A stretch of 64,000 nt of DNA from Gammaproteobacteria bacterium (GTDB lineage: Bacteria; Pseudomonadota; Gammaproteobacteria; Steroidobacterales; Rariloculaceae): positions 117,702-181,701 of the forward strand of contig DATCLY010000093.1 in the NCBI GenBank assembly GCA_036563665.1. The letters run 5' to 3'. The translations under genes were made by a program, and so were the position numbers. Of this stretch, positions 1-64,000 are shown one piece after another (the first letter of the stretch is position 1; each line of letters begins with the position of its first letter). Under the pieces are notes generated by a model, which made no database searches, was not told the DNA's origin, and was given only the letters and a program-made list of their open reading frames with translations.

Positions 1-2
1 CC

Positions 3-1652
3 GCCATCGACGAGGTGACCTTCGTGCACGAAGGCCGCGAGTACCGCCGCGTGGCCGAGGTCATCGACTGCTGGTTCGACTCGGGTGCGATGCCGTACGC
101 GCAGTGGCACTACCCGTTCGAGAACCGCGACGTGTTCGAGACGAGCTTTCCGGCCGACTTCATCTGCGAGGCCATCGACCAGACCCGCGGCTGGTTCTAC
201 ACGCTGCACGCCGTCGCCACGATGGTGTCGGACCAGGCGGCGTACCGCAACGTCGTCTGCCTGAGCCACATCGTGGATCAGGACGGCAAGAAGATGTCGA
301 AGTCGCTCGGCAACATCCTCGACCCGTACGAGGTGTTCGACCGGGTGGGCGCGGACGCGCTGCGCTGGCATTTCCTCGCGCGCGTGGCGCCCGACGTGCA
401 GAAGCGCGTGTCGGTGGACATCGTGGCGGACGTGGCCTCGAGCTTCATCAACACGCTGTGGAACACGTATGCGTTCCTCGTGATGTACGCGCGGCTCGAC
501 GGCGTCGATCCGCGTGTCGCGGTGCCCTACGACCGGCGGCCCGAGATCGACCGCTGGATCGTGTCGCTGCTCGAGCGCACGGTGAAGGAGGCGACCGAGG
601 CGCTCGACGCATACGACGCGCTGCGCGCGGGCACGGCCATCGAGCGCTTCGTGGACCAGCTCTCCAACTGGTACGTGCGGCGCAACCGCCGGCGGTTCTG
701 GAAAGCCGCCACGGGCGAAGACAAGCAGGCCGCGTACGCCACGCTGTACGAGTGCCTGACGACGGTCACGCGCCTGATCGCGCCGTTCGTGCCGTTCCTC
801 GCCGAGGCGCTCTACCAGAACCTCGTGCGCGGCATCGACCCGGAGGCGCCGCTCAGCGTGCACATGACGGAGTGGCCGGACTTCGACCCCGCGCGGCTCG
901 ACGAGCGGCTGCTCGCCGAGATCGAGGTCGTGCAGCGCGTGGTGGGGCTGGGGCGCGCGGCGCGCAACGAGTCGCGTCTCAAGGTGCGTCAGCCGCTCAA
1001 GCGGCTGCTGGTGCGAGTGCCGGACGACGCGGCGGCCGCGGCCGTGCGCCGCCACGAGGAGCAGATCCTGGACGAGCTCAACGTGAAGTCGCTCGAGCTG
1101 CTGCCGCCCGATGCGCGGCTGGTGAGCTACCGCATCAAGCCCAACCTGCCCGTGGTGGGCAAGCGCTACGGCAAGCTCGTTCCCGCCATCCGCAAGGCGC
1201 TGGCCGAGGCGGACGGGGCCGCCGTGGCCGCGGCCGCGGCGCGCGGCGAGCCGCAGCGCTTCACGGTGGAGGGCGTCGAGGTCGAGCTCGGCCCCGGCGA
1301 CCTGCTCATCGAGACGTCGTCGGCGGAAGGGTTCGCCTGCGCGGAGGACGGCGGCTACCTCGCGGGCCTCGACACCACGCTCGACGAGGAGCTCCGCCGC
1401 GAGGGGCTCGCGCGCGAGCTCGTGCGGTCCGTGCAGGACGCCCGCAAGCAGGCGGGCCTCGAGGTGTCCGACCGCATCGTGCTGATGGTGGAAGGCGACG
1501 CCGCCGTGCAGGACGCGCTCGAGCGCTACCGCGATTACCTCATGAGCGAGACGCTCGCGAGCGAATGGCGCGAGCCCGAGAAGCCGTTCGTGGTGACGGA
1601 GGAGGGCGAGCCGCGGTGGCAGATCCGCCTCGCCCGGGACGAGCGCGCATGA
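3..1652 (+). CDS. ileS: Isoleucyl-tRNA synthetase, C-terminal part (5' end outside window)
   Basis: The frame is open from the window edge. It carries the class I KMSKS signature (GKKMSKSLGN). The stop overlaps the lspA start (ATGA), the classic ileS-lspA pairing. Confidence 0.95.
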   Translation, partial: AIDEVTFVHEGREYRRVAEVIDCWFDSGAMPYAQWHYPFENRDVFETSFPADFICEAIDQTRGWFYTLHAVATMVSDQAAYRNVVCLSHIVDQDGKKMSKSLGNILDPYEVFDRVGADALRWHFLARVAPDVQKRVSVDIVADVASSFINTLWNTYAFLVMYARLDGVDPRVAVPYDRRPEIDRWIVSLLERTVKEATEALDAYDALRAGTAIERFVDQLSNWYVRRNRRRFWKAATGEDKQAAYATLYECLTTVTRLIAPFVPFLAEALYQNLVRGIDPEAPLSVHMTEWPDFDPARLDERLLAEIEVVQRVVGLGRAARNESRLKVRQPLKRLLVRVPDDAAAAAVRRHEEQILDELNVKSLELLPPDARLVSYRIKPNLPVVGKRYGKLVPAIRKALAEADGAAVAAAAARGEPQRFTVEGVEVELGPGDLLIETSSAEGFACAEDGGYLAGLDTTLDEELRREGLARELVRSVQDARKQAGLEVSDRIVLMVEGDAAVQDALERYRDYLMSETLASEWREPEKPFVVTEEGEPRWQIRLARDERA

Positions 1653-2179
1653 CCGCGCGCCGCTGGTTCTCGCTGCGGGCCGGCGCGTCGAACTGGCTGT
1701 GGGTCTCGCTGGTCGTGATCGTCCTCGACCAGTGGACGAAGCACCTGATCACGAGCACCTTCCTCGAGTACGAGCAGGTGGCCGTGCTGCCCGTGCTCGA
1801 CATCACGCGCCTGCACAACGAGGGCGCCGCGTTCAGCTTCCTGGACGACGCGTCGGGCTGGCAGCGGTGGCTGTTCACGGGACTCGGTCTCGCCGTGAGC
1901 GTGGGCATCCTCGTCTGGCTGCGGCGGCTGCCGCCGCGCGGGCAGAACCTGCTCGCGGCGGGGCTCGCGCTCGTGCTGGGCGGCGCGCTCGGCAACGTGA
2001 TCGACCGCGTGCTCTGGGGCCACGTGATCGACTTCATCCACGTGCACTGGGGAGACGCCTACTTCCCGGCCTTCAACGTGGCCGACTCGGCCATCACGGT
2101 GGGCGCGGCGCTCCTGATCCTCGACAATCTGCTCGACCTGAAGCGCGGCAAGACGCTCGCGCCGCGCGACGAACGGTAG
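1649..2179 (+). CDS. lspA: Lipoprotein signal peptidase (signal peptidase II)
   Basis: A ~176-aa multi-TM protein with LspA motifs (NEGAAFSFL, GGALGNVIDR, FNVADSAI). ATG 1649 overlaps the ileS stop. Confidence 0.95.
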   Translation: MTARRWFSLRAGASNWLWVSLVVIVLDQWTKHLITSTFLEYEQVAVLPVLDITRLHNEGAAFSFLDDASGWQRWLFTGLGLAVSVGILVWLRRLPPRGQNLLAAGLALVLGGALGNVIDRVLWGHVIDFIHVHWGDAYFPAFNVADSAITVGAALLILDNLLDLKRGKTLAPRDER

Positions 2180-2182
2180 CTC

Positions 2183-2599
2183 CTACCAGCACCGCCCGCT
2201 CGGATCGGGCGCGGCCCAGCGCGCGCCCGTCGAGGCGATCGCGAACGTGCGGCATTCCTCGTCGGCGGCCATCTCGTTCACGGCCGTGGCCTCGATCGTG
2301 AAGGCGTCGGCCGTCGCCGCCGTCACGTTCAGCACGTAGCGGCCGCTCTCCGTGGGCGCGTTCGCCGCCGCGCCGAAGCCGAGCAGCGTGAGATCCGCCG
2401 TGTAGCGGTGGTGCTGGAGGTGGAACCGTTCCTGATTCGCCGCGGCGAGCAGCAGGGCCGTCTTCGCCTCCGTGCGCTGCGCGCGCTGCACGTGGCGCCG
2501 GTAGCCCGGCACGGCGATCAGGCCGAGGATCGCCACCACGGCGACCACCGCCATGAGCTCGAGCAACGTGACGCCGAGGACCCGCTTGCGGCTGCGCAT
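2183..2599 (-). CDS. pilE: Type IV pilin-like protein (PilE-type minor pilin)
   Basis: The N-terminus is a prepilin type (RVLG|VTLLELMAVVAVVAILGLIAVPGY, with Glu at +5). It is the last gene of the minor-pilin operon. Its start overlaps the pilY1 stop (ATGA). Confidence 0.85.
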   Translation of the reverse strand: MRSRKRVLGVTLLELMAVVAVVAILGLIAVPGYRRHVQRAQRTEAKTALLLAAANQERFHLQHHRYTADLTLLGFGAAANAPTESGRYVLNVTAATADAFTIEATAVNEMAADEECRTFAIASTGARWAAPDPSGRCW

Positions 2600-5505
2600 C
2601 AGTCGAGGCTCTCGCGGACCCAATACGTGCGTATCGGCCGGTTGCGATAGCCCGTCGGGAAGCAGGCCAGACCCACGCAGACGAGGGGCTCCGGAAGGCA
2701 CGCTTCCCCCGCGCAGCCGCCCGCCGCCGCCGTGCAGCCCGCCTCCGCGCACGGGGCCGGGGCGGGCGCGTCGGGCGGCGGGAACAGGAACCGCGGTGCG
2801 GCCGCGACCGGGGCGGCGAGCTCGATGAAGCCGGCCTCGTCGTTCGCGACGACGGGCGCAAGCGCCGGTGCGCCGTCGATCACGTCCAGCGCGTACAGGC
2901 GGCTCGTGCCGAGCGCGGGCACGCAAGGGTCGGCGTCGGACGGCGTGCCGGGCGTGTACGTGGTGAAGAACACCCGGCCGTCGAACGTGCGCGACTCGGC
3001 CAGCACCTTCTCCCCGGGCGAGCGCAGCGAGTGGCGCCAGCCGGGAGCCGTCGACGGAACGACTGCCGCGTGACGATCCGTCACGTCCACGAGGTCCTCG
3101 TCGGTGACGGGGACCGCGCGGTCGTACTCGTCCTGCGTGCGGCGCCGGAACGGGACGCGATCGCGAAGCGCGTAGAAGCGATCGTCGTTGCCGACCGCGT
3201 TCGGCCGGGCGCGGTGGCCCGACCCGAGGCCCACGTGGAGATACGCGCCGCCCGCGCTCTGCACGAGCGCGACGTCGGGCGCGTGATAGAACCGCCGCGT
3301 GTCGGCCCCGGTGGGCGCCGCCGCGGCGGCCGCGCCCAGCGAGGCGATCACGCCGCCGGTCGCGAGGCTCGCCGCGTCCCGCCCGTTCCACAGATCGAAG
3401 CGCCACACTTGTCCGCCCACGTCGGCCGCGTACAGCCGGTCGGCGAAGCCGTCGGTGTCGAGGTCGAGCACCTTGACGCCGCCGGGCAGCGAGTAGCGCA
3501 TGGCGCCGTTCGGGGCGGCGAAGCGTTGCGTCGCGTCCGCGACGCCCGCCCACCAGAGCAGCTCGCCGTTCACGGCGTCGACGATGTAGAGCGCGTTGCC
3601 CACGTCGTCGGTGCGCGGTTCGGGCGCGTCCTGACCCGGGTCGTAGCCGCCGGTCATCACGACCACGAGCCGCTCGGGATTGTCGGGCGCGTAGGGTGCG
3701 CCCGCGATGTCGATGCGCGCGGGCACCGGCGCGGCCCACGTCTGCCCGAGGCGCGGCAACGTCTCGTGGTCGTGACGCCAGAGGAGCACCGGCGCGTCGG
3801 GACGAGTGACGTCGAGCGCGTAGTACGCGCGCCCGCCGCGCCGCATGCCGAAGTAGAGATACACCCGCTCGCCGTCGTCGGGCTCGATCACGCCGTCGCC
3901 GTCGTGCACGGCATGCAGACGCAACGGGCCGTCGAGGCCGTAGGCCTTGGACGAAGGGCCGTCCGCGAGCCGCGCCGCCTGCCGGGGCAGGAGCCCCGGC
4001 GGCACGAACGCCCAACGCTCCGTGCCGCTCTCGCCGTCGATCGCGTGCAGATAACCGTCGTTCGTGGCGGCGTAGACCGTGACGTCGTCCGCGCCCGGCC
4101 CGTACGCCATCGCGACGGGCGCGGAGTGCAGCGAGTCGCCCAAGGCGCCGCGGCGGTCGGGCACGCCGTCGCCGTTGCGATCGAAAGCGTCGTTCATGAA
4201 GTCGATGACGTCCTCGCGCGCGGGTCTGCCTGCGTGCGCGCCGAGCAGCGGGCCGGTGAGGGCGTCGTTCGCGGCGTCCACGCGGTTGCCGGGAGCCATG
4301 AGGTCGCGATCGCCGAGCCCCGTGAGGACCGTGCGCGGCGCCGGGATGTGCTGCGCCGCGCCGCCCGCCTCGACGTCGTGCCCGTCGGGCTGCGCCGACC
4401 AGAGGCTGCGCGCGCCCGGCGCGAAGAAGCCCGTGGCGCGTTCCACGGCGGGCACCCCGTCCGCATCCACGATGCCGGCCGAGGCGAGCCGGTATTTCTT
4501 CACGTTGCCGGGCCAATGCGCCGTGGCGGACGGCCGAAACACGCTGACGTAGACATCGAGCCCATGCTGCGTGCGATTGAAGGCGTCCACGGGCACGGCC
4601 GGCGGCACGGCGCTCGACGGCGCGGCCAGGATCTCCGCGGCGACGGCGGACAGCGCCGTCGCGAGCCCGGCGGCATCGTCCGCCGTGCGGTGCTCGCCGC
4701 CCCCCCGCGCCGCCGTCCGCGCGAGCAGCGGCTCCAGTGCCGCGCTCACCACGTGCGTGATCACGTTCTGCCGCCCGGGCAGCGGCGAGAGGTCCGCACG
4801 GCGCAGGAACTCCGCGAGGTCGTCGAGACAGGCGCCGCCGCTGCGTGCCGGTTGCGCGTCGCACGCGCCCCCGTCCACGAGGCTCGCGAACGCCTCGCCG
4901 GTTGCGTCCGCGAGCGCCGCGATCTTGTCGTCCGCCTCGTCGCCGCCGCTCCCGCCGCCCATCAGCAGCACGACGTGGTTGCGTTGGCAGGCGAGCTCGA
5001 TCGGCGACGCGTAGCGAGCCGCATCGTCGGTGCGGCGCGCAGCCGCGTCTCCGCGCGTGCCGTAGTCCACCGGCGCGCCGAGCCAGTAGCGCGCCGCCTC
5101 GTACAACGCGGCGGCCGGCGTGTACGGCTGCTCGGGCACGAGGCCCGCGATGGCGGCGTGCAGCGCCGCGCGGCGCGCCTCGCCGTCGCCCATCGCAACG
5201 TCGACTGCGCCACCGCCGGCATCGAAGCTCATGAGGCCGACGTTCGCGTCTCCGAGCGCGTCGATCAGCGCGTGCGCCGCGTCCGCGAGCGCTCGCAGGC
5301 GCTCGGTCGCCGCCGCGTGCTCCTCGGCCGTGGCTCCGTCGCCCGGTCCCGAGTCGTCGATGAGCAGCAACACGTTGGGCCGCACGCTCGGGCTCGGGGT
5401 GCCGAGGAAGAGATCCGCATCGTCGGCTCGGGCGCACGCGCACGCCGCGAGCGCCCAAGCGCTGCCCGCGAGCGCCGAGAGCGAACGCCGCGCGCCGCGC
5501 GTCAT
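2599..5505 (-). CDS. pilY1: Type IV pilus tip adhesin / biogenesis factor PilY1
   Basis: A 968-aa protein with a signal peptide (SALAGSAWALAACACA) and a vWA-like N-terminal region (VLLLIDDSG). The C-terminal beta-propeller region carries the PilY1 Ca-binding motif DLDTDGFAD (nt 3439-3465) and a second DRNGDGVPD loop. It sits between the pilX-side genes and pilE. Confidence 0.9.
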   Translation of the reverse strand: MTRGARRSLSALAGSAWALAACACARADDADLFLGTPSPSVRPNVLLLIDDSGPGDGATAEEHAAATERLRALADAAHALIDALGDANVGLMSFDAGGGAVDVAMGDGEARRAALHAAIAGLVPEQPYTPAAALYEAARYWLGAPVDYGTRGDAAARRTDDAARYASPIELACQRNHVVLLMGGGSGGDEADDKIAALADATGEAFASLVDGGACDAQPARSGGACLDDLAEFLRRADLSPLPGRQNVITHVVSAALEPLLARTAARGGGEHRTADDAAGLATALSAVAAEILAAPSSAVPPAVPVDAFNRTQHGLDVYVSVFRPSATAHWPGNVKKYRLASAGIVDADGVPAVERATGFFAPGARSLWSAQPDGHDVEAGGAAQHIPAPRTVLTGLGDRDLMAPGNRVDAANDALTGPLLGAHAGRPAREDVIDFMNDAFDRNGDGVPDRRGALGDSLHSAPVAMAYGPGADDVTVYAATNDGYLHAIDGESGTERWAFVPPGLLPRQAARLADGPSSKAYGLDGPLRLHAVHDGDGVIEPDDGERVYLYFGMRRGGRAYYALDVTRPDAPVLLWRHDHETLPRLGQTWAAPVPARIDIAGAPYAPDNPERLVVVMTGGYDPGQDAPEPRTDDVGNALYIVDAVNGELLWWAGVADATQRFAAPNGAMRYSLPGGVKVLDLDTDGFADRLYAADVGGQVWRFDLWNGRDAASLATGGVIASLGAAAAAAPTGADTRRFYHAPDVALVQSAGGAYLHVGLGSGHRARPNAVGNDDRFYALRDRVPFRRRTQDEYDRAVPVTDEDLVDVTDRHAAVVPSTAPGWRHSLRSPGEKVLAESRTFDGRVFFTTYTPGTPSDADPCVPALGTSRLYALDVIDGAPALAPVVANDEAGFIELAAPVAAAPRFLFPPPDAPAPAPCAEAGCTAAAGGCAGEACLPEPLVCVGLACFPTGYRNRPIRTYWVRESLD

Positions 5506-5903
5506 CGCCGCACCTCGAAGGCGCCGTGGCCGCTCGCGAGCGCCGGGTGCGGCGCCGCGACGATCACGCGCGTGACGCGGCCGGTCGCGAGCTCGTAATA
5601 AATGAATGCGACGGCCTCGGGAGACGCGGCCCGCGCGGCTTCGGCCGCCGCCGGGAACGTCTCGGCGTCGACCGCGCGGCCGTGCACGAAGTAGCGGGTG
5701 GCGGGCGTGAGCGGCAGCGCAACGCTCGCACAGCGCGGGCTCGGCCGCACGGCGAGCGCGCTCGCGGGCGGCGCGGGCCACGCGAGATCCTCCAGCGCGA
5801 CGGCGTGGCGGCCCTCGACGGGCTCCTCCGGGCGGGGCGCCGCGGCGGCGCCGGCCGCGACCAACACCGGCCAGCCGAGTCGGACGAATCGGATCATGGA
5901 CAT
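5502..5903 (-). CDS. Hypothetical exported protein inside the minor-pilin operon (not a pilin)
   Basis: A 133-aa ORF with a hydrophobic N-terminus (MSMIRFVRLGWPVLVAAGAAAA) and high GC3. The stop overlaps the pilY1 start (ATGA), and it begins 16 nt after the pilX stop. It has no prepilin G|F/L-T-L-x-E motif. Confidence 0.55.
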   Translation of the reverse strand: MSMIRFVRLGWPVLVAAGAAAAPRPEEPVEGRHAVALEDLAWPAPPASALAVRPSPRCASVALPLTPATRYFVHGRAVDAETFPAAAEAARAASPEAVAFIYYELATGRVTRVIVAAPHPALASGHGAFEVRR

Positions 5904-5919
5904 CCCTGTCACCGAGCCG

Positions 5920-6375
5920 TCACGGGCCGCCCGGCCCGATGACGTAGAAGCCCTGCCGGTGCGCGGCCGCGGCGTGGCGCGGCGCACGGCCCAAGGCCTC
6001 GATCTCGAAGTGAAACGCGGCGAGCCCGTCCGCGCCCATGCTGAAGGCGCCCAGCGGCACCGGCGTCACGGCCACGAACGAGGCCGTGGCTTCGGTCTGC
6101 GCGGAGCCGTCGCCCGCGGGCATCGCGGGCAATGCGACGGGGCCGCTCGTGGAGAACGCCCGGCGGGCGAGGGCGATCTCGATGCCGGCCTCGGCCGCGT
6201 CGAACGCCGCCCGCTGGTACTGCGCGTTGCCGGCCATGGCCACCTCGTACGTGGCGGTGCTCGCGGCCGACACCGCGAGCGCCGTGAGCACGGCGAGCAG
6301 CACGAGCGCCACCACGAGCGCGGCGCCGTCTTGCACCGCTCGGCCGGCCCGTCGCATGCGGCCCGTCGCGCACAT
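5920..6375 (-). CDS. pilX: Type IV pilus minor pilin PilX
   Basis: The N-terminal domain is PilX-like (QDGAALVVALVLLAVLTALAVSAASTATYEVAMAGNAQYQRAAFDAAEAGIE). The start overlaps the pilW stop (ATGA). Confidence 0.8.
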   Translation of the reverse strand: MCATGRMRRAGRAVQDGAALVVALVLLAVLTALAVSAASTATYEVAMAGNAQYQRAAFDAAEAGIEIALARRAFSTSGPVALPAMPAGDGSAQTEATASFVAVTPVPLGAFSMGADGLAAFHFEIEALGRAPRHAAAAHRQGFYVIGPGGP

Positions 6376-7379
6376 CACCGCGGCCCTCGCGCGTTGCGCA
6401 GCTGGACGGTCCGCGACACCACCACGCGCCGGAAGCCGTCGTTGAGCGGCCCGACGTCCTGATCCGCGTAGACGTAGCGCGCGGTGTCCGTGAACCCGGT
6501 CTCGGGCCGTTCCGCGCGCGCCCGCAGCCAGATCCGAACCGTTAACACTCTCGCCTCCGGAACGAAATCCGGATGCCGCGAATCGAGCAGGGGATCGCCC
6601 GCCTGCACGTAGCGGTCCACGGCGCCGCCGCCGGCTTCGTCCTCGGAATCCGTGTCCACGCCGAGCTCCACCTGCAGGTCCTCGACGCCGGGCAGCACTT
6701 CCTCGTCGACGATCGCGGGTCCCGTGCGGAGCGTCTTCCTGCGCAGCGACGGCACGGGGTTGCCCGGCGCGTCGAGCGTCGACCGCGGGCTCACGTAGTA
6801 GCCGTTGACGCTGAGCGTGTGGGTTTGCGACGACGCCGCGTCGAACCCGGCCGGGAGCGCGGCGCCGGCAAAGAGCGCCGACTCGCCGAAGCGCACCGAC
6901 TGCACGTGTAACGCGCCCGCGGCCGGCACCACCGGCTCCGGCTCCGCGCGACGCACGACCAGCGTGTCCGCCCAGGGAGCGACGCCGTAGGAGGCCGCGC
7001 ACGCCCAGCGATAGCCGTTGGCGGCCTCCACCGGCCGATCGAGATCGACGGCCCAATTGTTCCCGCAGGCGGCAGGACCGGGCCCGGGCGGCGCGTCGGG
7101 CCCCGCGCGTCCCGCGATGACGCCGGCGTGCGCCGCGAGGCCGAAGTAGCCGGCCATCTGCACGTCGCTCTCCAGCACGTCGAGCGCGAAGCGGGCGTTC
7201 TCGTGCAGGCGCGCGACGGACTCGGTCACGCGAAACGCGCGCAGCCCCTGCACGAATAGCTCCGCGGCGCCGAGCATGAGCAGCGTGCCCACCGCGAGCG
7301 CCACCATGAGCTCGACGAGCGTGAGCCCCGTTCTCCGCAGGCCGAATGCACGAAGCGCTCGGTGCAGCCGCGCGTGCAT
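6375..7379 (-). CDS. pilW: Type IV pilus minor pilin PilW
   Basis: A 334-aa protein with the prepilin motif RTG|LTLVELMVALAVGTLLMLGA. Size and operon position fit PilW. Confidence 0.85.
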   Translation of the reverse strand: MHARLHRALRAFGLRRTGLTLVELMVALAVGTLLMLGAAELFVQGLRAFRVTESVARLHENARFALDVLESDVQMAGYFGLAAHAGVIAGRAGPDAPPGPGPAACGNNWAVDLDRPVEAANGYRWACAASYGVAPWADTLVVRRAEPEPVVPAAGALHVQSVRFGESALFAGAALPAGFDAASSQTHTLSVNGYYVSPRSTLDAPGNPVPSLRRKTLRTGPAIVDEEVLPGVEDLQVELGVDTDSEDEAGGGAVDRYVQAGDPLLDSRHPDFVPEARVLTVRIWLRARAERPETGFTDTARYVYADQDVGPLNDGFRRVVVSRTVQLRNARGPR

Positions 7380-7385
7380 GCGACG

Positions 7386-7847
7386 TTATCCTGCCGGCAC
7401 GCGCACGGCGGCGCGGTGCGTGAGCACGCCCGCGTTCGGCTCGTGCCAGCTCACGCGGATCGTGACCGTGCGCGGCGCGTCGCCGTCCACGCCGACGACG
7501 GCGTCGCCGTTCGGCAGCCGGGCGCGCACGAGCCGGCGCCACAGCAGCACGTCGTGCGCGGCCATCTCCGTGGGGGAGCACGAAGCGCCGCCGGTGCCGC
7601 AGCCCCGGTCGGCGCCCGCGCCGGCGTAGGCCGCCGCGCCGCGGCCGTTGGCCCGAATCCGGTCGGCGAGGTCCGCGGCGAGATCCACGGCCGCCGCGCG
7701 ATGCAGCGCGCTGCGGGCCGCGCCGAGCGCCTGCGCGTGCAGCGCGGCGATGCCGATCAGGCCCACGGAGACGACCACGAGCGCCACCAGCGCCTCCACG
7801 AGCCCGAAGCCGCGCGGGTCGCGTGCCGATCGGCCCATCACGGACAT
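7386..7847 (-). CDS. pilV: Type IV pilus minor pilin PilV
   Basis: A 153-aa protein with the prepilin motif RG|FGLVEALVALVVVSVGLIGIAAL. It overlaps the fimT 3' end by 10 nt. Confidence 0.85.
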   Translation of the reverse strand: MSVMGRSARDPRGFGLVEALVALVVVSVGLIGIAALHAQALGAARSALHRAAAVDLAADLADRIRANGRGAAAYAGAGADRGCGTGGASCSPTEMAAHDVLLWRRLVRARLPNGDAVVGVDGDAPRTVTIRVSWHEPNAGVLTHRAAVRVPAG

Positions 7848-8380
7848 GGCAGCGGCTCGCCGGGCGCGGGCTCGGCGACGCGCGGCCGGCCCGTGTAGCT
7901 CACGACCACGGCGCGGGCGTAACGGCCGCCCCGCGCGTCGCAGAAAGTGACGGTGCCGTTCGTGCTGCGCCGGGCGAACGGACGGAACTCGAACACCGCC
8001 CGGTTCGACGACACGGCGACTCCGCGCGCCGGCCGGTGGACGAAGAGCAGCGGCTCCGCCGCGGCGCGCGCAGGCGGGTGCGCGCCGTCTTCGTCGACGA
8101 ACACGATCCAGCCCGCCTCGTACCGCTCGCCGCAGGCCGTGAGGTCCGCCGAGCCGCAGAGCACCACGGTGCGGCCCCGCTTCGCGGCCTCGCTGCGCGC
8201 GAGCTGCACGGCCGTGACGAACGCGTCGACGTCCGCCGAGCGCCGCGCGTTGCGGAGCGCGTCCTGGAAGCTCGGGGCCGCGATGCCCACCACGATGCCG
8301 GCGACTGCCAGCGTGCAGAGCAGCTCCCAGAGCGTGAACCCGTGGGCTGGGCGAGCGGTCGAAGCAGGCGTAAGGTTCAT
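7838..8380 (-). CDS. fimT: GspH/FimT-family minor pilin (FimT/FimU)
   Basis: A 180-aa protein with the prepilin motif HG|FTLWELLCTLAVAGIVVGIAAPSF followed by a GspH-type region (DAFVTAVQLARSEAAKRG). It is the first gene of the operon. Confidence 0.8.
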   Translation of the reverse strand: MNLTPASTARPAHGFTLWELLCTLAVAGIVVGIAAPSFQDALRNARRSADVDAFVTAVQLARSEAAKRGRTVVLCGSADLTACGERYEAGWIVFVDEDGAHPPARAAAEPLLFVHRPARGVAVSSNRAVFEFRPFARRSTNGTVTFCDARGGRYARAVVVSYTGRPRVAEPAPGEPLPCP

Positions 8381-8525
8381 CGTTGACCCGATGCGCCGGA
8401 GGGTGGTGCCACCGAGGCAGGCCTCCGACGCTCGCCAATTAAGGCCCCGCCAAGGGCGGCCGCACTAGCGCGAAAACCGGCCAGAATGAGCAACTTAGCG
8501 GGGTCGGGGACGGTCGATCGCGCGG

Positions 8526-8555
8526 TTGAGAATGAGTCGCATCAGCGGGTATACT
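8526..8555 (+). promoter_or_regulatory. Putative sigma70 promoter with Fur-box-like spacer upstream of the Fur-family gene
   Basis: TTGAGA (8526-8531), 18 nt, then TATACT (8550-8555), about 35 nt before ATG 8591, in a locally AT-richer stretch. GAGAATGAGTCGCATCA partly matches the Fur-box consensus GATAATGATAATCATTATC. Confidence 0.3.
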
Positions 8556-8590
8556 TGCCAAGTCTCTGATTTTTCAGGGGACTCGCTACG

Positions 8591-9004
8591 ATGACGCGAG
8601 ACCAGCTCGTCGAGCTGCTTGAATCACACGACGTGATGCCGACCGCGCAGCGGTTGGATGTCGCGGCCGTGATCCTGTCGAAGCCGCAGCACCTGTCCGC
8701 GGAGCAGATCATCGCCGGCATCCGGGCGATGGGCTCGCGCGTCTCGAAGGCCACGGTCTACAACACGCTGAACCTCTTTTGCGACCGGGGGTTGCTGCGC
8801 ACGGTGGACGTCGATCCCACGCGCCAGTACTACGACTCCACCATTCACCCGCATCATCACTTCTACAACGAGGACACGGGCGAGCTCATCGACATCCCGA
8901 GCGATGCCGTCACGGTGGACGTGCGCACGGCGCTGCCGCCGGGCACGCGGCAGGCCGCCGTGGAGGTCGTGATCCGGGTGCGCTCGAGCGACGCCCAGGC
9001 GTAA
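8591..9004 (+). CDS. Fur-family transcriptional regulator, Irr-like (no CxxC zinc site)
   Basis: A 137-aa protein with a Fur winged-helix region (SKATVYNTLNLFCDRGLL). The HPHHHFYNEDTGELIDI segment replaces the usual HHHDH..C..C segment. There is no Cys pair anywhere in the dimerisation domain. Confidence 0.8.
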   Translation: MTRDQLVELLESHDVMPTAQRLDVAAVILSKPQHLSAEQIIAGIRAMGSRVSKATVYNTLNLFCDRGLLRTVDVDPTRQYYDSTIHPHHHFYNEDTGELIDIPSDAVTVDVRTALPPGTRQAAVEVVIRVRSSDAQA

Positions 9005-9096
9005 CGCCCGCGCGGTCCGCGCACACGCCGGTCCGCAAATCAAGAAGTGCAGGCGCGCGCGGCCTCAGGCAGAATAGCGCCTCCGCCGAATCCCGT

Positions 9097-9171
9097 GCCG
9101 GTGTAGCTCAGCGGTAGAGCAGTCGCTTCGTAAGCGAGAGGTCGGGGGTTCAAGTCCCTCCACCGGCACCA
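9097..9171 (+). tRNA. tRNA-Thr (anticodon CGU), CCA encoded
   Basis: The manual cloverleaf has acceptor GCCGGTG/CACCGGC, D arm GCTC-AGCGGTA-GAGC, anticodon arm GTCGC-TTCGTAA-GCGAG, T arm GGGGG-TTCAAGT-CCCTC, discriminator A and CCA. Confidence 0.9.
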
Positions 9172-9347
9172 GCTTCGGGTCTCCCCGCACACCGCATCAC
9201 TGCAGGCGCACCGCCCGCGGCGCTCGTCGAGTAATCGCGCGAAGCGTTGCCGCGGACGGTCGTCACGATTGAGCACCGAGGCTACCCAATCGCCGCTGGT
9301 CTTGTGCTAACGTGCGCACCGTTGCGCCTGGCACTGTGGGGGACGGT

Positions 9348-9947
9348 ATGCCCGTGCGTCGGGGGTTAGCGTGCATCGTCGGACTGCTGGCGGCGGCCTG
9401 CTCGCCGTCCGAGCCGGAGTCGGCCGGCGGCGGCGCGGCGCCCGACGGGACGACGACTTACGGGGCGGCGGATCTCCTCGCCTGGCGGCGCGTCGGCGAC
9501 GCGAACTGGCGCGAGGCCGACGGCGGTGCCGTGCAGGCGGATTCGGGCAACGGGTTCCTCGTGAGCCCCACGAGCTTCCGCGACTTCGACCTGAGCGTGG
9601 AGTTCTGGGTGTCGCCGGATGCGAACAGCGGGGTGTTCGTGCGTTGCGTCGACGCCGATGCTCCCGGCGCCGAGACTTGCTATGAGGTCAACATATTCGA
9701 CCAGCGGCCGGACCCCACGTATCGCACGGGCAGCATCGTCGACGTGGCGCCGCCGTCGAGCACGATCTACACGGGCGGCCGCTGGAATCGCTTCGAGATC
9801 ACGGCTCGCGGCCCGCGTCTGCAGGTAGTGCTGAACGATCGGCCCATGGTGGACGTGAGCGACGAGCGCTTCGCGGAGGGGCCGGTCGCGCTGCAGTACG
9901 GGGCGGGCACGGTGCTGTTCCGCAACCTTCGAATCACGACGCATTAG
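9348..9947 (+). CDS. DUF1080 (3-keto-disaccharide hydrolase-like) lipoprotein
   Basis: It has a lipobox (VGLLAAAC). The body matches the DUF1080 pattern (W.....W......V......L.S...F.DF.L..EF, NSGV, then LQYGAGTVLFRNLRI). Confidence 0.7.
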   Translation: MPVRRGLACIVGLLAAACSPSEPESAGGGAAPDGTTTYGAADLLAWRRVGDANWREADGGAVQADSGNGFLVSPTSFRDFDLSVEFWVSPDANSGVFVRCVDADAPGAETCYEVNIFDQRPDPTYRTGSIVDVAPPSSTIYTGGRWNRFEITARGPRLQVVLNDRPMVDVSDERFAEGPVALQYGAGTVLFRNLRITTH

Positions 9948-10024
9948 GCAAGCCGCTTGCGGTTTCTCCGGTTCAACCGTCCGAGTCCCCGCGGGGGCGC
10001 CGGGCAACTCCGTGAGGTCGTCGG

Positions 10025-10615
10025 ATGAGCAGCGTCCTCGAGCAGTCGCGCTCGGACTACTTCGCCCGATTCTTCCGTAGCTGGGTGCGCGATCCGTTCA
10101 CGATCGGCGCCGTCGCGCCGAGCGGCCGCTTGCTCGCGAGGCTCATGGCGCAGAACGTGACCGCGGGCGCGCGCGTCATCGAGCTCGGGGCGGGCACGGG
10201 TACCGTCACGCGCGCCATCCTCGAGCGCGGCGTGCGCCCCGAGAACCTGGTCGTGGTGGAGCAGAACGCCGATTTCGCGCGGATCCTCACGCAGCGCTTT
10301 CCGCACTGCCGCGTGCTGCAGGCCGACGCGTTGTCGCTCGCGAGCTACCGGGACGAGCTCGCGGGCGGCGGCTTCGACTTCGTCATCAGCGGCCTGCCGC
10401 TGTTGCTCTTCTCGCGGCGCGAGAAGCTGCGCGTGCTGTCGCAGGCGTTCGAGATGCTCGGGCCCGACGGGTGCTTCCATCAGTTCACGTACGGCGGCCG
10501 CTGTCCCGTGGGGCGCGAGCTGCGGGCGAGGCTCAGGCTGCGCAGCTCGCTGATCGGCTTCACGCCGCTCAACCTGCCGCCGGCCTTCGTCTATCGCTTC
10601 GCCCGCGTGTTCTGA
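10025..10615 (+). CDS. Class I SAM-dependent methyltransferase (phospholipid N-methyltransferase-like)
   Basis: It has the SAM motif VIELGAGTGTVT. The N-terminus FFRSWVRDPFTIGAVAPSG is typical of the PmtA/rRNA-adenine-MTase-like family. Confidence 0.7.
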   Translation: MSSVLEQSRSDYFARFFRSWVRDPFTIGAVAPSGRLLARLMAQNVTAGARVIELGAGTGTVTRAILERGVRPENLVVVEQNADFARILTQRFPHCRVLQADALSLASYRDELAGGGFDFVISGLPLLLFSRREKLRVLSQAFEMLGPDGCFHQFTYGGRCPVGRELRARLRLRSSLIGFTPLNLPPAFVYRFARVF

Positions 10616-10628
10616 TACCGTCCTACGG

Positions 10629-11867
10629 GTGTCGACGCAGCCCTCGGTGTCCGCCGGCGCCCCATTCGCAGTGATGGTGGCGGCCGCTTGCGCCGCGCTC
10701 GCGGCGTGCGGCGAGCGCGGGGGGCCGCCGACTGCCGTTTCCACGCCCACGGTCGTGGACGTGCCGGCGGCGCCGGGCAGCGGCGAGCCCCGGCTCGCGG
10801 CGGGGCCGGACGGCTCGGCCGTGCTGAGCTGGGTGGAGCCTGAAGGGGAGGGCTACGCGCTGCGCTACGCGCGCTGGTCGGGCGGCGCCTTCGGCGGGCC
10901 GGCCACGGTCGCCCGGGGCACGGACTGGATGGTGAACCCCGCGGATCTGCCGTCGGTCGTGCCGATCACGCGCGACGTCTGGGCCGCGCACTGGCTGGTG
11001 ACCTCGCCGGGCAGCCTGTTCGCCTACGACGTGGTCGTCGCGCACTCGCACGACGGCGGCCGGTCGTGGAGCGAGCCCGTGCTGCTGAACGACGACGGCA
11101 CGACCACCGAGCACGGCTTCGCGACCCTGTTCGAATGGGACGGCGCCGTCGGCGCGGTGTGGCTCGACGGTCGGAACTTCGCGCTCGCGGAGGGCGACGA
11201 GGCCGCCGTTGTCGGCACCAGCCTGCGCGCCGCACGGCTGTCGTTCGACGGCACGAAGCTCTCCGACGACGCCGTCGACGACGTGGTGTGCGACTGCTGC
11301 CGCACCGATGTCGCCGCCGCGCGCGGCGCGCTGGTCGTGGTGTACCGCGACCGCACGCCGGAGGAGCGCCGCGACGTCGTCGTGCGCCGCTTCGCGGACG
11401 GCCGCTGGACGGAGCCCGTCGAGCTCGGCCCGGACGGGTGGATCATCGAGGGCTGTCCCGTGAACGGACCCGCCCTCGACGCGCGCGGCGACGACGTGGT
11501 CGCGGCGTGGTTCACGGCGGCGAGCGGCGCGCCGCGCGTGCGCTTCGCGCGCTCGCGCGACGGCGGCGCCACGTTCGCGCCCGCGGTCGACATCGACGGG
11601 GCGGGCGCGCTGGGTCAGGTGGGCGTGGCGCTGCTCGACGACGGCGCGGCCGCCGTGAGCTGGTGGCGCAACGACGCCCACGGTGGCACCGAGCTCGCCG
11701 TGCGCCGCGTGGAGCGCGATGGCACGCTCGGCCCGGCGTTCGCGGCCGCGCGCGTCGACACGCCGCGCCCGAGCGATGTGCCGCAGATGCTCGCGACCGA
11801 GGGCGGGCTGCTGTTCGCCTGGACCGACGCGGGAGGGGTGAAAGCCGCCTTCGTGGAGCGGCCGTAG
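10629..11867 (+). CDS. BNR-repeat (sialidase-fold) lipoprotein; start uncertain (GTG 10629 or ATG 10674)
   Basis: It has a lipobox (AALAAC) and BNR Asp-box motifs SHDGGRSW and SRDGGATF. Confidence 0.7.
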   Translation: MSTQPSVSAGAPFAVMVAAACAALAACGERGGPPTAVSTPTVVDVPAAPGSGEPRLAAGPDGSAVLSWVEPEGEGYALRYARWSGGAFGGPATVARGTDWMVNPADLPSVVPITRDVWAAHWLVTSPGSLFAYDVVVAHSHDGGRSWSEPVLLNDDGTTTEHGFATLFEWDGAVGAVWLDGRNFALAEGDEAAVVGTSLRAARLSFDGTKLSDDAVDDVVCDCCRTDVAAARGALVVVYRDRTPEERRDVVVRRFADGRWTEPVELGPDGWIIEGCPVNGPALDARGDDVVAAWFTAASGAPRVRFARSRDGGATFAPAVDIDGAGALGQVGVALLDDGAAAVSWWRNDAHGGTELAVRRVERDGTLGPAFAAARVDTPRPSDVPQMLATEGGLLFAWTDAGGVKAAFVERP

Positions 11868-11918
11868 TCCCCGCCGGCATCCTAGGCGGCGCGCGCCGGC
11901 GCCGCTAGAATCGAACGC

Positions 11919-12929
11919 ATGCCCCGTTGCTGGTCACTGCCCGCGCGGCGTTCGTCGGGCGTGCGCGCAGTTCTACGATTTTGCGCCGTGGCGGCGCTCG
12001 CCGCCCTCACGGGCTGCGCGGTGACGCATGTGCCGCTCTCGGATCGCTATCCCGGCCCACGCGAGCTACCGCCCGATCTCGCGGAGCGCTTCCACTACAC
12101 GGCGGCGACGCCGAGCGGCGCCGAGGAGGCGTTGCGGCGGCGCGCGAACTTCACCGTGCGCCAGGTCCTGCTCGAGTCCAGCACGGGATGCGAGCCGATC
12201 GAGCTCGAGTACTGCGACACGGAAGGCGACGCGCGAACGCCGGTGGTGGTGCTGCTGCCCATCTTCAACGGCCATCTCGTCGTCACGCGCTACTTCGCCA
12301 AGTATTTCGCGCAGCGGGGCTGGGCGGCCGTGGTCGTGGGCGTGAACCGCGAGCGCATGCAGACCATCGATGAGCTCGGCGAAGCGCTGCATGCCACGCT
12401 CGCGGACTATCGCCGGGCGCTCGACTGGATCGAGCAGCAGCCCGAGCTCGACTCGGAGCGCATCGGGCTGTTCGGCATCAGCTTCGGGGGCAGCGACGCC
12501 GTCATGCTGGCCGCGCTCGATCCGCGCGTGGACGCGCTCGTGGCCGCGATGGCGGGCGGCGACTTCCCGTACATGGCGATGAACACGCGCTATCGGCCCG
12601 TGGCGCGGGTGATCGACGAGGTCGTCGAGGAGAACGGCCTGACGGAGAGCGCGCTCGAGCGGCTGCTCAAGGAAGAGATCCCGTTCGATCCTCTCACGCT
12701 CGCCCCCTATGTGGACGCGCAGCGCGCGCTGCTCGTGCTCGCGCGCTCCGACGTCATCGTGCCGTTCGAGGCCCAGCAGCGCCTCTGGCTCACGATGGGC
12801 CGCCCCGAGGCCCTGTACCTGCCCACGGGCCACCGCACGTCCGTGGTGTACTTCCCGAAGTTGCGCGAGAGCGCCTACGAGTTCTTCGCGCGGCAATTCG
12901 GGATGCCGGACGGCGTAGCGCACAACTAA
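11919..12929 (+). CDS. Alpha/beta-hydrolase lipoprotein
   Basis: It has a lipobox (LAALTGC), a nucleophile elbow GISFGG, and a late His (LPTGHR). Confidence 0.7.
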   Translation: MPRCWSLPARRSSGVRAVLRFCAVAALAALTGCAVTHVPLSDRYPGPRELPPDLAERFHYTAATPSGAEEALRRRANFTVRQVLLESSTGCEPIELEYCDTEGDARTPVVVLLPIFNGHLVVTRYFAKYFAQRGWAAVVVGVNRERMQTIDELGEALHATLADYRRALDWIEQQPELDSERIGLFGISFGGSDAVMLAALDPRVDALVAAMAGGDFPYMAMNTRYRPVARVIDEVVEENGLTESALERLLKEEIPFDPLTLAPYVDAQRALLVLARSDVIVPFEAQQRLWLTMGRPEALYLPTGHRTSVVYFPKLRESAYEFFARQFGMPDGVAHN

Positions 12930-13047
12930 CCGCCCCGCGACTACCGGCGTCTCGCCAACCGCGACCTTCACCGCCGCCGGCCCTTGCGACGAGACGTCAG
13001 ACCGCGATCTTCAGCGCCGCACACTCTCGCGACGACGCGTCAGGGTC

Positions 13048-13144
13048 GTCCATGCAGACCCCCTTCCAGGACGCTCGCGCGCAGGATGCGCGCGCGAGGC
13101 TACAGGGATGTATCCACGCCGTTCGGAAGGGGGTCCGCATGGAC
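13048..13144. repeat. REP-like palindromic element, copy A
   Basis: The arms are 20 nt (13048-13067 GTCCATGCAGACCCCCTTCC and 13125-13144 GGAAGGGGGTCCGCATGGAC, one mismatch). The ~75-nt core is highly similar to the reverse complement of 60425-60502, sharing CGCGCGCGAGGCTACAGGGA.GTAT.CACGCC. Confidence 0.75.
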
Positions 13145-13277
13145 AGGTCCCTGCGCGGACGCCGGAGCCGGCGATCTTCATCCGCGAGCGCCTCTGAAGA
13201 TCGCGACGATGCGAGCGCGCCTTGAGATACCTGGAAGGGCGAGGTAAACTGAGCTCTCGAGTCTTCGGCGGAGCGCC

Positions 13278-13616
13278 ATGAGCCAGACGAATCCTCCGTT
13301 CATGAGCGGCGTGCCGGAGTTGCTCGTCCTGCGACTCCTGGCCCGAGGCGAGATGTACGGGTACGAGCTGGTCAAGGCCGTGCGCCTCGTCACCGGCGAA
13401 GCCATCGCGCTCGGCGAAGGGGTGATCTACCCCGTCCTCCACGCCCTCGAGCGCAACGGCGCGCTCAAGGCGCGGCGCAAGGCCGTGAACGGACGCACAC
13501 GCGTCTACTACACGCTGACCGCGAAGGGACAGCGGCGACTGGAACGATTGGGACAGGAATGGAAGCGCGTGAGCTCGGGTGTGAATGCCGCACTCGGAGA
13601 CGCGGAGCATGCCTAG
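13278..13616 (+). CDS. PadR-family transcriptional regulator
   Basis: It has the PadR wHTH (LLVLRLLARGEMYGYELVK ... GVIYPVLHALERNGAL ... RVYYTLTAKG). Confidence 0.9.
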   Translation: MSQTNPPFMSGVPELLVLRLLARGEMYGYELVKAVRLVTGEAIALGEGVIYPVLHALERNGALKARRKAVNGRTRVYYTLTAKGQRRLERLGQEWKRVSSGVNAALGDAEHA

Positions 13617-14034
13617 CCCGGGGTTCGAAGGCCTGAAGATTGCCTTATCGAAGGCAGGCGTCTCCCCCGTCTACATCCAGCGCACCATCCTCGAGCTCGG
13701 CGAGCACTGGGAAGACCTCATGCAGGATGCGGTCGCCGCCGGCATGACGGCGGAAGAGGCCGCGCGCTGGGCGGATGCCGCGCTCGGCACGGAGGAGACC
13801 ATCGCCGCTGCCGTGCTCTCCCGCCCCGAGCTTCGCGGCTGGACCTACCGCTGGCCGTGGCTGGCCGTCTGCCTGCGCTGCCTCGCGCAGTGCGCCGCGT
13901 TGCCGCTCGTGCCGGTGACGGTCTGCTGGAACCGCGGCGCGCTCATCGCCCGCTGGGCGGTGTCCGTCATGCTCGCGCTGGTCCTCACGAGCTCGTTATT
14001 TTTCTATCTCAACTCTTTGATAATTCTGCCCTAG
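13609..14034 (+). CDS. Membrane protein coupled to PadR
   Basis: ATG 13609 overlaps the padR 3' end by 8 nt. It has a soluble N-terminal helix region, then hydrophobic segments (WLAVCLRCLAQCAALPLVPV, WAVSVMLALVLTSSLFFYL). No family is recognised. Confidence 0.5.
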   Translation: MPSPGFEGLKIALSKAGVSPVYIQRTILELGEHWEDLMQDAVAAGMTAEEAARWADAALGTEETIAAAVLSRPELRGWTYRWPWLAVCLRCLAQCAALPLVPVTVCWNRGALIARWAVSVMLALVLTSSLFFYLNSLIILP

Positions 14035-15137
14035 CTGACTAGGTCCGCCACGCGCTCGGCGATCGCGAGCGAGGCAGTCAGCCCCGGCGACTCGATGCCG
14101 AAGAGCTCGATCAGCACGGCGTCCGACCCGGTCGGCGCGCGCTCTATGGCGAAATCGCTGGCAGGCTCGCCGGGCGCCGCCGTCTTGGGCCGGATCCCCG
14201 AGTAGCCGGGGCTCAGGCTGCCGTCCGGCAGCCCTGGCCAGTAGGTGCGGATGGCCGCGTAGAAGCGCGTCGCCCGCGAGGGGTCGACGGCATAATCGAG
14301 CCGGTCCACCCATTCGACGTCCGGCCCGAACCGTAGCCGCCCCGCGAGGTCCAGGGTGGCGTGGATGCCGAGCCCGCCGGGCTCCGGCAGCGGATACACG
14401 AGATGCGTGAACGGGCTCTTGCCGGCGTAGACGAAGTAGTTGCCCTTGGCGTAGCGCGTCTCCGGGATCTCCCGCGCCGGAAACCCGTGCAGCGCGCGCG
14501 CGACCCTCGTCGCGTGCAGCCCGGCGGCGTTCACGACGACGCGCGCCGCCACCTCCTGGATCTCGTCGTCCGCCGAGTAACGCAGGCGAATGCGATCGCC
14601 CTCGAGATGACCCTCCAGGAATCGCGACAGCACGGCCACGGCCCCGCCGTGCGCCTCGAGGTCCCCCTGGTAGGCCAGCATGAGCGCATGGCTGTCCACG
14701 ATGCCCGTGGACGGCGACCAGAGGGCGGCGGCCCCCGTGACCTCCGGCTCGAGCGCGTGCAGCTCCGCGCGAGTCAGCCGGCGCAGGTCGGCCGCGCCGT
14801 TCTCCATGCCCTTCGCCCACAGCGCCTCGAGCGCGGTCTCCTGCTCCGCGTGGACGGCGACGATCACCTTGCCGCAGCGGCGGTAGGGAACGCCTTTTGC
14901 TTCGCAATACTCATAGAGCTTGCGGGCGCCGGCGACGCAGAGCTCGGCCTTGAGGCTGCCGGTAGGGTAGTAGATCCCGGCGTGGATCACCTCGGAGTTC
15001 CGGGCGGACGTTTCCTCGCCGACGCGCGCGTGCTGCTCGAGCACCACGACCTCCCGGCCGCGCATGGCGAGCGCGCGTGCGGCGGCGAGGCCCACGACGC
15101 CCGCTCCGATCACGACGGCGTCCACGGTGTCGGTCAT
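14031..15137 (-). CDS. FAD-dependent oxidoreductase (L-2-hydroxyglutarate oxidase/dehydrogenase-like)
   Basis: It has the dinucleotide fold DAVVIGAGVVGLAAA and the motifs NSEVIHAGIYYPTGSLKA and GIRPK shared with LhgO-type enzymes. The start is set at MTDTVD. Confidence 0.75.
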   Translation of the reverse strand: MTDTVDAVVIGAGVVGLAAARALAMRGREVVVLEQHARVGEETSARNSEVIHAGIYYPTGSLKAELCVAGARKLYEYCEAKGVPYRRCGKVIVAVHAEQETALEALWAKGMENGAADLRRLTRAELHALEPEVTGAAALWSPSTGIVDSHALMLAYQGDLEAHGGAVAVLSRFLEGHLEGDRIRLRYSADDEIQEVAARVVVNAAGLHATRVARALHGFPAREIPETRYAKGNYFVYAGKSPFTHLVYPLPEPGGLGIHATLDLAGRLRFGPDVEWVDRLDYAVDPSRATRFYAAIRTYWPGLPDGSLSPGYSGIRPKTAAPGEPASDFAIERAPTGSDAVLIELFGIESPGLTASLAIAERVADLVS

Positions 15138-15296
15138 GGCAGGGTGCTCCGGCGGCTCTCGGGGCGGCCGATTGTCCGGGCCCGTCGGCCGACCGGTCAA
15201 GGAATCAGGTCGCGGTGCCGGCCGGGCGCACTGCCCAGGCGCCGGCGTGCTATGTTGTCTCTACCGGCTCTTTTGGGCGTTCGACAGGAGGGATCG

Positions 15297-15881
15297 ATGG
15301 TGAGTGGTATGGCGGCATCTCGGGCGTTCGAAGCGTCGGCGCTCGCCGATCTGATTCGCAGCCGCCGCTCCATCGACCTGTTCGACCCCACGCCGGTGGG
15401 CGTCGACGTGCTGCTCGAAGGCATCGAGCTCGCGCGCTGGGCGCCGAACCACCGCCTGACTCAACCCTGGAAGTTCTATATCGTCGGCCCGGAGACCAAG
15501 GAGGCGCTCGCGCGGTTCGCGGCCGAGTTCGACACGAAGGTCAAAGGAGAGCGCGCGGGCGTGGCGCGTTACGCCCGGCTCAGCGCCATTCCGGCGATGT
15601 TCGTGCTCACGTCCCGGCGCAGCGCCGACGAGCTCACGGACCGGGAAGACTACGCCGCTTGCTGCTGCGCGGCTCAGAACCTCATGCTGTATCTGTGGCA
15701 GCGCGGGGTAGGCGTCAAGTGGACGACCGGCGCCTTCACCCGGGAGCAGAAATTTTACGAGCTGCTCGGCATCGATCCCGAGCACGAGCGTGTGGTCGGC
15801 TTGTTCTGGTATGGACGCCCGCAAGTCGTTCCGGCGCAGAAGCGCCGAGAGGTGCAGGAGATAGTGGTCGAACGTCCGTAA
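15297..15881 (+). CDS. Nitroreductase-family protein
   Basis: AGGAGGGA lies upstream of ATG 15297. Nitroreductase motifs are present (RRSIDLF, APNHRLTQPW.F, QNLMLYLW..G.G.KW). Confidence 0.8.
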   Translation: MVSGMAASRAFEASALADLIRSRRSIDLFDPTPVGVDVLLEGIELARWAPNHRLTQPWKFYIVGPETKEALARFAAEFDTKVKGERAGVARYARLSAIPAMFVLTSRRSADELTDREDYAACCCAAQNLMLYLWQRGVGVKWTTGAFTREQKFYELLGIDPEHERVVGLFWYGRPQVVPAQKRREVQEIVVERP

Positions 15882-15973
15882 CGGCGGTCGCGCACGAATC
15901 GGGGAATCGGGGGTCGGAACGCGGAGACGAGCGGCAGAGTTTACGAACAGCACTCACTGGAAGGAGTTTCGCA

Positions 15974-16618
15974 GTGACTCGTATTGCCGGCATGCAAGGA
16001 TTAGCGGCCGAGCCCCAGTCCGCTCGCGGACGGGAGCGCCTGGCAAGGATGTTGGAGGCGGCGACGGAGCTCTTTCTGCGCGATGGCTACGATCAGACCT
16101 CCATCGACGCCATCCTCGAGCGCTCCGGGGGCTCGAAAGCCACTCTCTATAACTATTTCCCCACCAAGGAAGACCTGTTTCGGGTAGTGGTGGATTCGCT
16201 GGTGTCGAACGCTCCCCAGCCCTCGCTCGGCGATCACGAGGACGTGCGCCGAACGCTCACCCGGTTCGGGGCGGAACGGCTGGCTGCGCTCTTTTCCTCG
16301 AGCCATCGCGCGCTGCTGCGGCTCATCATCGCCGAGCGGGAGCGCTTCCCGGATCTCGCGCGGCTCTACTACACGCGCGGCCCGCAGCGCACGCAAGCGG
16401 TGCTCGCGGAGTACCTCCGCAACGCGAGCGAGCGCGGGGCGCTGCAGGTGGACGACCCGGAGGAGGCGGCCGAGTTCTTCATGGGCATGCTCCAGCACCG
16501 CTGGTACAAGGAGCTGCTGCTGATCGGCGGCGAGTCGCCCAGTGAGGAGGAGATCGGCCGCCGCGCCGAGCGGGTCGTGGACCGCCTGCTCGCGAGCTAC
16601 CAGCGCAAGCCGCACTGA
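15974..16618 (+). CDS. TetR/AcrR-family transcriptional regulator
   Basis: AAGGAG lies 7 nt before GTG 15974. It has the TetR HTH (FLRDGYDQTSIDAILERSGGSKATLYNYFPTKEDLF). Confidence 0.9.
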   Translation: MTRIAGMQGLAAEPQSARGRERLARMLEAATELFLRDGYDQTSIDAILERSGGSKATLYNYFPTKEDLFRVVVDSLVSNAPQPSLGDHEDVRRTLTRFGAERLAALFSSSHRALLRLIIAERERFPDLARLYYTRGPQRTQAVLAEYLRNASERGALQVDDPEEAAEFFMGMLQHRWYKELLLIGGESPSEEEIGRRAERVVDRLLASYQRKPH

Positions 16619-16619
16619 A

Positions 16620-17231
16620 TCAGAGCGGCTCTCCTGGTCGCGGCGAGCCCTCGAGCCACGCACGGCCCTCGGCGTAGAGCTTCTCGACGGCCGGGCCGCG
16701 GAGCCCCGGCAGGCCGAGCTTCACCTGGAAGCCGGCCTTGGTCTGCAGGTACGCGAGGTGCCGGTAGCCCTCGGGGAAGCGGTCGAGCAGGTCGGCGTCC
16801 AGTTCGATGCGCGCGCCGGGCTCCACCGGGTCCAGCCGGTCCTTCTCGTAGATCGGCTGGCGGCGCACGATTCCCCAGCGGCCGGAGCGCTTCTCCAGGA
16901 AGTCGTAGAAGCGGCCGATGCAGACCGCGTCCACGGCCACGCCGTCGAGCACGGCGCGCTGGTTGATGGTCATCTTGGTCTGCGCGATCGCGCGGGGCCC
17001 GCGGATCTCGCTCGTGTGCGCGCCGAGAAAGTGGATGATGCTCACGCCGCGCTCGAAGCCCGTGCGGCGCGCCTCCACGAAGTCGCGCGCGGGGCCCTGG
17101 AACCAGGTGGCCGTCATCCACGCATCGTCGTGCCACACGGTGGCGAAGCGCTCCCAGTCCCCGGAGTCGCTCCAGAGCACCCAGTTGTCCACGAGCTCGC
17201 GTATCGCGAGCCGATCATCCTGCTCCGACAT
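16620..17231 (-). CDS. SnoaL-like / NTF2-fold protein
   Basis: The SnoaL_4-type N-terminus is DRLAIRELVDNWVLWSDSGDWERFATVWHDDAWM. The start is set at MSEQDD. Confidence 0.65.
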   Translation of the reverse strand: MSEQDDRLAIRELVDNWVLWSDSGDWERFATVWHDDAWMTATWFQGPARDFVEARRTGFERGVSIIHFLGAHTSEIRGPRAIAQTKMTINQRAVLDGVAVDAVCIGRFYDFLEKRSGRWGIVRRQPIYEKDRLDPVEPGARIELDADLLDRFPEGYRHLAYLQTKAGFQVKLGLPGLRGPAVEKLYAEGRAWLEGSPRPGEPL

Positions 17232-17278
17232 GCTTCGTCCTCCGCGGCTCGCCCGTCTCCGCGCGTTTCTTCGGGCCG

Positions 17279-17677
17279 TCAAGGCAGCTGGATGCCGCCT
17301 CCGCCGCGCGGGCCTCCTCGGCCGAGCGGACCGGCCGCGCTGCCGGGGACGATGAGCGACGACGCCGCCTCGCGGCGCAGCTCTTCGAGCCGTTTCAGCG
17401 CGTTGGCGAGCGCCTGCTGCGCGAGCCCGCCGAACTTGGCGACGGCCTCCTCCAGCGAGCTCGCTTCAACCTCGAAGCTCAGCGGCAGCGCGCCGGCCGG
17501 TGTCAACACCTGCGTCTGGCCCACGTAGAGCACGGGCCGTCCGGTGTCGCGCTGGCCGTTCGGGGTGACGGGCGTGAGCCTCTGGATCGTGCCGACGCGC
17601 CGATCCGTGAACGTCTCCTCTTGATAGAGATTGGCGGCATCCATTGCGATGTCGTCGGCGCCGAGATCCTCTGCCAT
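17279..17677 (-). CDS. Hypothetical cytoplasmic protein
   Basis: A 132-aa ORF with normal composition and AAGGA upstream. The C-terminal tail is Gly/Arg-rich. No family is recognised. Confidence 0.5.
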   Translation of the reverse strand: MAEDLGADDIAMDAANLYQEETFTDRRVGTIQRLTPVTPNGQRDTGRPVLYVGQTQVLTPAGALPLSFEVEASSLEEAVAKFGGLAQQALANALKRLEELRREAASSLIVPGSAAGPLGRGGPRGGGGIQLP

Positions 17678-17808
17678 GGTGGGGTCCTTGGTTGCCAGTG
17701 CGTAAGGCGGGATAGGCTAACACTGTCACCGCCGCAATGTCGGACGCGCTGGTTTCGAAGGGGCCGCTGCCCTAAGCTGCCACGGCCCTGCGGCGATCCT
17801 GGAGGGAG

Positions 17809-19782
17809 ATGGCCTCGCCCAACCCGGAAACCCTTCGCGTGCTCCTGGAACGGCGGCTGAGCCGCCGGCGCCTGCTCCAGGGGGGCGCGAGCCTGCTCGC
17901 GCTCGCAGCCGTCGACCGGCCCGCGCTCGGCGCCGGCCGCGGCCGTTTGGCGTTCGAGCCCGTGGCCCCGAGCGACCGCGACGAGGTGCTCGTGCCGCCC
18001 GGCTACCGGGCCGACGTGGTGCTGCGCTGGGGCGACGCGCTCTTTACCGGCGTGCCGAGCCTCGACGCCACGCGCGTCGCGTCCGGCGCGCTGCTCGCGC
18101 CCGACGCGCCGGCCGCGCAGGCGGGCCAGTTCGGCTACAACTGCGATGGGCTCGGCCTCTTCGCGCTCCCGGACGGCGGGCTGCTCGTCGGCGTGAACCA
18201 CGAGTTTCCGACCCCCGCGCTGCTCTTCCCCGGGTGGGCGGAAGCGGGGCGCGAGGGCCGCGCCGCGTTCGTGCGCGAGCACCGCTCCGTCGTGCGCTAC
18301 ATGCAGGCCGCGGTGGGCTTGAGCTTCGTGGAGCTCGAGCGCACCGAACGCTGGACCTGCCGCGTGAGCGGACGGCTCAATCGCCGGGTCACGGCCGCGA
18401 GCCCGTTCGAGCTGCGCGGCCCGGCCGCCTCGCATCCGCTGCTGCGCGGCTCCGGCGGCGAGCCCGAGGTCGTCGCCGGCACGCTCGGCAACTGCGCGGC
18501 CGGGCCGACGCCGTGGGGCACGTACCTGAGCGGCGAGGAGAACATCGACGATTACTTCGGCAACGGGGCGGCCGTGCGCTCCGACCCCGACCTCGCTCGT
18601 GCCTACCTGCGCCTCGGCCCGAGGCCGCGCGAGAGCCGCTACCGCTGGGAGTTCGTGGACGCGCGTTTCGATGCCGCCGCGAGCCCGCGCGAGGCGCTCA
18701 AGTTCGGCTGGATCGTGGAGGTGGATCCGTTCGCGCCAAACGCGCCCGGCAAGAAGCGCACGGCGCTCGGCCGCTTCAAGCACGAGGGCGCCACCCCCGT
18801 CGTCACGCGCGACGGTCGCGTGGCGGTGTACATGGGCGACGACGAGCCGTTCGAGTACTTCTACAAGTTCGTGACCGAAGGGCGCTTCGATCCGGCCCGC
18901 CCCGAGCGCAACCGCGATCTGCTGGACGAGGGCACGTTGTACGTGGCCCGCTTCGACGAGGACGGCACGGGCGAGTGGCTGCCGCTGGCATGGGCGCCCA
19001 CGGGGCCGCTCTCGCCCGCGGCCGGGTTCCGGTCCCAGGCCGACGTCGTGCTGCGGTGCCGCGAGGCGGCCGATCGCGTGGGCGCCACGCCGCTCGACCG
19101 CCCGGAGGACGTGGCCGTGAGCCCGATCACCGGCCGCGTGTACGTCTCCTGCACGCAAAATCTGAGCCGCGGCGCCGGGCGCATCGAGGTCGGCGGCCGG
19201 GTCGTCGCGACCGCGCCGCACGCCGCGTGCCCCCGGGCGCCGAACGAGGCGGGGCACATCCTCGAGATCGCGGAGGACGGCGACGGCACGGCGCGCACCT
19301 TCCGCTGGGAGGTGTTCGTGCTCGCGGGCGCACCGCGAGAGCCGGGGTTGCTGGCCGCGTTGCCCCTGACCGCAGCGCCGCTCGAACCGGACGCGACGTA
19401 CTTCGGCGGCTACGCGCAGGCCGCGCGCGTCTCGGCGTTCGCCAATCCCGACAACCTCGGGTTCGACGCCGACGGAAACCTCTGGATCGTCACCGATGGG
19501 GCGCAGCCCGGCGGGGCCAACAACGGCTGCTTCGTGTGCCCGACCGAGGGCCGAGAGCGCGGGCGCGTGCGTCGGTTCATGAGCGGCCCGCGCGATGCCG
19601 AGATCGCCGGGTGCGAGATCGCCCCGGACGGCCGCACGCTGTTTCTCTCCGTGCAGCACCCGGGCGACAGCGGCCGTGCGGTCGCACCCGGCAGCCGCTG
19701 GCCGGACGGGGGCGACGCGGCCCCGCGCCCGAGCCTGATCGCCATCGAGCCCACCGATCCGCGCCGCCGCCTGGGCGAGTGA
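17809..19782 (+). CDS. phoX: PhoX-family (DUF839) alkaline phosphatase, Tat-exported
   Basis: It has a twin-arginine signal (LSRRRLLQGGASLLALAA). The PhoX-like body includes GYNCDG, GTLGNCAGGPTPWGTYLSGEEN, KHEGA, RPEDV and NPDNLGFD. GGAGGGA lies upstream. Confidence 0.85.
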   Translation: MASPNPETLRVLLERRLSRRRLLQGGASLLALAAVDRPALGAGRGRLAFEPVAPSDRDEVLVPPGYRADVVLRWGDALFTGVPSLDATRVASGALLAPDAPAAQAGQFGYNCDGLGLFALPDGGLLVGVNHEFPTPALLFPGWAEAGREGRAAFVREHRSVVRYMQAAVGLSFVELERTERWTCRVSGRLNRRVTAASPFELRGPAASHPLLRGSGGEPEVVAGTLGNCAAGPTPWGTYLSGEENIDDYFGNGAAVRSDPDLARAYLRLGPRPRESRYRWEFVDARFDAAASPREALKFGWIVEVDPFAPNAPGKKRTALGRFKHEGATPVVTRDGRVAVYMGDDEPFEYFYKFVTEGRFDPARPERNRDLLDEGTLYVARFDEDGTGEWLPLAWAPTGPLSPAAGFRSQADVVLRCREAADRVGATPLDRPEDVAVSPITGRVYVSCTQNLSRGAGRIEVGGRVVATAPHAACPRAPNEAGHILEIAEDGDGTARTFRWEVFVLAGAPREPGLLAALPLTAAPLEPDATYFGGYAQAARVSAFANPDNLGFDADGNLWIVTDGAQPGGANNGCFVCPTEGRERGRVRRFMSGPRDAEIAGCEIAPDGRTLFLSVQHPGDSGRAVAPGSRWPDGGDAAPRPSLIAIEPTDPRRRLGE

Positions 19783-19805
19783 CGGCTGTGCGTGACGGGC
19801 TTCTG

Positions 19806-20183
19806 CTAGCGGGTGCGCAGCAGCGCGTCGCGGGCCGCGCGCTCGGCGGCCATGGCCGTGCGGCGCGCGTCGCTCGCCTCGCGGGCCGCGAGATCGAGCT
19901 GCTGCGTGAGCCGCTGGACCTCGAACGTGAGCGTCTCGAGGCGTCGCTCGAGCTCGTCGATGCGCGCCGACGCGTCGAGCCCCGGGTTGTCGCGCCCGAG
20001 GGATCCGGCCCCGCTCGTCGTGCGCGTGAGGAGCTGCGTCTCGAGCCGGGCCACCTGCGACTCGAGCTGCGCCACGCGCTCCTCCACTGTTAACTCCCGT
20101 TCTTGATTCTGCGCGTAAGCCGCTGATAGCAGTATTAATTGAATCGCGGCCAATCCTGCGTGCGCCGATCTCATGACGATCAC
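19806..20183 (-). CDS. Secreted coiled-coil protein
   Basis: A signal peptide (LAAIQLILLSAAYAQ) is followed by heptad-like repeats (VAQLESQVARLETQLL ... IDELERRLETLTFEVQRLTQQL). Confidence 0.5.
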   Translation of the reverse strand: MIVMRSAHAGLAAIQLILLSAAYAQNQERELTVEERVAQLESQVARLETQLLTRTTSGAGSLGRDNPGLDASARIDELERRLETLTFEVQRLTQQLDLAAREASDARRTAMAAERAARDALLRTR

Positions 20184-20252
20184 CGCCGTGCTCGCTTCGG
20201 TTGGCTCAAGCCTACGCGCTTGCCGGGCTCGCCGACAGCGAGCGCCGTGCGC

Positions 20253-21425
20253 TCAGCCCACGCGCTGGACGACGTGCGTGACCACGGTGGCGGCGATGCC
20301 GCCCATGTTCTGCACGAGCCCGATCTCGGCGCCCGGGACCTGATTGGCGCCCGCGAGCCCGGCGAGCTGCAGGTACGCTTCCGCGAGCTGATAGACGCCG
20401 GTGGCGCCCACCGGATGGCCGCGGGCCTTGAGGCCGCCCATGGTGGCGATCGGCACGGGGCCGTCGAGCGCGATCGAGCCGTCCGCGCCCAAGTCGGTGC
20501 CGCGCCCCGGCGGCGCGAAGCCGGCGGCTTCGAGGCTCAACACCGAGATGATCGTGTAGGCGTCGTGCAGCTCGAAGAAGTCCACGTCCTCGCGCCGCAC
20601 GCCGGCCTGCTCGAGCGCCGCGCCGGTGGAGCGCTCGACGGCGGTGAATCGCAGCGGATCCGCGCGTCGCGCAAGGGCGACCGTCGCCGTGGCCGCCGCG
20701 GACCCGGCGATGCGGATGCGGGGCCCGCCGGCGGCGGCGCGCGACTCGAGCGCGTCGCGCGACGCGAGCACCACGGCCGCGGCGCCGTTGCAGAGCGGCG
20801 ATACGTCGAACAGCCGGATGGGCTCCACCACGGTGCGGGAGGCGAGATAGGCGTCGAGGTCGATGCCCTTGTGCAGCAGGGCGTTGGGGTTGGTGACGGC
20901 GTTGCGGTGCGCCGTGATGGCGAACGGCGCGAACCGCTCCGCGGGCGTGCCGTAGCGCTCCATGTACGCGCGCATGAGCTTTGCGTTGAGCGACAGGAAC
21001 GACTCGCCCACGTCGCCTTCGAGCTCCGCGTCCGCCGCCGTCGCGAGCGCGCGCGTGACGGTGTCCCGGTCCACGTGCGTCATGCGCTCCACGCCGCATA
21101 CCACGACGAGCTCGTGCACGCCGCCCGCCACGGCGAGGTAGGCCATGCGCGCGGCCGCCGCGCCGGACGCGCAGGCGGCTTCGATGGTCGCGGCCTCGAT
21201 GCCCTCGAGGCCCGCGTAATCCGCGATGAGCCCGCCCATCTGCTGCTGGCGGCCCAGGATGCCGCTCATCATGTTGCCGGCGTACAGCGCGTCCACGGCG
21301 TCCGCGGCCACGCCCGCGTGCTCGAGCGCAGCCTTGACCGCCGCGGCGCCGAGCGTGCGCTCGCGCTCGTTGGCGTCGCTCGTAACCGGCAGCTGGGCGA
21401 CGCCGGCGATGAAAACCTCTCTCAC
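20253..21425 (-). CDS. Thiolase-family protein (SCP-x/nonspecific lipid-transfer type acetyl-CoA acyltransferase)
   Basis: A 390-aa protein with the active-site Cys context (TIEAACASGAAAA) and C-terminal GGLKARGHPVGATG and NMGGIAAT. The start is GTG. Confidence 0.8.
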   Translation of the reverse strand: MREVFIAGVAQLPVTSDANERERTLGAAAVKAALEHAGVAADAVDALYAGNMMSGILGRQQQMGGLIADYAGLEGIEAATIEAACASGAAAARMAYLAVAGGVHELVVVCGVERMTHVDRDTVTRALATAADAELEGDVGESFLSLNAKLMRAYMERYGTPAERFAPFAITAHRNAVTNPNALLHKGIDLDAYLASRTVVEPIRLFDVSPLCNGAAAVVLASRDALESRAAAGGPRIRIAGSAAATATVALARRADPLRFTAVERSTGAALEQAGVRREDVDFFELHDAYTIISVLSLEAAGFAPPGRGTDLGADGSIALDGPVPIATMGGLKARGHPVGATGVYQLAEAYLQLAGLAGANQVPGAEIGLVQNMGGIAATVVTHVVQRVG

Positions 21426-21434
21426 GGAACGGGC

Positions 21435-22016
21435 TTAGGATTCGTCGGTGGCGCTCGCCTCGATCTCGATGCGGAACGCCACGTTCGTGCCGACCACCGG
21501 CGCGGCGAACGTCATGCCGTACTGCGTGCGATCGAGGGTCCCGCGAGCGCTGAAGCCCGCCATGGGCGCGCCGCTACGCGTCGTGCCCGTCTTGTTCAGC
21601 ACCACATCCAGCGTCAAGGGGTGCGTCTGACCGAGCATCGTGAACCGGCCGTGGACCGCGTAGCGGTTCTCGCCCACCACCTCGACCCGTTCGCTCACGA
21701 AGCGCAGCTCGGGGTAGTTCGCCACGTCGAAGAAGTCGGCGTTCTTCAGGTGCTCGTTGAGGCCCGCGTGGAACATGTCCACGCTGGCCGGATCGATGGT
21801 CACGTCGAGGAAGCTGGCCGCTGGATCGTCCGGGTCGAAGCGGAACGTGCCGCCGAAGTCCGCGAAGCGTCCCACCATCGTGGAGAAGCCGCGATGATCC
21901 ACCTCGAAGAAGATGCGCGAATGCGCCATGTCGAACACGTAGTCGCGCGGCTCGGCCAGTGCCGGCGCCGCCACGACGGCCAGCGCGGCGAGCACGAGGA
22001 TCGGCTTCCGGTTCAT
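21435..22016 (-). CDS. YceI-family periplasmic protein
   Basis: It has a signal peptide (ILVLAALAVVAAPALA) and a YceI pattern (DMAHSRIFFEVDHRGFSTMVGRF ... YPELRF ... GTLDRTQYGM). Confidence 0.85.
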   Translation of the reverse strand: MNRKPILVLAALAVVAAPALAEPRDYVFDMAHSRIFFEVDHRGFSTMVGRFADFGGTFRFDPDDPAASFLDVTIDPASVDMFHAGLNEHLKNADFFDVANYPELRFVSERVEVVGENRYAVHGRFTMLGQTHPLTLDVVLNKTGTTRSGAPMAGFSARGTLDRTQYGMTFAAPVVGTNVAFRIEIEASATDES

Positions 22017-22233
22017 CGGTGTGTCTCTCCCTGGTTCGCTTCGAGATCGGGAAGGATCGAGCCGGCGGTCCGTCCCGGGCTCCGATCCGCGAGCGTGGAT
22101 ATTACTTGTCTTCGCCCGACGTTTCAGGGGCCCCGGCGGCTCGTTCGCCGTTGACCCGGCCCCGGACGGCGGTTGCCCGCGGGCGGCCGAGCCGTTAGCG
22201 TGCTCGCGGGCGCTTCGCACGGGCCGCTCCGGC

Positions 22234-23523
22234 ATGACACTGACGCACAAGATTCTGATCGCGATGGCGGCCGGCGTGCTCGTCGGGCTGCCGTTCAGCC
22301 TCTTTCCCGACGCGCTCGCGTCTGCGAAGCCGGTCTTCGTGGACGGCGTGCTGCTCGTGGTGGGGCGGCTGTTCTTCGCGCTCCTGCAGGTCATCGTCGT
22401 GCCGCTGGTGCTCGTGTCGATCGTGGCCGGCGTCACGGCGCTCGGCGACCTGCGCTCCCTCGGCCGCATCGGCGCCAAGACGCTCGCCCTCTACCTGCTC
22501 ACCACGGGCGCGGCCGCGGCGCTCGCGCTCATCGTGGGAAACGTGGTCGATCCGGGCGTGGGCTTCGAGGCGGGGCGCGTGGCGACCTACGAGGCGCGCG
22601 AGCCGCCCTCGCTCACGCAGGTGCTGATCGATCTCGTGCCCACCAATCCGGTGCGGGCGCTCGCCGAAGGGCAGATGCTGCAGATCATCGTGTTCGCGCT
22701 GCTGCTCGGCGTGGCGGTCAGTGCGGCGGGGGAGGCGGGTAAGCGCGTCGCGCGCGCCTTCGACGACTTCAACGAGGTGATGCTCCGGCTCGTCGGCATC
22801 GTGATTCGCGCGGCGCCGCTCGGCGTGTTCGCGCTGATCGGCCGCACCTTCGCGGATCAGGGCCTCGACGCGTTCGCCCCGCTCGCCGCCTATTTCGCGG
22901 CCGTGGTCGTCGCGCTCGCGGCGCACGCCGGGCTCGTCTACAGCGGCCTGCTCCGGCTCGCGGGGCTGCGCGTGCGCACCTTCCTCGCGAAGACGCGCGC
23001 CGTCATGGTGTTCGCGTTCAGCACCTCGTCGAGCAACGCTACGATTCCCGTGACGCTGTCCACGATGGAGAAACGGCTCGGCGTGCCGAACGAGGTGGCG
23101 GCGTTCTGCGCGCCCGTGGGCGCCACCGTCAACATGGACGGCACGGCCATCATGCAAGGCGTCGCCACCGTGTTCGTCGCGAACGTGTACGGCGTGCCGC
23201 TCGGCTTCGGCGACTACATCGCCGTGATCCTCACGGCGACGCTCGCCTCGATCGGCACGGCCGGGGTGCCCGGCGTGGGCCTCGTGATGCTCGCCATGGT
23301 GCTCGGGCAGGTCGGCTTGCCGGTGGAGGGGATCGGGCTGATCATTGGGGTCGATCGCCTGCTCGATATGCTGCGGACGGCCGTCAACGTGCTGGGCGAC
23401 TGCGTCGTCGCCTGTCTCGTGGCGCGCTCCGAGCGCACGCTGGATCTCGCGATGTTCGCGGCGAGCGCACCGATCGAGGTCGCGGACGGGATTGCATCCG
23501 AGCCGGCCCGAGACCCGCGGTGA
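22234..23523 (+). CDS. Dicarboxylate/amino acid:cation symporter (DAACS, GltP/DctA family)
   Basis: A multi-TM protein with family motifs (FSTSSSNATIPVT, VGATVNMDGTAI, ASIGTAGVPGVGL, DRLLDMLRTAVNVLGD). Confidence 0.9.
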   Translation: MTLTHKILIAMAAGVLVGLPFSLFPDALASAKPVFVDGVLLVVGRLFFALLQVIVVPLVLVSIVAGVTALGDLRSLGRIGAKTLALYLLTTGAAAALALIVGNVVDPGVGFEAGRVATYEAREPPSLTQVLIDLVPTNPVRALAEGQMLQIIVFALLLGVAVSAAGEAGKRVARAFDDFNEVMLRLVGIVIRAAPLGVFALIGRTFADQGLDAFAPLAAYFAAVVVALAAHAGLVYSGLLRLAGLRVRTFLAKTRAVMVFAFSTSSSNATIPVTLSTMEKRLGVPNEVAAFCAPVGATVNMDGTAIMQGVATVFVANVYGVPLGFGDYIAVILTATLASIGTAGVPGVGLVMLAMVLGQVGLPVEGIGLIIGVDRLLDMLRTAVNVLGDCVVACLVARSERTLDLAMFAASAPIEVADGIASEPARDPR

Positions 23524-23546
23524 GCGGCGAAGGTGCGGGAGTCGAC

Positions 23547-24368
23547 GTGCAACGAGATCTGCGCATTCTGTTGATCGGGTTCGGAAACATGGGCCGCGCG
23601 CTGGCGGAGGGCTGGCTCGCGCGCGGCGTTGCGCCCTCCGTCGTCCGCGTGGTGGACCCGCAGCCCGCTGCGCGGCAAGCGGCGGCGGCGATGGGGCTCG
23701 CCGCGCACGCGGAAGCCCCGGGGCCGCGTGAGCCCGCCGACGTGGTGGTCGTGGCGGTGAAGCCCCCGCAGGTGGAGGAGGTGCTGCGGCGTTGCCGCGA
23801 CCTTCCCGCCCCGTCGGGCCGGCCCGTGTTCCTGTCGATCGCAGCCGGCAAGACGCTCGCGCACATGCTGGCCGCGCTCGGCAACGATGCCGCCGCCGTG
23901 CGCGCCATGCCGAACACGCCGGCCGCCGTGGGCAAGGGCATGACCGTGCTCACGGCGAGCCCCGCCGTCACGGCGGCGCAGCGGGACATCTGCACGGAGC
24001 TGCTCGCGGCCGTGGGCACGGTCGACTGGGTGGACGACGAGCGCCTCATGGACGCGGTCACCGCGGTCTCGGGCAGCGGACCCGCGTACGTGTTCCTGCT
24101 GATCGAGAGCCTCGAGGCAGCGGCCGCCGATGCGGGCCTCTCCCCGGCGCTGGCCCGCAAGCTCGCCGTGGCCACCGTGGCGGGCGCCGGCGCCTATGCC
24201 GAGGCGTCCGGCGAGCCGGCCGCCACGCTGCGCGCCCGCGTGACGAGCCCGGGCGGCACCACCCAGGCCGCGCTGGCCGTGCTCATGGCCGACGACGGGC
24301 TGCCCGAGCTCATGAAGCGCGCCGTGCGGGCGGCGGCCGCCCGCAGCCGCGAGCTCGCGGCCGAGTAG
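23547..24368 (+). CDS. proC: Pyrroline-5-carboxylate reductase (start GTG 23547; alternative GTG 23520 overlapping the upstream stop)
   Basis: It has the Rossmann motif ILLIGFGNMG and the motifs RAMPNTPA and GSGPAYVF ... SPGGTT. Confidence 0.9.
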   Translation: MQRDLRILLIGFGNMGRALAEGWLARGVAPSVVRVVDPQPAARQAAAAMGLAAHAEAPGPREPADVVVVAVKPPQVEEVLRRCRDLPAPSGRPVFLSIAAGKTLAHMLAALGNDAAAVRAMPNTPAAVGKGMTVLTASPAVTAAQRDICTELLAAVGTVDWVDDERLMDAVTAVSGSGPAYVFLLIESLEAAAADAGLSPALARKLAVATVAGAGAYAEASGEPAATLRARVTSPGGTTQAALAVLMADDGLPELMKRAVRAAAARSRELAAE

Positions 24369-24376
24369 GAGAAGGC

Positions 24377-24835
24377 ATGCCGGGCTATTACTTCGAGGAG
24401 TTCGAGGTGGGGCGGGTGTACCGACACGCCATCCGCCGCACCATCACCGAGACGGATAACGTGCTGTTCAGCACGCTCACCCACAACCCGGCGCCCCTGC
24501 ATCTCGACCGCGAGTACATGCGAACCCAGTCGGAGTTCGGGCAGCCGCTGGTGAACAGCTTCTTCACCCTGGGGCTCATCGTCGGCATCTCGATCAACGA
24601 CATCACGCTGGGCACCACGGTGGCCAACCTCGGCATCGAGGAGGCCCGCTTCCCGAACCCGCTGTTCGTGGGCGACACCGTGCACGTGGAGACCGAGGTC
24701 ATCGCCGTGCGCCCCAGCCGGTCGCGGCCGGCCAACGGCATCGTGACCCTGGAGCACCGGGGCTTCAACCAGCACGACGTCCTGATCGCCACCTGCCGGC
24801 GGGCGGTGCTCATGTTGCGAAAACCGGCCAGTTGA
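24377..24835 (+). CDS. MaoC-family (hotdog-fold) dehydratase
   Basis: A 152-aa protein with the MaoC pattern (ITETDNVLFSTLTHNPAPLHLD, F.NPLFVGDT). Confidence 0.8.
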   Translation: MPGYYFEEFEVGRVYRHAIRRTITETDNVLFSTLTHNPAPLHLDREYMRTQSEFGQPLVNSFFTLGLIVGISINDITLGTTVANLGIEEARFPNPLFVGDTVHVETEVIAVRPSRSRPANGIVTLEHRGFNQHDVLIATCRRAVLMLRKPAS

Positions 24836-24967
24836 CGGCTCTAACCCCCGGCCGGCGCTCGAAATTCGTGACGCGCGCGCTTGTATTCCGGCTTACAAGT
24901 GTCAGAATGGCGCCGGTTTCGAGGCGGCCGCCCATGCAAGGCAAGGAGCGACCGGACAGTGGGGACT

Positions 24968-27634
24968 ATGGCTGAAGGCGAAGCGGCGAGCGACGCGGCG
25001 GTCTCCGCAGACGCGGAGGTCGGCACCCCCGTGCGCCGCGGCGGCGGCCGGCAGGCCGGTCTCGACCTGATCTGCACCAAGGTCGCCGTCGACTTCCAGA
25101 GCATGTCGGTCAACACGGCCGACGAGCGCATCAAGGAAGGCCTCCAGGCCCTCACGGACGTCTGCAAGGCCGACGCGGTGTTCGTCGCGCTCATGGACCG
25201 CGACGGGCATACGTTCGAGAAGGTCCACTGCGGCCGCTCGATGTTCTCGCTCTGCAACCCCGAGGTGCTCGTCGGCCGCTCGCTGGACGACTTCCCGTGG
25301 ATCAAGAGCCGTCTCGAGCACCTGCGGCTGCTCGAGATCCGCGACACCGCGAGGCCCCCCCTGGCGCAGCGCGCCGACGCCGAGCGGCTGGCGAGCCTGA
25401 ACGTCGCGTCGCTGTTGATCCTGGGCTTCAACATCCGCGGCCGCCTGGGCGGCGTCCTGGGCGTCGCGAGCGCATCCCCGGAGCCCGCGTGGGACGCGGA
25501 CCTCCACCTCGCCCTCAAGCTCGTGGGCGTGAGCTGCGCCACGGGGCTCGAGCGCATCCAGCTGCAGGAAGATCTCTTCACGGTGCAGGAGCGCGACCGC
25601 CTGGTCACGAACACGGCCAACGACGGGCTGTGGGACTACGACGTGCGCGAGAACTCGATGTATTTCTCGCCACGCTGGCGCGCCATGCTCGGCTACAAGG
25701 ACGACGACGAGATCCCCGAGTGGCGCCTGCTCGTGCACCCCGACGACCTCGCGCAGGTGCAGCAGGGCTTGCGGGACCACATCGAGGGCCGCACCGAGCT
25801 CTTCGAGAGCGTGCATCGGATGCGGCACGCGAACGGCGAGTGGCGCTGGATCCAGAGCCGCGTGCGCGGGCGCGTGGACGAGCACGGCAGGCTCAAGCGG
25901 CTCGTGGGCGTCGAAACCGACATCACCGAGCGCAAGCTCTACGAGGAGGCGCTGTTCCGCGAGAAGGAGAGCGCACAGATCACGCTGCAGTCGATCGGCG
26001 ACGGCGTGGTCACCACCGACGCGCAGGCGCTCGTGCAGTATCTGAATCCGGTGGCGTCGGAGCTCACGGGCTGGAAGCTCGACGACGCCGTGGGGCGCCC
26101 CATCGACGAGATCTTCCGCGGCTTCCACGAGGAGACCTGCGAGCCGGTCGAGAACCCCGTGGCGGTGGCCATGCGCCGCAACCGCCCCGTGAAGTCCGTG
26201 CGGCCCACGCTGCTGATCCGCCGCGACGGCAACGAGCTCTACATCGAGAGCACGGCCGCGCCCATCCGCGATCCGAACGGCAACGTCACGGGCGGCGTGC
26301 TCGTGTTCCACGACGTGTCGGAGTCGCGCGAGCTGAACCGCAGGCTCTCGTACGCGGCGAGCCACGACATCCTCACCGAGCTCGTGAACCGCCGCGAGTT
26401 CGAGAACCGGCTGCAGCGGGCGTTGAAGAGCGCCAAGGCGCGCGAGACGTCGTACGCGGTGCTGTACATCGACCTCGATCAGTTCAAGATCGTGAACGAC
26501 GCGTGCGGCCACAGCGCGGGCGACGCGCTGCTCAAGCAGATCGCGGCGCTGCTCAAGTCCAAGATCCGCTGGCGCGACACGCTGGCGCGGCTCGGCGGCG
26601 ACGAGTTCGGCGTGCTGCTCGAGAGCTGCACGATGGAAGAGGCCATGCGCACGGCCGAGAGCCTGCGCGACATCATCAACGAGTTCCGCTTCGTGTGGGA
26701 CGAGCGCACGTTCCGCCTCGGCGCGAGCATCGGCGTGGTGCCGATCACGCCCGCCACGGACGACGTGGCGGCGTTGCTGTCGGCGGCCGACAGCGCCTGC
26801 GCGGCGGCGAAGGAGGCGGGCCGGAACCGCGTTTACAGCTACCAGGAGAACGACATCGACCTGATGAAGCGGCGCAAGGAGATGCAGTGGGCCGCTCGCA
26901 TCAGCAACGCGCTCGAGGAGAACCGCTTCGAGCTCTTCCGCCAGACCATCCAGCCGCTGCAGCCCGGGCTCGACACGGGGGCTCACTACGAGCTGCTGCT
27001 GCGCATGCGTGACGAGCAGGGCATGCTCGTCTCGCCGGATCTGTTCATCGCCGCCGCGGAGCGCTACGGCCTGACGCCATCGATCGACCGGTGGGTGATC
27101 ACGCAGGCGTTCCGCTGGCTCGTGTCGGAGGCGGACGAGCGCGAGCGGCTCGCGCTCTGCTCGATCAACCTCTCGGGGCAGAGCCTCGCCGACGAGAAGT
27201 TCCTGCCATTCGTGATCGATCAGTTCCAGAAGAGCGGCTTGAGCGGCAGCTGCATCTGCTTCGAGATCACGGAGACCGCGGCCATCGCGAGCTACTCGCA
27301 GGCCAACCGCTTCATCCACGCGCTGAAGGAGCTCGGCTGCAAGTTCGCGCTCGACGACTTCGGCACGGGCCTCTCGTCGTTCGGCTACCTGAAGCACTTC
27401 CCCGTGGATTTCCTCAAGATCGACGGCAGCTTCGTCAAGGAGATCCTGCACGACCCCATCGACCGCGAGATGGTGCGCTCGATCAACGAGATCGGCCACC
27501 TGACCGGCAAGCAGACCATCGCCGAGTTCGCCGAGAACCAGGAGATCATCACGATGCTGCGCGGCATGGGCGTGGACTACGCCCAAGGGTACGGCGTCTC
27601 GGAGCCCAAGCGGCTGCTGCAAGCGGTGGCGTGA
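24968..27634 (+). CDS. Multidomain c-di-GMP protein: GAF-like N-terminus, two PAS/PAC, GGDEF and EAL
   Basis: It has a PAS/PAC region (HPDDL ... WRWIQSRV), the GGDEF motif RLGGDEFGVLL, and EAL motifs (HYELLLRM, FEITET, DDFGTG, LKIDGSFV, QGY). Confidence 0.9.
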   Translation: MAEGEAASDAAVSADAEVGTPVRRGGGRQAGLDLICTKVAVDFQSMSVNTADERIKEGLQALTDVCKADAVFVALMDRDGHTFEKVHCGRSMFSLCNPEVLVGRSLDDFPWIKSRLEHLRLLEIRDTARPPLAQRADAERLASLNVASLLILGFNIRGRLGGVLGVASASPEPAWDADLHLALKLVGVSCATGLERIQLQEDLFTVQERDRLVTNTANDGLWDYDVRENSMYFSPRWRAMLGYKDDDEIPEWRLLVHPDDLAQVQQGLRDHIEGRTELFESVHRMRHANGEWRWIQSRVRGRVDEHGRLKRLVGVETDITERKLYEEALFREKESAQITLQSIGDGVVTTDAQALVQYLNPVASELTGWKLDDAVGRPIDEIFRGFHEETCEPVENPVAVAMRRNRPVKSVRPTLLIRRDGNELYIESTAAPIRDPNGNVTGGVLVFHDVSESRELNRRLSYAASHDILTELVNRREFENRLQRALKSAKARETSYAVLYIDLDQFKIVNDACGHSAGDALLKQIAALLKSKIRWRDTLARLGGDEFGVLLESCTMEEAMRTAESLRDIINEFRFVWDERTFRLGASIGVVPITPATDDVAALLSAADSACAAAKEAGRNRVYSYQENDIDLMKRRKEMQWAARISNALEENRFELFRQTIQPLQPGLDTGAHYELLLRMRDEQGMLVSPDLFIAAAERYGLTPSIDRWVITQAFRWLVSEADERERLALCSINLSGQSLADEKFLPFVIDQFQKSGLSGSCICFEITETAAIASYSQANRFIHALKELGCKFALDDFGTGLSSFGYLKHFPVDFLKIDGSFVKEILHDPIDREMVRSINEIGHLTGKQTIAEFAENQEIITMLRGMGVDYAQGYGVSEPKRLLQAVA

Positions 27635-27641
27635 CGCGCCG

Positions 27642-27833
27642 TCAGCGCCGCTTGCGCCACAGGACGAACCACGCCAGCAAGTAGAACGCGCCGCCCGTCG
27701 TCACCCCGCTCAGCACCGCCAATATCACGGCTTCGAGGAGCGGCTCCGTGGAGGTCGCGACGAGACCGCTGACGATGCTGCAGAGCGTCAACGAGAGCCA
27801 CGTCAGGAAATCTTCGCGGTTCCACGGGCGCAT
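27642..27833 (-). CDS. Small two-TM membrane protein, candidate immunity protein for the adjacent peptide
   Basis: A 63-aa ORF with two hydrophobic helices (FLTWLSLTLCSIVSGLVATS and AVILAVLSGVTTGGAFYLLAWFVLW) and a basic C-terminus. It starts 68 nt downstream of the double-glycine peptide gene on the same strand, with GGAG 5 nt before the ATG. Confidence 0.5.
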   Translation of the reverse strand: MRPWNREDFLTWLSLTLCSIVSGLVATSTEPLLEAVILAVLSGVTTGGAFYLLAWFVLWRKRR

Positions 27834-27868
27834 CTCGGCTCCGGCTCACTCGTGTGGTCGGGAAAGAC

Positions 27869-27894
27869 GGGTGGCGGAGCGCGCGCCGCCACCC
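27869..27894 (-). terminator. GC-rich hairpin between peptide gene and immunity-like gene (attenuator/partial terminator candidate)
   Basis: A perfect 9-bp stem GGGTGGCGG/CCGCCACCC with an 8-nt loop. On the transcribed strand it is followed by GUCUUUCCC. Confidence 0.35.
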
Positions 27895-27901
27895 TTGGTT
27901 G

Positions 27902-28129
27902 TCAGAAGCAGTAGTTCCAAAGATCCAGGACGATGTAGCTCGCCCCCGCGGTGAGGGCGCCGGCCAACGCCCCCGTCGGCGCGCCGACGACCGTGAGGGA
28001 GCCCATCATGGCGCCCGCGACGGCGCCGCCGAGCATGTGACCGCCGAGCTCCGTCCACGTGAATCCCCCGGCGACCTGCGCGACTTCCTCCGCGCTGAGC
28101 TCCCTGATGCTGCTTGCTGCGCACTCCAT
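27902..28129 (-). CDS. Double-glycine-leader peptide (class II microcin/bacteriocin-like precursor)
   Basis: A 75-aa ORF with a strong SD (AAGGAGGAG) 6 nt before the ATG. The leader MECAASSIRELSAEEVAQVAGG fits the LSxxELxxIxGG consensus. The 53-aa core is Gly/Ala-rich with GxxxG-type spacing (FTWTELGGHMLGGAVAGAMMGSLTVVGAPTGALAGALTAGASYIVLDLWNYCF). Confidence 0.75.
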   Translation of the reverse strand: MECAASSIRELSAEEVAQVAGGFTWTELGGHMLGGAVAGAMMGSLTVVGAPTGALAGALTAGASYIVLDLWNYCF

Positions 28130-28188
28130 GCTGGCTCCTCCTTGCCCTGGTGAAACCTGCCCGTTCCTCCTGGAGCGGGTCCAACGGA

Positions 28189-29598
28189 TTACACGCGAAG
28201 GAGGGCGTGGACGCAGCCTGCGAAACTCGCGCTTTCGCGGTCATTCACGCGATCGCGCCCGGGGTCGGAGGAACGGACGCGCACGCGGCGGAACGCGCTC
28301 AGCCCGAGCATGAGCGCGGCCTCTCCGCCCGCGCGGAAGAACGCGAGCGAGAGCTGCGGCAGCGGCGAGCGCAGCACGAAGCCGCGGACGGCGTCGCGCT
28401 CGAGGTCGACGGCGAGCGTCGGTCCTCCCTGCTCGCGCCCGATCTCGCAGCGCAGCCCGGCGCCCACCGCGGACACGGCGACGACGCCGCGTCCGGGGCC
28501 GATGTAGACGCCGGTCCAGTCGCCGGGCTCGAAATCGAGCCGGGGCGCCGGGACCTCTGGCTCCGGGATGCGCAGCACGTCGCGATAGAGGGCTTCGAGC
28601 AGCCGGTCGCGCAGCGGCGGCGACACGGCGTTCATCCCCACCGCGGCCGCGATGCCGGTCGCGGGGTCGAAGCGCAGCGCGACGCACTGCCCGCGCGTGA
28701 GGCCGGTAGCGCCGTAGCGGCCGCCGCGCAGGTGGGCGGCGCCGAGCCCGAACGCGGTCGGCAGCAGCTCGCTCAGCGGACCGCCGAATGCCGGCGGCAG
28801 GCGGATGGCCTCGCGCACGAGGAGGCCGACGGAGGCACGCGACAGCCAGGCGCAGCGGCCGCGTCCCGCTTCGACTGCCGCGCGGGCGATCGCGGCGAGG
28901 TCGCGCGCCGACAACGTGAAGCTCGAGAATGCAGGCACCCAGAAGGGGCTCGGGGCCGCCACCGGCGCGAGCGGCGCGAGCCTGCCCAACGCCGCGTCGT
29001 ACTCGTGGTGCCCGGCGCTCGAGCCGTCGCCGAGCGATCCGGGCACGATCTCGAGCGGCTCGAGCACGCGGTCCCGCACGAGCGCGAGACAGGGCGTTCC
29101 CGTGACGCGCTCCAGCACCGCCCCGAGCAGCACTGCCTCGGTGTGCTCGTAGGAGAAGGCCGTGCCCGGCTCGAAGAGCTGCGGCGCGGCGCGCAGATAG
29201 GCGACGAACGACGGCCAATCGAGCGAGCGCGTCTGCGGGTCGAGGATGCTCGTGCCGCGATAGCCGCTCGTGTGCGACAGCAGGTGCTCGACGCGCACCT
29301 TCGCGCCGACCGTGCTCCCGCGCAGCTCCGGCAGGTAGTCGCGGAGCGGCGCGTCGAGCGTGAGCGCGCGCGTGTGATGGAGCTCGAGCGCCACGAGCGC
29401 GAGCAGCAGCTTGGTCACGCAGCCGGCGTGGAAGCGGTGGGCGGGCCCGAGCGGCGCATCGGCGCCGAGCGCGCGCACGCCCGCGCAAGCCTCCGCCGCT
29501 CCGCGGTCGGTGGACAGCGCGACGGCGATGCCCGGGACGCCGCTCTGGCGTTGCACCGCCGCGGTGAACGCGCGGAGCTCCTGTCGTATCGCCTCCAT
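28189..29598 (-). CDS. Beta-lactamase-fold (PF00144-type serine hydrolase family) protein with Cys in the SxxK position, no signal peptide
   Basis: A 469-aa protein with the family patterns FHAG-C-VTK-LLLA (codon TGC at 29419-29421), LLSHTSGY and PGTAFSYEHTEAVLLGAVLERVTG. Confidence 0.75.
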   Translation of the reverse strand: MEAIRQELRAFTAAVQRQSGVPGIAVALSTDRGAAEACAGVRALGADAPLGPAHRFHAGCVTKLLLALVALELHHTRALTLDAPLRDYLPELRGSTVGAKVRVEHLLSHTSGYRGTSILDPQTRSLDWPSFVAYLRAAPQLFEPGTAFSYEHTEAVLLGAVLERVTGTPCLALVRDRVLEPLEIVPGSLGDGSSAGHHEYDAALGRLAPLAPVAAPSPFWVPAFSSFTLSARDLAAIARAAVEAGRGRCAWLSRASVGLLVREAIRLPPAFGGPLSELLPTAFGLGAAHLRGGRYGATGLTRGQCVALRFDPATGIAAAVGMNAVSPPLRDRLLEALYRDVLRIPEPEVPAPRLDFEPGDWTGVYIGPGRGVVAVSAVGAGLRCEIGREQGGPTLAVDLERDAVRGFVLRSPLPQLSLAFFRAGGEAALMLGLSAFRRVRVRSSDPGRDRVNDRESASFAGCVHALLRV

Positions 29599-29817
29599 GC
29601 GACTGCCCTCCGTCTCCCGCGCGATTGTGGGACGCGCGAGCCGGAGGATCAGGCGGCGTTTCGCGCCCGTCCCGCCAAGAACTGCGTGGCGTACCCCGTT
29701 TCTGCGCGAAGCGCCCGACTTAGCCGCGCCGCAAGCAACGGCGGCGTGGCTCGCATGTGCCTCGCGGCCTGATAACTCGTCGCGTGCGTCTCTGAAGACC
29801 GCGGAAAGAACGTTTTC

Positions 29818-30696
29818 CTACGGCGGTGACGCTGGCGGGTGGAACCGCATCGAGAAATCGATGGCGGTGACGTGCTTGGTCAGCGCGCCCACGGACACGA
29901 AGTCGACGCCCGTCTCGGCGATGGCTCGCAGGCGATCCAGTGAGACGCTGCCGGACGCTTCGAGCTCCTTGCGCCGTTGCGGATGGCGGTTGCGCAGCTC
30001 GACGGCGCGCCGCATGTCCTCGAGCGAGAAGTCGTCGAGCATGATGCGGTCCGCGTCCGTGTCGAGCGCCTCGCGCAGCTCGTCGAGATTCTCGACCTCC
30101 ACCTCGATGGGGATCGCGGGCGTGCTGCGCCGCGCGGCGGCGACGGCGGCCGCGACGCCGCCGGCCGCGGCGATGTGGTTCTCCTTGATGAGCACGCCGT
30201 CGTAGAGCCCCATGCGGTGATTGGTGCCGCCGCCCACCCGCACGGCGTACTTCTGCGCGCGGCGCAGCCCCGGCACGGTCTTGCGCGTGTCGAGCACGCG
30301 GCAGCCGGTGCCAGCGAGCGCCTGCGCGTAGCGCCGCGCGACGGTGGCCGTGCCGGAGAGGGTCTGCAGGAAGTTGAGCGCCGTGCGCTCGCCCGTGAGG
30401 ATCTGCCGCGCCGGGCCCTCGAGCTCGCACACGGTGGTGCCGGAGCGCACGTCGTCGCCGTCGCGGCAACGCCAGCGCACCGTGATCGAGGGCTCGAGCC
30501 GGCGGAACACCTCGTCGAACCAAGCGGTGCCGCAGAGCACCGCGTCTTCCTTCGCGACCACGGACGCGCGCGCCCGCGTGGCCGGCGCGATGAGCGCGGC
30601 CGTGACGTCGCCCGCGCCCACGTCCTCCTCGAGCGCCCGTGCCACCACGGCGGCTATGTCGGGCGGCAGGGGAACTGCTGGCTCCTGGGTGGTCAA
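29818..30696 (-). CDS. nadC: Nicotinate-nucleotide pyrophosphorylase (quinolinate phosphoribosyltransferase)
   Basis: It has NadC motifs (LEEDVGAGDVT, GERTALNFLQ, DTRKT.PGLR, KYAVRVGGG.NHR, IEVEVENLDE). Confidence 0.95.
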   Translation of the reverse strand: MTTQEPAVPLPPDIAAVVARALEEDVGAGDVTAALIAPATRARASVVAKEDAVLCGTAWFDEVFRRLEPSITVRWRCRDGDDVRSGTTVCELEGPARQILTGERTALNFLQTLSGTATVARRYAQALAGTGCRVLDTRKTVPGLRRAQKYAVRVGGGTNHRMGLYDGVLIKENHIAAAGGVAAAVAAARRSTPAIPIEVEVENLDELREALDTDADRIMLDDFSLEDMRRAVELRNRHPQRRKELEASGSVSLDRLRAIAETGVDFVSVGALTKHVTAIDFSMRFHPPASPP

Positions 30697-30776
30697 AGCT
30701 TCGGTCCTCCGTGACCTAAAAAAAGACCCGGGGAGGCGTTCCTGCCCGGGTCCGGGATGCGGTTTGGGCGATCAGC

Positions 30777-31379
30777 TTACAGGAAGAACCCGCCATGGCC
30801 GTAGCCCACCATGCTCATGAGCATGGGTATGGAGAGCACGGTGTTCACGCGGGAGGCGATGAACGCCACGCGGCGGGCCTTGGCGATCTGCTCGGCCGTG
30901 GCCTCCACGAGGCCCAGCACCTTCTTCTGGTTTGGCCAGATGAGCACCCACACGTTGAACAGCATGATGGTGCCGAGCCAGGCGCCCACGCCGATCACGA
31001 AGGCGGTGTCCGGCGAGGTCTCGAGGAGGCCGAGCGCGAACGCGTCGTCGAGCAGGCCGATGCGGAGCAGATAGCTCGCGCCGGACAGCCAGGTGACCAC
31101 GGCGCCCCAGCGGAACCACGCGAGCGCCCGTGGCGCCACGTACTTGGTGATGCCGGCGCCGCCGGGGCCGCCCTGGTCGGCCGCCGCGGCCGCGAGGGCC
31201 GGCACCTGCACGAAGTTGAAGTAGTACAGCATGCCGATCCAGACGATGCCGGCCATCACGTGGATCCAGATGATGAGGCTCGGCTCGTTCCAGTCCACGC
31301 CCATGGAGATGAGCGCGATGATCACGGCGAGCACCACGCCAGTGGCAATCGTGCCGTTGATGGTATTCAGTGGATTCAT
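30777..31379 (-). CDS. Conserved integral membrane protein (about 5 TM)
   Basis: A 200-aa hydrophobic ORF (IIWIHVMAGIVWIGMLYYFNFVQ ... IMLFNVWVLIWPNQKK). No firm family assignment is possible. Confidence 0.6.
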   Translation of the reverse strand: MNPLNTINGTIATGVVLAVIIALISMGVDWNEPSLIIWIHVMAGIVWIGMLYYFNFVQVPALAAAAADQGGPGGAGITKYVAPRALAWFRWGAVVTWLSGASYLLRIGLLDDAFALGLLETSPDTAFVIGVGAWLGTIMLFNVWVLIWPNQKKVLGLVEATAEQIAKARRVAFIASRVNTVLSIPMLMSMVGYGHGGFFL

Positions 31380-31546
31380 GCCATCTCCCCTTTGCGGAGG
31401 CTTGTTGTGTGTTATTGGGCTTGCCCCGACCCCCGGGACTAGCGAAGAATAGGTGAGAGGGCGGTGCAGTTCAACGCTTGCAACCGAGAGAGAATTTCTA
31501 TCCGGGCAAGCGTTTAGGCGTGCAACCGCAGGAGGATTGCCACGCG

Positions 31547-31879
31547 ATGGACGTGAACGAACGCATCAAGAAGCAGCTCGAGTCGTATCCCGTGCTGCTC
31601 TACATGAAAGGGACCCCGGATTTCCCGCAGTGCGGGTTTTCCGCTCGTACCGTGGCGGCACTACGCGAGGTCGGCGCGCGGTTCGCGTACGTGAACATCT
31701 TCGAGGACCCGGAGCTCCGCGAGGGGTTGAAGCGGTACTCGAACTGGCCCACGTATCCGCAGCTCTACATCAACGGCGAGCTCATCGGCGGCTGCGACAT
31801 CACGCTCGAGCTCTACGAGTCGGGCGAGCTCAAGCAGCTCCTCGAGCGCGCCGGCGCCCTGGAACCCGCCGCCACCTAG
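31547..31879 (+). CDS. grxD: Monothiol glutaredoxin Grx4/GrxD
   Basis: It has the CGFS active site (GTPDFPQCGFS) and the motifs WPTYPQLYI.GELIGG.D. GGAGGA lies upstream. Confidence 0.95.
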   Translation: MDVNERIKKQLESYPVLLYMKGTPDFPQCGFSARTVAALREVGARFAYVNIFEDPELREGLKRYSNWPTYPQLYINGELIGGCDITLELYESGELKQLLERAGALEPAAT

Positions 31880-31895
31880 GAGCGGGCAGCCGCCG

Positions 31896-32558
31896 CTACT
31901 CCACCGGCGTGTAGAACGGGCGGAAGCGGTTCACCACCTCGCAGAAGACCTTGGCGGTCATCTCGGCGTCGTAGAGCGCCGAGTGCGCGCGCGATTCGTC
32001 CCATTCGAGCCCCAGCGCCGCCACGGCCTTCGACAGCACGGTCTGCCCGAACGCCACCCCCGCGAGCGTCACCGTGTCGAAGCTCGAGAACGGGTGGAAC
32101 GGGTTGCGCTTCACCTGTGCGCGCGCCACGGCGGCATTCAGGAACTGCAGGTCGAAGAACGAGTTGTGGCCCACGAGGATGGCGCGCGTGCAGCTCTGCG
32201 CCTTCATCTCCTTGCGGATCTCGCGGAACAGCCGCTTGAGCGCCTCGCCCTCGTCGAGCGCGGGCCGCAGCGGATGCCACGGATCGATGCCCGTCACCTC
32301 GAGCGACGCGGGCTCGAGGTTGGCGCCGGGGAACGGCTTCACGAGATAACGCGTGGGCTCGCCCGGCACGAGCAGGCCGTCGGCCGTCATCCTGAGCATG
32401 ACCGACGCCACCTCGAGCAGCGCGTCCGTGGCCGGGTTGAAGCCGCCGGTCTCCACGTCGATCACCACCGGCAGGAAGCCTCGGAAGCGCTTCGCGATGG
32501 GGTGCTCGGCCGGGACGACCGCTTCCAGGCCGTCGTCGGTCTCGTCGTTCTCGATCAC
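31896..32558 (-). CDS. rnt: Ribonuclease T
   Basis: It has DEDDh exonuclease motifs (VVIDVETGGF, LVGHNSFFD, HSALYDAE). The GTG start overlaps the upstream stop (GTGA). Confidence 0.9.
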   Translation of the reverse strand: MIENDETDDGLEAVVPAEHPIAKRFRGFLPVVIDVETGGFNPATDALLEVASVMLRMTADGLLVPGEPTRYLVKPFPGANLEPASLEVTGIDPWHPLRPALDEGEALKRLFREIRKEMKAQSCTRAILVGHNSFFDLQFLNAAVARAQVKRNPFHPFSSFDTVTLAGVAFGQTVLSKAVAALGLEWDESRAHSALYDAEMTAKVFCEVVNRFRPFYTPVE

Positions 32559-34150
32559 GTTTGCAGCTTCTTCGCGAGATCCGCGGGCCCGGCGCTCTGC
32601 TCGTGCAGCAGCGCGAGCGTGAAGCGCACGCCGAACCCCGTGATCTCGGTGGGCACGTGGGCGAGGCCGCCCTTGTGCTGCGCGGCGCTCAGATCGACGT
32701 GCAGCCAGGGAATGTCGTGCGGCACGAACCGCGACAGGAAACGCGCCGCGAGGATGTGATCCCCGCGGCCGTCGTCGTGGCACTGCTTCACGTCGGCGAT
32801 GTCGCTCTTCAGCGGCTCGTCGAAGTCCTCGTCCAGCGGGAAGGTCCACACGCGCTCGCCGCTCGCGGCGCCCGCCTGGCGCACGATGTCGTGGGCGGCC
32901 GCGCGGTTGGTGAACACGCCCGAGTAGCGCTCGGTCAGCGCATAGATGCAGGCGCCGGTGAGCGTCGCATAGTCGATGATGAGCTCGGGCTTCTCGCGCG
33001 CGGCGAGCGCGAGCGCGTCGGCGAGCGCCATGCGGCCCTCGGCGTCGGTGTGGATGACCTGGATGCTCACGCCGTTAGCGGCGCGCACGACGTCCTGCGG
33101 CTTGTAGGCCGTGGGCGAGATACGGTTCTCGCTCAACGCCAGCCAGGCGTCCACGGCGTACGGCGCCTCGAGCTCGGCGAGCGCCGCGAGCGTGCCGAGC
33201 GCCACGGCGCTGCCCTGCATGTCGAGGTGCATGTCGAGCATGTCCTTGAAGGGCTTGAGGTTGGTGCCGCCGGTGTCGAACAGGATGCCTTTGCCCACGA
33301 GCGCGAGCTCGGGGCGCGCCCCCGCGCCGTTCGGTCGGTAGGAGAGCCGCAGCAGCCCTGCGTCCCGGGTCGCGTTGCCCTGGGCCACCGCGAGAAAGGC
33401 GCCCGCGCCGAGCTTCTCGAGCTCGCGCTCGTCGAGGAACTCGGCGGAGATCGACCAGCGGCGCACGAGCCGCTCGGCCGCGTCGCGGTAGGCGGCGGCG
33501 GTCAGCACGTTGGGCGGCAGCGCCGTGAACCAGCGGGCGATGTTGTTGCCCAGGCCCGCGGCACGCGGCACGCGCAGATCGAGCCGCGGCCCGCCGGCGA
33601 GGGTCAGCGATGCGAGCCGGGGCGGTGCCTTGCGCTCGCTCTTGAAGACGGGCAGCGCGAACGCCGCGACGTCCGCCGCCGCCACGACGGCCTCGAGGGC
33701 GGCCGCGCGCAGGGCGTCGTCGAGCCCCAAAGCGAGGGCGCAGGCCCGCTTCGCGCCCTCGCGCCCGAGCTCGCCCACCAGCTGCCGCGCCCACGTGAGG
33801 TTCGCGAACGTGCTCTTACGCTCGAATACCGCGGCCGTCACGGCCGTGCCGCGCGCGTTCGCGAGACGCGTGGTGACGTGGGTCGCGCCGCGGCTCTCGG
33901 CTTGCTGCAGCAGGCGCTCGAGGTGGCGCCCTTGCGGTACCGAGCGGAACAGCGCGGAGGGCGGCGACGGCGGCAGAACCACGAGGACATGATCCATGGA
34001 ATCGAACAACGCGCGGCTCGATTCCCGGGGGCTCTGAGAAACGCGAAGCGGCAGAAAGTCGGGCAGCTCGATCAAGTGCAAGCTCGCGTTTTTCAAGTGC
34101 GTAGCGGCCACCGAGAGGCGCTTGGGCTTGCCTTGACCATCCTCCGGCAA
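32555..34150 (-). CDS. M17 leucyl-aminopeptidase-family protein (start uncertain)
   Basis: It has the M17 catalytic core (VGKGILFDTGGTNLKP, MQGSA, HTDAEGR, DYATLTGA). The N-terminal domain is divergent. Confidence 0.8.
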   Translation of the reverse strand: MPEDGQGKPKRLSVAATHLKNASLHLIELPDFLPLRVSQSPRESSRALFDSMDHVLVVLPPSPPSALFRSVPQGRHLERLLQQAESRGATHVTTRLANARGTAVTAAVFERKSTFANLTWARQLVGELGREGAKRACALALGLDDALRAAALEAVVAAADVAAFALPVFKSERKAPPRLASLTLAGGPRLDLRVPRAAGLGNNIARWFTALPPNVLTAAAYRDAAERLVRRWSISAEFLDERELEKLGAGAFLAVAQGNATRDAGLLRLSYRPNGAGARPELALVGKGILFDTGGTNLKPFKDMLDMHLDMQGSAVALGTLAALAELEAPYAVDAWLALSENRISPTAYKPQDVVRAANGVSIQVIHTDAEGRMALADALALAAREKPELIIDYATLTGACIYALTERYSGVFTNRAAAHDIVRQAGAASGERVWTFPLDEDFDEPLKSDIADVKQCHDDGRGDHILAARFLSRFVPHDIPWLHVDLSAAQHKGGLAHVPTEITGFGVRFTLALLHEQSAGPADLAKKLQT

Positions 34151-34302
34151 ACCCCGATCATAGCGCGGCTAGGGTAAGCGGCTTGCCGCGAAGAGGCGGC
34201 CGCGCCTGCATCCTAACAGGAGCGATCCTTGAATTCACCTGCGCGGAAGCGCAATCCACGGATCGAAGACGCGCGCGCTCTCCCGAGCGCCAGGTGATTC
34301 CT

Positions 34303-37002
<2,700 letters not shown>

Positions 37003-37015
37003 TCGTCGGCCTGCC

Positions 37016-38728
37016 GTGGAAGTCGTCGTACCAGACCTCGGTGACTTTTCCAACGTCGAGATCGTCGACGTCCTCGTGAAGCCGGGCGACAAGGTCAAGC
37101 CCGAAGACCCGCTCATCACGCTCGAGACCGAGAAGGCGACGATGGACGTGCCGTCGCCGGCGGCCGGCCGCGTGAAAGAGCTCAAGATCGCGGTGGGCGA
37201 CCGCGTCTCGGCCGGCGATCCCATCATGTCGCTCGAGCCGGACGGCGAGGATCAACCCGAAGGCGACGGCGCGTCGGGCGCCGGCCGGGCGGCGCGGCCC
37301 GGCCGCGTGGAGCAGCCCGGCACGGAAACGGGCACCGCGTCCTCGCAGCCCGCGTCGACGCCCGCGCCGGAGACCGCGGGCGCACAGCCTCACCCGGCCA
37401 CGGGCGGCGGCGAGCCGCGCGTGATCGCCGTGCCCGACCTCGGCGATTTCGCGGACGTCGAGGTGGTGGACGTCCTGGTCAAGCCGGGCGACAGCGTCGC
37501 GGCGGAGCAGGGCCTCATCACGCTCGAGACCGAGAAGGCCACGATGGACGTGCCGACGCCCGAGGCCGGCACCGTGCTCGAAGTGAAGGTCGCGGTCGGC
37601 GACCGCGTGTCGACCGGCGATCCGGTGATCGTGCTGCGGCCCGCGCCGGGCACCGCGGCGACGCGGGCCGCTCCAGAGGCCGCGGCTCCGGAGCCCGCGC
37701 CCGCCGCGCCGCAGCCGCCGCCCGCGCCGCAGCCGCCCGCCGCGCCGCGCGCCGCCGCGCCCGAGGCGTCCGTCGAGCGCATCCGCCCGACCGACACGGC
37801 GCTGATCGACGAGGCGAGCTTCGCGCGCGCGCACGCGAGCCCGTCGGTGCGCAAGCTCGCGCGCGAGCTCGGCGTCGACCTCGGGCGCGTGCGCGGCAGC
37901 GGCCGCAAGGGCCGCGTGACGAGCGACGACGTCAAGGCGTACGTCAAGAACATCATGCGCGAGGTGGGCGGGGGCCGGGGCACGGCGCTGCCGTCCGTTC
38001 CCGTGGTCGACTTCGCCAAGTTCGGGCCCGTGGAGGTGCAGCCGCTCACGCGCATCCAGCGAGTCTCGGGCCCGCGCTTGCATGCGAGCTGGGTGAACAT
38101 CCCGCACGTCACGCAGCACGACGAGGCCGACATCACGGAGCTCGAGGAGACGCGCGCGTCGCTCAAGGAGCAGGCGGCGGCGCGCGGCATCAAGCTCACG
38201 CCGCTCGCCTTCGTGATCCGCGCCTGCGTGCTCGTGCTCGAGGAGTTCCCGCTGTTCAAGTCGTCGCTCGCGCCCGACGGGCAGAGCGTCGTCATGAAGC
38301 GTTACACCCACATCGGCTTCGCCGTGGACACGCCGAACGGGCTCGTCGTGCCCGTCATCCGCGATGCCGACAAGAAGGATCTCTACGAGATCGCGGCGGC
38401 GCTGGCCGAGCTCTCGGATCGCGCGCGCGAAGGGAAGCTCAAGCCCGACGACATCCAGGGCGGCGTGTTCAGCGTATCGAGCCTGGGTAGCATTGGCGGA
38501 CGGTTCTTCACGCCCATCATCAACGCGCCCGAGGTCGCGATCCTCGGCGTCTCTCGCAGCAGCTGGCAGCCGGTGTATCGGGACGGGCAGTTCGTGCCGC
38601 GGCTCATCCTGCCGCTGTCGCTCTCCTACGACCACCGCGTCATCGACGGCGCCGTGGCCGTGCGCTTCACGAAGCGCCTCGCCGAGGTCCTGGCCGACGT
38701 GCCGCGGCTGCTGGAGGCGATCCCGTGA
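37016..38728 (+). CDS. aceF: Dihydrolipoamide acetyltransferase E2 (two lipoyl domains)
   Basis: It has two lipoyl domains (LITLETEKATMDVP twice), a PSBD (SPSVRKLARELGVDL), and a catalytic DHRVIDGA. Confidence 0.95.
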   Translation: MEVVVPDLGDFSNVEIVDVLVKPGDKVKPEDPLITLETEKATMDVPSPAAGRVKELKIAVGDRVSAGDPIMSLEPDGEDQPEGDGASGAGRAARPGRVEQPGTETGTASSQPASTPAPETAGAQPHPATGGGEPRVIAVPDLGDFADVEVVDVLVKPGDSVAAEQGLITLETEKATMDVPTPEAGTVLEVKVAVGDRVSTGDPVIVLRPAPGTAATRAAPEAAAPEPAPAAPQPPPAPQPPAAPRAAAPEASVERIRPTDTALIDEASFARAHASPSVRKLARELGVDLGRVRGSGRKGRVTSDDVKAYVKNIMREVGGGRGTALPSVPVVDFAKFGPVEVQPLTRIQRVSGPRLHASWVNIPHVTQHDEADITELEETRASLKEQAAARGIKLTPLAFVIRACVLVLEEFPLFKSSLAPDGQSVVMKRYTHIGFAVDTPNGLVVPVIRDADKKDLYEIAAALAELSDRAREGKLKPDDIQGGVFSVSSLGSIGGRFFTPIINAPEVAILGVSRSSWQPVYRDGQFVPRLILPLSLSYDHRVIDGAVAVRFTKRLAEVLADVPRLLEAIP

Positions 38729-40569
38729 GCAGCGTGGAGGTGCGCGTCCCCGATCTCGGCGACTTCGAGAACGTGGACGTCGTCGAGGTGCACGTCAAAG
38801 CGGGCGACAAGCTCGCGGCGGAGGACCCGCTCATCACGCTCGAGACGGACAAGGCCACGATGGACGTGCCGGCGCCGCAGCCCGGCACGGTGGAGTCGGT
38901 GGCCGTGTCGGTGGGCAGCAAGGTGTCCACGGGCGACCTCATCGTCACGCTGGCGGCCGAAGAGGAGGCCGCGAAGTCCAAGCCGGGCGGCGACGGCGCC
39001 GCGGGCGCAGAGGCCGGCCGCGAGGACGGCGGCATGGCGCCGGCGGCACGGTCCGAGCCGCGCGAGCCCGAGGCCCGCGAGGCGCGCGGGCCCGCGCCCG
39101 CGCCGCCGGGCGACGCCGCTGCGCGGCCGCAGGCCCGACCCAGGGCCGCGGCCGGCGGGGCCGACGCGCAGCTCGTGGTGATCGGCGCGGGCCCGGGCGG
39201 CTACACGGCCGCGTTCCGGGCGGCGGACCTGGGGCTCGAGGTGACGCTCGTCGAGCGCCACCGGCCGCTCGGCGGCGTGTGCCTGAACGTGGGCTGCATC
39301 CCCTCGAAGGCGCTGCTGCACGCGGCGCGCGTGATCGAGGAGACGCGCGAGATGCGCGAGCGTGGCCTCGACTTCGGCGAGCCGCGCATCGACCCGCGGA
39401 AGCTCGTCGCGTGGAAGAACGAGGTCGTGAAGCAGCTCACCGACGGCCTCGCCACGCTCGCCAAGCAGCGCAACGTGCGCGTCGTGCGCGGCAGCGCGCA
39501 GTTCGCGTCGCCTGACGAGCTCGAGATCGCCTCGCCCGACGGCGAGAAGCGGCGCCTGTCCTTCGAGCAGTGCATCCTCGCGGCGGGCTCCGAGGCCGCC
39601 GCGCTGCCCGGTCTGCCGCAGGACCCGCGCATCATCGACTCCACCGGCGCGCTCGAGCTGCGCGCGCTGCCGGAGCGCATGCTCGTGATCGGCGGCGGCA
39701 TCATCGGGCTCGAGATGGCGACTGTGTACGACGCGCTCGGCGTGAAGGTGTCGGTGGTCGAGCTCACGAAGACGCTGATCCCCGGCTGCGATCGCGATCT
39801 CGTGCGGCCGCTCGAGAAGCGGATCCGCGCGCGCTACGAGGCGATCATGCTCGGCACCAAGGTCACGAAGATCGAGGCGCAGCCGGAAGGCCTCGTGGTC
39901 ACCTTCGAAGGCGACGACGCCCCGGCGGAGCCGCAGCGCTACGGGCTCGTGCTCGTGGCCGTGGGCCGGCGGCCGAACGGCAAGGCGGTGGGCGCGGAGC
40001 GGGCGGGGCTCGCGCTCGACGAGCGCGGCTTCGTGCGCGTGGACAAGCAGATGCGCACCAGCGTGCCGCACATCTTCGCCATCGGCGACATCGCGGGGCC
40101 GCCGATGCTCGCGCACAAGGCCACTCACGAGGGCAAGGTGGCGGCCGAAGCGGCGGCGGGCGAGAAGAGCCACTTCGACGCCCGCGTGGTGCCGTCGGTC
40201 GCGTACACGGACCCCGAGGTGGCCTGGGTGGGCCTCACGGAGGAGGAGGCGAAGGCCAAGGGCCTCGACTACCGCAAGGGCACCTTCCCGTGGTCCGCGA
40301 GCGGCCGCAACTTGGGCCTCGGGCGCAGCGACGGCCTCACCAAGCTGCTGTTCGATGCTGGCACGGGCAGGCTGCTCGGCGCCGGCATCGTAGGCGTGAA
40401 CGCGGGCGACCTCATCGCCGAAGCGGCGCTCGCCATCGAGATGGACTGCGACGCCGAAGACATCGGCCTCACGGTCCATCCGCACCCGACGCTCTCGGAG
40501 ACCATCGCGTTCGCGGCCGAGGCGGCGGCGGGCACGATCACCGACCTGTACGTCCCGCGTCGGCGCTGA
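38725..40569 (+). CDS. lpdA: Dihydrolipoyl dehydrogenase E3 with N-terminal lipoyl domain
   Basis: An N-terminal lipoyl domain (LITLETDKATMDVP) and an Ala/Pro linker are followed by FAD motif VVIGAGPGGY, redox disulfide GGVCLNVGCIPSK and C-terminal HPHPTLSE. The GTG start overlaps the aceF stop. Confidence 0.95.
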   Translation: MSSVEVRVPDLGDFENVDVVEVHVKAGDKLAAEDPLITLETDKATMDVPAPQPGTVESVAVSVGSKVSTGDLIVTLAAEEEAAKSKPGGDGAAGAEAGREDGGMAPAARSEPREPEAREARGPAPAPPGDAAARPQARPRAAAGGADAQLVVIGAGPGGYTAAFRAADLGLEVTLVERHRPLGGVCLNVGCIPSKALLHAARVIEETREMRERGLDFGEPRIDPRKLVAWKNEVVKQLTDGLATLAKQRNVRVVRGSAQFASPDELEIASPDGEKRRLSFEQCILAAGSEAAALPGLPQDPRIIDSTGALELRALPERMLVIGGGIIGLEMATVYDALGVKVSVVELTKTLIPGCDRDLVRPLEKRIRARYEAIMLGTKVTKIEAQPEGLVVTFEGDDAPAEPQRYGLVLVAVGRRPNGKAVGAERAGLALDERGFVRVDKQMRTSVPHIFAIGDIAGPPMLAHKATHEGKVAAEAAAGEKSHFDARVVPSVAYTDPEVAWVGLTEEEAKAKGLDYRKGTFPWSASGRNLGLGRSDGLTKLLFDAGTGRLLGAGIVGVNAGDLIAEAALAIEMDCDAEDIGLTVHPHPTLSETIAFAAEAAAGTITDLYVPRRR

Positions 40570-40655
40570 GCCCGACCTCCCGCCGGCCGAGGCGCGCCCG
40601 AGGTGCGCGCCCTCTTACAATGCGGCTCCCGACCACGAACTCCCGAGGAGACGCG

Positions 40656-41234
40656 ATGCCGGTACCCAAGCTCGTGACGACCGTGGCGGCCCTGTGCGCG
40701 GCCGCATTCCTGGCGGGTCGAGTCGACCTCTTCTCGACCGCGCGCGCCCAGGCACCGGCGCTGACCGCCCTCGACTATCAGGAGATCACCCAGCTCATCA
40801 ACCGTTACGCCTACGCCATCGACACGTGCGCGAACGACGGCTACGACTACGCGAACCTGTTCACCGAGGACGGCGTGTTCATCGACCGGTTCACGGATGC
40901 GGGCTTCAGCCAGGGCGGCCGCGTGCTCGCGGCGGGGCGCGAGGCGCTGGCCGAGCTCGTGGGCGGCGGGTCGCGCGGCTGCAGGACCAAGCTGCCCTGG
41001 ACCGACTGGAGCCACCTCATGCTGAACCACGAGATCACGCCGTCGCCGGAAGGTGCGCGCGGCCGAATCTATCTCGTGCAGCTCGGCATGAACGGCCCGG
41101 GCAGCGTCACCCGCCACGGCGGCTACGAGGACGTCTACGTGAAGACGGCGGAAGGCTGGCGGATCAGGTCGCGCACGCACGTGCGCAACAGGGCCTGGCA
41201 CCATCCGCTGCTGCAGACGTCCGATCTGCACTGA
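40656..41234 (+). CDS. Secreted SnoaL-like / NTF2-fold protein
   Basis: It has a signal peptide (VTTVAALCAAAFLAG...ARAQA) and a SnoaL_4-type start (DYQEITQLINRYAYAIDTC). Confidence 0.6.
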   Translation: MPVPKLVTTVAALCAAAFLAGRVDLFSTARAQAPALTALDYQEITQLINRYAYAIDTCANDGYDYANLFTEDGVFIDRFTDAGFSQGGRVLAAGREALAELVGGGSRGCRTKLPWTDWSHLMLNHEITPSPEGARGRIYLVQLGMNGPGSVTRHGGYEDVYVKTAEGWRIRSRTHVRNRAWHHPLLQTSDLH

Positions 41235-41320
41235 GCCGGCCGGAGGAGGCGTCCGTCGCGCCGATGGCGACGGCGGCGGCGTGACCGCGTCCGCCGCGGG
41301 CCTCATACTATCGCCCCCTC

Positions 41321-43081
41321 ATGACCCCGGAAGGATCGATGACCGACCCGCGAGCCGTTCTGGCCGCCCGCCTGCGCGCCGCGCTGCAAGCCGCGTTCGG
41401 CGCGGAGCACGCGGACGCGGATCCGCTCGTGCGCCGCTCCGAGCGCGCCGACTTCCAGGCGGATCTCGCCATGGGGCTCGCGAAGGTGCTGAAGCGCGCG
41501 CCGCGGCAGGTGGCGGAGGCCGTGGTGGCCGCCGCCGAGCTCGGCGACGTCTGCGAGCGGGTGGAGATCGCGGGACCCGGCTTCATCAACCTCACGCTCT
41601 CGAGCGGCTTCCTCGAGCGCCACGCGGACGCGCTGGCGCGCGACCCGCGGCTCGGCGTGCCGCGCGCGGAGCGTCCCGAGAAGGTCGTCATCGATTATTC
41701 GGCGCCGAACGTCGCCAAGGAGATGCACGTGGGGCATCTGCGCTCGACGATCATCGGCGACGCGCTCGCGCGGATGCTCGAGCACCTGGGGCACGAGGTG
41801 GTGCGCCAGAACCACATCGGGGACTGGGGCACGCCGTTCGGCATGCTCATCGAGCACCTGATCGACGTGGGCGGCGACGCGGCCGCCACCCGATCCACGG
41901 TGGGCGAGCTCAACGCGTTCTACCAGGCCGCGCGCGCGAAGTTCGACAGCGATCCCGCGTTCGCCGAGCGCGCGCGGCGGCGCGTCGTGCTGCTGCAGGC
42001 GGGCGACGCGCACACGCTCGAGCTGTGGCGAGCGCTCGTGGACATCTCCAAGGCGCACTTCCGCGAGATCTACGCGCGGCTCGGCGTCACGCTCACGGAC
42101 GCGGACGTGCGCGGCGAGAGCTTCTACAACCCGTTCCTCCCTGAAATCGCGGCCGAGCTCGAGCGCAAGGGGCTCGCGCGCATCAACGACGGCGCGCTGT
42201 GCGTGTTCCCACCGGGCTTCGCGAACCGCGAAGGCGAGCCCCTGCCGCTCATCGTGCGCAAGCAGGACGGCGGCTACGGCTACGCCGCCACCGATCTCGC
42301 GGCGCTGCGCTACCGCACGCAGACGCTCGGCGGCACGCGGCTGCTGTACGTCGTGGGCGCGCCGCAGGCGCAGCACTTCGCCATGGTGTTCGCCGTGGCC
42401 GAACTCGCCGGGTGGCTGCGTCCGCCGGCGCGCGCCGAGCACGTGGCGTTCGGCGCCGTGCTCGGTGCCGACAAGAAGATGCTGAAGACGCGCTCGGGCG
42501 ACTCGGTGCGTCTCGCGGCGCTGCTCGACGAGGCGGTGGAGCGCGCCGGGGCGGAGCTCGCGAAGCGCGATCCGAATCTCGACCCCGAGACCCGGGCCGC
42601 GCTCGCGCCCGCGATCGGCATCGGCGCGGTGAAGTACGCGGACCTCGCGAACGACCGCATCAAGGACTACGTGTTCGACTGGGACCGCATGCTCGCCGCG
42701 GAAGGCCACACGGGCCCCTATCTGCAGTACGCGCACGCGCGCATCCGTTCGATCTTCCGCCGCGCGGCGGAGGCGGGCATCGCGGTGCCCGAGGCGCCGG
42801 CCGTGCGCATCGGGGAACCCGCCGAGCGGGCGCTGGCGCTCGAGCTGCTCGGCTTCGGCGCGGCGGTCACGGAGGCGGCCGAGTCGCTGCGGCCGCACCG
42901 GCTCTGCGGGCACCTCTATGGCGTGGCCACGGCGTTCACGGCGTTCTTCGAGACCTGCCCCGTGCTGCGCGCGCCGGACGACGCCACGCGCGCCTCGCGG
43001 CTCACGCTCTGCAGGCTCACGGCCGACGTCCTCGCGCGCGGGCTGGGCCTGCTGGGCATCGAGGCTCCGGAACGCATGTAG
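41321..43081 (+). CDS. argS: Arginyl-tRNA synthetase
   Basis: It has the class I HIGH-type motif (NVAKEMHVGHLRS) and a DALR anticodon-binding C-terminus. Confidence 0.95.
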   Translation: MTPEGSMTDPRAVLAARLRAALQAAFGAEHADADPLVRRSERADFQADLAMGLAKVLKRAPRQVAEAVVAAAELGDVCERVEIAGPGFINLTLSSGFLERHADALARDPRLGVPRAERPEKVVIDYSAPNVAKEMHVGHLRSTIIGDALARMLEHLGHEVVRQNHIGDWGTPFGMLIEHLIDVGGDAAATRSTVGELNAFYQAARAKFDSDPAFAERARRRVVLLQAGDAHTLELWRALVDISKAHFREIYARLGVTLTDADVRGESFYNPFLPEIAAELERKGLARINDGALCVFPPGFANREGEPLPLIVRKQDGGYGYAATDLAALRYRTQTLGGTRLLYVVGAPQAQHFAMVFAVAELAGWLRPPARAEHVAFGAVLGADKKMLKTRSGDSVRLAALLDEAVERAGAELAKRDPNLDPETRAALAPAIGIGAVKYADLANDRIKDYVFDWDRMLAAEGHTGPYLQYAHARIRSIFRRAAEAGIAVPEAPAVRIGEPAERALALELLGFGAAVTEAAESLRPHRLCGHLYGVATAFTAFFETCPVLRAPDDATRASRLTLCRLTADVLARGLGLLGIEAPERM

Positions 43082-43195
43082 CGCACCCAAGGTGCGCGCG
43101 GGACGGCGCTCGGAAGCCGTTGCCCGGCCGGATGGGGGATCGCGGAATCTGAGAGCTGCGTCCTGCGGCGCGGGGCGCAGCGCCGCTATGCTCCG

Positions 43196-43579
43196 GTGCA
43201 CCTGCACTCGTGGGCGACCGCGATGCGGACGAATTCATCACGGCTGCCTTACACGCTCGCGATCGTCCTCGGCACGCTGCTGTGGACGATCACGGCGGCC
43301 GTCGGCGACAGGACCGAGCCGTGGGACACGCCCGAGTACTGGACCGTGGCCTATCCGCTCGCCATCGTGCTGGCCGGCGTGCTCGGCTACTGCTTCCCGC
43401 AACGCGCCTGGCGTTGGGCCCTGGCGCTCATGTTCACGCAGATGCTCGTGATGATGCTCGGCGGCTCCGGCTTCGGCCTGCTGCCGCTCGGGCTGGTGCT
43501 GCTCGGCGTGCTGTCGCTGCCCGCCGTCGGCGTCGCGGCGCTGGCCTCCAAGGTGGGCTCGCGCAGGGCGCGGCAATGA
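43196..43579 (+). CDS. Small integral membrane protein (start may be ATG 43223)
   Basis: It has four hydrophobic segments. No family is recognised. Confidence 0.5.
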   Translation: MHLHSWATAMRTNSSRLPYTLAIVLGTLLWTITAAVGDRTEPWDTPEYWTVAYPLAIVLAGVLGYCFPQRAWRWALALMFTQMLVMMLGGSGFGLLPLGLVLLGVLSLPAVGVAALASKVGSRRARQ

Positions 43580-43580
43580 G

Positions 43581-44765
43581 TCAGAGCGGCTCGATGCGGA
43601 TCAGCGCGCCGTCCTCGTGGTCGACTAGCACGTAGAGCAGCTCGTCGGGCCCCTGGCGGATGTCGCGCATGCGGTGCCGCCAGTCGCGGAGCAGGGCCTC
43701 GCGCCTGAGCTCCTCCATGTTCTCGTTGAACAGGATGCGCTCGATGTGGCCCGTGCCGATGATCTCCCCGGTGCGCAGCGACCCCACGAACACGTCGCCC
43801 TTCCATTTCGGGAGCTTGTCGCCCGTGTAGAAGGCCATGCCCGAGACCGCGATCGACGGCGTCCAGTAGACGATCGGGTCCTCGAAGCCGGGCGCCTGGA
43901 AGCGCTGCGAATGCCAGGGGCCTTGATACGTGCGGCCCAGGCTCACGAGCGGCCAGCCGTAGTTCGCGCCCGGCTTGAGCACGTTGATCTCGTCGCCGCC
44001 GTTCGGGCCGTTCTCGTTCTGCCAGATCTGCCCCGTGCGCGGATGCACGGCGAGGCCGAGCGTGGTACGGTGGCCCAGGGTGAAGATCTCCGGCTTGTAG
44101 CCTTCGAGCCCGACGAAGGGATTGTCGGGCGGCACGCCGCCCTCGTCGGTGATGCGCAGGATCTTGCCGCCGTGCGAGCCCGGGTCCTGGGCGCCGTCGC
44201 CGTTGGTGGAGAAATAGATCGTGCCGTCGGGGCCGAACACTAGGCGCGAGCGGTCGCCGGCGCCGGGATCGGTGACGAAGACGTCCTCGGTGCCCTCGAG
44301 GCCCTTGCCGTTCCATCGGCCGCGGGCGACCGCGATGGCCGATCGATCGTCGGGCAGCGGCTTGTGATACGTGAAATACACGTAGCGGTTCTCGGCGAAA
44401 TTCGGGTGCAGCGCGAGGTCGTTGAGCCCCGACCGGCGGTTCGGCTTCACGGGCGGAATGCCCGGCGCGGGCTCGGGATCGAGCACGCCGTCGCGGATCA
44501 CCCGCAACCTGCCGTCCTTCTCCGTGACGAGGATCACGCCGTCCGGCAGGAACGCCATGCTGTAGGGATGCACGAGCCCGCGCGCGACCACCACCACGCG
44601 GATGTCCATGCCTTCCGCCGTGTCGTAGACCTTGGGCTCGGTCGGCACGGGCGGCACGGCGAGCTCCGGTGCCACGGGAATGCCGTTCTCGAACGGGACG
44701 GACTGCTGCGCGGCGGCGAGCGCGGGCAGCGAGAGCGACAGGGCGAGCGTGATGGTCGTTCTCAT
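43581..44765 (-). CDS. PQQ-dependent soluble sugar dehydrogenase (sorbosone/glucose dehydrogenase, YliI-like)
   Basis: It has a signal peptide and a beta-propeller pattern (HPYSMAFLPDG, LHPNF, GKILRI..DG..P.DNPF, GHR...GLA.HP.TG, GGDEIN....G.NYGWP). Confidence 0.85.
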   Translation of the reverse strand: MRTTITLALSLSLPALAAAQQSVPFENGIPVAPELAVPPVPTEPKVYDTAEGMDIRVVVVARGLVHPYSMAFLPDGVILVTEKDGRLRVIRDGVLDPEPAPGIPPVKPNRRSGLNDLALHPNFAENRYVYFTYHKPLPDDRSAIAVARGRWNGKGLEGTEDVFVTDPGAGDRSRLVFGPDGTIYFSTNGDGAQDPGSHGGKILRITDEGGVPPDNPFVGLEGYKPEIFTLGHRTTLGLAVHPRTGQIWQNENGPNGGDEINVLKPGANYGWPLVSLGRTYQGPWHSQRFQAPGFEDPIVYWTPSIAVSGMAFYTGDKLPKWKGDVFVGSLRTGEIIGTGHIERILFNENMEELRREALLRDWRHRMRDIRQGPDELLYVLVDHEDGALIRIEPL

Positions 44766-44862
44766 GGTTCTCTTGGCCGTGCGAAACAGGCGCTATGGTA
44801 CGGAAAACGGACCGCCGCGGGGGCGCTTTCGGGGCGCCCGAGCCGCCGCGCCCAGGCGCTCC

Positions 44863-45546
44863 TCAGCTGCGTGCTCGAGCGCGCCGCGCCGGGCGCCCCG
44901 AGCGCGCGACGTCCAGCGTCGTCTTCGCCTTGTACTCGCAGAGGTCGCGGATCACGCACTCGGGGCACTTCGGCTTGCGTGCGACGCACACGTAGCGGCC
45001 GTGCAGGATGAGCCAGTGATGCGCGTTGCGCTTGAACTCGGGCGGCGTCGTGGCGTCGAGCTTGCGCTCCACTTCCTCGGGCGTGGCGCCGGGGGCGAGG
45101 CCGGTGCGGTTCGCCACGCGGAACACGTGCGTGTCCACGGCGATGGTCGGCTCGCCGAACGCGCTGTTCAGGATCACGTTGGCCGTCTTGCGCCCTACGC
45201 CGGGCAGTGCCTGTAACGCCTCCCGGTCGCGGGGCACCTCGCCGCCGTGGCGCTCCACGAGGATGCGGCACGTCTTGATGATGTTCTTCGCCTTGGTGTT
45301 GAAGAGCCCGATGGTCTGGATGTAGCGCTTCAGGCCCTCCTCGCCGAGGGCGAGCATGGCCGCCGGCGTGGGCGCGGCCTTGAACAGCGCCGGCGTCGCC
45401 TTGTTGACCCCCGCGTCGGTGGACTGTGCGGACAGGATCACGGCCACGAGCAGCTCGAACGGCGTGCTGAAGTGCAGCTCCGTCTTGGGGTCGGGGTTCG
45501 CGGCGGCCAGACGCTCGAAGATCCGCCGGCGCTTGGCGGCGTTCAC
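44863..45546 (-). CDS. nth: Endonuclease III
   Basis: It has HhH-GPD (LPGVGRKTANV) and the [4Fe-4S] cluster loop C-x6-C-x2-C-x5-C (CVARKPKCPECVIRDLC). The GTG start overlaps the rnfE stop. Confidence 0.95.
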   Translation of the reverse strand: MNAAKRRRIFERLAAANPDPKTELHFSTPFELLVAVILSAQSTDAGVNKATPALFKAAPTPAAMLALGEEGLKRYIQTIGLFNTKAKNIIKTCRILVERHGGEVPRDREALQALPGVGRKTANVILNSAFGEPTIAVDTHVFRVANRTGLAPGATPEEVERKLDATTPPEFKRNAHHWLILHGRYVCVARKPKCPECVIRDLCEYKAKTTLDVARSGRPARRARARS

Positions 45547-46280
45547 GAAGGGCGCCCCTGCGCGGCGCGCCGCTCGCGGACGCGCGCGGTGTGCTCCTGC
45601 AGCAGGTTGCGCAGCGCGAGCAGCGCCGCGAGGCCGAAGAACGCGCCCGGCGGCAGCACGGCTACGAGCATGCCGTCGAACGGCAGGCGCACCGCCCAGT
45701 CCTCGGCGCCCGGGCCGGCCAGCATGGCGGCGCCCGAGAGCAGCGTCCCGCGCCCGAGGATCTCGCGCAGCGCGCCCAAGGTGACCAGCACGAACAGGAA
45801 GCCCGCGCCGGCTGCCAGGCCCGCCACCGCCGCCTCGTGCACGGGGCGGCGGCTCGCGACGGTTTCGGCCTGCGCGAGCAGGGCGCAATTGGTGACGATG
45901 AGCGGGATGAAGAGCCCGAGCGTCTGATGCAGGTCGTCGAAGAACGCGTTCGTGAGCAGGTCGATGCAGGTCACGAGCGACGCGATGATCAGCACGAACA
46001 GCGGGATGCGCACGGCCGGCGCGATGGAGCCCTTGAGCAGCGAGATCAACGAGTTGGTCACGAGCAGCACGGCCGCCGTGGCGAGGCCGAGCGCGAAGCC
46101 GTTCACGACCGTCGTCGTGATCGCGAGTAAGGGGCAGAGCCCGAGCATCTGCACGAGCGCGGGATTGCTCTCCCAGAGGCCCGCGAGCAGCCGTTCGCGC
46201 TCGCCGGCCTGCTCGATCGGGGCGTCAAGGGGCGCCGCCGGGGGCGGGATTCGGCTCGGTTCGGCGCTCATCGGGCTCAA
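45543..46280 (-). CDS. rnfE: Rnf/Rsx electron transport complex subunit E
   Basis: The motifs GLWESNPALVQMLGLCPLLA and LGLFIPLIVTNC are typical of RnfE. Confidence 0.9.
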   Translation of the reverse strand: MSPMSAEPSRIPPPAAPLDAPIEQAGERERLLAGLWESNPALVQMLGLCPLLAITTTVVNGFALGLATAAVLLVTNSLISLLKGSIAPAVRIPLFVLIIASLVTCIDLLTNAFFDDLHQTLGLFIPLIVTNCALLAQAETVASRRPVHEAAVAGLAAGAGFLFVLVTLGALREILGRGTLLSGAAMLAGPGAEDWAVRLPFDGMLVAVLPPGAFFGLAALLALRNLLQEHTARVRERRAAQGRPS

Positions 46281-46926
46281 CGTCTTCCGGCATGGCGGGC
46301 GGCGCGTCGCGAGCGGCGGCGAAGAGCTCGTCGCGATGCGCCGCGAAGTATAGCAGCGTGCCGTGCACGGCCTCGACGACGGCGCGGGACGTGATCGTCG
46401 CGCCCGTGATCGAATCGAACGGGCCGCCTTCCTTGTCGAGCGCCCAGAGCTCCGGCTCCGTGAGCCGCTTGCCGTCGAACTGCGTGATCCACGGCGACTT
46501 GTCGATCTCGATGGCGTCGCCCAGGCCCGGCGTCTCGCGGTGCGAGACCACCCGCACGCCCGTGACGGTGCCGTCGGCGGAGAGGCCGATCAGCAGCCGG
46601 ATCGGCGCGTTGTAGCCGTCCGGCGCGCTGCTCGCGAACACCGCCGCCACGGGCCGGCCGCCTTCGAAGGCCACGAACACGTCCGTGCCGTCGTCGCTCC
46701 CGAGGAGCTCGCGATCGCGGACGGTCAGGCGAACGGTATCGAGGTCGCGGTCGCGCAGCGCCGGGTCGAGCACGCTCGCGAGCGTGCGCACGAGCCTCGC
46801 GCGCTCGTTGGCCGCGATGCGGTCCTTGCTGAGCTCGTAGCTCGCGCTCAGGAGCAGCGCGGCGGCCACGGCGACAACCCCCACCACGAGCACCGTCCGC
46901 ACCGCGCTACCCGCGCCGGTGGCCAT
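46225..46926 (-). CDS. rnfG: Rnf/Rsx complex subunit G (FMN-binding)
   Basis: It has an N-terminal TM and the FMN-attachment region (HRETPGLGD ... DSITGATITSRAV). Confidence 0.9.
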   Translation of the reverse strand: MATGAGSAVRTVLVVGVVAVAAALLLSASYELSKDRIAANERARLVRTLASVLDPALRDRDLDTVRLTVRDRELLGSDDGTDVFVAFEGGRPVAAVFASSAPDGYNAPIRLLIGLSADGTVTGVRVVSHRETPGLGDAIEIDKSPWITQFDGKRLTEPELWALDKEGGPFDSITGATITSRAVVEAVHGTLLYFAAHRDELFAAARDAPPAMPEDVEPDERRTEPNPAPGGAP

Positions 46927-47947
46927 AGATGTGCCCTCTCGTGTACCGGTCGATCAACGGCACCGCGGCGTTCATGAGCAGGACCGCGAACGCGAAGCCG
47001 TCGGGGTAGCCGCCCCACGTGCGGATGGCGTAGGTGAGCACCCCGATCGCGGCGCCGTAGACGAGCCTACCGCGATCGGTGGTGGCCGCCGAGACGGGGT
47101 CGGTGGCGATGAAGAAGGCGCCCAGGATCGTGGCGCCGCTGAAGAGGTGGAAGCTCGCGGGCGCGAAGCGCTCCGCGTCGATGAGGTTGAAGAGCAGGGC
47201 GGGGCCCAGGAGCCCCGCGAGCACGGCCACGGGGATGTGCCAGCGGATCGTGTTCGTGTAGAGCAGATACAGGCCGCCCAGGGCGATGAAGTTGTTGATC
47301 CACTCCCAGCCCCGGCCGCCGAAGTCCCCGAACAGCGAGCTCGTGCGGATCTGGGCGAAGCTGCTTCCTCCCCGGACGCCTTCCTTCACCAGGTCGAGCG
47401 GCGTGGCGCGCGTGAGCGCATCCACCGTGAGCTCGGGCGGCAGGATGCCGCCCAGCGCGTAGTTCAGGTGCTCGGGGAAGGTCAGGTAGCGGTAGTCGAT
47501 GTCGCCCATGCGCGGCGGGAGCCACTGCGTCATCTCCACGGGAAAGGACACGAGCAGCACCACGTAGCCCACCATCGCCGGGTTGAACACGTTGCGGCCG
47601 AGCCCCCCGTAGAGATGCTTGCCGAGCACCACCGCGGCCGCGGCGCCGAGCATCGGAATCCAGATCGGCACGAGCGGCGGGATGGCGAACACGAGCAGCG
47701 CCGCAGTGACGAGCGCGCTCCCATCGCGCAGCGCGCGGCGCGTGCCGCGGCCGCGCAGCCGCAGCACGGCGGCCTCGGCGAGCAGCGCCGTCACCGCCGC
47801 CGCGGCGAAATTGATCATGAGGCCCCAGCCGAAGAACCCGCTGTGCACGACGGCGGCCGGCAGCAGCGCCACGAGAACGCGGCGCATGACCTGCGGCACG
47901 CTCACGGCCGGCGGCGCGTGCGGGGCGGGAGCCGTCTCGAATTGCAT
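46907..47947 (-). CDS. rnfD: Rnf/Rsx complex subunit D
   Basis: A polytopic membrane protein with RnfD patterns (FNPAMVGYVVLL, FFIATDPVS). Confidence 0.9.
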   Translation of the reverse strand: MQFETAPAPHAPPAVSVPQVMRRVLVALLPAAVVHSGFFGWGLMINFAAAAVTALLAEAAVLRLRGRGTRRALRDGSALVTAALLVFAIPPLVPIWIPMLGAAAAVVLGKHLYGGLGRNVFNPAMVGYVVLLVSFPVEMTQWLPPRMGDIDYRYLTFPEHLNYALGGILPPELTVDALTRATPLDLVKEGVRGGSSFAQIRTSSLFGDFGGRGWEWINNFIALGGLYLLYTNTIRWHIPVAVLAGLLGPALLFNLIDAERFAPASFHLFSGATILGAFFIATDPVSAATTDRGRLVYGAAIGVLTYAIRTWGGYPDGFAFAVLLMNAAVPLIDRYTRGHIYGHRRG

Positions 47948-47950
47948 CGG

Positions 47951-49483
47951 CTAGTCGGGTTCCCGTCCCTGCTCCCGGCGTTCGCGGGCCCGGCGCACGG
48001 CCTCCTCGATGGCCTTCCTGCCGCTCTCGGGGTCGTGGCGCACGGCTTCCTTGAGGGCCTGGCGGATCTCGGCCTCGCGCCGCTCCGCGTCCGCGCGGCG
48101 CTGCTCGCGCCGCTTCACGCGCGCTTCCGTCTCGGCCGCGAAGCGCTCGCGCTCCTCGTGCAGCGCGTACTCGCGTTTGGCCACGCGAAAGCGCTCCGTG
48201 AGCCGGATCTGGCTCGGGCAGACCACGTCGCAGCAGCCGCATTCGATGCAATCGAAGAGCCCGAGCGCGTCCAGGTCCTCCATGTCGTGCGCCTCGGCGG
48301 CGGACAGGAGCTCCTGGGGCAGGAGGCCGGCCGGGCACGCGGACGCGCAGTCGCCGCAGCGAATGCAGGGCCATTCGTCCTCGTCGGCCCGCACCTCGTC
48401 CGCGCCGGCGGCGAAGATGCAGTTCACCGCCTTGGTCACGGGCAGATCATCGTCCGGCACGGCGTAGCCCATCATGCTGCCGCCGACCACGAGCCGCGCC
48501 ACGTCGTCGGTGTAGCCGCCGCAGAGCGCCACGAGCTCCGCGAACGGCGTGCCGAGCGGCGCGAGCACGTTCTGCGGCTGCCGCACGCCCTTGCCCGTCA
48601 CGGTGACCACTCGGGCGATCAGCGGCTCCCCGGCGTCGAGCCAGCGGGCGAGCGCGTACGCGGTCCCCACGTTCTGGCACACGTAGCCGATGTCGATGGG
48701 GTAGCCGCCGCTCGGCACCTCCTCGCCGGTCAGGAGCTCGATGAGCTGCCGCTCGCCGCCGGCGGGGTAGACCGTGCGCACTTCCGCGAGCCGCAGCCGC
48801 GGATCGCCCACGGCGCGCGCGGCCGCGGCCAGGGCCTCGATGGCGCGAGGCTTGTCGCGCTCGACGGCCATGATGCAGAGCGGCGCGCCGAGCAGGTCGG
48901 CCATGGCGAGCGCGCCGGCGACGATCTCCGGGGCCGCCTCGCGCATGAGCATGTCGTCGCAGCTGATGTAGGGCTCGCACTCCGCGCCGTTCACGATGAG
49001 CGCCTTGCACTCGCCGCTCACGGCGAGCTTGTCGGCCGTGGGGAACACGGCGCCGCCGAGCCCCGCGAGGCCGCCGTCGCGCAGCACGCGGAGGCGCTCC
49101 TCCCGCGTCGCCGGCCAGCCCGGCGGCGCGAGGTCGGCCGGCTGGTCGAGGCCGTCCGCCTCGACCACCACGCAGAGCGACCGTTCGAGCCCTTTGCCTC
49201 CCGGCACCGTCCGTTCCTCGATGGCGCGCACGCGCCCCGACGTCGACGCGTGCACGGCGGCGGACGGCGGCGACCCGGGCGCCGCCACGAGCTGCCCCTT
49301 CCGCACCTCGTCGCCCACGGCGACCACGGGCACGGCGGGGGAGCCGCGGTGCTGCTTCAACGCGAGCACCACCTGTCTGGGCACGAAGCCGCGGCGAATG
49401 CCGGTGGCGGTGGATTGCGTCTTGTTCGCGAGCAGGCGGATGCCGCCCGTCAGCTTGCGTTCGAGGGTGTACTCAAGCTCCAC
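47951..49483 (-). CDS. rnfC: Rnf/Rsx complex subunit C
   Basis: It has an N-terminal GGI...NK..S motif and two ferredoxin-type clusters (CIRCGDCASACP, CIECGCCDVVCP). The start is set at GTG 49483, overlapping the rnfB 3' end. Confidence 0.85.
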   Translation of the reverse strand: MELEYTLERKLTGGIRLLANKTQSTATGIRRGFVPRQVVLALKQHRGSPAVPVVAVGDEVRKGQLVAAPGSPPSAAVHASTSGRVRAIEERTVPGGKGLERSLCVVVEADGLDQPADLAPPGWPATREERLRVLRDGGLAGLGGAVFPTADKLAVSGECKALIVNGAECEPYISCDDMLMREAAPEIVAGALAMADLLGAPLCIMAVERDKPRAIEALAAAARAVGDPRLRLAEVRTVYPAGGERQLIELLTGEEVPSGGYPIDIGYVCQNVGTAYALARWLDAGEPLIARVVTVTGKGVRQPQNVLAPLGTPFAELVALCGGYTDDVARLVVGGSMMGYAVPDDDLPVTKAVNCIFAAGADEVRADEDEWPCIRCGDCASACPAGLLPQELLSAAEAHDMEDLDALGLFDCIECGCCDVVCPSQIRLTERFRVAKREYALHEERERFAAETEARVKRREQRRADAERREAEIRQALKEAVRHDPESGRKAIEEAVRRARERREQGREPD

Positions 49484-49970
49484 GCGGCACCATCGAGATG
49501 CAGTCCACCGGGCAAGGCGGCAGGCAGAGCTCGCACCCCGTGCAGTACGCACGGATCACGCCGTGCAGCGCCTGCGGAATGCCCACGATCGCGTCCACGG
49601 GGCACGCCCGAGCGCACAGGTTGCAGCCGATGCAGGCGTCCTCGTCGATCTCGGCGACGCGCTCGAGGCTCGCGGTGCCGCGGCTCGTGTCGAGGGGCAG
49701 CGGCTCGCGGCCGAGCAGCTCGGCGAGGCGCCGCACCGTCTGCTCGCCGCCCGGCGGGCACAGGTTGATGTCGGCCGCGCCGCTCGCGACCGCGGCCGCG
49801 TACGGCCGGCAGCCCGGGTAGCCGCATTGCGCGCACTGGATGCGCGGCAGCAGGCGCTCGATGCGCTCGGTGAGCTCGTCCCCGCGCCGCGGCAGCAGCC
49901 GCTCGGCGGACACGAGGAGCGCGGCCAGCGCGACAGCGAGCCCTCCGAGGATGACGGCCGCGGACAACAT
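49473..49970 (-). CDS. rnfB: Rnf/Rsx complex subunit B
   Basis: It has an N-terminal anchor, a CAQCGYPGC cluster, and 2x[4Fe-4S] motifs (CIGCNLCARACP, CTGCELCLPPCP). Confidence 0.9.
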   Translation of the reverse strand: MLSAAVILGGLAVALAALLVSAERLLPRRGDELTERIERLLPRIQCAQCGYPGCRPYAAAVASGAADINLCPPGGEQTVRRLAELLGREPLPLDTSRGTASLERVAEIDEDACIGCNLCARACPVDAIVGIPQALHGVIRAYCTGCELCLPPCPVDCISMVPRGA

Positions 49971-50551
49971 CAGAGCCGCGCGAAGCCCGCGAACCCGAGG
50001 AAGGCGAGCGACATGATCCCCGCGGTCACGAGTGCGATGGCGCTGCCGCGGAACGGCCGCGGCACGTCCGCGCGGTCCACGCGCCGCCGCAGCCCCGCGA
50101 GCAGCACGAGCACGAGCGCGAAGCCGAGCGCGGCGCCCGCGCCGTAGAAGAGCGCCGCCACGAAGCTGCGGCTCGCGGCCGAGTTGAGCAGCGCCACGCC
50201 GAGCACCGCGCAGTTGCTCGCGATGAGCGGGATGTAGAGGCCGAGCAGCCGGTGCAGCAGCGGCGAGAACCGCCGGATCACGAGCTCGGTGAGCTGCACG
50301 GCCCCGCCGATGATGAGGATGAACGCGACGAGCTTGAGGTACTCGAGCTCGAAGGGCGCGAGCAGGAAGCGCTCCGCGAGATAGGCGAGGCCCGAGGCGG
50401 TGGTGAGCACGAGCCCGGTGGCGAGCCCCATCCCAACCGCGCCCTCCACGCGGCGCGACGCGCCCATGAACGGGCAGAGGCCGAGGAACTGCACGAGCAC
50501 GAAGTTGTTGACGAGCGCAGCTCCGATGACGATGAGCATGAGCTCGGTCAC
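49970..50551 (-). CDS. rnfA: Rnf/Rsx complex subunit A (start GTG 50551 or ATG 50539)
   Basis: The motifs LVNNFVLVQFLGLCPFMG and LGLYIPLIASNCAVLG are typical of RnfA. The stop overlaps the rnfB start (ATGA). Confidence 0.9.
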   Translation of the reverse strand: MTELMLIVIGAALVNNFVLVQFLGLCPFMGASRRVEGAVGMGLATGLVLTTASGLAYLAERFLLAPFELEYLKLVAFILIIGGAVQLTELVIRRFSPLLHRLLGLYIPLIASNCAVLGVALLNSAASRSFVAALFYGAGAALGFALVLVLLAGLRRRVDRADVPRPFRGSAIALVTAGIMSLAFLGFAGFARL

Positions 50552-50553
50552 GG

Positions 50554-52599
50554 TCAGCTCACCTTCATGCCGGGCTCGGCGCCTTCGTCCGGCGCGAGCA
50601 GGAACGGGGGACCGTCGGCGTGGCTCGCGGCGAGGATCATGCCCTCCGATACGCCGAAGCGCATCTTGCGGGGCTCGAGGTTCGCCACGAGCACCACGAG
50701 CCGGCCGACGAGGCGGTCGGGCTCGTAGGCCTTGCGGATGCCGGCGAACACGGTGCGCTTCTCCGTGCCGACGTCGAGCTCGAGCTTGAGCAGCTTGTCC
50801 GCGCCCTCGACATAGGACGCCTGCAGCACGCGCGCCACCCGCAGGTCCACCTTCTGGACCTGCGCGAGATCGATGGTCGCGGGCGCTTCGGGCTTCGCCG
50901 GCGCCGCGGGTTTCGCCGAGGCCGCGGGTTTCGCCTGGGCGCGCGCGTTCGCCTCGTGCGCTTCGCCCGACTCCGTGATGATCGCGTCCACGGCGCGCTG
51001 CTCCACGCGCTCGAGCAGGTTCTCGTAGCGGTTGATCGCGCGGCCGAGCAGCGGCTGCTCGACGTCTTCCCACGCGAGCGGACCGGCACCCAGGAAGCGC
51101 TCCGCGCGCTCCGTCACCGCGGGCAGCACGGGCTTCAAGTACACCATGAGCGTGCGGAACAGGTTCAGCCCGAGCGTGCAGACGGCGACCACCTCGGCGT
51201 GGCGCCCGGGCTCCTTGGCCGCGATCCACGGCTTGTGGTCGTCGATGTAGCGGTTCGCACGGTCCGCGAGCGCCATCACGCGGCGGATGGCGCGCGCGTA
51301 GTTGCGCTGCTCGTAGGCTTCCGCGATCTCCTCGGCGGCGGCCGCCGCCTCGCGGAACAACGCCTCGTCGTGCAGCGAGTCCGCGAGCCGCCCACCGGCC
51401 AGCCGGTGCACGAAACCCGCGCAGCGGCTCGCGATGTTCACCACCTTGCCCACGAGGTCGGAGTTCACCTTCGCCACGAAGTCGGGGAAGCTCAGGTCGA
51501 TGTCCTCGGTGCCCGGACCGAGCTTCGACGCGAAGTAGTAGCGCAGGTAATCCGGATCCACGTGCTTCGCGAACGTGCCCGCCGTGATGAAGGTGCCGCG
51601 GCGCTTCGACATCTTCTGTCCGTCCACCGTGAGGAAGCCGTGCACGAAGATGCCGGACGGCGTGCGGTAGCGGGCGCCCATCAGCATGGCCGGCCAGAAC
51701 AGCGAGTGGAAGTACACGATGTCCTTGCCGATGAAGTGGTAGAGCTCGGCCTTGGCGTCCGGGCCCCAGTAGTCGTCGAAATCGAGGCCCTTGCGCCGGC
51801 ACAGGCTCAACGTGCTCGACATGTAGCCGATGAGGGCGTCGAACCAGACGTAGAAGTATTTGCCCGGCTCCCCCGGGATCTCGAAGCCGAAGTACGGCGC
51901 GTCGCGGGAGATGTCCCATTCCTGCAGGCCCGCCTCGAACCAGTCCTGAAGCTTCCTCGCCTGGGATTCGTCGACGTGGGCCGGCACCCAGTCCTCGAGC
52001 TGCTTCTGGAACGCGCCCATGCGCAGGAACAGGTGCTCGGACTCGCGCACCGTGGGGCGCGTGCCCGAGACCACGGACACCGGGTCCTTGAGATCGAGCG
52101 GCGAGTAGGTGGAGCTGCAGTTCTCGCAGGAGTCGCCGTACTGGTCCGGCGTGCCGCAGACCGGGCACGTGCCGCGGACGTACCGGTCCGGCAGGAACAT
52201 CGCCTTCTGCTCGTCGTACGCCTGCTTGATCTTCGCCCGCGAGATGTAGCCCGCGTCGCGCAGGCGCGTGTAGAGCTCCGTGGTGAGCTCGCGGTTCTCG
52301 GGCGCGTGCGTGTTGATGTAGCTGTCCACGCTGATGCGGAAGGTGGCGAAGTCGCGCTCGTGCTCCTTCGCCACGCGCTCGAGCAGCGCCTCGGGCGTGA
52401 CGCCCTCCTGCTCGGCCCGCAGCATCGTGGGCGTGCCGTGCGCGTCGCTCGCGCAGCAATAGAGGCAGTCGTGGCCCCGCAGCCGCTGGAAGCGTACCCA
52501 GACGTCCGTCTGCACGTACTCCACGAGGTGGCCGATGTGCAGCGAGTTGTTGGCGTAGGGCAGGGCGCTGGTGACGAGGATTTTTCTGTTCGGGCTCAA
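50554..52599 (-). CDS. metG: Methionyl-tRNA synthetase with C-terminal tRNA-binding (EMAP/Trbp111-like) domain
   Basis: It has the HIGH-type motif YANNSLHIGH, the KMSKS motif (QKMSKRRG) and a Zn knuckle (CPVCG ... CENC). The C-terminal OB domain includes LLKLELDVG. Confidence 0.95.
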   Translation of the reverse strand: MSPNRKILVTSALPYANNSLHIGHLVEYVQTDVWVRFQRLRGHDCLYCCASDAHGTPTMLRAEQEGVTPEALLERVAKEHERDFATFRISVDSYINTHAPENRELTTELYTRLRDAGYISRAKIKQAYDEQKAMFLPDRYVRGTCPVCGTPDQYGDSCENCSSTYSPLDLKDPVSVVSGTRPTVRESEHLFLRMGAFQKQLEDWVPAHVDESQARKLQDWFEAGLQEWDISRDAPYFGFEIPGEPGKYFYVWFDALIGYMSSTLSLCRRKGLDFDDYWGPDAKAELYHFIGKDIVYFHSLFWPAMLMGARYRTPSGIFVHGFLTVDGQKMSKRRGTFITAGTFAKHVDPDYLRYYFASKLGPGTEDIDLSFPDFVAKVNSDLVGKVVNIASRCAGFVHRLAGGRLADSLHDEALFREAAAAAEEIAEAYEQRNYARAIRRVMALADRANRYIDDHKPWIAAKEPGRHAEVVAVCTLGLNLFRTLMVYLKPVLPAVTERAERFLGAGPLAWEDVEQPLLGRAINRYENLLERVEQRAVDAIITESGEAHEANARAQAKPAASAKPAAPAKPEAPATIDLAQVQKVDLRVARVLQASYVEGADKLLKLELDVGTEKRTVFAGIRKAYEPDRLVGRLVVLVANLEPRKMRFGVSEGMILAASHADGPPFLLAPDEGAEPGMKVS

Positions 52600-52740
52600 G
52601 GCGGAAACTCCGCGCCGGTTCCATCCGATCGAGCCGCGGGCTTGAGGGGAAGGAGAGCCCGGCTCGACGCGGCATTATGCCATCAATCGGTCCGCCTCCG
52701 GACCCGCGCCGGGCGTTCGTGGCACGACGATTGCACGACC

Positions 52741-52899
52741 GTGCGCGTGATCCGGAAGCTCAAATCGGGCGGCTATCGCTTGTACTCTCGCAAGGTGAAT
52801 CCGCGCACGGGCAAGCGGCGCAACTTGGGCACCTTCGCCACGCGCGAGGAGGCCGAACGTCACGAGCGCGCGGTGCAGTATTTCAAGCGGCGTCGTTGA
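52741..52899 (+). CDS. Small conserved basic protein (52 aa)
   Basis: From a GTG start it encodes VRVIRKLKSGGYRLYSRKVNPRTGKRRNLGTFATREEAERHERAVQYFKRRR. This corresponds only to the 3' tail of a long off-frame ORF in the track. Confidence 0.5.
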   Translation: MRVIRKLKSGGYRLYSRKVNPRTGKRRNLGTFATREEAERHERAVQYFKRRR

Positions 52900-52906
52900 C
52901 GGCGGG

Positions 52907-53344
52907 ATGGCGAAGCGCAAGGCCAAGGCGGGAGGCGGCGCGCCCCGGGCCAAGCGGGGCGGCCGCGGTCGCGGCCAGGTCGGCCGGCGGGGCGCCGCGG
53001 CGCGCGCCGGATCGCGCTGGTCCGCGGAGGTCACGCGCCGCAGCGACGCGCTCGACCTCGAGCCGGGCGTGTTCACGTGGGACGATCCCAAGCGGATCGC
53101 CGCTTCCCTCAAGCGCTCGGCGGAAGCGAGCGAGCGGCGCAAGGCGCCGCCCTTCCAGTCCGCGATGTCGATGCTCAACCTCTACGTGAACCGCGCCGGC
53201 CGAAACCTGCCGGAGGAGCGACGGCAGGTGCTCGAGCGCGCGAAGGACGAGCTGCGCAAGCTCTTCGGCCGCGAGCCCGCCGGGCGCAGCGGCGGAACCG
53301 CCGCGCGCCGCCGGGGCGCGGGGCGGGCATCCACGGGTCGCTGA
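52907..53344 (+). CDS. DUF3175-like protein with Lys/Arg/Gly-rich N-terminus
   Basis: It has the pattern WS.EVT..SDALDLE.GVF...DP..IA.SLK.SAE.S.RRK..PF.SAMSMLN.Y.NRAG..L. Confidence 0.6.
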   Translation: MAKRKAKAGGGAPRAKRGGRGRGQVGRRGAAARAGSRWSAEVTRRSDALDLEPGVFTWDDPKRIAASLKRSAEASERRKAPPFQSAMSMLNLYVNRAGRNLPEERRQVLERAKDELRKLFGREPAGRSGGTAARRRGAGRASTGR

Positions 53345-53425
53345 CGAGGGCCGCACGGCATTCCGTGCACGGAAGCCGTCGACGGCCGAGGCGCACGCAA
53401 CCCCGGGCAGGAACGACGCTGCGCG

Positions 53426-54196
53426 TCAGCGGCGAAGCTCGGAGAGGAGCGAGCGCGCCGCGCCTCCCAGCAACAGCGTGTCCACGCCCGCGACTACGAG
53501 CGTGTAGCCGCGGTCGACATACGGGCGTACGGCGTCCGCGCTCACGCCGAAATAGCCGAGCGCGACGCCCGCGGCGAGACAGGTTTGGGTGACGTGCTCG
53601 ATGGCCTCGACCACGGCGGGGTGGTCGACGTCGCCCATTCGCCCGAGGCTCGCCGAGAGGTCGTAGGGCCCCACGAGCACGGCGTCGACGCCTGCGACGC
53701 GCACGATGGCCTCGATGTTCTCCACGGCGAGCGCGTGCTCGGCCTGCACGACGACGCAGGTTCGCTCGTTCGCGGCCCGGAGATACTCGTCGAAGCCGAA
53801 TCCATAGCCGTGCGCGCGAGCGAGCCCCACGCCGCGCGCGCCGTCCGGCGCGTAGCGCGCGAAGCGGACGACGGCCGCCGCCTGCTCGGCCGTGTTCACC
53901 TGCGGCACGATGACGCCGGCCGCACCCAGATCGAGCGCCCGCTTGATCGGCAGCTCGGCCGCCTCCGGCACGCGCACGAGGCACGGGACGCGGTCGCCGA
54001 CCGCTTGCAGGATGGCGAGGAGCTCGCGCGTGCCGAGCGGCCCGTGCTCGGCGTCCAGGAACAGCCAGTCGAAGCCCAGGCGGGCTAGGACCTCGGCGAC
54101 GGCGGGCGTGGGCAGCGTGACCATGGTGCCGAAGAGCCGCTCACGGCGGAGCAGCCGCGCTCGAAAGGAGGTGGCGTCGTTCGTCTGGTCGCTCAT
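53426..54196 (-). CDS. HpcH/HpaI-family aldolase
   Basis: It has the TIM-barrel aldolase pattern (GFDWLFLDAEHGP, GVIVPQV.TAE.A, QAE..A.EN...I, DAVLVGPYDLS). Confidence 0.8.
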   Translation of the reverse strand: MSDQTNDATSFRARLLRRERLFGTMVTLPTPAVAEVLARLGFDWLFLDAEHGPLGTRELLAILQAVGDRVPCLVRVPEAAELPIKRALDLGAAGVIVPQVNTAEQAAAVVRFARYAPDGARGVGLARAHGYGFGFDEYLRAANERTCVVVQAEHALAVENIEAIVRVAGVDAVLVGPYDLSASLGRMGDVDHPAVVEAIEHVTQTCLAAGVALGYFGVSADAVRPYVDRGYTLVVAGVDTLLLGGAARSLLSELRR

Positions 54197-54344
54197 CGCT
54201 GCGCTCGCGGATGGTCGGGCTCGGGCACAGTGTAGCCGCCGCTGGCCCGGGGTGAGGCGCGACCGGCGCCCCCGCGTCGGCCGCCCACGCGGCGGACGCC
54301 GTGGGCGCTCGGGCGCCTATCGCACGGAGTGCGCGCGAGCCGGG

Positions 54345-55406
54345 CTAGGTGGCGTCCTTGTACTGCTCGAACTTCGACTTGTCGAAGGCCTGCAGGTAGG
54401 CCTCGCGTCCCGAGATCACGCCCGCGTCGAGCAGGCGCTTCAACGAGCCGTCCATGGTGCACATGCCGGCGTGCGCGCTCGACTGCATGACGTTCTCGAG
54501 CTGCTCGAGCTTGCCCTGGCGGATCAGGTTCGCGGCCGCGGGCGTGTTCATGAGGATCTCGAGCGCCGCCACCCGGCCCGAGCCGTCCTTCTTCTTCACG
54601 AGCTGCTGGGAGATCACGCCGCGCAGCGAGGTGGACAGCATGTTGCGCACGTGGTCCTGCTTGTCGGCGGGGAAGATGTTCACCACGCGGTCGATCGTGG
54701 CGGCGGCGCCGTTCGTGTGCAGCGTGCCCATCACCAGCACGCCCATCTCCGCGGCCGTCATGGCGATGCTCATGGTCTCGAGGTCGCGCAGCTCGCCCAC
54801 GAGGATGACGTCGGGGTCCTCGCGCAACGCCGAGTGCAGGGCGTCCGCGAAGGAGGCGCAGTGCACGCCCACCTCGCGCTGGCTGATGAGGCACATCTTG
54901 CGCTCGTGCACGAACTCGATGGGGTCCTCGATCGTGAGGATGTGCCCTTTGAGCCGGCTGTTGATGGCGTCGATCATCGCCGCGAGCGTGGTGGACTTGC
55001 CGGAGCCCGTCTTGCCCGTCACGAGGATCAGGCCGCGCGTCGCGGTGCTGAGCTCGTGCAGCGCCTTCGGCATCTTGAGCTCCTCGAGCGTCAGCGCCTT
55101 CGAAGGAATGCTGCGGAACACGGCGCCGATGCCGTTCAGATGCCGCAGCACGTTTACGCGGAAGCGGGCGACGTCGGGAATGGTGTAGGCGAAGTCCGCC
55201 GAGTCGTGCCTCTCGAACTGCCGGCGCGACTGCTCGGTCATGATCTCGAACAGCGCGCTCGCGAGCTCCTCCGGGTCGAGCCGGTTGTTGTCGAGCGTGA
55301 TCAGGTCGCCGTGCAGCCGCATGCGGGGCGGGTCGCCGGCGATGACGTGCAGGTCCGACCCCTTGCGGAGGTACATGCTGCGCAGGAAGTCGTCGATCAT
55401 CGACAC
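54345..55406 (-). CDS. PilT-family hexameric ATPase, divergent paralog (second of tandem pair)
   Basis: It has Walker A GKTGSGKST, Walker B DPDVILVGELRD and TIEDPIEF. The His-box region reads AEMGVLVMGTLHT where PilT/PilU have AETGHL..GTLHT. The C-terminal motif is TPAAANLIRQGK rather than AIRNLIRE. Confidence 0.8.
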   Translation of the reverse strand: MSMIDDFLRSMYLRKGSDLHVIAGDPPRMRLHGDLITLDNNRLDPEELASALFEIMTEQSRRQFERHDSADFAYTIPDVARFRVNVLRHLNGIGAVFRSIPSKALTLEELKMPKALHELSTATRGLILVTGKTGSGKSTTLAAMIDAINSRLKGHILTIEDPIEFVHERKMCLISQREVGVHCASFADALHSALREDPDVILVGELRDLETMSIAMTAAEMGVLVMGTLHTNGAAATIDRVVNIFPADKQDHVRNMLSTSLRGVISQQLVKKKDGSGRVAALEILMNTPAAANLIRQGKLEQLENVMQSSAHAGMCTMDGSLKRLLDAGVISGREAYLQAFDKSKFEQYKDAT

Positions 55407-55419
55407 GGCGGCGGCGCCC

Positions 55420-56508
55420 TCAAGCGAGCTCCGCGCTCGGCAGCACCGTGGTGTCCGTGACGAAGCGCTCGAACTTCTTGCGATCGGTCGCGTAGCGATA
55501 GGCGTCGTCCGGGTCCACCAGCCGCGCCGCGATCGCGTCGAGCAGCGCCTGGTCCATCGTTTGCATTCCCTGGTCCTTGCCGGTCTGCAGCTGCGCGTGG
55601 ATCTGGTGCGTCTGCTCGGTCATGATGAGCTTCGCGATCGCGCGGTTCATCACCATGATCTCCACGATGGCGCGGCGGCCGCGGCCGTCCGGCGTCTTCA
55701 CGAGGTTCTGCGTGACCACGGCGTGCAGGCTGTGCGCGAGGAAGCTCTTGGTCTGCTCGCGCTGCTCCGCGGGCAGCGCGTCGATGATGCGGTCCACCGA
55801 CTTCACGGCGCTCGTGGTGTGCAACGTGCCGAGCACGAGGTGGCCGGTTTCCGCGGCCGTCATGGCCATGCTGATGGTCTCGGCGTCGCGCAGCTCGCCC
55901 ACGAGGATCACGTCCGGATCCTCGCGCAGCGCCGCCCGGACGCCCTCCGCGAAGCTCGGGATGTGCGTGCCGAGCTCGCGCTGGATGACCTGGCAGCGCT
56001 TGCTCGGGTGCACGAACTCGATCGGATCCTCGAGGCTGATGATGTTGAGGCTCCGCGTGGTGTTCAGGTGATCGATCATCGCGGCGAGCGTGGTGGACTT
56101 GCCCGTGCCCGTGGACCCGGTGACCAGCACCATGCCCTGATGCAGGTCGCAGAAGCTCTGGATCACCGGCGGCAGGCCGAGCGACTCGAGGCTCGGAATG
56201 TGCATCGGGATGTTGCGGAACGTGGCCCCGATGCCGGTGGCCTTGCGGAACACGTTCACGCGGAAGCGCCCGCCGTCGGAGCTCACGTAGGAGAAGTCGA
56301 GGTCCTTGCCGGAGCGGAACCGCTCGCGCTGTGACTCCGTGAGAATCTCGTCGATGTAGCCCTCGAGCTCCGTGTCGCGCAGATCCCGGAACTTGATGGG
56401 CATGAGGTCGCCGTGCAGCCGCAGCATCGGCGGGATGCCGACGGCGAGGTGGATGTCGGAGCAGCCCTGGGCGAGCCCGAGCTTGAGGAACGCGTCTATG
56501 CGGGCCAT
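55420..56508 (-). CDS. PilT-family hexameric ATPase (first of tandem pair)
   Basis: It has Walker A GSTGTGKST, Walker B DPDVILVGELRD and His box AETGHLVLGTLHT. The C-terminal motif is NRAIAKLIMTEQ in place of AIRNLIRE. It starts 7 nt after the kinase stop. Confidence 0.85.
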   Translation of the reverse strand: MARIDAFLKLGLAQGCSDIHLAVGIPPMLRLHGDLMPIKFRDLRDTELEGYIDEILTESQRERFRSGKDLDFSYVSSDGGRFRVNVFRKATGIGATFRNIPMHIPSLESLGLPPVIQSFCDLHQGMVLVTGSTGTGKSTTLAAMIDHLNTTRSLNIISLEDPIEFVHPSKRCQVIQRELGTHIPSFAEGVRAALREDPDVILVGELRDAETISMAMTAAETGHLVLGTLHTTSAVKSVDRIIDALPAEQREQTKSFLAHSLHAVVTQNLVKTPDGRGRRAIVEIMVMNRAIAKLIMTEQTHQIHAQLQTGKDQGMQTMDQALLDAIAARLVDPDDAYRYATDRKKFERFVTDTTVLPSAELA

Positions 56509-56515
56509 GGCGGCG

Positions 56516-58978
56516 TCAGGACAGCGACTTGGAGGCGTTGAGCAGCGCCTCGCGCAGCTCGTCCATCGAAGCGTAGCGCTTGTTCTTGTCCACCATCATG
56601 GTCTTGTGCACGACGTTCGCGAGCTCGAGCGGCACCTTCGGGTTGAGCTCGTGCAGCGGCTGCGCCTTGCCCTGCACGTGCTGGTACATCACGGACATAT
56701 GGTCGCCGCGGCTGTAGGGCGGCGTGCCGGCCAGCATCTCGTACATGATCACCCCGAGGCTGTAGATGTCGGCACGCTCGTCCACCTTCTTGCCGAGGAT
56801 CTGCTCCGGTGCCATGTACTTCGGCGAGCCGATCACGTAGCCCGTTTTGGTGAGCTGCGTGTCGCCGCTCTTCGCGGCAGCCGCCACGCCGAAGTCCACG
56901 ATCTTCAGGAGCCCCGCGTCGTTGATGAGGATGTTCGCCGGCTTCAGGTCGCGGTGAATGATGCCCTGCTGGTGGGCGTTCTGCATGCCGAGGCAGATGT
57001 CCACCGCGTAGCCCACGGCCTTGGCGGGCCGCATCGGCTTCTCGTTGGCGATCTCCTGGGCCAGCGTGTGCGACGGGAAATACTCCATGGAGATGGCGTA
57101 GCCGCCGCCCACGTAGAGGAAGTCGTAGATGCGAATGACGTTCTTGTGCGTGATGCGTCGGGAGTAGCGCAGCTCGTGCACGAACCGCTTCATCATCTCC
57201 TCGTCCGACGCCACGTTCGGGTTCAAGAACTTGAGGATGAGGCGCTCCTCGACCACCTTGTCCTCGACCAGCACCACGGTGCCGAACGCGCCCTTGCCGA
57301 TCTTCTGGATGAACTCGTATCGGCCGTCGATGAGGTCGCCGGGCTTGAGCGCGTTGATATCGAGCGCCTCGCGAGCTTTCGGCACGGGCGCGAAGTCCGC
57401 GCCATCGATGAGCAGCGTGCGCGCCGTGCCGGTGGCGGCCGAGGGCGCGGGCGACTGCACGGTCGGCGGCGGGGACGACAGGGTCGGCGCGGGCGTGGAC
57501 GTCGGCGTGGGCGACGCCGCGTAGGTGGTGCTCGTGAACCGGCCGCTCTGCGAGACGCGGCCGTCGAGCTTCTGCAGCGCCCGTGACGCGGCGCGGGCCA
57601 CCGTCTCGTCGGCCGTGGCCGCGATCTGCTGGATGTAGGGGCGCACGCTCTCGGCGTGCTGCTCGCCGGCGAGCTGCGCGATGGCAGTCACGGCCGCGAC
57701 CTTGATCTCTTTCTCGGGGCGCTGCAGGTAGGGCAGAACGCGCTCGAGGTGGCGATGGTCGCCGAGCTTGCTGAGCGCGTGGAGCGCCACGGGCACCGAG
57801 CGATCGTTGCGCTCGAGCATCTCGAGGATGGCGGGCAGCGCCTTGGGGTCGCCGATCTCGGCGAGCGCGTCCGCGGCCCGCTCGCTGACCCACCAGTCCT
57901 TGTCGCGGGTGGCCTCGATGAGCTTGTCCACGGCGCGCTTGTCGCGGCAGACGTTCAGGATCTCGATAGCGGCGCGGCGGATGTTCTCGTCCTGATCCTT
58001 GATGAGCTCGAGCACGGCGTCGACCACGCGCGGCCCGCCGATGCGAGCGAGCGCATCCGCGGCCCGCGAGCGCACCCACCAGTCCTCGTCCGCCACCGCC
58101 TCGAGCAGATACTTCACGTGCGCGGTGGTGCCGATGGCGTTCAGCACCTCCACGGCCGCGCGGCGCGAGAACTCGTTCTCGTCCTTGAGCGCCGGGACGA
58201 GGTGCTTCACCGTCTCCGGGTCGTTCAAGGCGATGATCACGTCCACCGCCTTGTTCATCACCTCGAGGTCCGGGTCGAGGAGCAGGCGGGCCACGACCGC
58301 GACGTCGGCTTTCCGCTTCGAGCGCGCGATGCCGCTGAGCGCCGCCTGGCGCACGAGCTTGTTGCCGTCCTTGAGCTGCTCCTGCAGCGTGCTGCTCACC
58401 TCCGGCAGGTCGAACGCCGAGAGCACGTTGATCAAGTGCATCTTGACGATCGGGTCCTTGCCGTCGAGGCGCGTGAGCAGATCGGGCACGAGATCGGGCG
58501 TGATGATGTCCTCGATGAGCTTGAACACGGCCGCCTTCTCGCTCGGCTGCAGGTGGTAGATCTGCGCGAGCAGCTGGCGCACGTTCAGGCGATCCTTGTG
58601 GGCCGTGAGCACCTCGATGATGGCGGGCTTCGAGTACTCGTCTTCGGCGAGAAGATCCACGAGCCGGTTGACGTTGTAGCGCTTGCTGGTGGACAGCGCC
58701 CAGGCCGTGCCTTTCACCGTGCGCGAGTCGGAATCGGCGAGCCCGCGGGCGATGATGGGCAGCGTCTTGTCGGTGGCGAGGCTCGCGAGCAGCTCGACGT
58801 ATTCGATGGTCTGCCGCTTGTCGGCGGAGGCGAGCGCCTCGAGGATCTTGGGAATGGCGCCGTCACCGAGCTTGCGGAGCTTCTCGAGGGCTTTCCTGGC
58901 GGCGGGCGACGTAGGGTCGGCTTCGGCGCGGATCTGAGAGATCAGCCGATCGGCTTGCAGTGACGTCAGGAAATTCAT
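56516..58978 (-). CDS. Cytoplasmic HEAT-repeat protein fused to a C-terminal Hanks-type Ser/Thr protein kinase
   Basis: An 820-aa protein. About 500 aa are PBS-lyase/HEAT-like repeats (e.g. DEDWWVRSRAADALARIGGPRVV, DKDWWVSERAADALAEIGDPKAL), followed by an S/T/P-rich linker. The kinase has GKGAFGTV, LILK, HRDLKPANIL, DFG and APE. No TM segment is present. Confidence 0.85.
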   Translation of the reverse strand: MNFLTSLQADRLISQIRAEADPTSPAARKALEKLRKLGDGAIPKILEALASADKRQTIEYVELLASLATDKTLPIIARGLADSDSRTVKGTAWALSTSKRYNVNRLVDLLAEDEYSKPAIIEVLTAHKDRLNVRQLLAQIYHLQPSEKAAVFKLIEDIITPDLVPDLLTRLDGKDPIVKMHLINVLSAFDLPEVSSTLQEQLKDGNKLVRQAALSGIARSKRKADVAVVARLLLDPDLEVMNKAVDVIIALNDPETVKHLVPALKDENEFSRRAAVEVLNAIGTTAHVKYLLEAVADEDWWVRSRAADALARIGGPRVVDAVLELIKDQDENIRRAAIEILNVCRDKRAVDKLIEATRDKDWWVSERAADALAEIGDPKALPAILEMLERNDRSVPVALHALSKLGDHRHLERVLPYLQRPEKEIKVAAVTAIAQLAGEQHAESVRPYIQQIAATADETVARAASRALQKLDGRVSQSGRFTSTTYAASPTPTSTPAPTLSSPPPTVQSPAPSAATGTARTLLIDGADFAPVPKAREALDINALKPGDLIDGRYEFIQKIGKGAFGTVVLVEDKVVEERLILKFLNPNVASDEEMMKRFVHELRYSRRITHKNVIRIYDFLYVGGGYAISMEYFPSHTLAQEIANEKPMRPAKAVGYAVDICLGMQNAHQQGIIHRDLKPANILINDAGLLKIVDFGVAAAAKSGDTQLTKTGYVIGSPKYMAPEQILGKKVDERADIYSLGVIMYEMLAGTPPYSRGDHMSVMYQHVQGKAQPLHELNPKVPLELANVVHKTMMVDKNKRYASMDELREALLNASKSLS

Positions 58979-59242
58979 CGCTCCGATTACGGCCCTGGCG
59001 GTCAGCCCTTGTGCCCAATACGCAACCGAATGGAGCCCCCACGAAAGGCTCTGGCCGGGACCCCCGTGCGCTGGGATCGAACATAATGGCCGGCCGGTCG
59101 CGGGCAATTATGCCATACGCTTTTTGCGACAATGCAACGCAGATCACAGGTTTGCGGCTCTTTGCCGCGGCGTGCGCGCGGCGCGGGCGCCACGTCACGT
59201 TAGGTTACAATCGTGGCCTTGCTGGGCCGACCCGAGCGCCGC

Positions 59243-60337
59243 ATGACTGCCGTCTCCCGAGCCGACTTCGAACGACACCTGAAGACGTTCATCGTGCCCC
59301 ACACGGGGCGCGAGCTGGGGGCGCGCGGGACGTCGTTCACGGTGGCGGAGCGTGAGGGCGGCTTCCGCGTCGCGTTGCGCTGCGGATTTCCGCTTGCGCG
59401 GAGCGGGCCCAGGCTCGCCGAGGCCATCGAGCTGCACTGCCGCACGTTGAGCCCGGACCTTGCCGTCGAGGTGGGCATCGAGACGGAGATCAAGGCCCAC
59501 GCGGTGCAGCGGGGGCTGAAGCCGCTCCCCGGCGTGAGCAACATCGTGGCCGTGGCTTCCGGCAAGGGCGGCGTGGGCAAGTCCACGGTGGCGGTGAACC
59601 TCGCGCTCGCGCTCGCGCAGGAGGGCGCGCGCGTCGCCATCCTCGACGCGGACATCTACGGCCCGAGCCAGCCCCGCATGCTGGGCCTGCTCGGCCGGCG
59701 GCCGCAGTCGCGCGACGGCAAGACCATCGAGCCCATCGAGGCGCACGGCATCGTCGCGATGTCGATCGGTTTCCTCGTCCCGGAGGAGCAGCCGATGGCG
59801 TGGCGCGGCCCGATGGTCACGTCGGCGCTGAACCAGCTCCTCAGCCAGACCGTGTGGGGCGAGCGCGATTACTTGATCGTCGACATGCCACCCGGCACCG
59901 GCGACATCCAGCTCACGCTCGCGCAGCGCGTGCCCGTGAGCGGCGCGATCATCGTCACCACGCCGCAGGACATCGCCCTCGCGGACGCCCGCAAAGGGCT
60001 CGAAATGTTCCAGAAGGTCAACGTGCCGGTGCTCGGCATCGTGGAGAACATGAGCCTGTACGTTTGCCCGAACTGCGGGCACGAGGAGCACATCTTCGGC
60101 GAGGAGGGCGGCGCAAACCTGAGCCGCGCGTACGGCGTGCCGCTGCTCGGCACGTTGCCGCTCGACCGCCGCATCCGCGAGGAGACGGACAGCGGCGAGC
60201 CGACGGTGGTGGCCGAGCCCGACAGCCTGGCCGCCATCGCGTTCCGCGAGGCGGCGCTGCGCGCGGCGGGCGAGCTCGCCGCGAGCGCGCAGGACTACAG
60301 CCGCCTGTTCCCGAAGATCACGGTCGAGGACACCTGA
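59243..60337 (+). CDS. apbC: Fe-S cluster carrier ATPase ApbC/Mrp
   Basis: It has the deviant Walker A SGKGGVGKST and the motifs DADIYGPS, PPGTGD and the CxxC pair (YVCPNCGHE). An alternative GTG start lies at 59213. Confidence 0.9.
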   Translation: MTAVSRADFERHLKTFIVPHTGRELGARGTSFTVAEREGGFRVALRCGFPLARSGPRLAEAIELHCRTLSPDLAVEVGIETEIKAHAVQRGLKPLPGVSNIVAVASGKGGVGKSTVAVNLALALAQEGARVAILDADIYGPSQPRMLGLLGRRPQSRDGKTIEPIEAHGIVAMSIGFLVPEEQPMAWRGPMVTSALNQLLSQTVWGERDYLIVDMPPGTGDIQLTLAQRVPVSGAIIVTTPQDIALADARKGLEMFQKVNVPVLGIVENMSLYVCPNCGHEEHIFGEEGGANLSRAYGVPLLGTLPLDRRIREETDSGEPTVVAEPDSLAAIAFREAALRAAGELAASAQDYSRLFPKITVEDT

Positions 60338-60354
60338 TCGGCCGCAGCGTCGGT

Positions 60355-60581
60355 GGTGGGAGCGGCTTTCCAGCCGCGATCTTCGCGAGCGCAGGCGGCA
60401 TCGCAGGCGGCGCGGCTCGCCCGTGCCCCTTCCAGCACCGGCGTGAATACGTCCCTGTAGCCTCGCGCGCGCACATCCCGGTGCGCGAGCGTGCTGGAAG
60501 GGGCACGGGCGAGCCACGCCGCGAAGCGTCGGCGCGAGCTTCTGCGGCGCCGAAGAATCGCGGCTCGAAAGCCGCTCCCAC
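60355..60581. repeat. REP-like nested palindromic element, copy B (between convergent apbC and dcd)
   Basis: The outer inverted repeat is GTGGGAGCGGCTTTCCAGCCGCGATCTTCG (60355-) against CGAAGAATCGCGGCTCGAAAGCCGCTCCCAC (-60581). The inner inverted repeat is a perfect 23 nt (60416-60438 / 60491-60513). The core is the inverted homologue of 13048-13144. Confidence 0.8.
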
Positions 60582-60591
60582 AGGCTTCGTT

Positions 60592-61158
60592 TTACGTCTT
60601 GGGCAGCGTGACGCCGCGCTGGCCCATGTATTTCCCGCCGCGGTCCTTGTACGAGATCTCGCACACCTCGTCGGACTCGAAGAACAGCATTTGCGCGACG
60701 CCTTCGTTGGCGTAGATCTTGGCGGGCAGCGGCGTGGTGTTGGAGAACTCGAGCGTGACGTGCCCCTCCCACTCGGGCTCCAATGGGGTCACGTTCACGA
60801 TGATGCCGCAGCGCGCATACGTGGACTTGCCGAGGCAGATCGTGAGCACGTTGCGCGGGATGCGGAAGTATTCCACGGTGCGCGCCAGCGCGAAGGAATT
60901 CGGCGGGATCACGCACACGGGCCCTTTGAAATCCACGAACGAGCGCTCGTCGAACTTCTTGGGGTCGACGATCGTGGTATTGATGTTGGTGAAGATCTTG
61001 AACTCGTCCGCGCAGCGCACGTCGTAGCCGTAGCTCGACACGCCGTAGGAGACGATCCGCTCGCTGCCGTTCGCGCGCACCTGCTCGGGCTCGAACGGCT
61101 CGATCATGCCGTGCTCGCGGGCCATGCGCTTGATCCAACGGTCGGACTTGATGCTCAT
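60592..61158 (-). CDS. dcd: dCTP deaminase
   Basis: A 188-aa protein with Dcd patterns throughout ([35 protein letters not shown]). Confidence 0.95.
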
Positions 61159-61189
61159 ACGTTTGCTCTGAAGACGGGAAACGCGGCGC

Positions 61190-61924
61190 TCAACGTGCGG
61201 CGCCGAGGCCCTCGATGGACCGAAGAAGGAAAGCGGTGCGCGTCTCGGCGTCGCGCCGCTGCTCGATGCGCACGGGCAGGTAGCCGAGCGCAGGCGCGAC
61301 CCAGAGCCAGGTGCTGCGCGACGACCCCTCGCGCTGCTGCACGTAGACGTGCGTCTCGAACACCCCCGCGCCCGTGCGCACCTCTTCCGTGCCCTGCGCC
61401 GTGTAGCCGTACTCCTGCACGCCGTCGTCGTCCACGAGCCGATACCGGTCGGGCGCGCCCGCCGTCGCGAGGTCCCGCATGAGCTGGGCCTGCAGGCTGC
61501 CGCGGTCGAGCACGCCGGGCTCGATCGGCAGCTCGCGGGCGCCGTCGTCGTCGGTGATCCGCGCGACGTTCGCGTCCCAGTCGAACACCACCGTCAGGTC
61601 GTCGTCGCCGCCGCGCGTGCCGTCCTCGTAGCGGTATTCGAGCGGCCGGATGCGGCCCGCGTCGAGCACGAACTCGCTGCGCTCGACGGTGGGGTCGGGG
61701 CTCGCGAGCCGTCCGACGAGACCCCGCGCCTCGGTGCGGGAGGCGAAGACGTAGCGGCCGGTCGCGGCATCGCGGCTCACCGAGAACTCGGAACGGCCGA
61801 GCTGACGGCCGCGATACTCGACGTCGTAGACGGCCGTGTAGGTGGCGATGTCGCCGTCCTGGGCATGCACGGCGGGGCAGGCGAGCAGCAGCAGGGCGCA
61901 GGCCTCGAGCAGGCGGCGAGTCAT
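61190..61924 (-). CDS. DUF3108-like exported protein
   Basis: It has a signal peptide ([10 protein letters not shown]). Its position immediately downstream of purN is typical for DUF3108 genes, and the stop of purN overlaps its start. Confidence 0.6.
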
Positions 61925-62592
61925 GAGTCGGCCTCCACGATGACGGGCTCGTCGAGCGGACGGCCGTCCAGCACGGCGCGGCCGCCCTCCTCGCGCAGGC
62001 GGCCGGCCAGGAACCAGCCCGCGGCGCGCGGCAGGATGATGTGCTCGCCGACGTGCACGCGCTCGGCGAGCGTCGCGGGCGTGTCGTCGGGGCGCACGCG
62101 CAGGCGGTACTGGATGACGAGCGGGCCGGCGTCGAGCTCCGCCGTGACGAAGTGCACGCTCGCGCCGTGCAGCTCGTCGCCGGCCTCGAGCACGCGGCGG
62201 TGCGTGTCGAGGCCGCGGTACTTCGGGAGCAGCGACGGATGCACGTTGAGGATGCGTCCCGCGAAGCGCTCGAGGAACGGCGCGCCGAGAATGCGCATGA
62301 AGCCCGCGAGCACGACGAGGTCGGGCTCGCGCTCCGCCACGGCGGCGGCGAGCGCTTCGTCGTAAGCGGCGCGGCCCCGGAAGCCGCGGGGCGGCAACGC
62401 GAGCGCCTCGATGCCCGCCTGGCGGGCGCGCTCGAGCCCGCGGGCCGCCGGCCGGTCGCTCGCGACGAGCGACACCTCGCCGCCGAGCGCGCCGCTCGCC
62501 GCCGCGTCGATGAGCGCCTGGAGGTTGGTCCCTTCGCCGGAAACCAGCACCGCGAGCCGCGGGGTGCGCGCCCGGCTCGAAGCGTCGGCCAT
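61921..62592 (-). CDS. purN: Phosphoribosylglycinamide formyltransferase
   Basis: It has the motifs LVSGEGTNLQALID, LAGFMRIL, NVHPSLLP.YRG and HG.SVHFV. The start overlaps the purM stop (ATGA). Confidence 0.95.
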   Translation of the reverse strand: MADASSRARTPRLAVLVSGEGTNLQALIDAAASGALGGEVSLVASDRPAARGLERARQAGIEALALPPRGFRGRAAYDEALAAAVAEREPDLVVLAGFMRILGAPFLERFAGRILNVHPSLLPKYRGLDTHRRVLEAGDELHGASVHFVTAELDAGPLVIQYRLRVRPDDTPATLAERVHVGEHIILPRAAGWFLAGRLREEGGRAVLDGRPLDEPVIVEADS

Positions 62593-63620
62593 CAGCGGAT
62601 GCTCACGTGCTGCCCGGGGTCGGGAACCACTTCGCCGATCGTCCAGGCCCGCTCCCCGAGCGTCTCGAGCCGCCGCACGGCGTCCGCCGCGTGCTCGGAC
62701 GCCACGATCACGACCATGCCCACGCCGCAGTTGAAGGTGCGGTGCAGCTCCGCTCGCGGCACGCCCGCTCGGGCGAGCCAGCCGAACACGGCGGGCTCCT
62801 CCCAGCTGCGCGAGTCGAGCTCGACGCCCAGGCCCGCGGGCAGCACCCGGGGGATATTCTCGAGCAGGCCGCCGCCCGTGATGTGCGCCATGCCCTTCAC
62901 CGGCGTGGTCTGCAGCAGGCCGAGCAGCGAGCGCACGTAGATGCGGGTGGGCGTGAGCAGGTGCTCGATCAGCGGCCGGCCGTCGAGGAGCTGATCGGTG
63001 CCCTTCGGGTCGCGCGCGAGCACGTGGCGGATCAGCGAGAAACCGTTCGAGTGCGGACCGGAAGACGCGAGGCCGATCACCTTGTCGCCCGCCACGATGT
63101 CGCGCCCGTCGATGATCTTCGAGCGCTCCACGATCCCTACGCAGAACCCGGCGAGGTCGTACTCGTTCGGCGTGTGCATGCCCGGGTGCTCGGCCGTCTC
63201 GCCGCCGAGGAGCGCGGCGCCGGCGAGCTCGCAGCCGCGCGCGATGCTGGCGATCACGCGCTCGGCCACGTCCACGTCGAGCTTCGGCGTGACGAAGTAG
63301 TCGAGGAAGAACAGCGGCTCCGCGCCGCACACGACGACGTCGTTCGCGCACATCGCCACGAGGTCTATACCTACGTCGTCGTGAGCGTCGTGGTCGATGG
63401 CGAGCTTGAGCTTCGTGCCGACGCCGTCCGTGCCCGCCACGAGCACGGGTTCCTGCAAGCCTCCGGGCACCCTGAACAGCCCGCCGAAGCCGCCGATGCC
63501 GCCCAGCACCTCCGGCCGCTGCGTGCGCTGCACCACGTGCTTGATGCGCTCGACGAGCGCGTCGCCCGCGTCGATGTCGACACCGGCGGCCTTGTACGTC
63601 AGATTGCCTTCGGACGTCAT
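62592..63620 (-). CDS. purM: Phosphoribosylformylglycinamidine cyclo-ligase (AIR synthetase)
   Basis: It has the motifs [42 protein letters not shown] and SSG.HSNG.SL. Confidence 0.95.
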
Positions 63621-63691
63621 GCGAGGGACTCGGGCGGGGGCGGGACCGCGGCCGCTATAATAAGCGACCTCGAACCGCCGTACACATCGCA

Positions 63692-64000
63692 ATGCAACGC
63701 ATCGCTGCCGTCATCGTAACGCTGCGCGTCTGCGCGGCGGCTCTGCTCGTGGCGGTCGCGCTCGTTGCGGTGCCGGATACGTACGCGGCCACCTTCACCG
63801 ACCTCTACCGCATCACCGTCGACCCCGTCCAGGGGGCGGCGGATCCGCGGCGCGAGAACATTCGCGCCGCGATGAGCCGGCTGCTCACGCGGGTGACGGG
63901 CAGGCGCGACGCGGGCTTCGACCCGGACCTCGCGTCGCTGATGGAAAACGCGGACGATTTCGTCAATCAGTACGGACAGGACCGGCAGGGCCGCATCCGC
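63692..64000 (+). CDS. DUF2066-like exported protein, N-terminal part (runs off window)
   Basis: ATG 63692 opens a frame that stays open to the window end. It has a signal peptide ([18 protein letters not shown]). The position, divergent from purM, is the usual one for DUF2066. It is absent from the ORF track, presumably because no stop lies in the window. Confidence 0.6.

Follow-up and report, generated by a model that had tools for sequence, protein, structure and literature searches.

A double-glycine-leader peptide gene with a two-helix partner and an upstream Cys-x-x-Lys enzyme gene: a putative tailored bacteriocin-type module in a gammaproteobacterial genome

Does the short double-glycine-leader peptide encoded in the window (the whole 64,000-nucleotide stretch of DNA analyzed here) represent an orphan microcin accompanied by its immunity protein, or is it one part of a module to which a further gene belongs? 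In the preliminary description of this DNA, the peptide and the small membrane protein encoded after it were read as an undescribed toxin/immunity pair with nadC on one side and a c-di-GMP gene on the other. The analysis presented here suggests that the minus strand of this locus most likely carries a three-gene module consisting of a PBP-fold enzyme (28189-29598), a 75-aa precursor peptide, and a 63-aa membrane protein (Table 1). Gene structures, family membership, conservation, and the way in which the parts recur together in other genomes are matters of observation; on this basis, a probability of roughly 0.55 is assigned to the reading in which a SurE-like cysteine enzyme, its precursor, and an immunity partner together form a tailored, PCAT-exported bacteriocin-type module.

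Gene structure, conservation, and expression signals of the locus

Both of the short open reading frames originally described are present on the minus strand with ATG starts (27902-28129 for the 75-aa ORF and 27642-27833 for the 63-aa ORF, according to the ORF listing), and each ATG is the first start codon past the preceding stop. Consistent with genuine coding regions is the finding that GC3 reaches 0.89 in the 75-aa ORF and 0.91 in the 63-aa ORF, the values for neighbouring genes being 0.92-0.96 and those for the overlapping alternative frames 0.60-0.70; codon usage in both is host-like. The module is flanked by nadC and a gene encoding GGDEF/EAL domains, in keeping with the placement first given; what that placement overlooked is the 469-aa PF00144 gene immediately upstream of the peptide gene, which comparative evidence ties to this type of peptide.

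Table 1. Features of the locus and their positions in the window.
Feature	Position	Strand	Remarks
PBP/beta-lactamase-fold enzyme, 469 aa, cytoplasmic; proposed tailoring/processing enzyme	28189..29598	-	PF00144 146 bits, residues 12-339
Conserved 5' region of peptide gene (promoter and/or 5' UTR)	28130..28250	-	near-invariant between window and L001, though non-coding in L001
Anti-Shine-Dalgarno CCCUCCUU, complementary to the Shine-Dalgarno	28198-28205	-	within the conserved 5' region
Shine-Dalgarno AAGGAGGAG	28135-28143	-	5 nt ahead of peptide ATG
Double-glycine leader MECAASSIRELSAEEVAQVAGG, 22 codons	28064..28129	-	predicted cleavage after G22; included in the PF10439 match
Core, 53 codons plus stop	27902..28063	-	mature FTWTELGG...DLWNYCF; predicted helical hairpin; ends Cys74-Phe75
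GC-rich stem-loop between peptide and partner genes	27869..27894	-	9-bp stem, -21.9 kcal/mol
GGAG ribosome-binding site of 63-aa ORF	27839-27842	-	
Two-helix inner-membrane protein, 63 aa; candidate immunity protein	27642..27833	-	73% identical in L001, dN/dS 0.27

The closest comparison is provided by a related MAG (locus L001), in which the flanking DNA is 90-92% identical to that of the window. The lengths of both short ORFs are unchanged in this genome, and dN/dS is 0.58 for the peptide and 0.27 for its partner. For both genes dN amounts to 0.16-0.17, as compared to 0.01-0.06 in housekeeping neighbours, identifying a fast-evolving pair. Within the peptide, the core (70% amino acid identity) evolves faster than the leader (91%), such that the leader, together with the 5' region, forms the best-conserved part. 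That both genes are intact in two species with ~10% DNA divergence supports the view that they are kept under selection, and the dN/dS of the peptide would also be compatible with relaxed constraint.

The ribosome-binding site of the peptide gene, initially singled out as one of the strongest in the window, is indeed a strong and perfect Shine-Dalgarno, AAGGAGG occurring only eight times in 64 kb, but its spacing from the ATG is 5 nt rather than the 6 nt first reported. In the minimum free energy folds of both orthologues the Shine-Dalgarno pairs with the anti-Shine-Dalgarno (z-scores of -0.55 and -2.41), while searches of the 5' region and locus revealed neither a sigma-70 consensus nor a match in Rfam. 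The last ~28 codons of the enzyme ORF run into this conserved 5' region and are themselves not conserved, and an 85-nt indel distinguishes the 3' end of this ORF from that of its L001 counterpart. Downstream of the peptide gene, the predicted 9-bp hairpin was recovered; its stem is kept in L001 while its loop has changed, and with no proper U tract it is likely to act as a partial terminator or mRNA stabiliser.

In agreement with the initial reading, no exporter is encoded within the 64 kb: neither an LSGGQ signature nor a C39 motif was found, a phmmer search of the six-frame translation with PCATs and MFPs of the family returned only a lipoyl-domain cross-match to PDH E2, and neither PCAT nor MFP lies within +/-10 kb of the orthologous locus L001. 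The window also holds no ligase, adenylating enzyme, carrier protein, or NRPS. An unconventional route of export, suggested at the outset as one remedy, is nonetheless not required, since orphan copies are common: 18% of microcin hits in E. coli have no PCAT in the same assembly (PMC9746304). The copy in the window is probably a reduced enzyme-precursor-immunity module that is exported in trans.

The same absences of exporter, ligase, and carrier protein, together with the precedent of the PCAT-less E. coli assemblies, the higher dN/dS of the peptide relative to its partner, and the altered 3' end of the enzyme ORF, could also be accommodated by a decaying or parasitic fragment, lodged between nadC and the GGDEF/EAL gene, which has lost its exporter and is either inert or kept only for immunity against the peptide of relatives. 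Such a fate appears improbable for a locus whose three ORFs have each stayed intact, at conserved length, in two diverged species, in which the leader and 5' region are the parts conserved best, and in which a perfect Shine-Dalgarno accompanies host-like codon usage.

The precursor peptide, its relatives, and its two-helix partner

Analysis of the peptide itself supports the proposal of a double-glycine-leader precursor of the class II bacteriocin/microcin type. All of the leader residues highlighted earlier (L-12, S-11, E-8, V-7, V-4, G-2, and G-1) are present, the orthologue in L001 carrying GA at the cleavage site, and the HMM comparison that had been recommended gave a match to PF10439 (Bacteriocin_IIc) at 37.5 bits, above the gathering cut-off of 27.1 (E 2.4e-9, residues 7-58; Pfam search). 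A degenerate DNA pattern for the leader matched the window once and none of 100 shuffled sequences, and only one ORF with a double-glycine leader is found within the 64 kb. The core was rightly portrayed as Gly/Ala-rich with GxxxG-type spacing (36% Gly+Ala); the mature core has an average mass of 5292 Da and a pI of 4.35, and both precursor (7.48 kDa) and core (5.29 kDa) fall below the 10 kDa bound for class II microcins; the calculated monoisotopic masses without modification are 7477.6 Da for the precursor and 5288.6 Da for the core. Modelling with AF2 from 32 sequences predicts a leader helix (residues 13-20) followed by two further helices (25-43 and 50-74), with a pLDDT of ~90 across the core. 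No significant match to this model was returned by Foldseek, and a sequence search of the PDB with the peptide profile produced only low-complexity matches to prion protein and citrate synthase. The peptide also has weak, sub-threshold matches to PF13441, PF05433, and PF13488, all of them glycine-zipper families, as might be expected of a non-secreted, glycine-zipper-type pair of inner-membrane proteins with a merely coincidental leader-like N-terminus; these matches lie far under the cut-offs, however, no other part of the peptide is conserved as well as the leader, and homologues are encoded beside PCATs, leaving such a pair scarcely credible.

Exhaustive HMMER searches place the peptide in a proteobacterial subfamily of small peptides (~57 cluster representatives) sharing its leader/core boundary, and PF10439 is matched by 17 of 26 family members as well. 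In 26-32 homologues this boundary is retained as G-G/A/S and then an aromatic residue. As all real homologues measure 63-128 aa, the precursor does not represent the beginning of some longer protein, an outcome that the preliminary description had named as fatal to its proposal; a 2533-aa repeat protein (P0005) was dismissed as a spurious match to 'FTWTNLG'. When GTDB genomes were scanned with the degenerate leader pattern, mostly other double-glycine-leader peptides were recovered, with at least four true family members among the matches listed, and the same type of leader was found on very diverse cores across the Proteobacteria, including signal-like cores of 7 residues.

In several lineages the homologues directly adjoin mutually related PCATs (L010/L011, L017-L020, L096, L043, L142, L148, L149/L162/L166, and L144), and in seven cases both a PCAT and an MFP are adjacent to the peptide (L010, L017, L096, L142, L148, L166, and L144). 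The PCAT of L010 possesses Cys25, His98, and Asp114, as in the active type, and its C39 domain scores 118 bits.

The topology first suggested for the 63-aa protein is also borne out by the presence of two hydrophobic segments separated by TSTEP and flanked by basic termini. Equivalent ORFs of 62-69 aa are located 3' of homologous peptides (L010, L017, L012, L021, L043, L096, L142, L148, and the P0061 locus); counted by locus group, a two-helix partner is encoded after the peptide in at least seven. Helix 2 of these partners opens with an invariant Pro-Leu; homology from partner to partner is weak (hhalign probability of 69%), and it is the position after the peptide that is conserved across the family. 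No match of the 63-aa protein to curated families was obtained, and the BlpZ immunity family (NF042932) was rejected at 15 bits (E 0.023) against a cut-off of 50. Microcin immunity proteins are small membrane proteins encoded beside the microcin (PMC12219008), and the 63-aa protein is likely to be the immunity partner of this peptide. Since homologues occur beside a C39 PCAT, an MFP, and a two-helix partner of 62-69 aa in several lineages, the reading of the pair as a putative bacteriocin plus immunity protein is well supported.

A different role for a secreted double-glycine peptide, namely as a signal or as a biofilm or matrix factor comparable to the cyanobacterial EbfG proteins, has a precedent in small GG-motif proteins that serve in biofilm (PMC4997328) and might be read from the diversity of proteobacterial cores, some of them signal-like, that carry this type of leader. 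We regard a non-antibiotic role as very unlikely here: a conserved two-helix partner at its side is a usual mark of a toxin/immunity pair, a hydrophobic glycine-zipper hairpin of 53 aa with a Bacteriocin_IIc match makes up the core, and core and partner are both fast-evolving.

While the class of the precursor was thus correctly recognized, its proposed status as undescribed was not sustained, the peptide already bearing the NCBI name 'Blp family class II bacteriocin'; literature searches for the motifs of the family turned up no relevant paper. Peptide and immunity candidate are not a new kind, as the type is known outside the enteric bacteria already. On their own they constitute one more subfamily of a widespread class and therefore matter little.

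The upstream Cys-x-x-Lys enzyme and its association with the peptide

The enzyme encoded upstream differs from its characterized relatives in its active-site motif, where G-C60-V-T-K63 replaces Ser-x-x-Lys (Cys codon 29419-29421). Its best solved relative by sequence is SurE (6KSU; E 7e-23, residues 10-328), and C60 aligns with the catalytic serine of the GSVTK motif of SurE. The motif cysteine is conserved in L001, in both enzymes of L142 (bla1 and bla2), and in bla1 of L148 and L164. The Cys-x-x-Lys type also appears in paralogues that were retrieved through homology and not through a pattern that demands cysteine (GCASK in L148 and L164). Identity to the enzyme of the L142 PCAT/peptide cluster is 47% (E 5e-110), and the CVTK motif is common to both. 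A C-terminal extension of ~130 aa is conserved to residue 439; a single-sequence AF2 model of the enzyme, at a pLDDT of 35, is unusable. SurE is a peptide cyclase, and the PBP-type thioesterases SurE and PenA belong to non-ribosomal peptide pathways. To our knowledge, every enzyme of this type described so far has a serine nucleophile and works in a non-ribosomal pathway; we know of no chemistry for any PBP-fold enzyme with a Cys-x-x-Lys motif, nor of a microcin with a tailoring enzyme of this type.

Investigation of other loci shows the upstream enzyme to belong to a kind that travels with this type of peptide elsewhere, and suggests that it probably modifies the peptide. The larger cluster found in other genomes encodes an MFP, a pair of Cys-x-x-Lys enzymes, a FadD-like ligase, an MFS transporter, a PCAT, a carrier protein, a precursor, and its partner. 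In the P0061 locus a carrier protein, a peptide, and an ORF of 64 aa are accompanied by a PF00144 gene located 3.3 kb off on the opposite strand. A metagenome scan conducted from the enzyme side with a hand-made pattern (Cys-x-x-Lys...LLxHTxG) yielded 25 loci, with a FadD-like ligase as a neighbour in ~18, a PCAT in 7, and an MFP and a carrier protein in 6 each, while 4 included a peptide of the family; an earlier metagenome scan with the enzyme alignment had confirmed no locus. In L167 the enzyme lies between a PCAT and a LanB dehydratase accompanied by a PCP-C protein. Regex and HMM searches of the Cys-x-x-Lys loci L153, L154, L167, and L168 found no ORF with a double-glycine leader. Across locus groups, a PF00144 enzyme accompanies all five with a penultimate cysteine in the peptide and none of the nine lacking it (Fisher p ~5e-4, with no phylogenetic correction). 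In the lineage of the window the adjacency of enzyme and peptide is represented by two closely related genomes, and the full clusters that include a peptide come mostly from one clade with an orthologous locus.

These patterns bear directly on the simplest alternative, that of an ordinary, unmodified peptide resembling a class IIa microcin, encoded with its immunity protein beside an unrelated PBP-fold gene. The enzyme is absent from nine loci of the family (L010, L017, L096, L012, L013, L015, L021, L029, and L144), the peptide has a strong ribosome-binding site and conserved 5' region of its own, and both Pfam and NCBI class it as a plain class II bacteriocin. A chance neighbour would not be expected, however, to turn up again alongside homologous peptides in other lineages, as a member of one enzyme subfamily marked by the rare Cys-x-x-Lys motif, to follow the penultimate cysteine in its distribution, and otherwise to occur in clusters of the PCAT/RiPP type; we therefore consider this alternative rather unlikely.

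Under the tailored-module reading, in which modification, export, toxicity, and immunity are all inferred, the enzyme would act in the cytoplasm, tailoring or processing the precursor on its C-terminal Cys-Xaa or close to it. A C39 PCAT, an MFP, and TolC, encoded elsewhere in the genome, would then cut the leader after Gly21-Gly22 and export the peptide, and the mature hydrophobic, anionic hairpin of ~5.3 kDa would enter the inner membrane of competing relatives while the 63-aa protein shields the producer. The copy in the window would represent a reduced version of the larger cluster found elsewhere. More tentatively, and with somewhat less than even confidence, the locus may be the smallest version of a hitherto undescribed class of bacteriocins of environmental Proteobacteria, tailored and exported by a PCAT, in which a SurE-like enzyme with a cysteine nucleophile would act on the conserved C-terminal Cys-Xaa of a glycine-zipper double-glycine precursor and, in full clusters, would be fed by the FadD-like ligase and stand-alone carrier protein. 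Candidate reactions are acyl transfer, exchange of the C-terminal residue, and cyclisation.

If true, this would constitute a ribosomal-peptide counterpart of the non-ribosomal chemistry of PBP-type thioesterases. These enzymes are valued peptide cyclases, and a branch with a cysteine nucleophile, tied to leader-bearing ribosomal peptides exported by PCATs, would offer a novel way of tailoring microcin-like toxins and, possibly, a biocatalyst. The proposal makes a directly testable prediction, modification at the penultimate cysteine, and illustrates how a bacteriocin gene that looks like an 'orphan' may be one piece of a larger cluster with other parts elsewhere in the genome.

Comparison with known bacteriocin and thioesterase systems

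The PF10439/Blp family comprises Gly-rich double-glycine-leader peptides characterized mainly in Gram-positive bacteria. The peptide of the window resembles them in its score over the gathering cut-off, its leader, its small, hydrophobic, Gly/Ala-rich core with GxxxG-type spacing, and the small membrane protein adjacent to it. It differs in its proteobacterial host, its anionic mature form (pI 4.35), and its occurrence alone, without a companion peptide, and its subfamily is further set apart by F/W-S/T-W past the cleavage site, a C-terminal aromatic-Cys-Xaa, and the association with a PBP-fold enzyme. Assignment to the two-peptide class IIb bacteriocins (TIGR03949, lactobin A/cerein 7B) was rejected at 11.8 bits against a cut-off of 21.5, with one double-glycine-leader ORF in the 64 kb.

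With the class II microcins (class IIa MccV, MccL, and MccN; class IIb MccE492, H47, and M) the peptide shares a double-glycine leader, a size below 10 kDa, and a Gram-negative producer, the source being a gammaproteobacterial MAG according to NCBI. PCAT and MFP genes beside homologues and an adjacent small membrane immunity candidate are further points of likeness, while the absence of an exporter within 64 kb is a difference. As in class IIb microcins, the C-terminus of the peptide may be a site of post-translational modification. Class IIb (siderophore-) microcin identity itself was nevertheless rejected because the C-terminus, DLWNYCF, is not Ser-rich and no genes of the MceC/D/I/J or siderophore-transfer type lie nearby. 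There is no sequence similarity to MccV, and PF17508 does not match the peptide; in Foldseek, the predicted hairpin matches MccE492 bound to ManYZ (7dyr_A) weakly and without significance (E 2.8). The initial remark that such microcins have been characterized mainly in Enterobacteriaceae is now outdated, as class II microcins have been reported well beyond this family, GC-rich Xanthomonas included (PMC12219008, PMC13174018).

Other precedents in Gram-negative bacteria include Moraxella catarrhalis, a non-enteric species that produces the double-glycine-leader bacteriocin McbC with the immunity protein McbI and a dedicated ABC exporter (PMC2761928), and the double-glycine-leader peptides predicted by Dirix et al. 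(2004), as cited in PMC9746304. The cores of these peptides are unrelated to that described here, and, in contrast to the window, these systems keep the exporter beside the peptide and have no tailoring enzyme.

The enzyme of the window resembles SurE and PenA in length (~450-470 aa), in its cytoplasmic location, and in combining a PF00144 PBP domain with an extra C-terminal domain; this domain is lipocalin-like in SurE and PenA, and in the enzyme of the window its place is taken by the conserved extension of ~130 aa. Relatives of the enzyme adjoin stand-alone carrier proteins and FadD-like (adenylating) ligases, and in one instance a PCP-C protein, a further likeness to the SurE/PenA systems. 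The subfamily departs from SurE and PenA in having cysteine in place of the nucleophilic serine throughout, and in a family context consisting of a ribosomal double-glycine-leader peptide and a PCAT rather than an NRPS line, with the carrier protein absent from the window. The new point of this locus is the upstream 'beta-lactamase' gene, with its probable link to this type of peptide.

The peptide and partner genes

Both small ORFs proposed in the preliminary description, a peptide with a 22-aa double-glycine (GG) leader and a candidate immunity protein, were found in the ORF listing, and the features ascribed to them were recovered as well. In the leader, MECAASSIRELSAEEVAQVAGG, positions -12, -11, -8, -7, -4, -2 and -1 all conform to the double-glycine consensus, and no other ORF in the 64-kb window has a GG leader. 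The Shine-Dalgarno (SD) sequence, AAGGAGGAG, lies 5 nt upstream of the peptide ATG and is among only eight perfect AAGGAGG motifs in the 64 kb, the GC hairpin follows the peptide gene, and the partner consists of two hydrophobic segments separated by TSTEP, with basic termini. GC3 is host-like in the two ORFs (0.89 and 0.91), as compared to 0.60-0.70 in overlapping alternative frames.

Features of the peptide locus (window coordinates)
Feature	Position	Strand	Remark
Partner ORF, 63 aa	27642-27833	(-)	starts at first start codon past preceding stop
GC hairpin, 9-bp stem, -21.9 kcal/mol	27869-27894		past peptide stop codon
Peptide ORF, 75 aa	27902-28129	(-)	starts at first start codon past preceding stop
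Conserved 5' region, ~120 nt	28130-28250	(-)	5' of peptide ATG
SD sequence	28135-28143
CCCUCCUU	28198-28205		predicted to pair with SD
Indel, 85 nt	28189-28275	(-)	against L001:9790-9880
Enzyme, 469 aa, PF00144	28189-29598	(-)	ends 59 nt upstream of peptide gene

The peptide scores 37.5 bits against Pfam Bacteriocin_IIc (PF10439; gathering score 27.1), and an identical protein is annotated in NCBI as 'MAG TPA: Blp family class II bacteriocin [Gammaproteobacteria bacterium]'. An exhaustive HMMER search returned 57 representatives at E below 1e-3, all peptides of 63-128 aa save for one repeat protein, rejected as a spurious match. Members share the leader form (I/M)RELSxEExxxVxG(G/A/S), followed by F/W-S/T-W, a Gly/Ala-rich core, an invariant Tyr and, in many cases, an aromatic-Cys-Xaa C-terminus. 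The leader/core boundary is thus kept across homologues, and the size of all real homologues rules out that the ORF is the start of a longer protein, two outcomes that favour the original call. In an AlphaFold2 model built with 32 homologues, residues 13-20 of the leader are predicted to be helical and residues 25-43 and 50-74 to form a helical hairpin, the core pLDDT being near 90. No significant match to this model was found in the PDB; the list is dominated by membrane helical hairpins and includes, as a lead only, MccE492 bound to ManYZ at a non-significant E of 2.8.

The conserved 5' region is almost invariant between the window and the orthologous locus L001, though it is non-coding in the latter. 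In minimum free energy folds from both genomes CCCUCCUU pairs with the SD sequence, with weak z-scores (-0.55 and -2.41), and a GCUGCG in the same region is predicted to pair with codons 3-5; such pairing may permit translational control. Neither an Rfam family nor a sigma-70 consensus was found at the peptide locus.

Homologous loci, evolution and export

Locus L001, from a second MAG (GCA_036381915.1), is fully syntenic with the window: nadC, a PF00144 gene, the 75-aa ORF, the 63-aa ORF and a convergent GGDEF/EAL gene. Flanking DNA is 90-92% identical, while the peptide and partner proteins are 76% and 73% identical, respectively, with dN/dS values of 0.58 and 0.27 (Nei-Gojobori) and a dN of 0.16-0.17, as compared to 0.01-0.06 for housekeeping neighbours. 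Within the peptide, identity is 91% over the leader and 70% over the core, and at the cleavage site one genome has GG and the other GA. Both genes are genuine, and the core and partner are fast-evolving. Fast evolution is common in toxin/immunity pairs. Two less likely rival readings are that the module is a decaying fragment and that the peptide is secreted in a non-antibiotic role.

As had been reported, the 64-kb window holds no ABC signature, C39 motif, or homologue of a C39-peptidase ABC exporter (PCAT) or membrane fusion protein (MFP). Homologues elsewhere are found in exporter settings. In L010/L011 and L017-L020 the peptide gene lies directly 3' of a PCAT gene and is followed by a 62-64-aa ORF, with the MFP gene divergently transcribed; the C39 domain of the L010 PCAT scores 118 bits and retains Cys25, His98 and Asp114. 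In L096 the peptide is accompanied by a PCAT and two two-helix ORFs, in L043 by a PCAT 3' end, a carrier protein and an ORF of 67 aa, and L144 encodes an MFP and PCAT 5 kb from the peptide. The PCATs of these loci are mutually close (329-1080 bits to that of L010). Orphan copies like that of the window occur in L012, L013 (Bradyrhizobium), L015, L021 and L029 (Nitrobacter). Partners are alike in size and topology, their second helix begins with an invariant Pro-Leu, and profile comparison among them gives a homology probability of 69%. As a further, improbable rival, the pair might never be secreted. The simplest inference is export through a PCAT encoded elsewhere in the genome, and the earlier suggestion of unconventional export is overstated; in E. 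coli, 18% of microcin matches lack a PCAT in their own assembly (PMC9746304).

Among the matches listed for a leader DNA pattern in GTDB genomes, the same leader type precedes very diverse cores in Alpha-, Beta- and Gammaproteobacteria. In Nitrobacter (L029:1827-2327 and L129) the family peptide is followed by an unrelated 53-aa GG-leader ORF (MQEPQELTDNELDSVSGG...) in place of the two-helix partner. Genomes of Caulobacterales/Hyphomonadaceae type, from at least 16 species (e.g., Litorimonas cladophorae, Algimonas, Hellea; L026, L034, L050, L057, L060, L070, L090, L091, L093, L105, L112, L116, L122, L125, L128), encode an ORF of 21-24 aa that lies ~130-340 nt 3' of a full-length C39 PCAT (514-546 bits to that of L010) and comprises MRELT(L/V)EE(I/L)(E/D)VVxGG and a 6-8-residue core near x-P-(I/V)-I-(I/V)-D-(F/W/Y). 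Its product would be a secreted peptide of ~7 residues, a candidate signal in Gram-negative Alphaproteobacteria; a string search of the literature for the motif returned nothing relevant. Additionally, L054, L078, L106 and L113 (Xanthomonas campestris, X. vasicola and others) encode proteins of 240-307 aa, frequently in tandem copies, in which a GG-type leader as in the peptide precedes AAAAADVDPSEPPTE and a Pro-rich linker. These are large GG-leader substrates, not small peptides; L065 differs in that its extracted ORF, with that leader and linker, spans just 65 aa.

The upstream Cys-x-x-Lys enzyme

The preliminary description overlooked the PF00144 gene upstream of the peptide. Its product has no signal peptide and carries G-C60-V-T-K63, kept in L001, at the Ser-x-x-Lys position of PF00144; the closest solved relative is SurE (6KSU), with C60 aligned to the catalytic Ser. 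Owing to the indel, the window ORF runs ~28 non-conserved codons into the conserved region upstream of the peptide, and the true C-terminus is probably near ...GLSAFRRV.

For the enzyme, the rival reading is that it is unrelated to the peptide. Locus L142 has a peptide (P0063) that is 46% identical to that of the window. The order there is MFP, PF00144 (447 aa), PF00144 (405 aa), AMP-binding enzyme, PCAT, carrier protein, peptide and 66-aa partner; the first enzyme is 47% identical to that of the window over 445 residues (E 5e-110), with GCVTK in both, and the second has GCIAK. In view of this cluster, an unrelated neighbour is the less likely reading. An enzyme-side scan with a DNA pattern for G-C-(V/I)-(T/A)-K-L-L ... 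L-L-x-H-T-x-G yielded 25 JGI metagenome loci, in ~18 of which a FadD-like AMP-binding enzyme adjoins the enzyme; a PCAT is present in seven, an MFP in six, a carrier protein in six and a family peptide in four (L148, L149, L162, L166). Cys-x-x-Lys also occurs, as GCASK, in paralogues found by homology independently of the pattern (L148, L164).

Peptides with a penultimate Cys (NYCF in the window and L001, NFCY in L142, TTCF in L148, NQCV in L166, SYCF in P0061) are accompanied by a PF00144 enzyme in 5/5 locus groups with enough context, and those without one in 0/9 (L010, L017, L096, L012, L013, L015, L021, L029, L144), giving a Fisher's exact p of ~5e-4 for groups that are not phylogenetically independent and full clusters largely of one clade. 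The P0061 case was predicted beforehand: a carrier protein precedes the peptide, a 64-aa ORF follows, and a PF00144 gene, its motif unread, lies 3.3 kb off. No ligase or carrier-protein homologue was found in the 64-kb window. From co-occurrence alone, it is hypothesised that the Cys-x-x-Lys enzyme tailors the peptide at its C-terminal Cys-Xaa.

Further features of the metagenome clusters deserve mention. An MFS transporter is reported in L166 and L148: a 450-aa gene lies between the FadD-like ligase and PCAT genes in the former (L166:4356-5708), and a gap of matching size occupies the same place in the latter (~4457-5791). Bordering the full cluster are a thioredoxin-TPR gene and a membrane ORF of 66 aa that is also present in L043. 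In L167 (106-10595) the Cys-x-x-Lys PBP-fold enzyme has a PCAT on one side and, on the other, a LanB-type lantibiotic dehydratase (1092 aa) with a PP-binding and Condensation protein, and an MFP is also encoded; no precursor peptide was identified in this cluster.

Comparison with known systems

Homology and context render the bacteriocin/immunity reading of the pair well supported, and the window module of enzyme, precursor and partner probably represents a reduced form of a larger PCAT-dependent cluster type. Class II microcins are described as widespread outside Enterobacteriaceae (PMC12219008), candidates from Xanthomonas have already been cloned (PMC13174018), and in 2009 a GG bacteriocin from a non-enteric host was characterised together with its immunity factor (PMC2761928). 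The preliminary description was correct in substance and overstated the novelty of a kind of peptide already known from the literature and NCBI annotation. SurE is a PBP-type thioesterase and cyclises peptides of non-ribosomal origin, whereas the window enzyme has Cys in place of its catalytic Ser. It is the linkage to this putative cysteine-nucleophile, SurE-like enzyme that sets the locus apart and that merits a bench test.

Follow-up and report, generated by a model that had tools for sequence, protein, structure and literature searches.

The window, a 64,000-nucleotide stretch of DNA, carries a block of three minus-strand ORFs in which a gene for a HEAT-repeat Ser/Thr kinase is followed by two genes for PilT-family ATPases, here called ATP1 and ATP2. 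On balance, we believe that this block is the form taken in Gammaproteobacteria (Steroidobacterales type) by an ancient and so far undescribed module that joins signalling to a motor, and that the more plausible explanation of its gene content is a pair of PilT-like motors controlled by threonine phosphorylation, present here in a trimmed three-gene form and acting on a putative filament substrate.

Layout of the three-gene block

The coordinates of the genes and their parts are given in Table 1. The three tightly spaced minus-strand genes of the initial annotation were confirmed, with 7 nt between the kinase stop and ATP1 and 13 nt between the ATP1 stop and ATP2. A longer kinase ORF with a TTG start extends to 59107; the 820 aa version was preferred because the ENA gene call and the lengths of the orthologues (794-843 aa) agree with it. 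For ATP2, the ENA gene caller places the start at an ATG two codons downstream, which gives 351 aa. The kinase gene is divergent from mrp (apbC), and this mrp(-)/kinase(+) layout was kept in every locus reaching that far. We only infer a promoter role for the region between the two genes, since the sigma-70 consensus was not found in it. Inside the block, a check for internal promoters or terminators, as proposed at the outset, revealed neither terminator-like nor sigma-70-like sites on the minus strand, and an Rfam scan returned nothing credible; a cis-regulatory RNA or an internal terminator in the operon was rejected on these grounds.

The genes at 2-8 kb of the window form a T4a minor-pilin operon (gspH/fimU-like, pilV-like, pilW, pilX, pilY1 and pilE), and to judge from them the source organism clearly has T4a pili. 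This genuine minor-pilin/PilY1 operon lies about 46 kb from the kinase-ATPase block, which agrees with the earlier remark that the ATPases are far from the pilus genes.

Table 1. Features of the kinase-ATPase block in the window
Feature	Position	Strand	Remarks
Kinase gene	56516-58978	-	820 aa from ATG, begins MNFLTS
Kinase: N-terminal HEAT/PBS-lyase-type repeat solenoid, aa 1-471	57566..58978	-	Pfam, AlphaFold2, Foldseek
Kinase: S/T/P-rich disordered linker, about aa 472-545	57344..57565	-	AlphaFold2 pLDDT, orthologue gaps
Kinase: Hanks-type Ser/Thr kinase domain, about aa 546-820, plus stop	56516..57343	-	Pfam Pkinase
ATP1, first PilT-family ATPase	55420-56508	-	362 aa; catalytic boxes all intact
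ATP2, second PilT-family ATPase	54345-55406	-	353 aa from GTG; first His-box histidine replaced by V/I
Divergent intergenic region kinase/mrp (apbC), presumed operon promoter region	58979..59212	.	Sequence read

The kinase and the two ATPases

The N-terminus of the kinase matched Pfam HEAT_2 in seven stretches (E 5e-49), as well as HEAT and HEAT_PBS. AlphaFold2 gave a confident all-helical solenoid for residues 1-471 (pLDDT about 80-90) and disorder for residues 475-539 (pLDDT <50), so that the HEAT part measures about 470 aa and not the 500 aa first estimated; the S/T/P-rich linker and the complete Hanks kinase described together with it were upheld. Foldseek matched the solenoid to alphaRep, the PP2A A subunit and karyopherins, and the orthologue alignment placed its best-conserved stretch at aa 241-400. 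The linker is gap-rich and variable in length among orthologues, and a Pro-rich linker is also found in the distant kinase of locus L084. Pfam Pkinase matched residues 554-806 (E 2e-53; 182 bits against a cutoff of 31.7), and the motifs GKGAFGTV, the K in LILKF, HRDLKPANIL, DFG and APE were all found. The G-loop, K583, E602, HRDLKPAN, DFG, the activation loop DTQLTKTGYVIGSPKYMAPE, APE, D737 and the Arg of subdomain XI were invariant across 80 orthologues, as befits a Hanks kinase. The AlphaFold2 model of the kinase domain, of low confidence because the alignment was shallow, was left uninterpreted. Two other assignments were rejected. The PASTA kinase model PknB/Stk1 (NF033483) reached 278 bits of the 450 needed and matched the kinase domain only, the protein having N-terminal HEAT repeats instead of TM and PASTA segments; the phycobilin lyase/NblB models gave 89 against a cutoff of 300 (NblB), 68 against 330 (CpcE) and 49 against 220 (CpcF).

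Both ATPases matched Pfam T2SSE and scored above the curated cutoff (319 bits) of the NCBIfam PilT/PilU family TIGR01420, with 427.7 bits for ATP1 and 452.3 bits for ATP2. The Walker A (GSTGTGKS), Asp box, Walker B and His box (AAETGHLVLGTLHT) of ATP1 are intact and invariant in its orthologues. ATP2 also has intact Walker A, Asp box and Walker B, and its His box reads AAEMG[VI]LVMGTLHT; the column of H222 of P. aeruginosa PilT (PaPilT) is occupied by I/V in 66 of 68 ATP2 sequences and by I/V/A in all seven of the distant counterparts (A2) described below. This first His-box histidine of ATP2 aside, the catalytic motifs of the three proteins are invariant among relatives.

At the position of the PilT signature AIRNLIRE, ATP1 reads AIAKLIMTEQ (clade consensus AIGKLIMTDQ) and ATP2 reads AAANLIRQGK (clade consensus AVANLIRQGK), exactly as noted when the two were first called non-canonical. 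Aukema et al. reportedly found in 2005 that AIRNLIRE is required for the retraction function of PilT in P. aeruginosa. The two ATPases are 46% identical to each other, and 47% (ATP1) and 54% (ATP2) identical to PaPilT; published identities are 67% for PaPilT-NgPilT and 54% for PaPilT-MxPilT (PMC5065972). In the NJ tree, the phylogenetic comparison with PilT that had been recommended, each formed a separate clade with 100% bootstrap support, apart from PaPilT. Scores were higher against PaPilT (3jvu; 326 bits for ATP1 and 354 for ATP2) than against the solved PilU 9n32 (254 and 288 bits), so neither is nearer to PilU than to PilT, and both lack the AIRNLIRE motif and the orthologue-level similarity of a canonical PilT. 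By these sequence comparisons, ATP1 and ATP2 are deep PilT paralogues, neither canonical PilT nor PilU.

Conservation in related Gammaproteobacteria and in the FCB group

The kinase is present in at least 557 species, and 80 GTDB species loci among them (Steroidobacteraceae, Woeseiaceae and allies) were sampled. In all 80, the kinase was followed by ATP1 and then ATP2 wherever the contig was long enough, and the block was always flanked by mrp and metG; the linkage of kinase and ATPases is not due to chance. Median identities to the window were 75% for ATP1, 68% for ATP2 and 58% for the kinase, against 61% for Mrp and 55% for MetG, and the identity of ATP1 (72-91% among relatives, higher than for MetG and Mrp) exceeded that of MetG in 59 of 60 loci. 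The spacer between the kinase and ATP1 is 66-200 nt long in most Steroidobacteraceae and Woeseiaceae and, in one subclade, contains a conserved promoter-like box, so the ATPases can probably be expressed without the kinase. The co-expression suggested at first by the tight spacing thus fits the window and the FCB loci, strict co-transcription being a trait of this lineage and of the FCB lineage rather than of all. Pilus-machinery genes (pilB/C/M-Q, pilins) adjoined the module in none of the 80 related loci, nor in any of seven distant ones.

These distant loci were reached through P0130, the closest non-orthologous relative of ATP1 (54%). All seven sampled have the order FHA-TM/HEAT-kinase/A1/A2, in which the FHA protein is membrane-anchored through its tail, and five add a membrane-bound TM-HD-GYP-PP2C protein. 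Gene-neighbourhood conservation, another of the checks suggested initially, was therefore found in every related locus long enough and in seven of seven very distant ones. The phospho-regulation proposed with it is independently backed by the FHA and PP2C partners of the distant form, whereas tblastn located neither partner in the window or in any of the 80 Steroidobacterales loci (one chance match aside). The distant junctions overlap or abut (STK/A1, -26 to +11 nt; A1/A2, -4 nt in 5/7). Locus L084 lies on a chromosome of Ca. Latescibacterota, and the kinase homologues named in the same branch include those of Ca. Latescibacterota, Eisenbacteria and Krumholzibacteria, the module being known in the first by its locus and in the other two by the names of kinase homologues. 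The FCB candidate-phyla branch comprises about 1,900 kinase clusters.

The window kinase and the distant kinases align from end to end with 35-38% identity. ATP1 is 54-56% identical to A1 and 46-48% to A2, while ATP2 is 48-52% identical to A2 and 46-48% to A1. ATP1 and A1 share 12 derived residues; likewise, ATP2 and A2 have both lost the H222-equivalent histidine, and both show D242N. The orthology of ATP2 and A2 is argued from where the genes lie, from reciprocal best identity and from these shared derived residues, the NJ join not being robust: the two were monophyletic in just 33% of the bootstraps, and ATP2 is slightly nearer to PaPilT than to A2. The next-nearest ATPase relative, P0135 (51%), is solitary, follows an MshEN gene and lacks a kinase, which places it outside the module. 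PilT-PilT fusions (P0121-P0131) had the top bit scores in the representative search, yet their identity to ATP1/ATP2 was 27-46% and they were rejected as orthologous fusions.

A search of the accessible literature retrieved no paper describing a HEAT-kinase with two PilT-like ATPases, in keeping with the initial annotation, which had considered the architecture uncharacterised; together with the conservation across phyla, this suggests that the module probably represents a molecular motor under phosphorylation control that has yet to be studied. Few known molecular motors are as strong as PilT-family ATPases, and unexplained extra copies of them are common in bacteria. Here, two such paralogues are tied to a dedicated Ser/Thr kinase in Gammaproteobacteria that abound in soils and sediments (at least 557 species) and in an FCB branch, under a purifying selection stronger than that on the adjacent aminoacyl-tRNA synthetase gene (metG). 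We know of no case so far in which eukaryote-like phospho-signalling control of a PilT-type motor has been established, and the module provides a concrete, testable candidate, within experimental reach because it has cultured hosts (Povalibacter uvarum, Steroidobacter flavus, Peristeroidobacter spp. and Lentisalinibacter orientalis). That the second subunit has, as a conserved trait, lost a His-box histidine suggests that catalysis and regulation are divided between the two subunits, which may bear on PilT-PilU pairs generally.

Proposed function and relation to known systems

In the model that we favour, the core couples a cytoplasmic Hanks Ser/Thr kinase, with a HEAT scaffold of about 470 aa, to two PilT-family hexameric ATPases that always go together, of which the first is catalytically canonical and the second has a degenerate His box. 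To this core the FCB form adds an FHA protein as phospho-threonine reader and usually an HD-GYP/PP2C protein as eraser. The kinase would autophosphorylate at the invariant threonines of its activation loop, and its HEAT solenoid would dock the ATPase pair or another partner. Threonine phosphorylation of putative targets (the ATPases, the kinase linker or the FHA partner) might then switch how the motor pair assembles, whether it is recruited to the membrane or how active it is, and a PP2C phosphatase would reset the switch; phosphotransfer from kinase to ATPase is purely an inference. Most likely, the output here would be an accessory control, exerted under certain conditions, over pilus retraction or over a related inner-membrane filament machine, by a motor pair working alongside presumed canonical PilT/PilU and not replacing them. 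A broader and more tentative reading, which we hold to be possible but rather doubtful, is an unrecognised system of several phyla in which reversible threonine phosphorylation, possibly wired to c-di-GMP through HD-GYP, controls a heteromeric PilT-like motor; this would act on a substrate other than the classical T4a pilus or be a conditional engine dedicated to retraction and separate from PilT/PilU, and its ancestral form would include FHA-TM and HD-GYP/PP2C.

It seems unlikely that ATP1 and ATP2 are instead the clade's own fast-diverged PilT and PilU and the sole T4a retraction ATPases, with the kinase as a linked lineage-specific regulator. A tandem pilT-pilU is the usual gammaproteobacterial arrangement, which the pair fits; the genome has the T4a minor-pilin/PilY1 operon, ATP2 reaches 54% identity to PaPilT with PilT as its best solved match, and 'PilT...PilU' has been reported in all Woeseiaceae MAGs, the genes behind the names being unspecified (PMC12175321). 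However, the FCB candidate phyla share the kinase-A1-A2 order and derived residues, so the pair is older than Steroidobacterales and not a local pilT/pilU divergence. Moreover, the module never adjoins pilB/C/M-Q or pilins, and the two ATPases lack AIRNLIRE and are as distant from PaPilT as cross-phylum PilTs are (PMC5065972). Both being more PilT- than PilU-like, the PilU reported in Woeseiaceae is probably a further gene.

We also judge it improbable that the module is unrelated to pili and is a repurposed hexameric engine under threonine-phosphorylation control, serving for example a step in secretion, the remodelling of the envelope or a switch linked to c-di-GMP. The lack of pilus neighbours (0/80 related and 0/7 distant loci), distant partners that are signalling proteins only (FHA-TM, HD-GYP/PP2C) and the missing AIRNLIRE would fit such an engine, for which Geobacter PilT1 and PilT2, with presumed non-pilus roles, are a precedent (PMC5065972). 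On the other side, the host has T4a pili, other substrate machinery is not encoded near the module, and both ATPases are above the TIGR01420 cutoff. To our knowledge, members above this cutoff drive pili or T4 filaments wherever they have been studied. PilT paralogues of M. xanthus give partial motility defects (PMC13584747). As for an anti-phage defence or mobile island containing kinase and ATPases by chance, it is very hard to credit: the PADLOC kinase models PD-T4-6, mad6 and PglW match, but only the generic kinase domain (residues 540-819), the ATPases had no meaningful PADLOC match, and the block occupies a fixed core-genome site between mrp and metG in the 80 related loci, evolves more slowly than metG and has a composition like that of the surrounding window. 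An anti-phage kinase system (PD-T4-6, BREX PglW, MADS mad6) was rejected in view of these kinase-domain-only matches and the core-genomic locus.

Compared with known systems, the kinase scaffold shares its repeats (HEAT_PBS, HEAT_2) and elongated solenoid fold with CpcE/F, NblB and scaffolds of the PP2A A-subunit type; unlike CpcE/F and NblB, it is far under the lyase cutoffs, has its repeats fused to a kinase and belongs to a non-photosynthetic gammaproteobacterium. The H1-T6SS of P. aeruginosa encodes the PpkA kinase, the PppA PP2C phosphatase and Fha1 with a nanomachine ATPase and gates its assembly through them, and the distant FCB modules likewise have kinase, FHA and PP2C around ATPases. 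PpkA, however, is membrane-bound, carries a periplasmic sensor and has no HEAT scaffold, the H1-T6SS ATPase is ClpV, which is not PilT-like, and the window module has neither FHA nor PP2C; since T6SS genes are absent at the module loci, the T6SS phosphorylation pathway is an analogy only. Orphan PilT paralogues (Geobacter PilT1-3; M. xanthus MXAN_0415 and MXAN_6705/6706, the latter in tandem and conserved across an order), compared by description only, are also encoded away from the pil clusters; their Walker, Asp and His boxes are intact and their roles auxiliary or obscure (PMC13584747, PMC5065972), although kinase linkage is unreported for them. Finally, in contrast to the PilT/PilU of T4a pili (P. 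aeruginosa, V. cholerae, M. xanthus), ATP1 and ATP2 lack AIRNLIRE, are both nearer to PilT than to PilU at 47%/54% identity to PaPilT, and are fixed beside a HEAT-Ser/Thr kinase and not beside pilus genes, with the first His-box histidine lost in ATP2. Like PilT/PilU, they are two adjacent TIGR01420 genes with hexameric secretion-ATPase motifs, and the second member is probably distinct in function from the first; in V. cholerae, PilU depends on PilT (PMC6762196).

Architecture of the kinase-ATPase module

The initial annotation had described a HEAT-repeat Hanks Ser/Thr kinase followed by two PilT-family ATPases (ATP1 and ATP2), and this is confirmed here by ORF and gene calls and by domain assignments. 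Three consecutive minus-strand ORFs are separated by 7 nt (kinase-ATP1) and 13 nt (ATP1-ATP2), and on the 241.6-kb metagenome-assembled contig of which the window is a piece they are called as genes of 820, 362 and 351 aa. Pfam and NCBIfam placed HEAT_2 (seven stretches), HEAT_PBS and Pkinase domains in the kinase, while both ATPases carried a T2SSE domain (Pfam) and scored above the cutoff of 319 bits for the PilT/PilU family TIGR01420 (NCBIfam; 428 bits for ATP1, 452 bits for ATP2). In the AlphaFold2 model, residues 1-471 of the kinase fold with confidence into a helical solenoid, and the S/T/P-rich linker after it (475-539) is disordered. By Foldseek, the solenoid resembles alphaRep, karyopherins and the PP2A A subunit, and the domain at the C-terminus resembles PknB. 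Neither terminator-like or sigma-70-like sites nor Rfam families were found within the three-gene block of the window, and ATP1 has no obvious Shine-Dalgarno sequence upstream, which fits translational coupling.

Coordinates of the module and of other features in the window and in loci of other genomes (L-handles)
Feature	Location	Coordinates	Strand	Remarks
Kinase gene	window	56516-58978	minus	820-aa ORF
ATP1 gene	window	55420-56508	minus	362-aa ORF
ATP2 gene	window	54345-55406	minus	353-aa ORF
HpcH/HpaI aldolase gene	window	53426-54196	minus	inserted between ATP2 and metG
DUF3175 gene	window	52907-53344	plus	inserted between ATP2 and metG
rnf/rsx cluster	window	45420-50000	minus	directly downstream of metG
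Multi-PAS GGDEF-EAL gene	window	24959-27634	plus	891 aa; beside proC
Type IVa minor-pilin operon, complete	window	2183-8380	minus	directly downstream of ileS-lspA
HD-GYP/PP2C gene	L086	11391-13601		
HD-GYP/PP2C gene	L087	10215-12440		
HD-GYP/PP2C gene	L088	11734-14004		
HD-GYP/PP2C gene	L091	11725-13938		
HD-GYP/PP2C gene	L092	10194-12374		
MshEN gene and lone ATPase P0135	L089	6296-8759		
MshEN gene and lone ATPase P0135	L090	5893-8356		

ATP1 and ATP2 align without gaps at 46% identity, and both matched solved PilT better than solved PilU. Their identity to P. aeruginosa PilT (PaPilT) is 47% and 54%, respectively; according to PMC5065972, canonical PilT proteins of Pseudomonas and Neisseria share 67%, and values of 52-54% are found only across phyla. 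Moreover, neither has the PilT signature AIRNLIRE: at this place ATP1 reads AIAKLIMTEQ, its clade consensus being AIGKLIMTDQ, and ATP2 reads AAANLIRQGK, with AVANLIRQGK as the consensus of its clade. Judged by these sequences, neither is a canonical PilT or PilU; the initial annotation had likewise called both PilT-family ATPases non-canonical. When ATP1 was searched exhaustively against 1.84 billion cluster representatives, its own orthologue group came out at 72% identity or more, two outlying representatives, P0130 and P0135, at 54% and 51%, and all other relatives on a plateau of 45-50%. Among the representatives there were also natural fusions of 708-1024 aa (P0121-P0131) with two PilT-like ATPase domains per polypeptide, some with one half devoid of a clean Walker A; they share just 27-46% identity with ATP1/ATP2 and are examples from elsewhere of PilT-like domains that are paired covalently.

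Conservation in related Gammaproteobacteria

With each GTDB species represented by a single genome, a scan detected relatives of the kinase in at least 557 genomes. Of these, the best 80 belonged to Steroidobacteraceae, Woeseiaceae and unclassified Gammaproteobacteria, and included the cultured Povalibacter uvarum, Steroidobacter flavus, Peristeroidobacter agariperforans, P. soli and Lentisalinibacter orientalis. Every sufficiently long locus among the 80 kept the order dcd - mrp(-) / kinase(+) - ATP1(+) - ATP2(+) - metG(+), so that the linkage of kinase and ATPases goes beyond chance and the module belongs to the core genome of this order-level clade, in which it has been inherited vertically. 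Median identities to the window proteins were 75% for ATP1, 68% for ATP2 and 58% for the kinase, against 55% and 61% for the flanking MetG and Mrp, and the conservation of ATP1 exceeded that of MetG in all but one of 60 loci (59 of 60). Every Hanks motif was invariant in the 80 kinase orthologues (G-loop, K583, E602, HRDLKPAN, DFG, activation loop DTQLTKTGYVIGSPKYMAPE and APE), and no variation affected the Walker A, Asp box, Walker B or GTLHT motifs of the ATP1 and ATP2 orthologues. Within the HEAT part of the kinase, conservation was highest at aa 241-400.

ATP2 and metG are usually adjacent in the related loci; the HpcH/HpaI aldolase and DUF3175 genes were detected in none of the 80 by tblastn, and the segment carrying them (window 52907-54196) is probably a lineage-specific insertion. 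Downstream of metG, the rnf/rsx cluster for electron transport has its full set of genes, RnfA, B, C, D, G and E, with endonuclease III after it.

The spacing between ATP1 and ATP2 was nearly always -4 to +25 nt, and that between kinase and ATP1 did not exceed 20 nt in the roughly 19 genomes of the window's own lineage but was 66-200 nt in the majority of Steroidobacteraceae and Woeseiaceae. One Steroidobacteraceae subclade (L024, L026, L029, L030, L031, L040, L043 and L046) displayed in this spacer a conserved TTGACG...TTTAT box. The conserved element, TTGACG-N-CTCACGTTTAT...CTCGAAAATCCAA..GCTTACGGGTA, resembles an internal promoter with a conserved leader ahead of the two ATPase genes, which may therefore be expressed from a promoter of their own in that subclade.

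A fuller form in distant phyla and its orthology

P0130 was found to be a member of a large family, of which we inspected seven members, each on a contig of its own and one of them on the complete Ca. Latescibacterota chromosome CP070763.1 (L084); only this locus bears a taxon name itself, the phylum names below being labels of kinase homologues. All seven loci carried an FHA protein (180-208 aa, with a C-terminal hydrophobic helix), a HEAT-kinase (786-809 aa) and two ATPases, A1 (367-379 aa) and A2 (356-357 aa), with junctions that abut or overlap (kinase/A1, -26 to +11 nt; A1/A2, -4 nt in five loci). Five of them encode, 13-1521 nt downstream, one further protein, orthologous between these loci and about 730-756 aa long, in which a membrane region at the N-terminus is combined with an HD-GYP-type HD domain (HHEQPDGQGYP) and with a PP2C phosphatase. 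This fusion hints that c-di-GMP turnover cross-talks with Thr dephosphorylation in FCB-group genomes. L088 and L091 have an extra, separate HD_5 protein between A2 and the HD-GYP/PP2C gene. The distant kinase family comprises at least 1,926 clusters, with named members that include Ca. Latescibacterota, Ca. Eisenbacteria and Ca. Krumholzibacteria.

The P0135 gene encodes a lone ATPase behind a MshEN-domain gene, with no kinase there, and so marks the edge of the module. In L089 and L090 the protein directly upstream is a stand-alone MshEN (418 aa), that is, the c-di-GMP-binding MshE N-domain without an ATPase domain, and the two may form a split c-di-GMP receptor/PilT pair.

The window and distant kinases aligned end to end, HEAT part included, at 35-38% identity. 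ATP1 was closer to A1 (54-56%) than to A2 (46-48%), and ATP2 closer to A2 (48-52%) than to A1 (46-48%). In a phylogeny built by neighbor joining only, the four groups each had 100% support; ATP1 and A1 were sisters save for one long-branch intruder, and ATP2 and A2 were joined in just 33% of bootstraps. ATP1 and A1 have 12 diagnostic positions in common (for example TGTGKS, LE[DE]P and a C-terminal RFVTD tail), and ATP2 and A2 share D242N and the replacement of the first His-box histidine (H222 in PaPilT numbering). This column was H in 77/77 ATP1, 7/7 A1 and 23 of 33 other PilT-like representatives, I/V in 66 of 68 ATP2 and I/V/A in all seven A2. The pair of a canonical plus a His-degenerate ATPase is therefore older than the split of the two lineages. 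No linked FHA or PP2C was detected by tblastn in the window or the 80 related loci; in Gammaproteobacteria the module has a trimmed form.

Possible function and relation to known systems

The kinase and the ATPases are obligately linked at the gene level, and one ATPase has the full catalytic set and the other an altered His box. The kinase, apparently active from its motifs, is fused to a protein-binding solenoid, and the fuller form adds a membrane-anchored phospho-threonine reader and a membrane phosphatase. From this we infer that activation-loop autophosphorylation would activate the kinase, whose HEAT scaffold might bind the two ATPases or some other partner; phosphorylation on Thr could then gate motor recruitment, assembly or activity at the inner membrane, and PP2C would reset the switch.

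The minor-pilin operon of the window (gspH/fimU-like, pilV-like, pilW, pilX, a 131-aa unknown, pilY1 of 968 aa and pilE/ComP_DUS) has the same neighborhood as its P. aeruginosa counterpart, and its presence shows the organism to be a producer of T4a pili. ATP1 and ATP2 look PilT-like rather than PilU-like, and PilT and PilU genes were reported in all MAGs of a Woeseiaceae study (PMC12175321). On this weak and indirect evidence, the module would most likely serve, under certain conditions, as an accessory of a pilus machine equipped with canonical motors as well. A role outside pili is a possible reading too, since no pilus gene lay beside the module in any of the 80 related and seven distant loci. 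Some 27 kb away from the module lies a gene for a multi-PAS GGDEF-EAL protein, of the kind that turns over c-di-GMP.

Full-text literature searches found no description of a kinase-PilT-pair module, in line with the initial annotation, which knew of no characterised system of this architecture; the finding is real and its first interpretation substantially right. The closest published systems are the tandem and orphan PilT paralogues of M. xanthus, where the tandem MXAN_6705/6706 is conserved across Myxococcales, with partial motility defects (PMC13584747), the Geobacter PilT paralogues (PMC5065972) and the PilT-dependent PilU of V. cholerae (PMC6762196). The text consulted of these three papers reports no linked kinase; the word 'kinase' appears once in each, unconnected to a PilT paralogue in PMC13584747 and PMC5065972. 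The module is far broader and richer than the window suggests, and is new, undescribed and assembled from known parts. In P. aeruginosa, the PpkA/PppA/Fha1 pathway gates the H1-T6SS, and the logic proposed here would be the same, but with different proteins.
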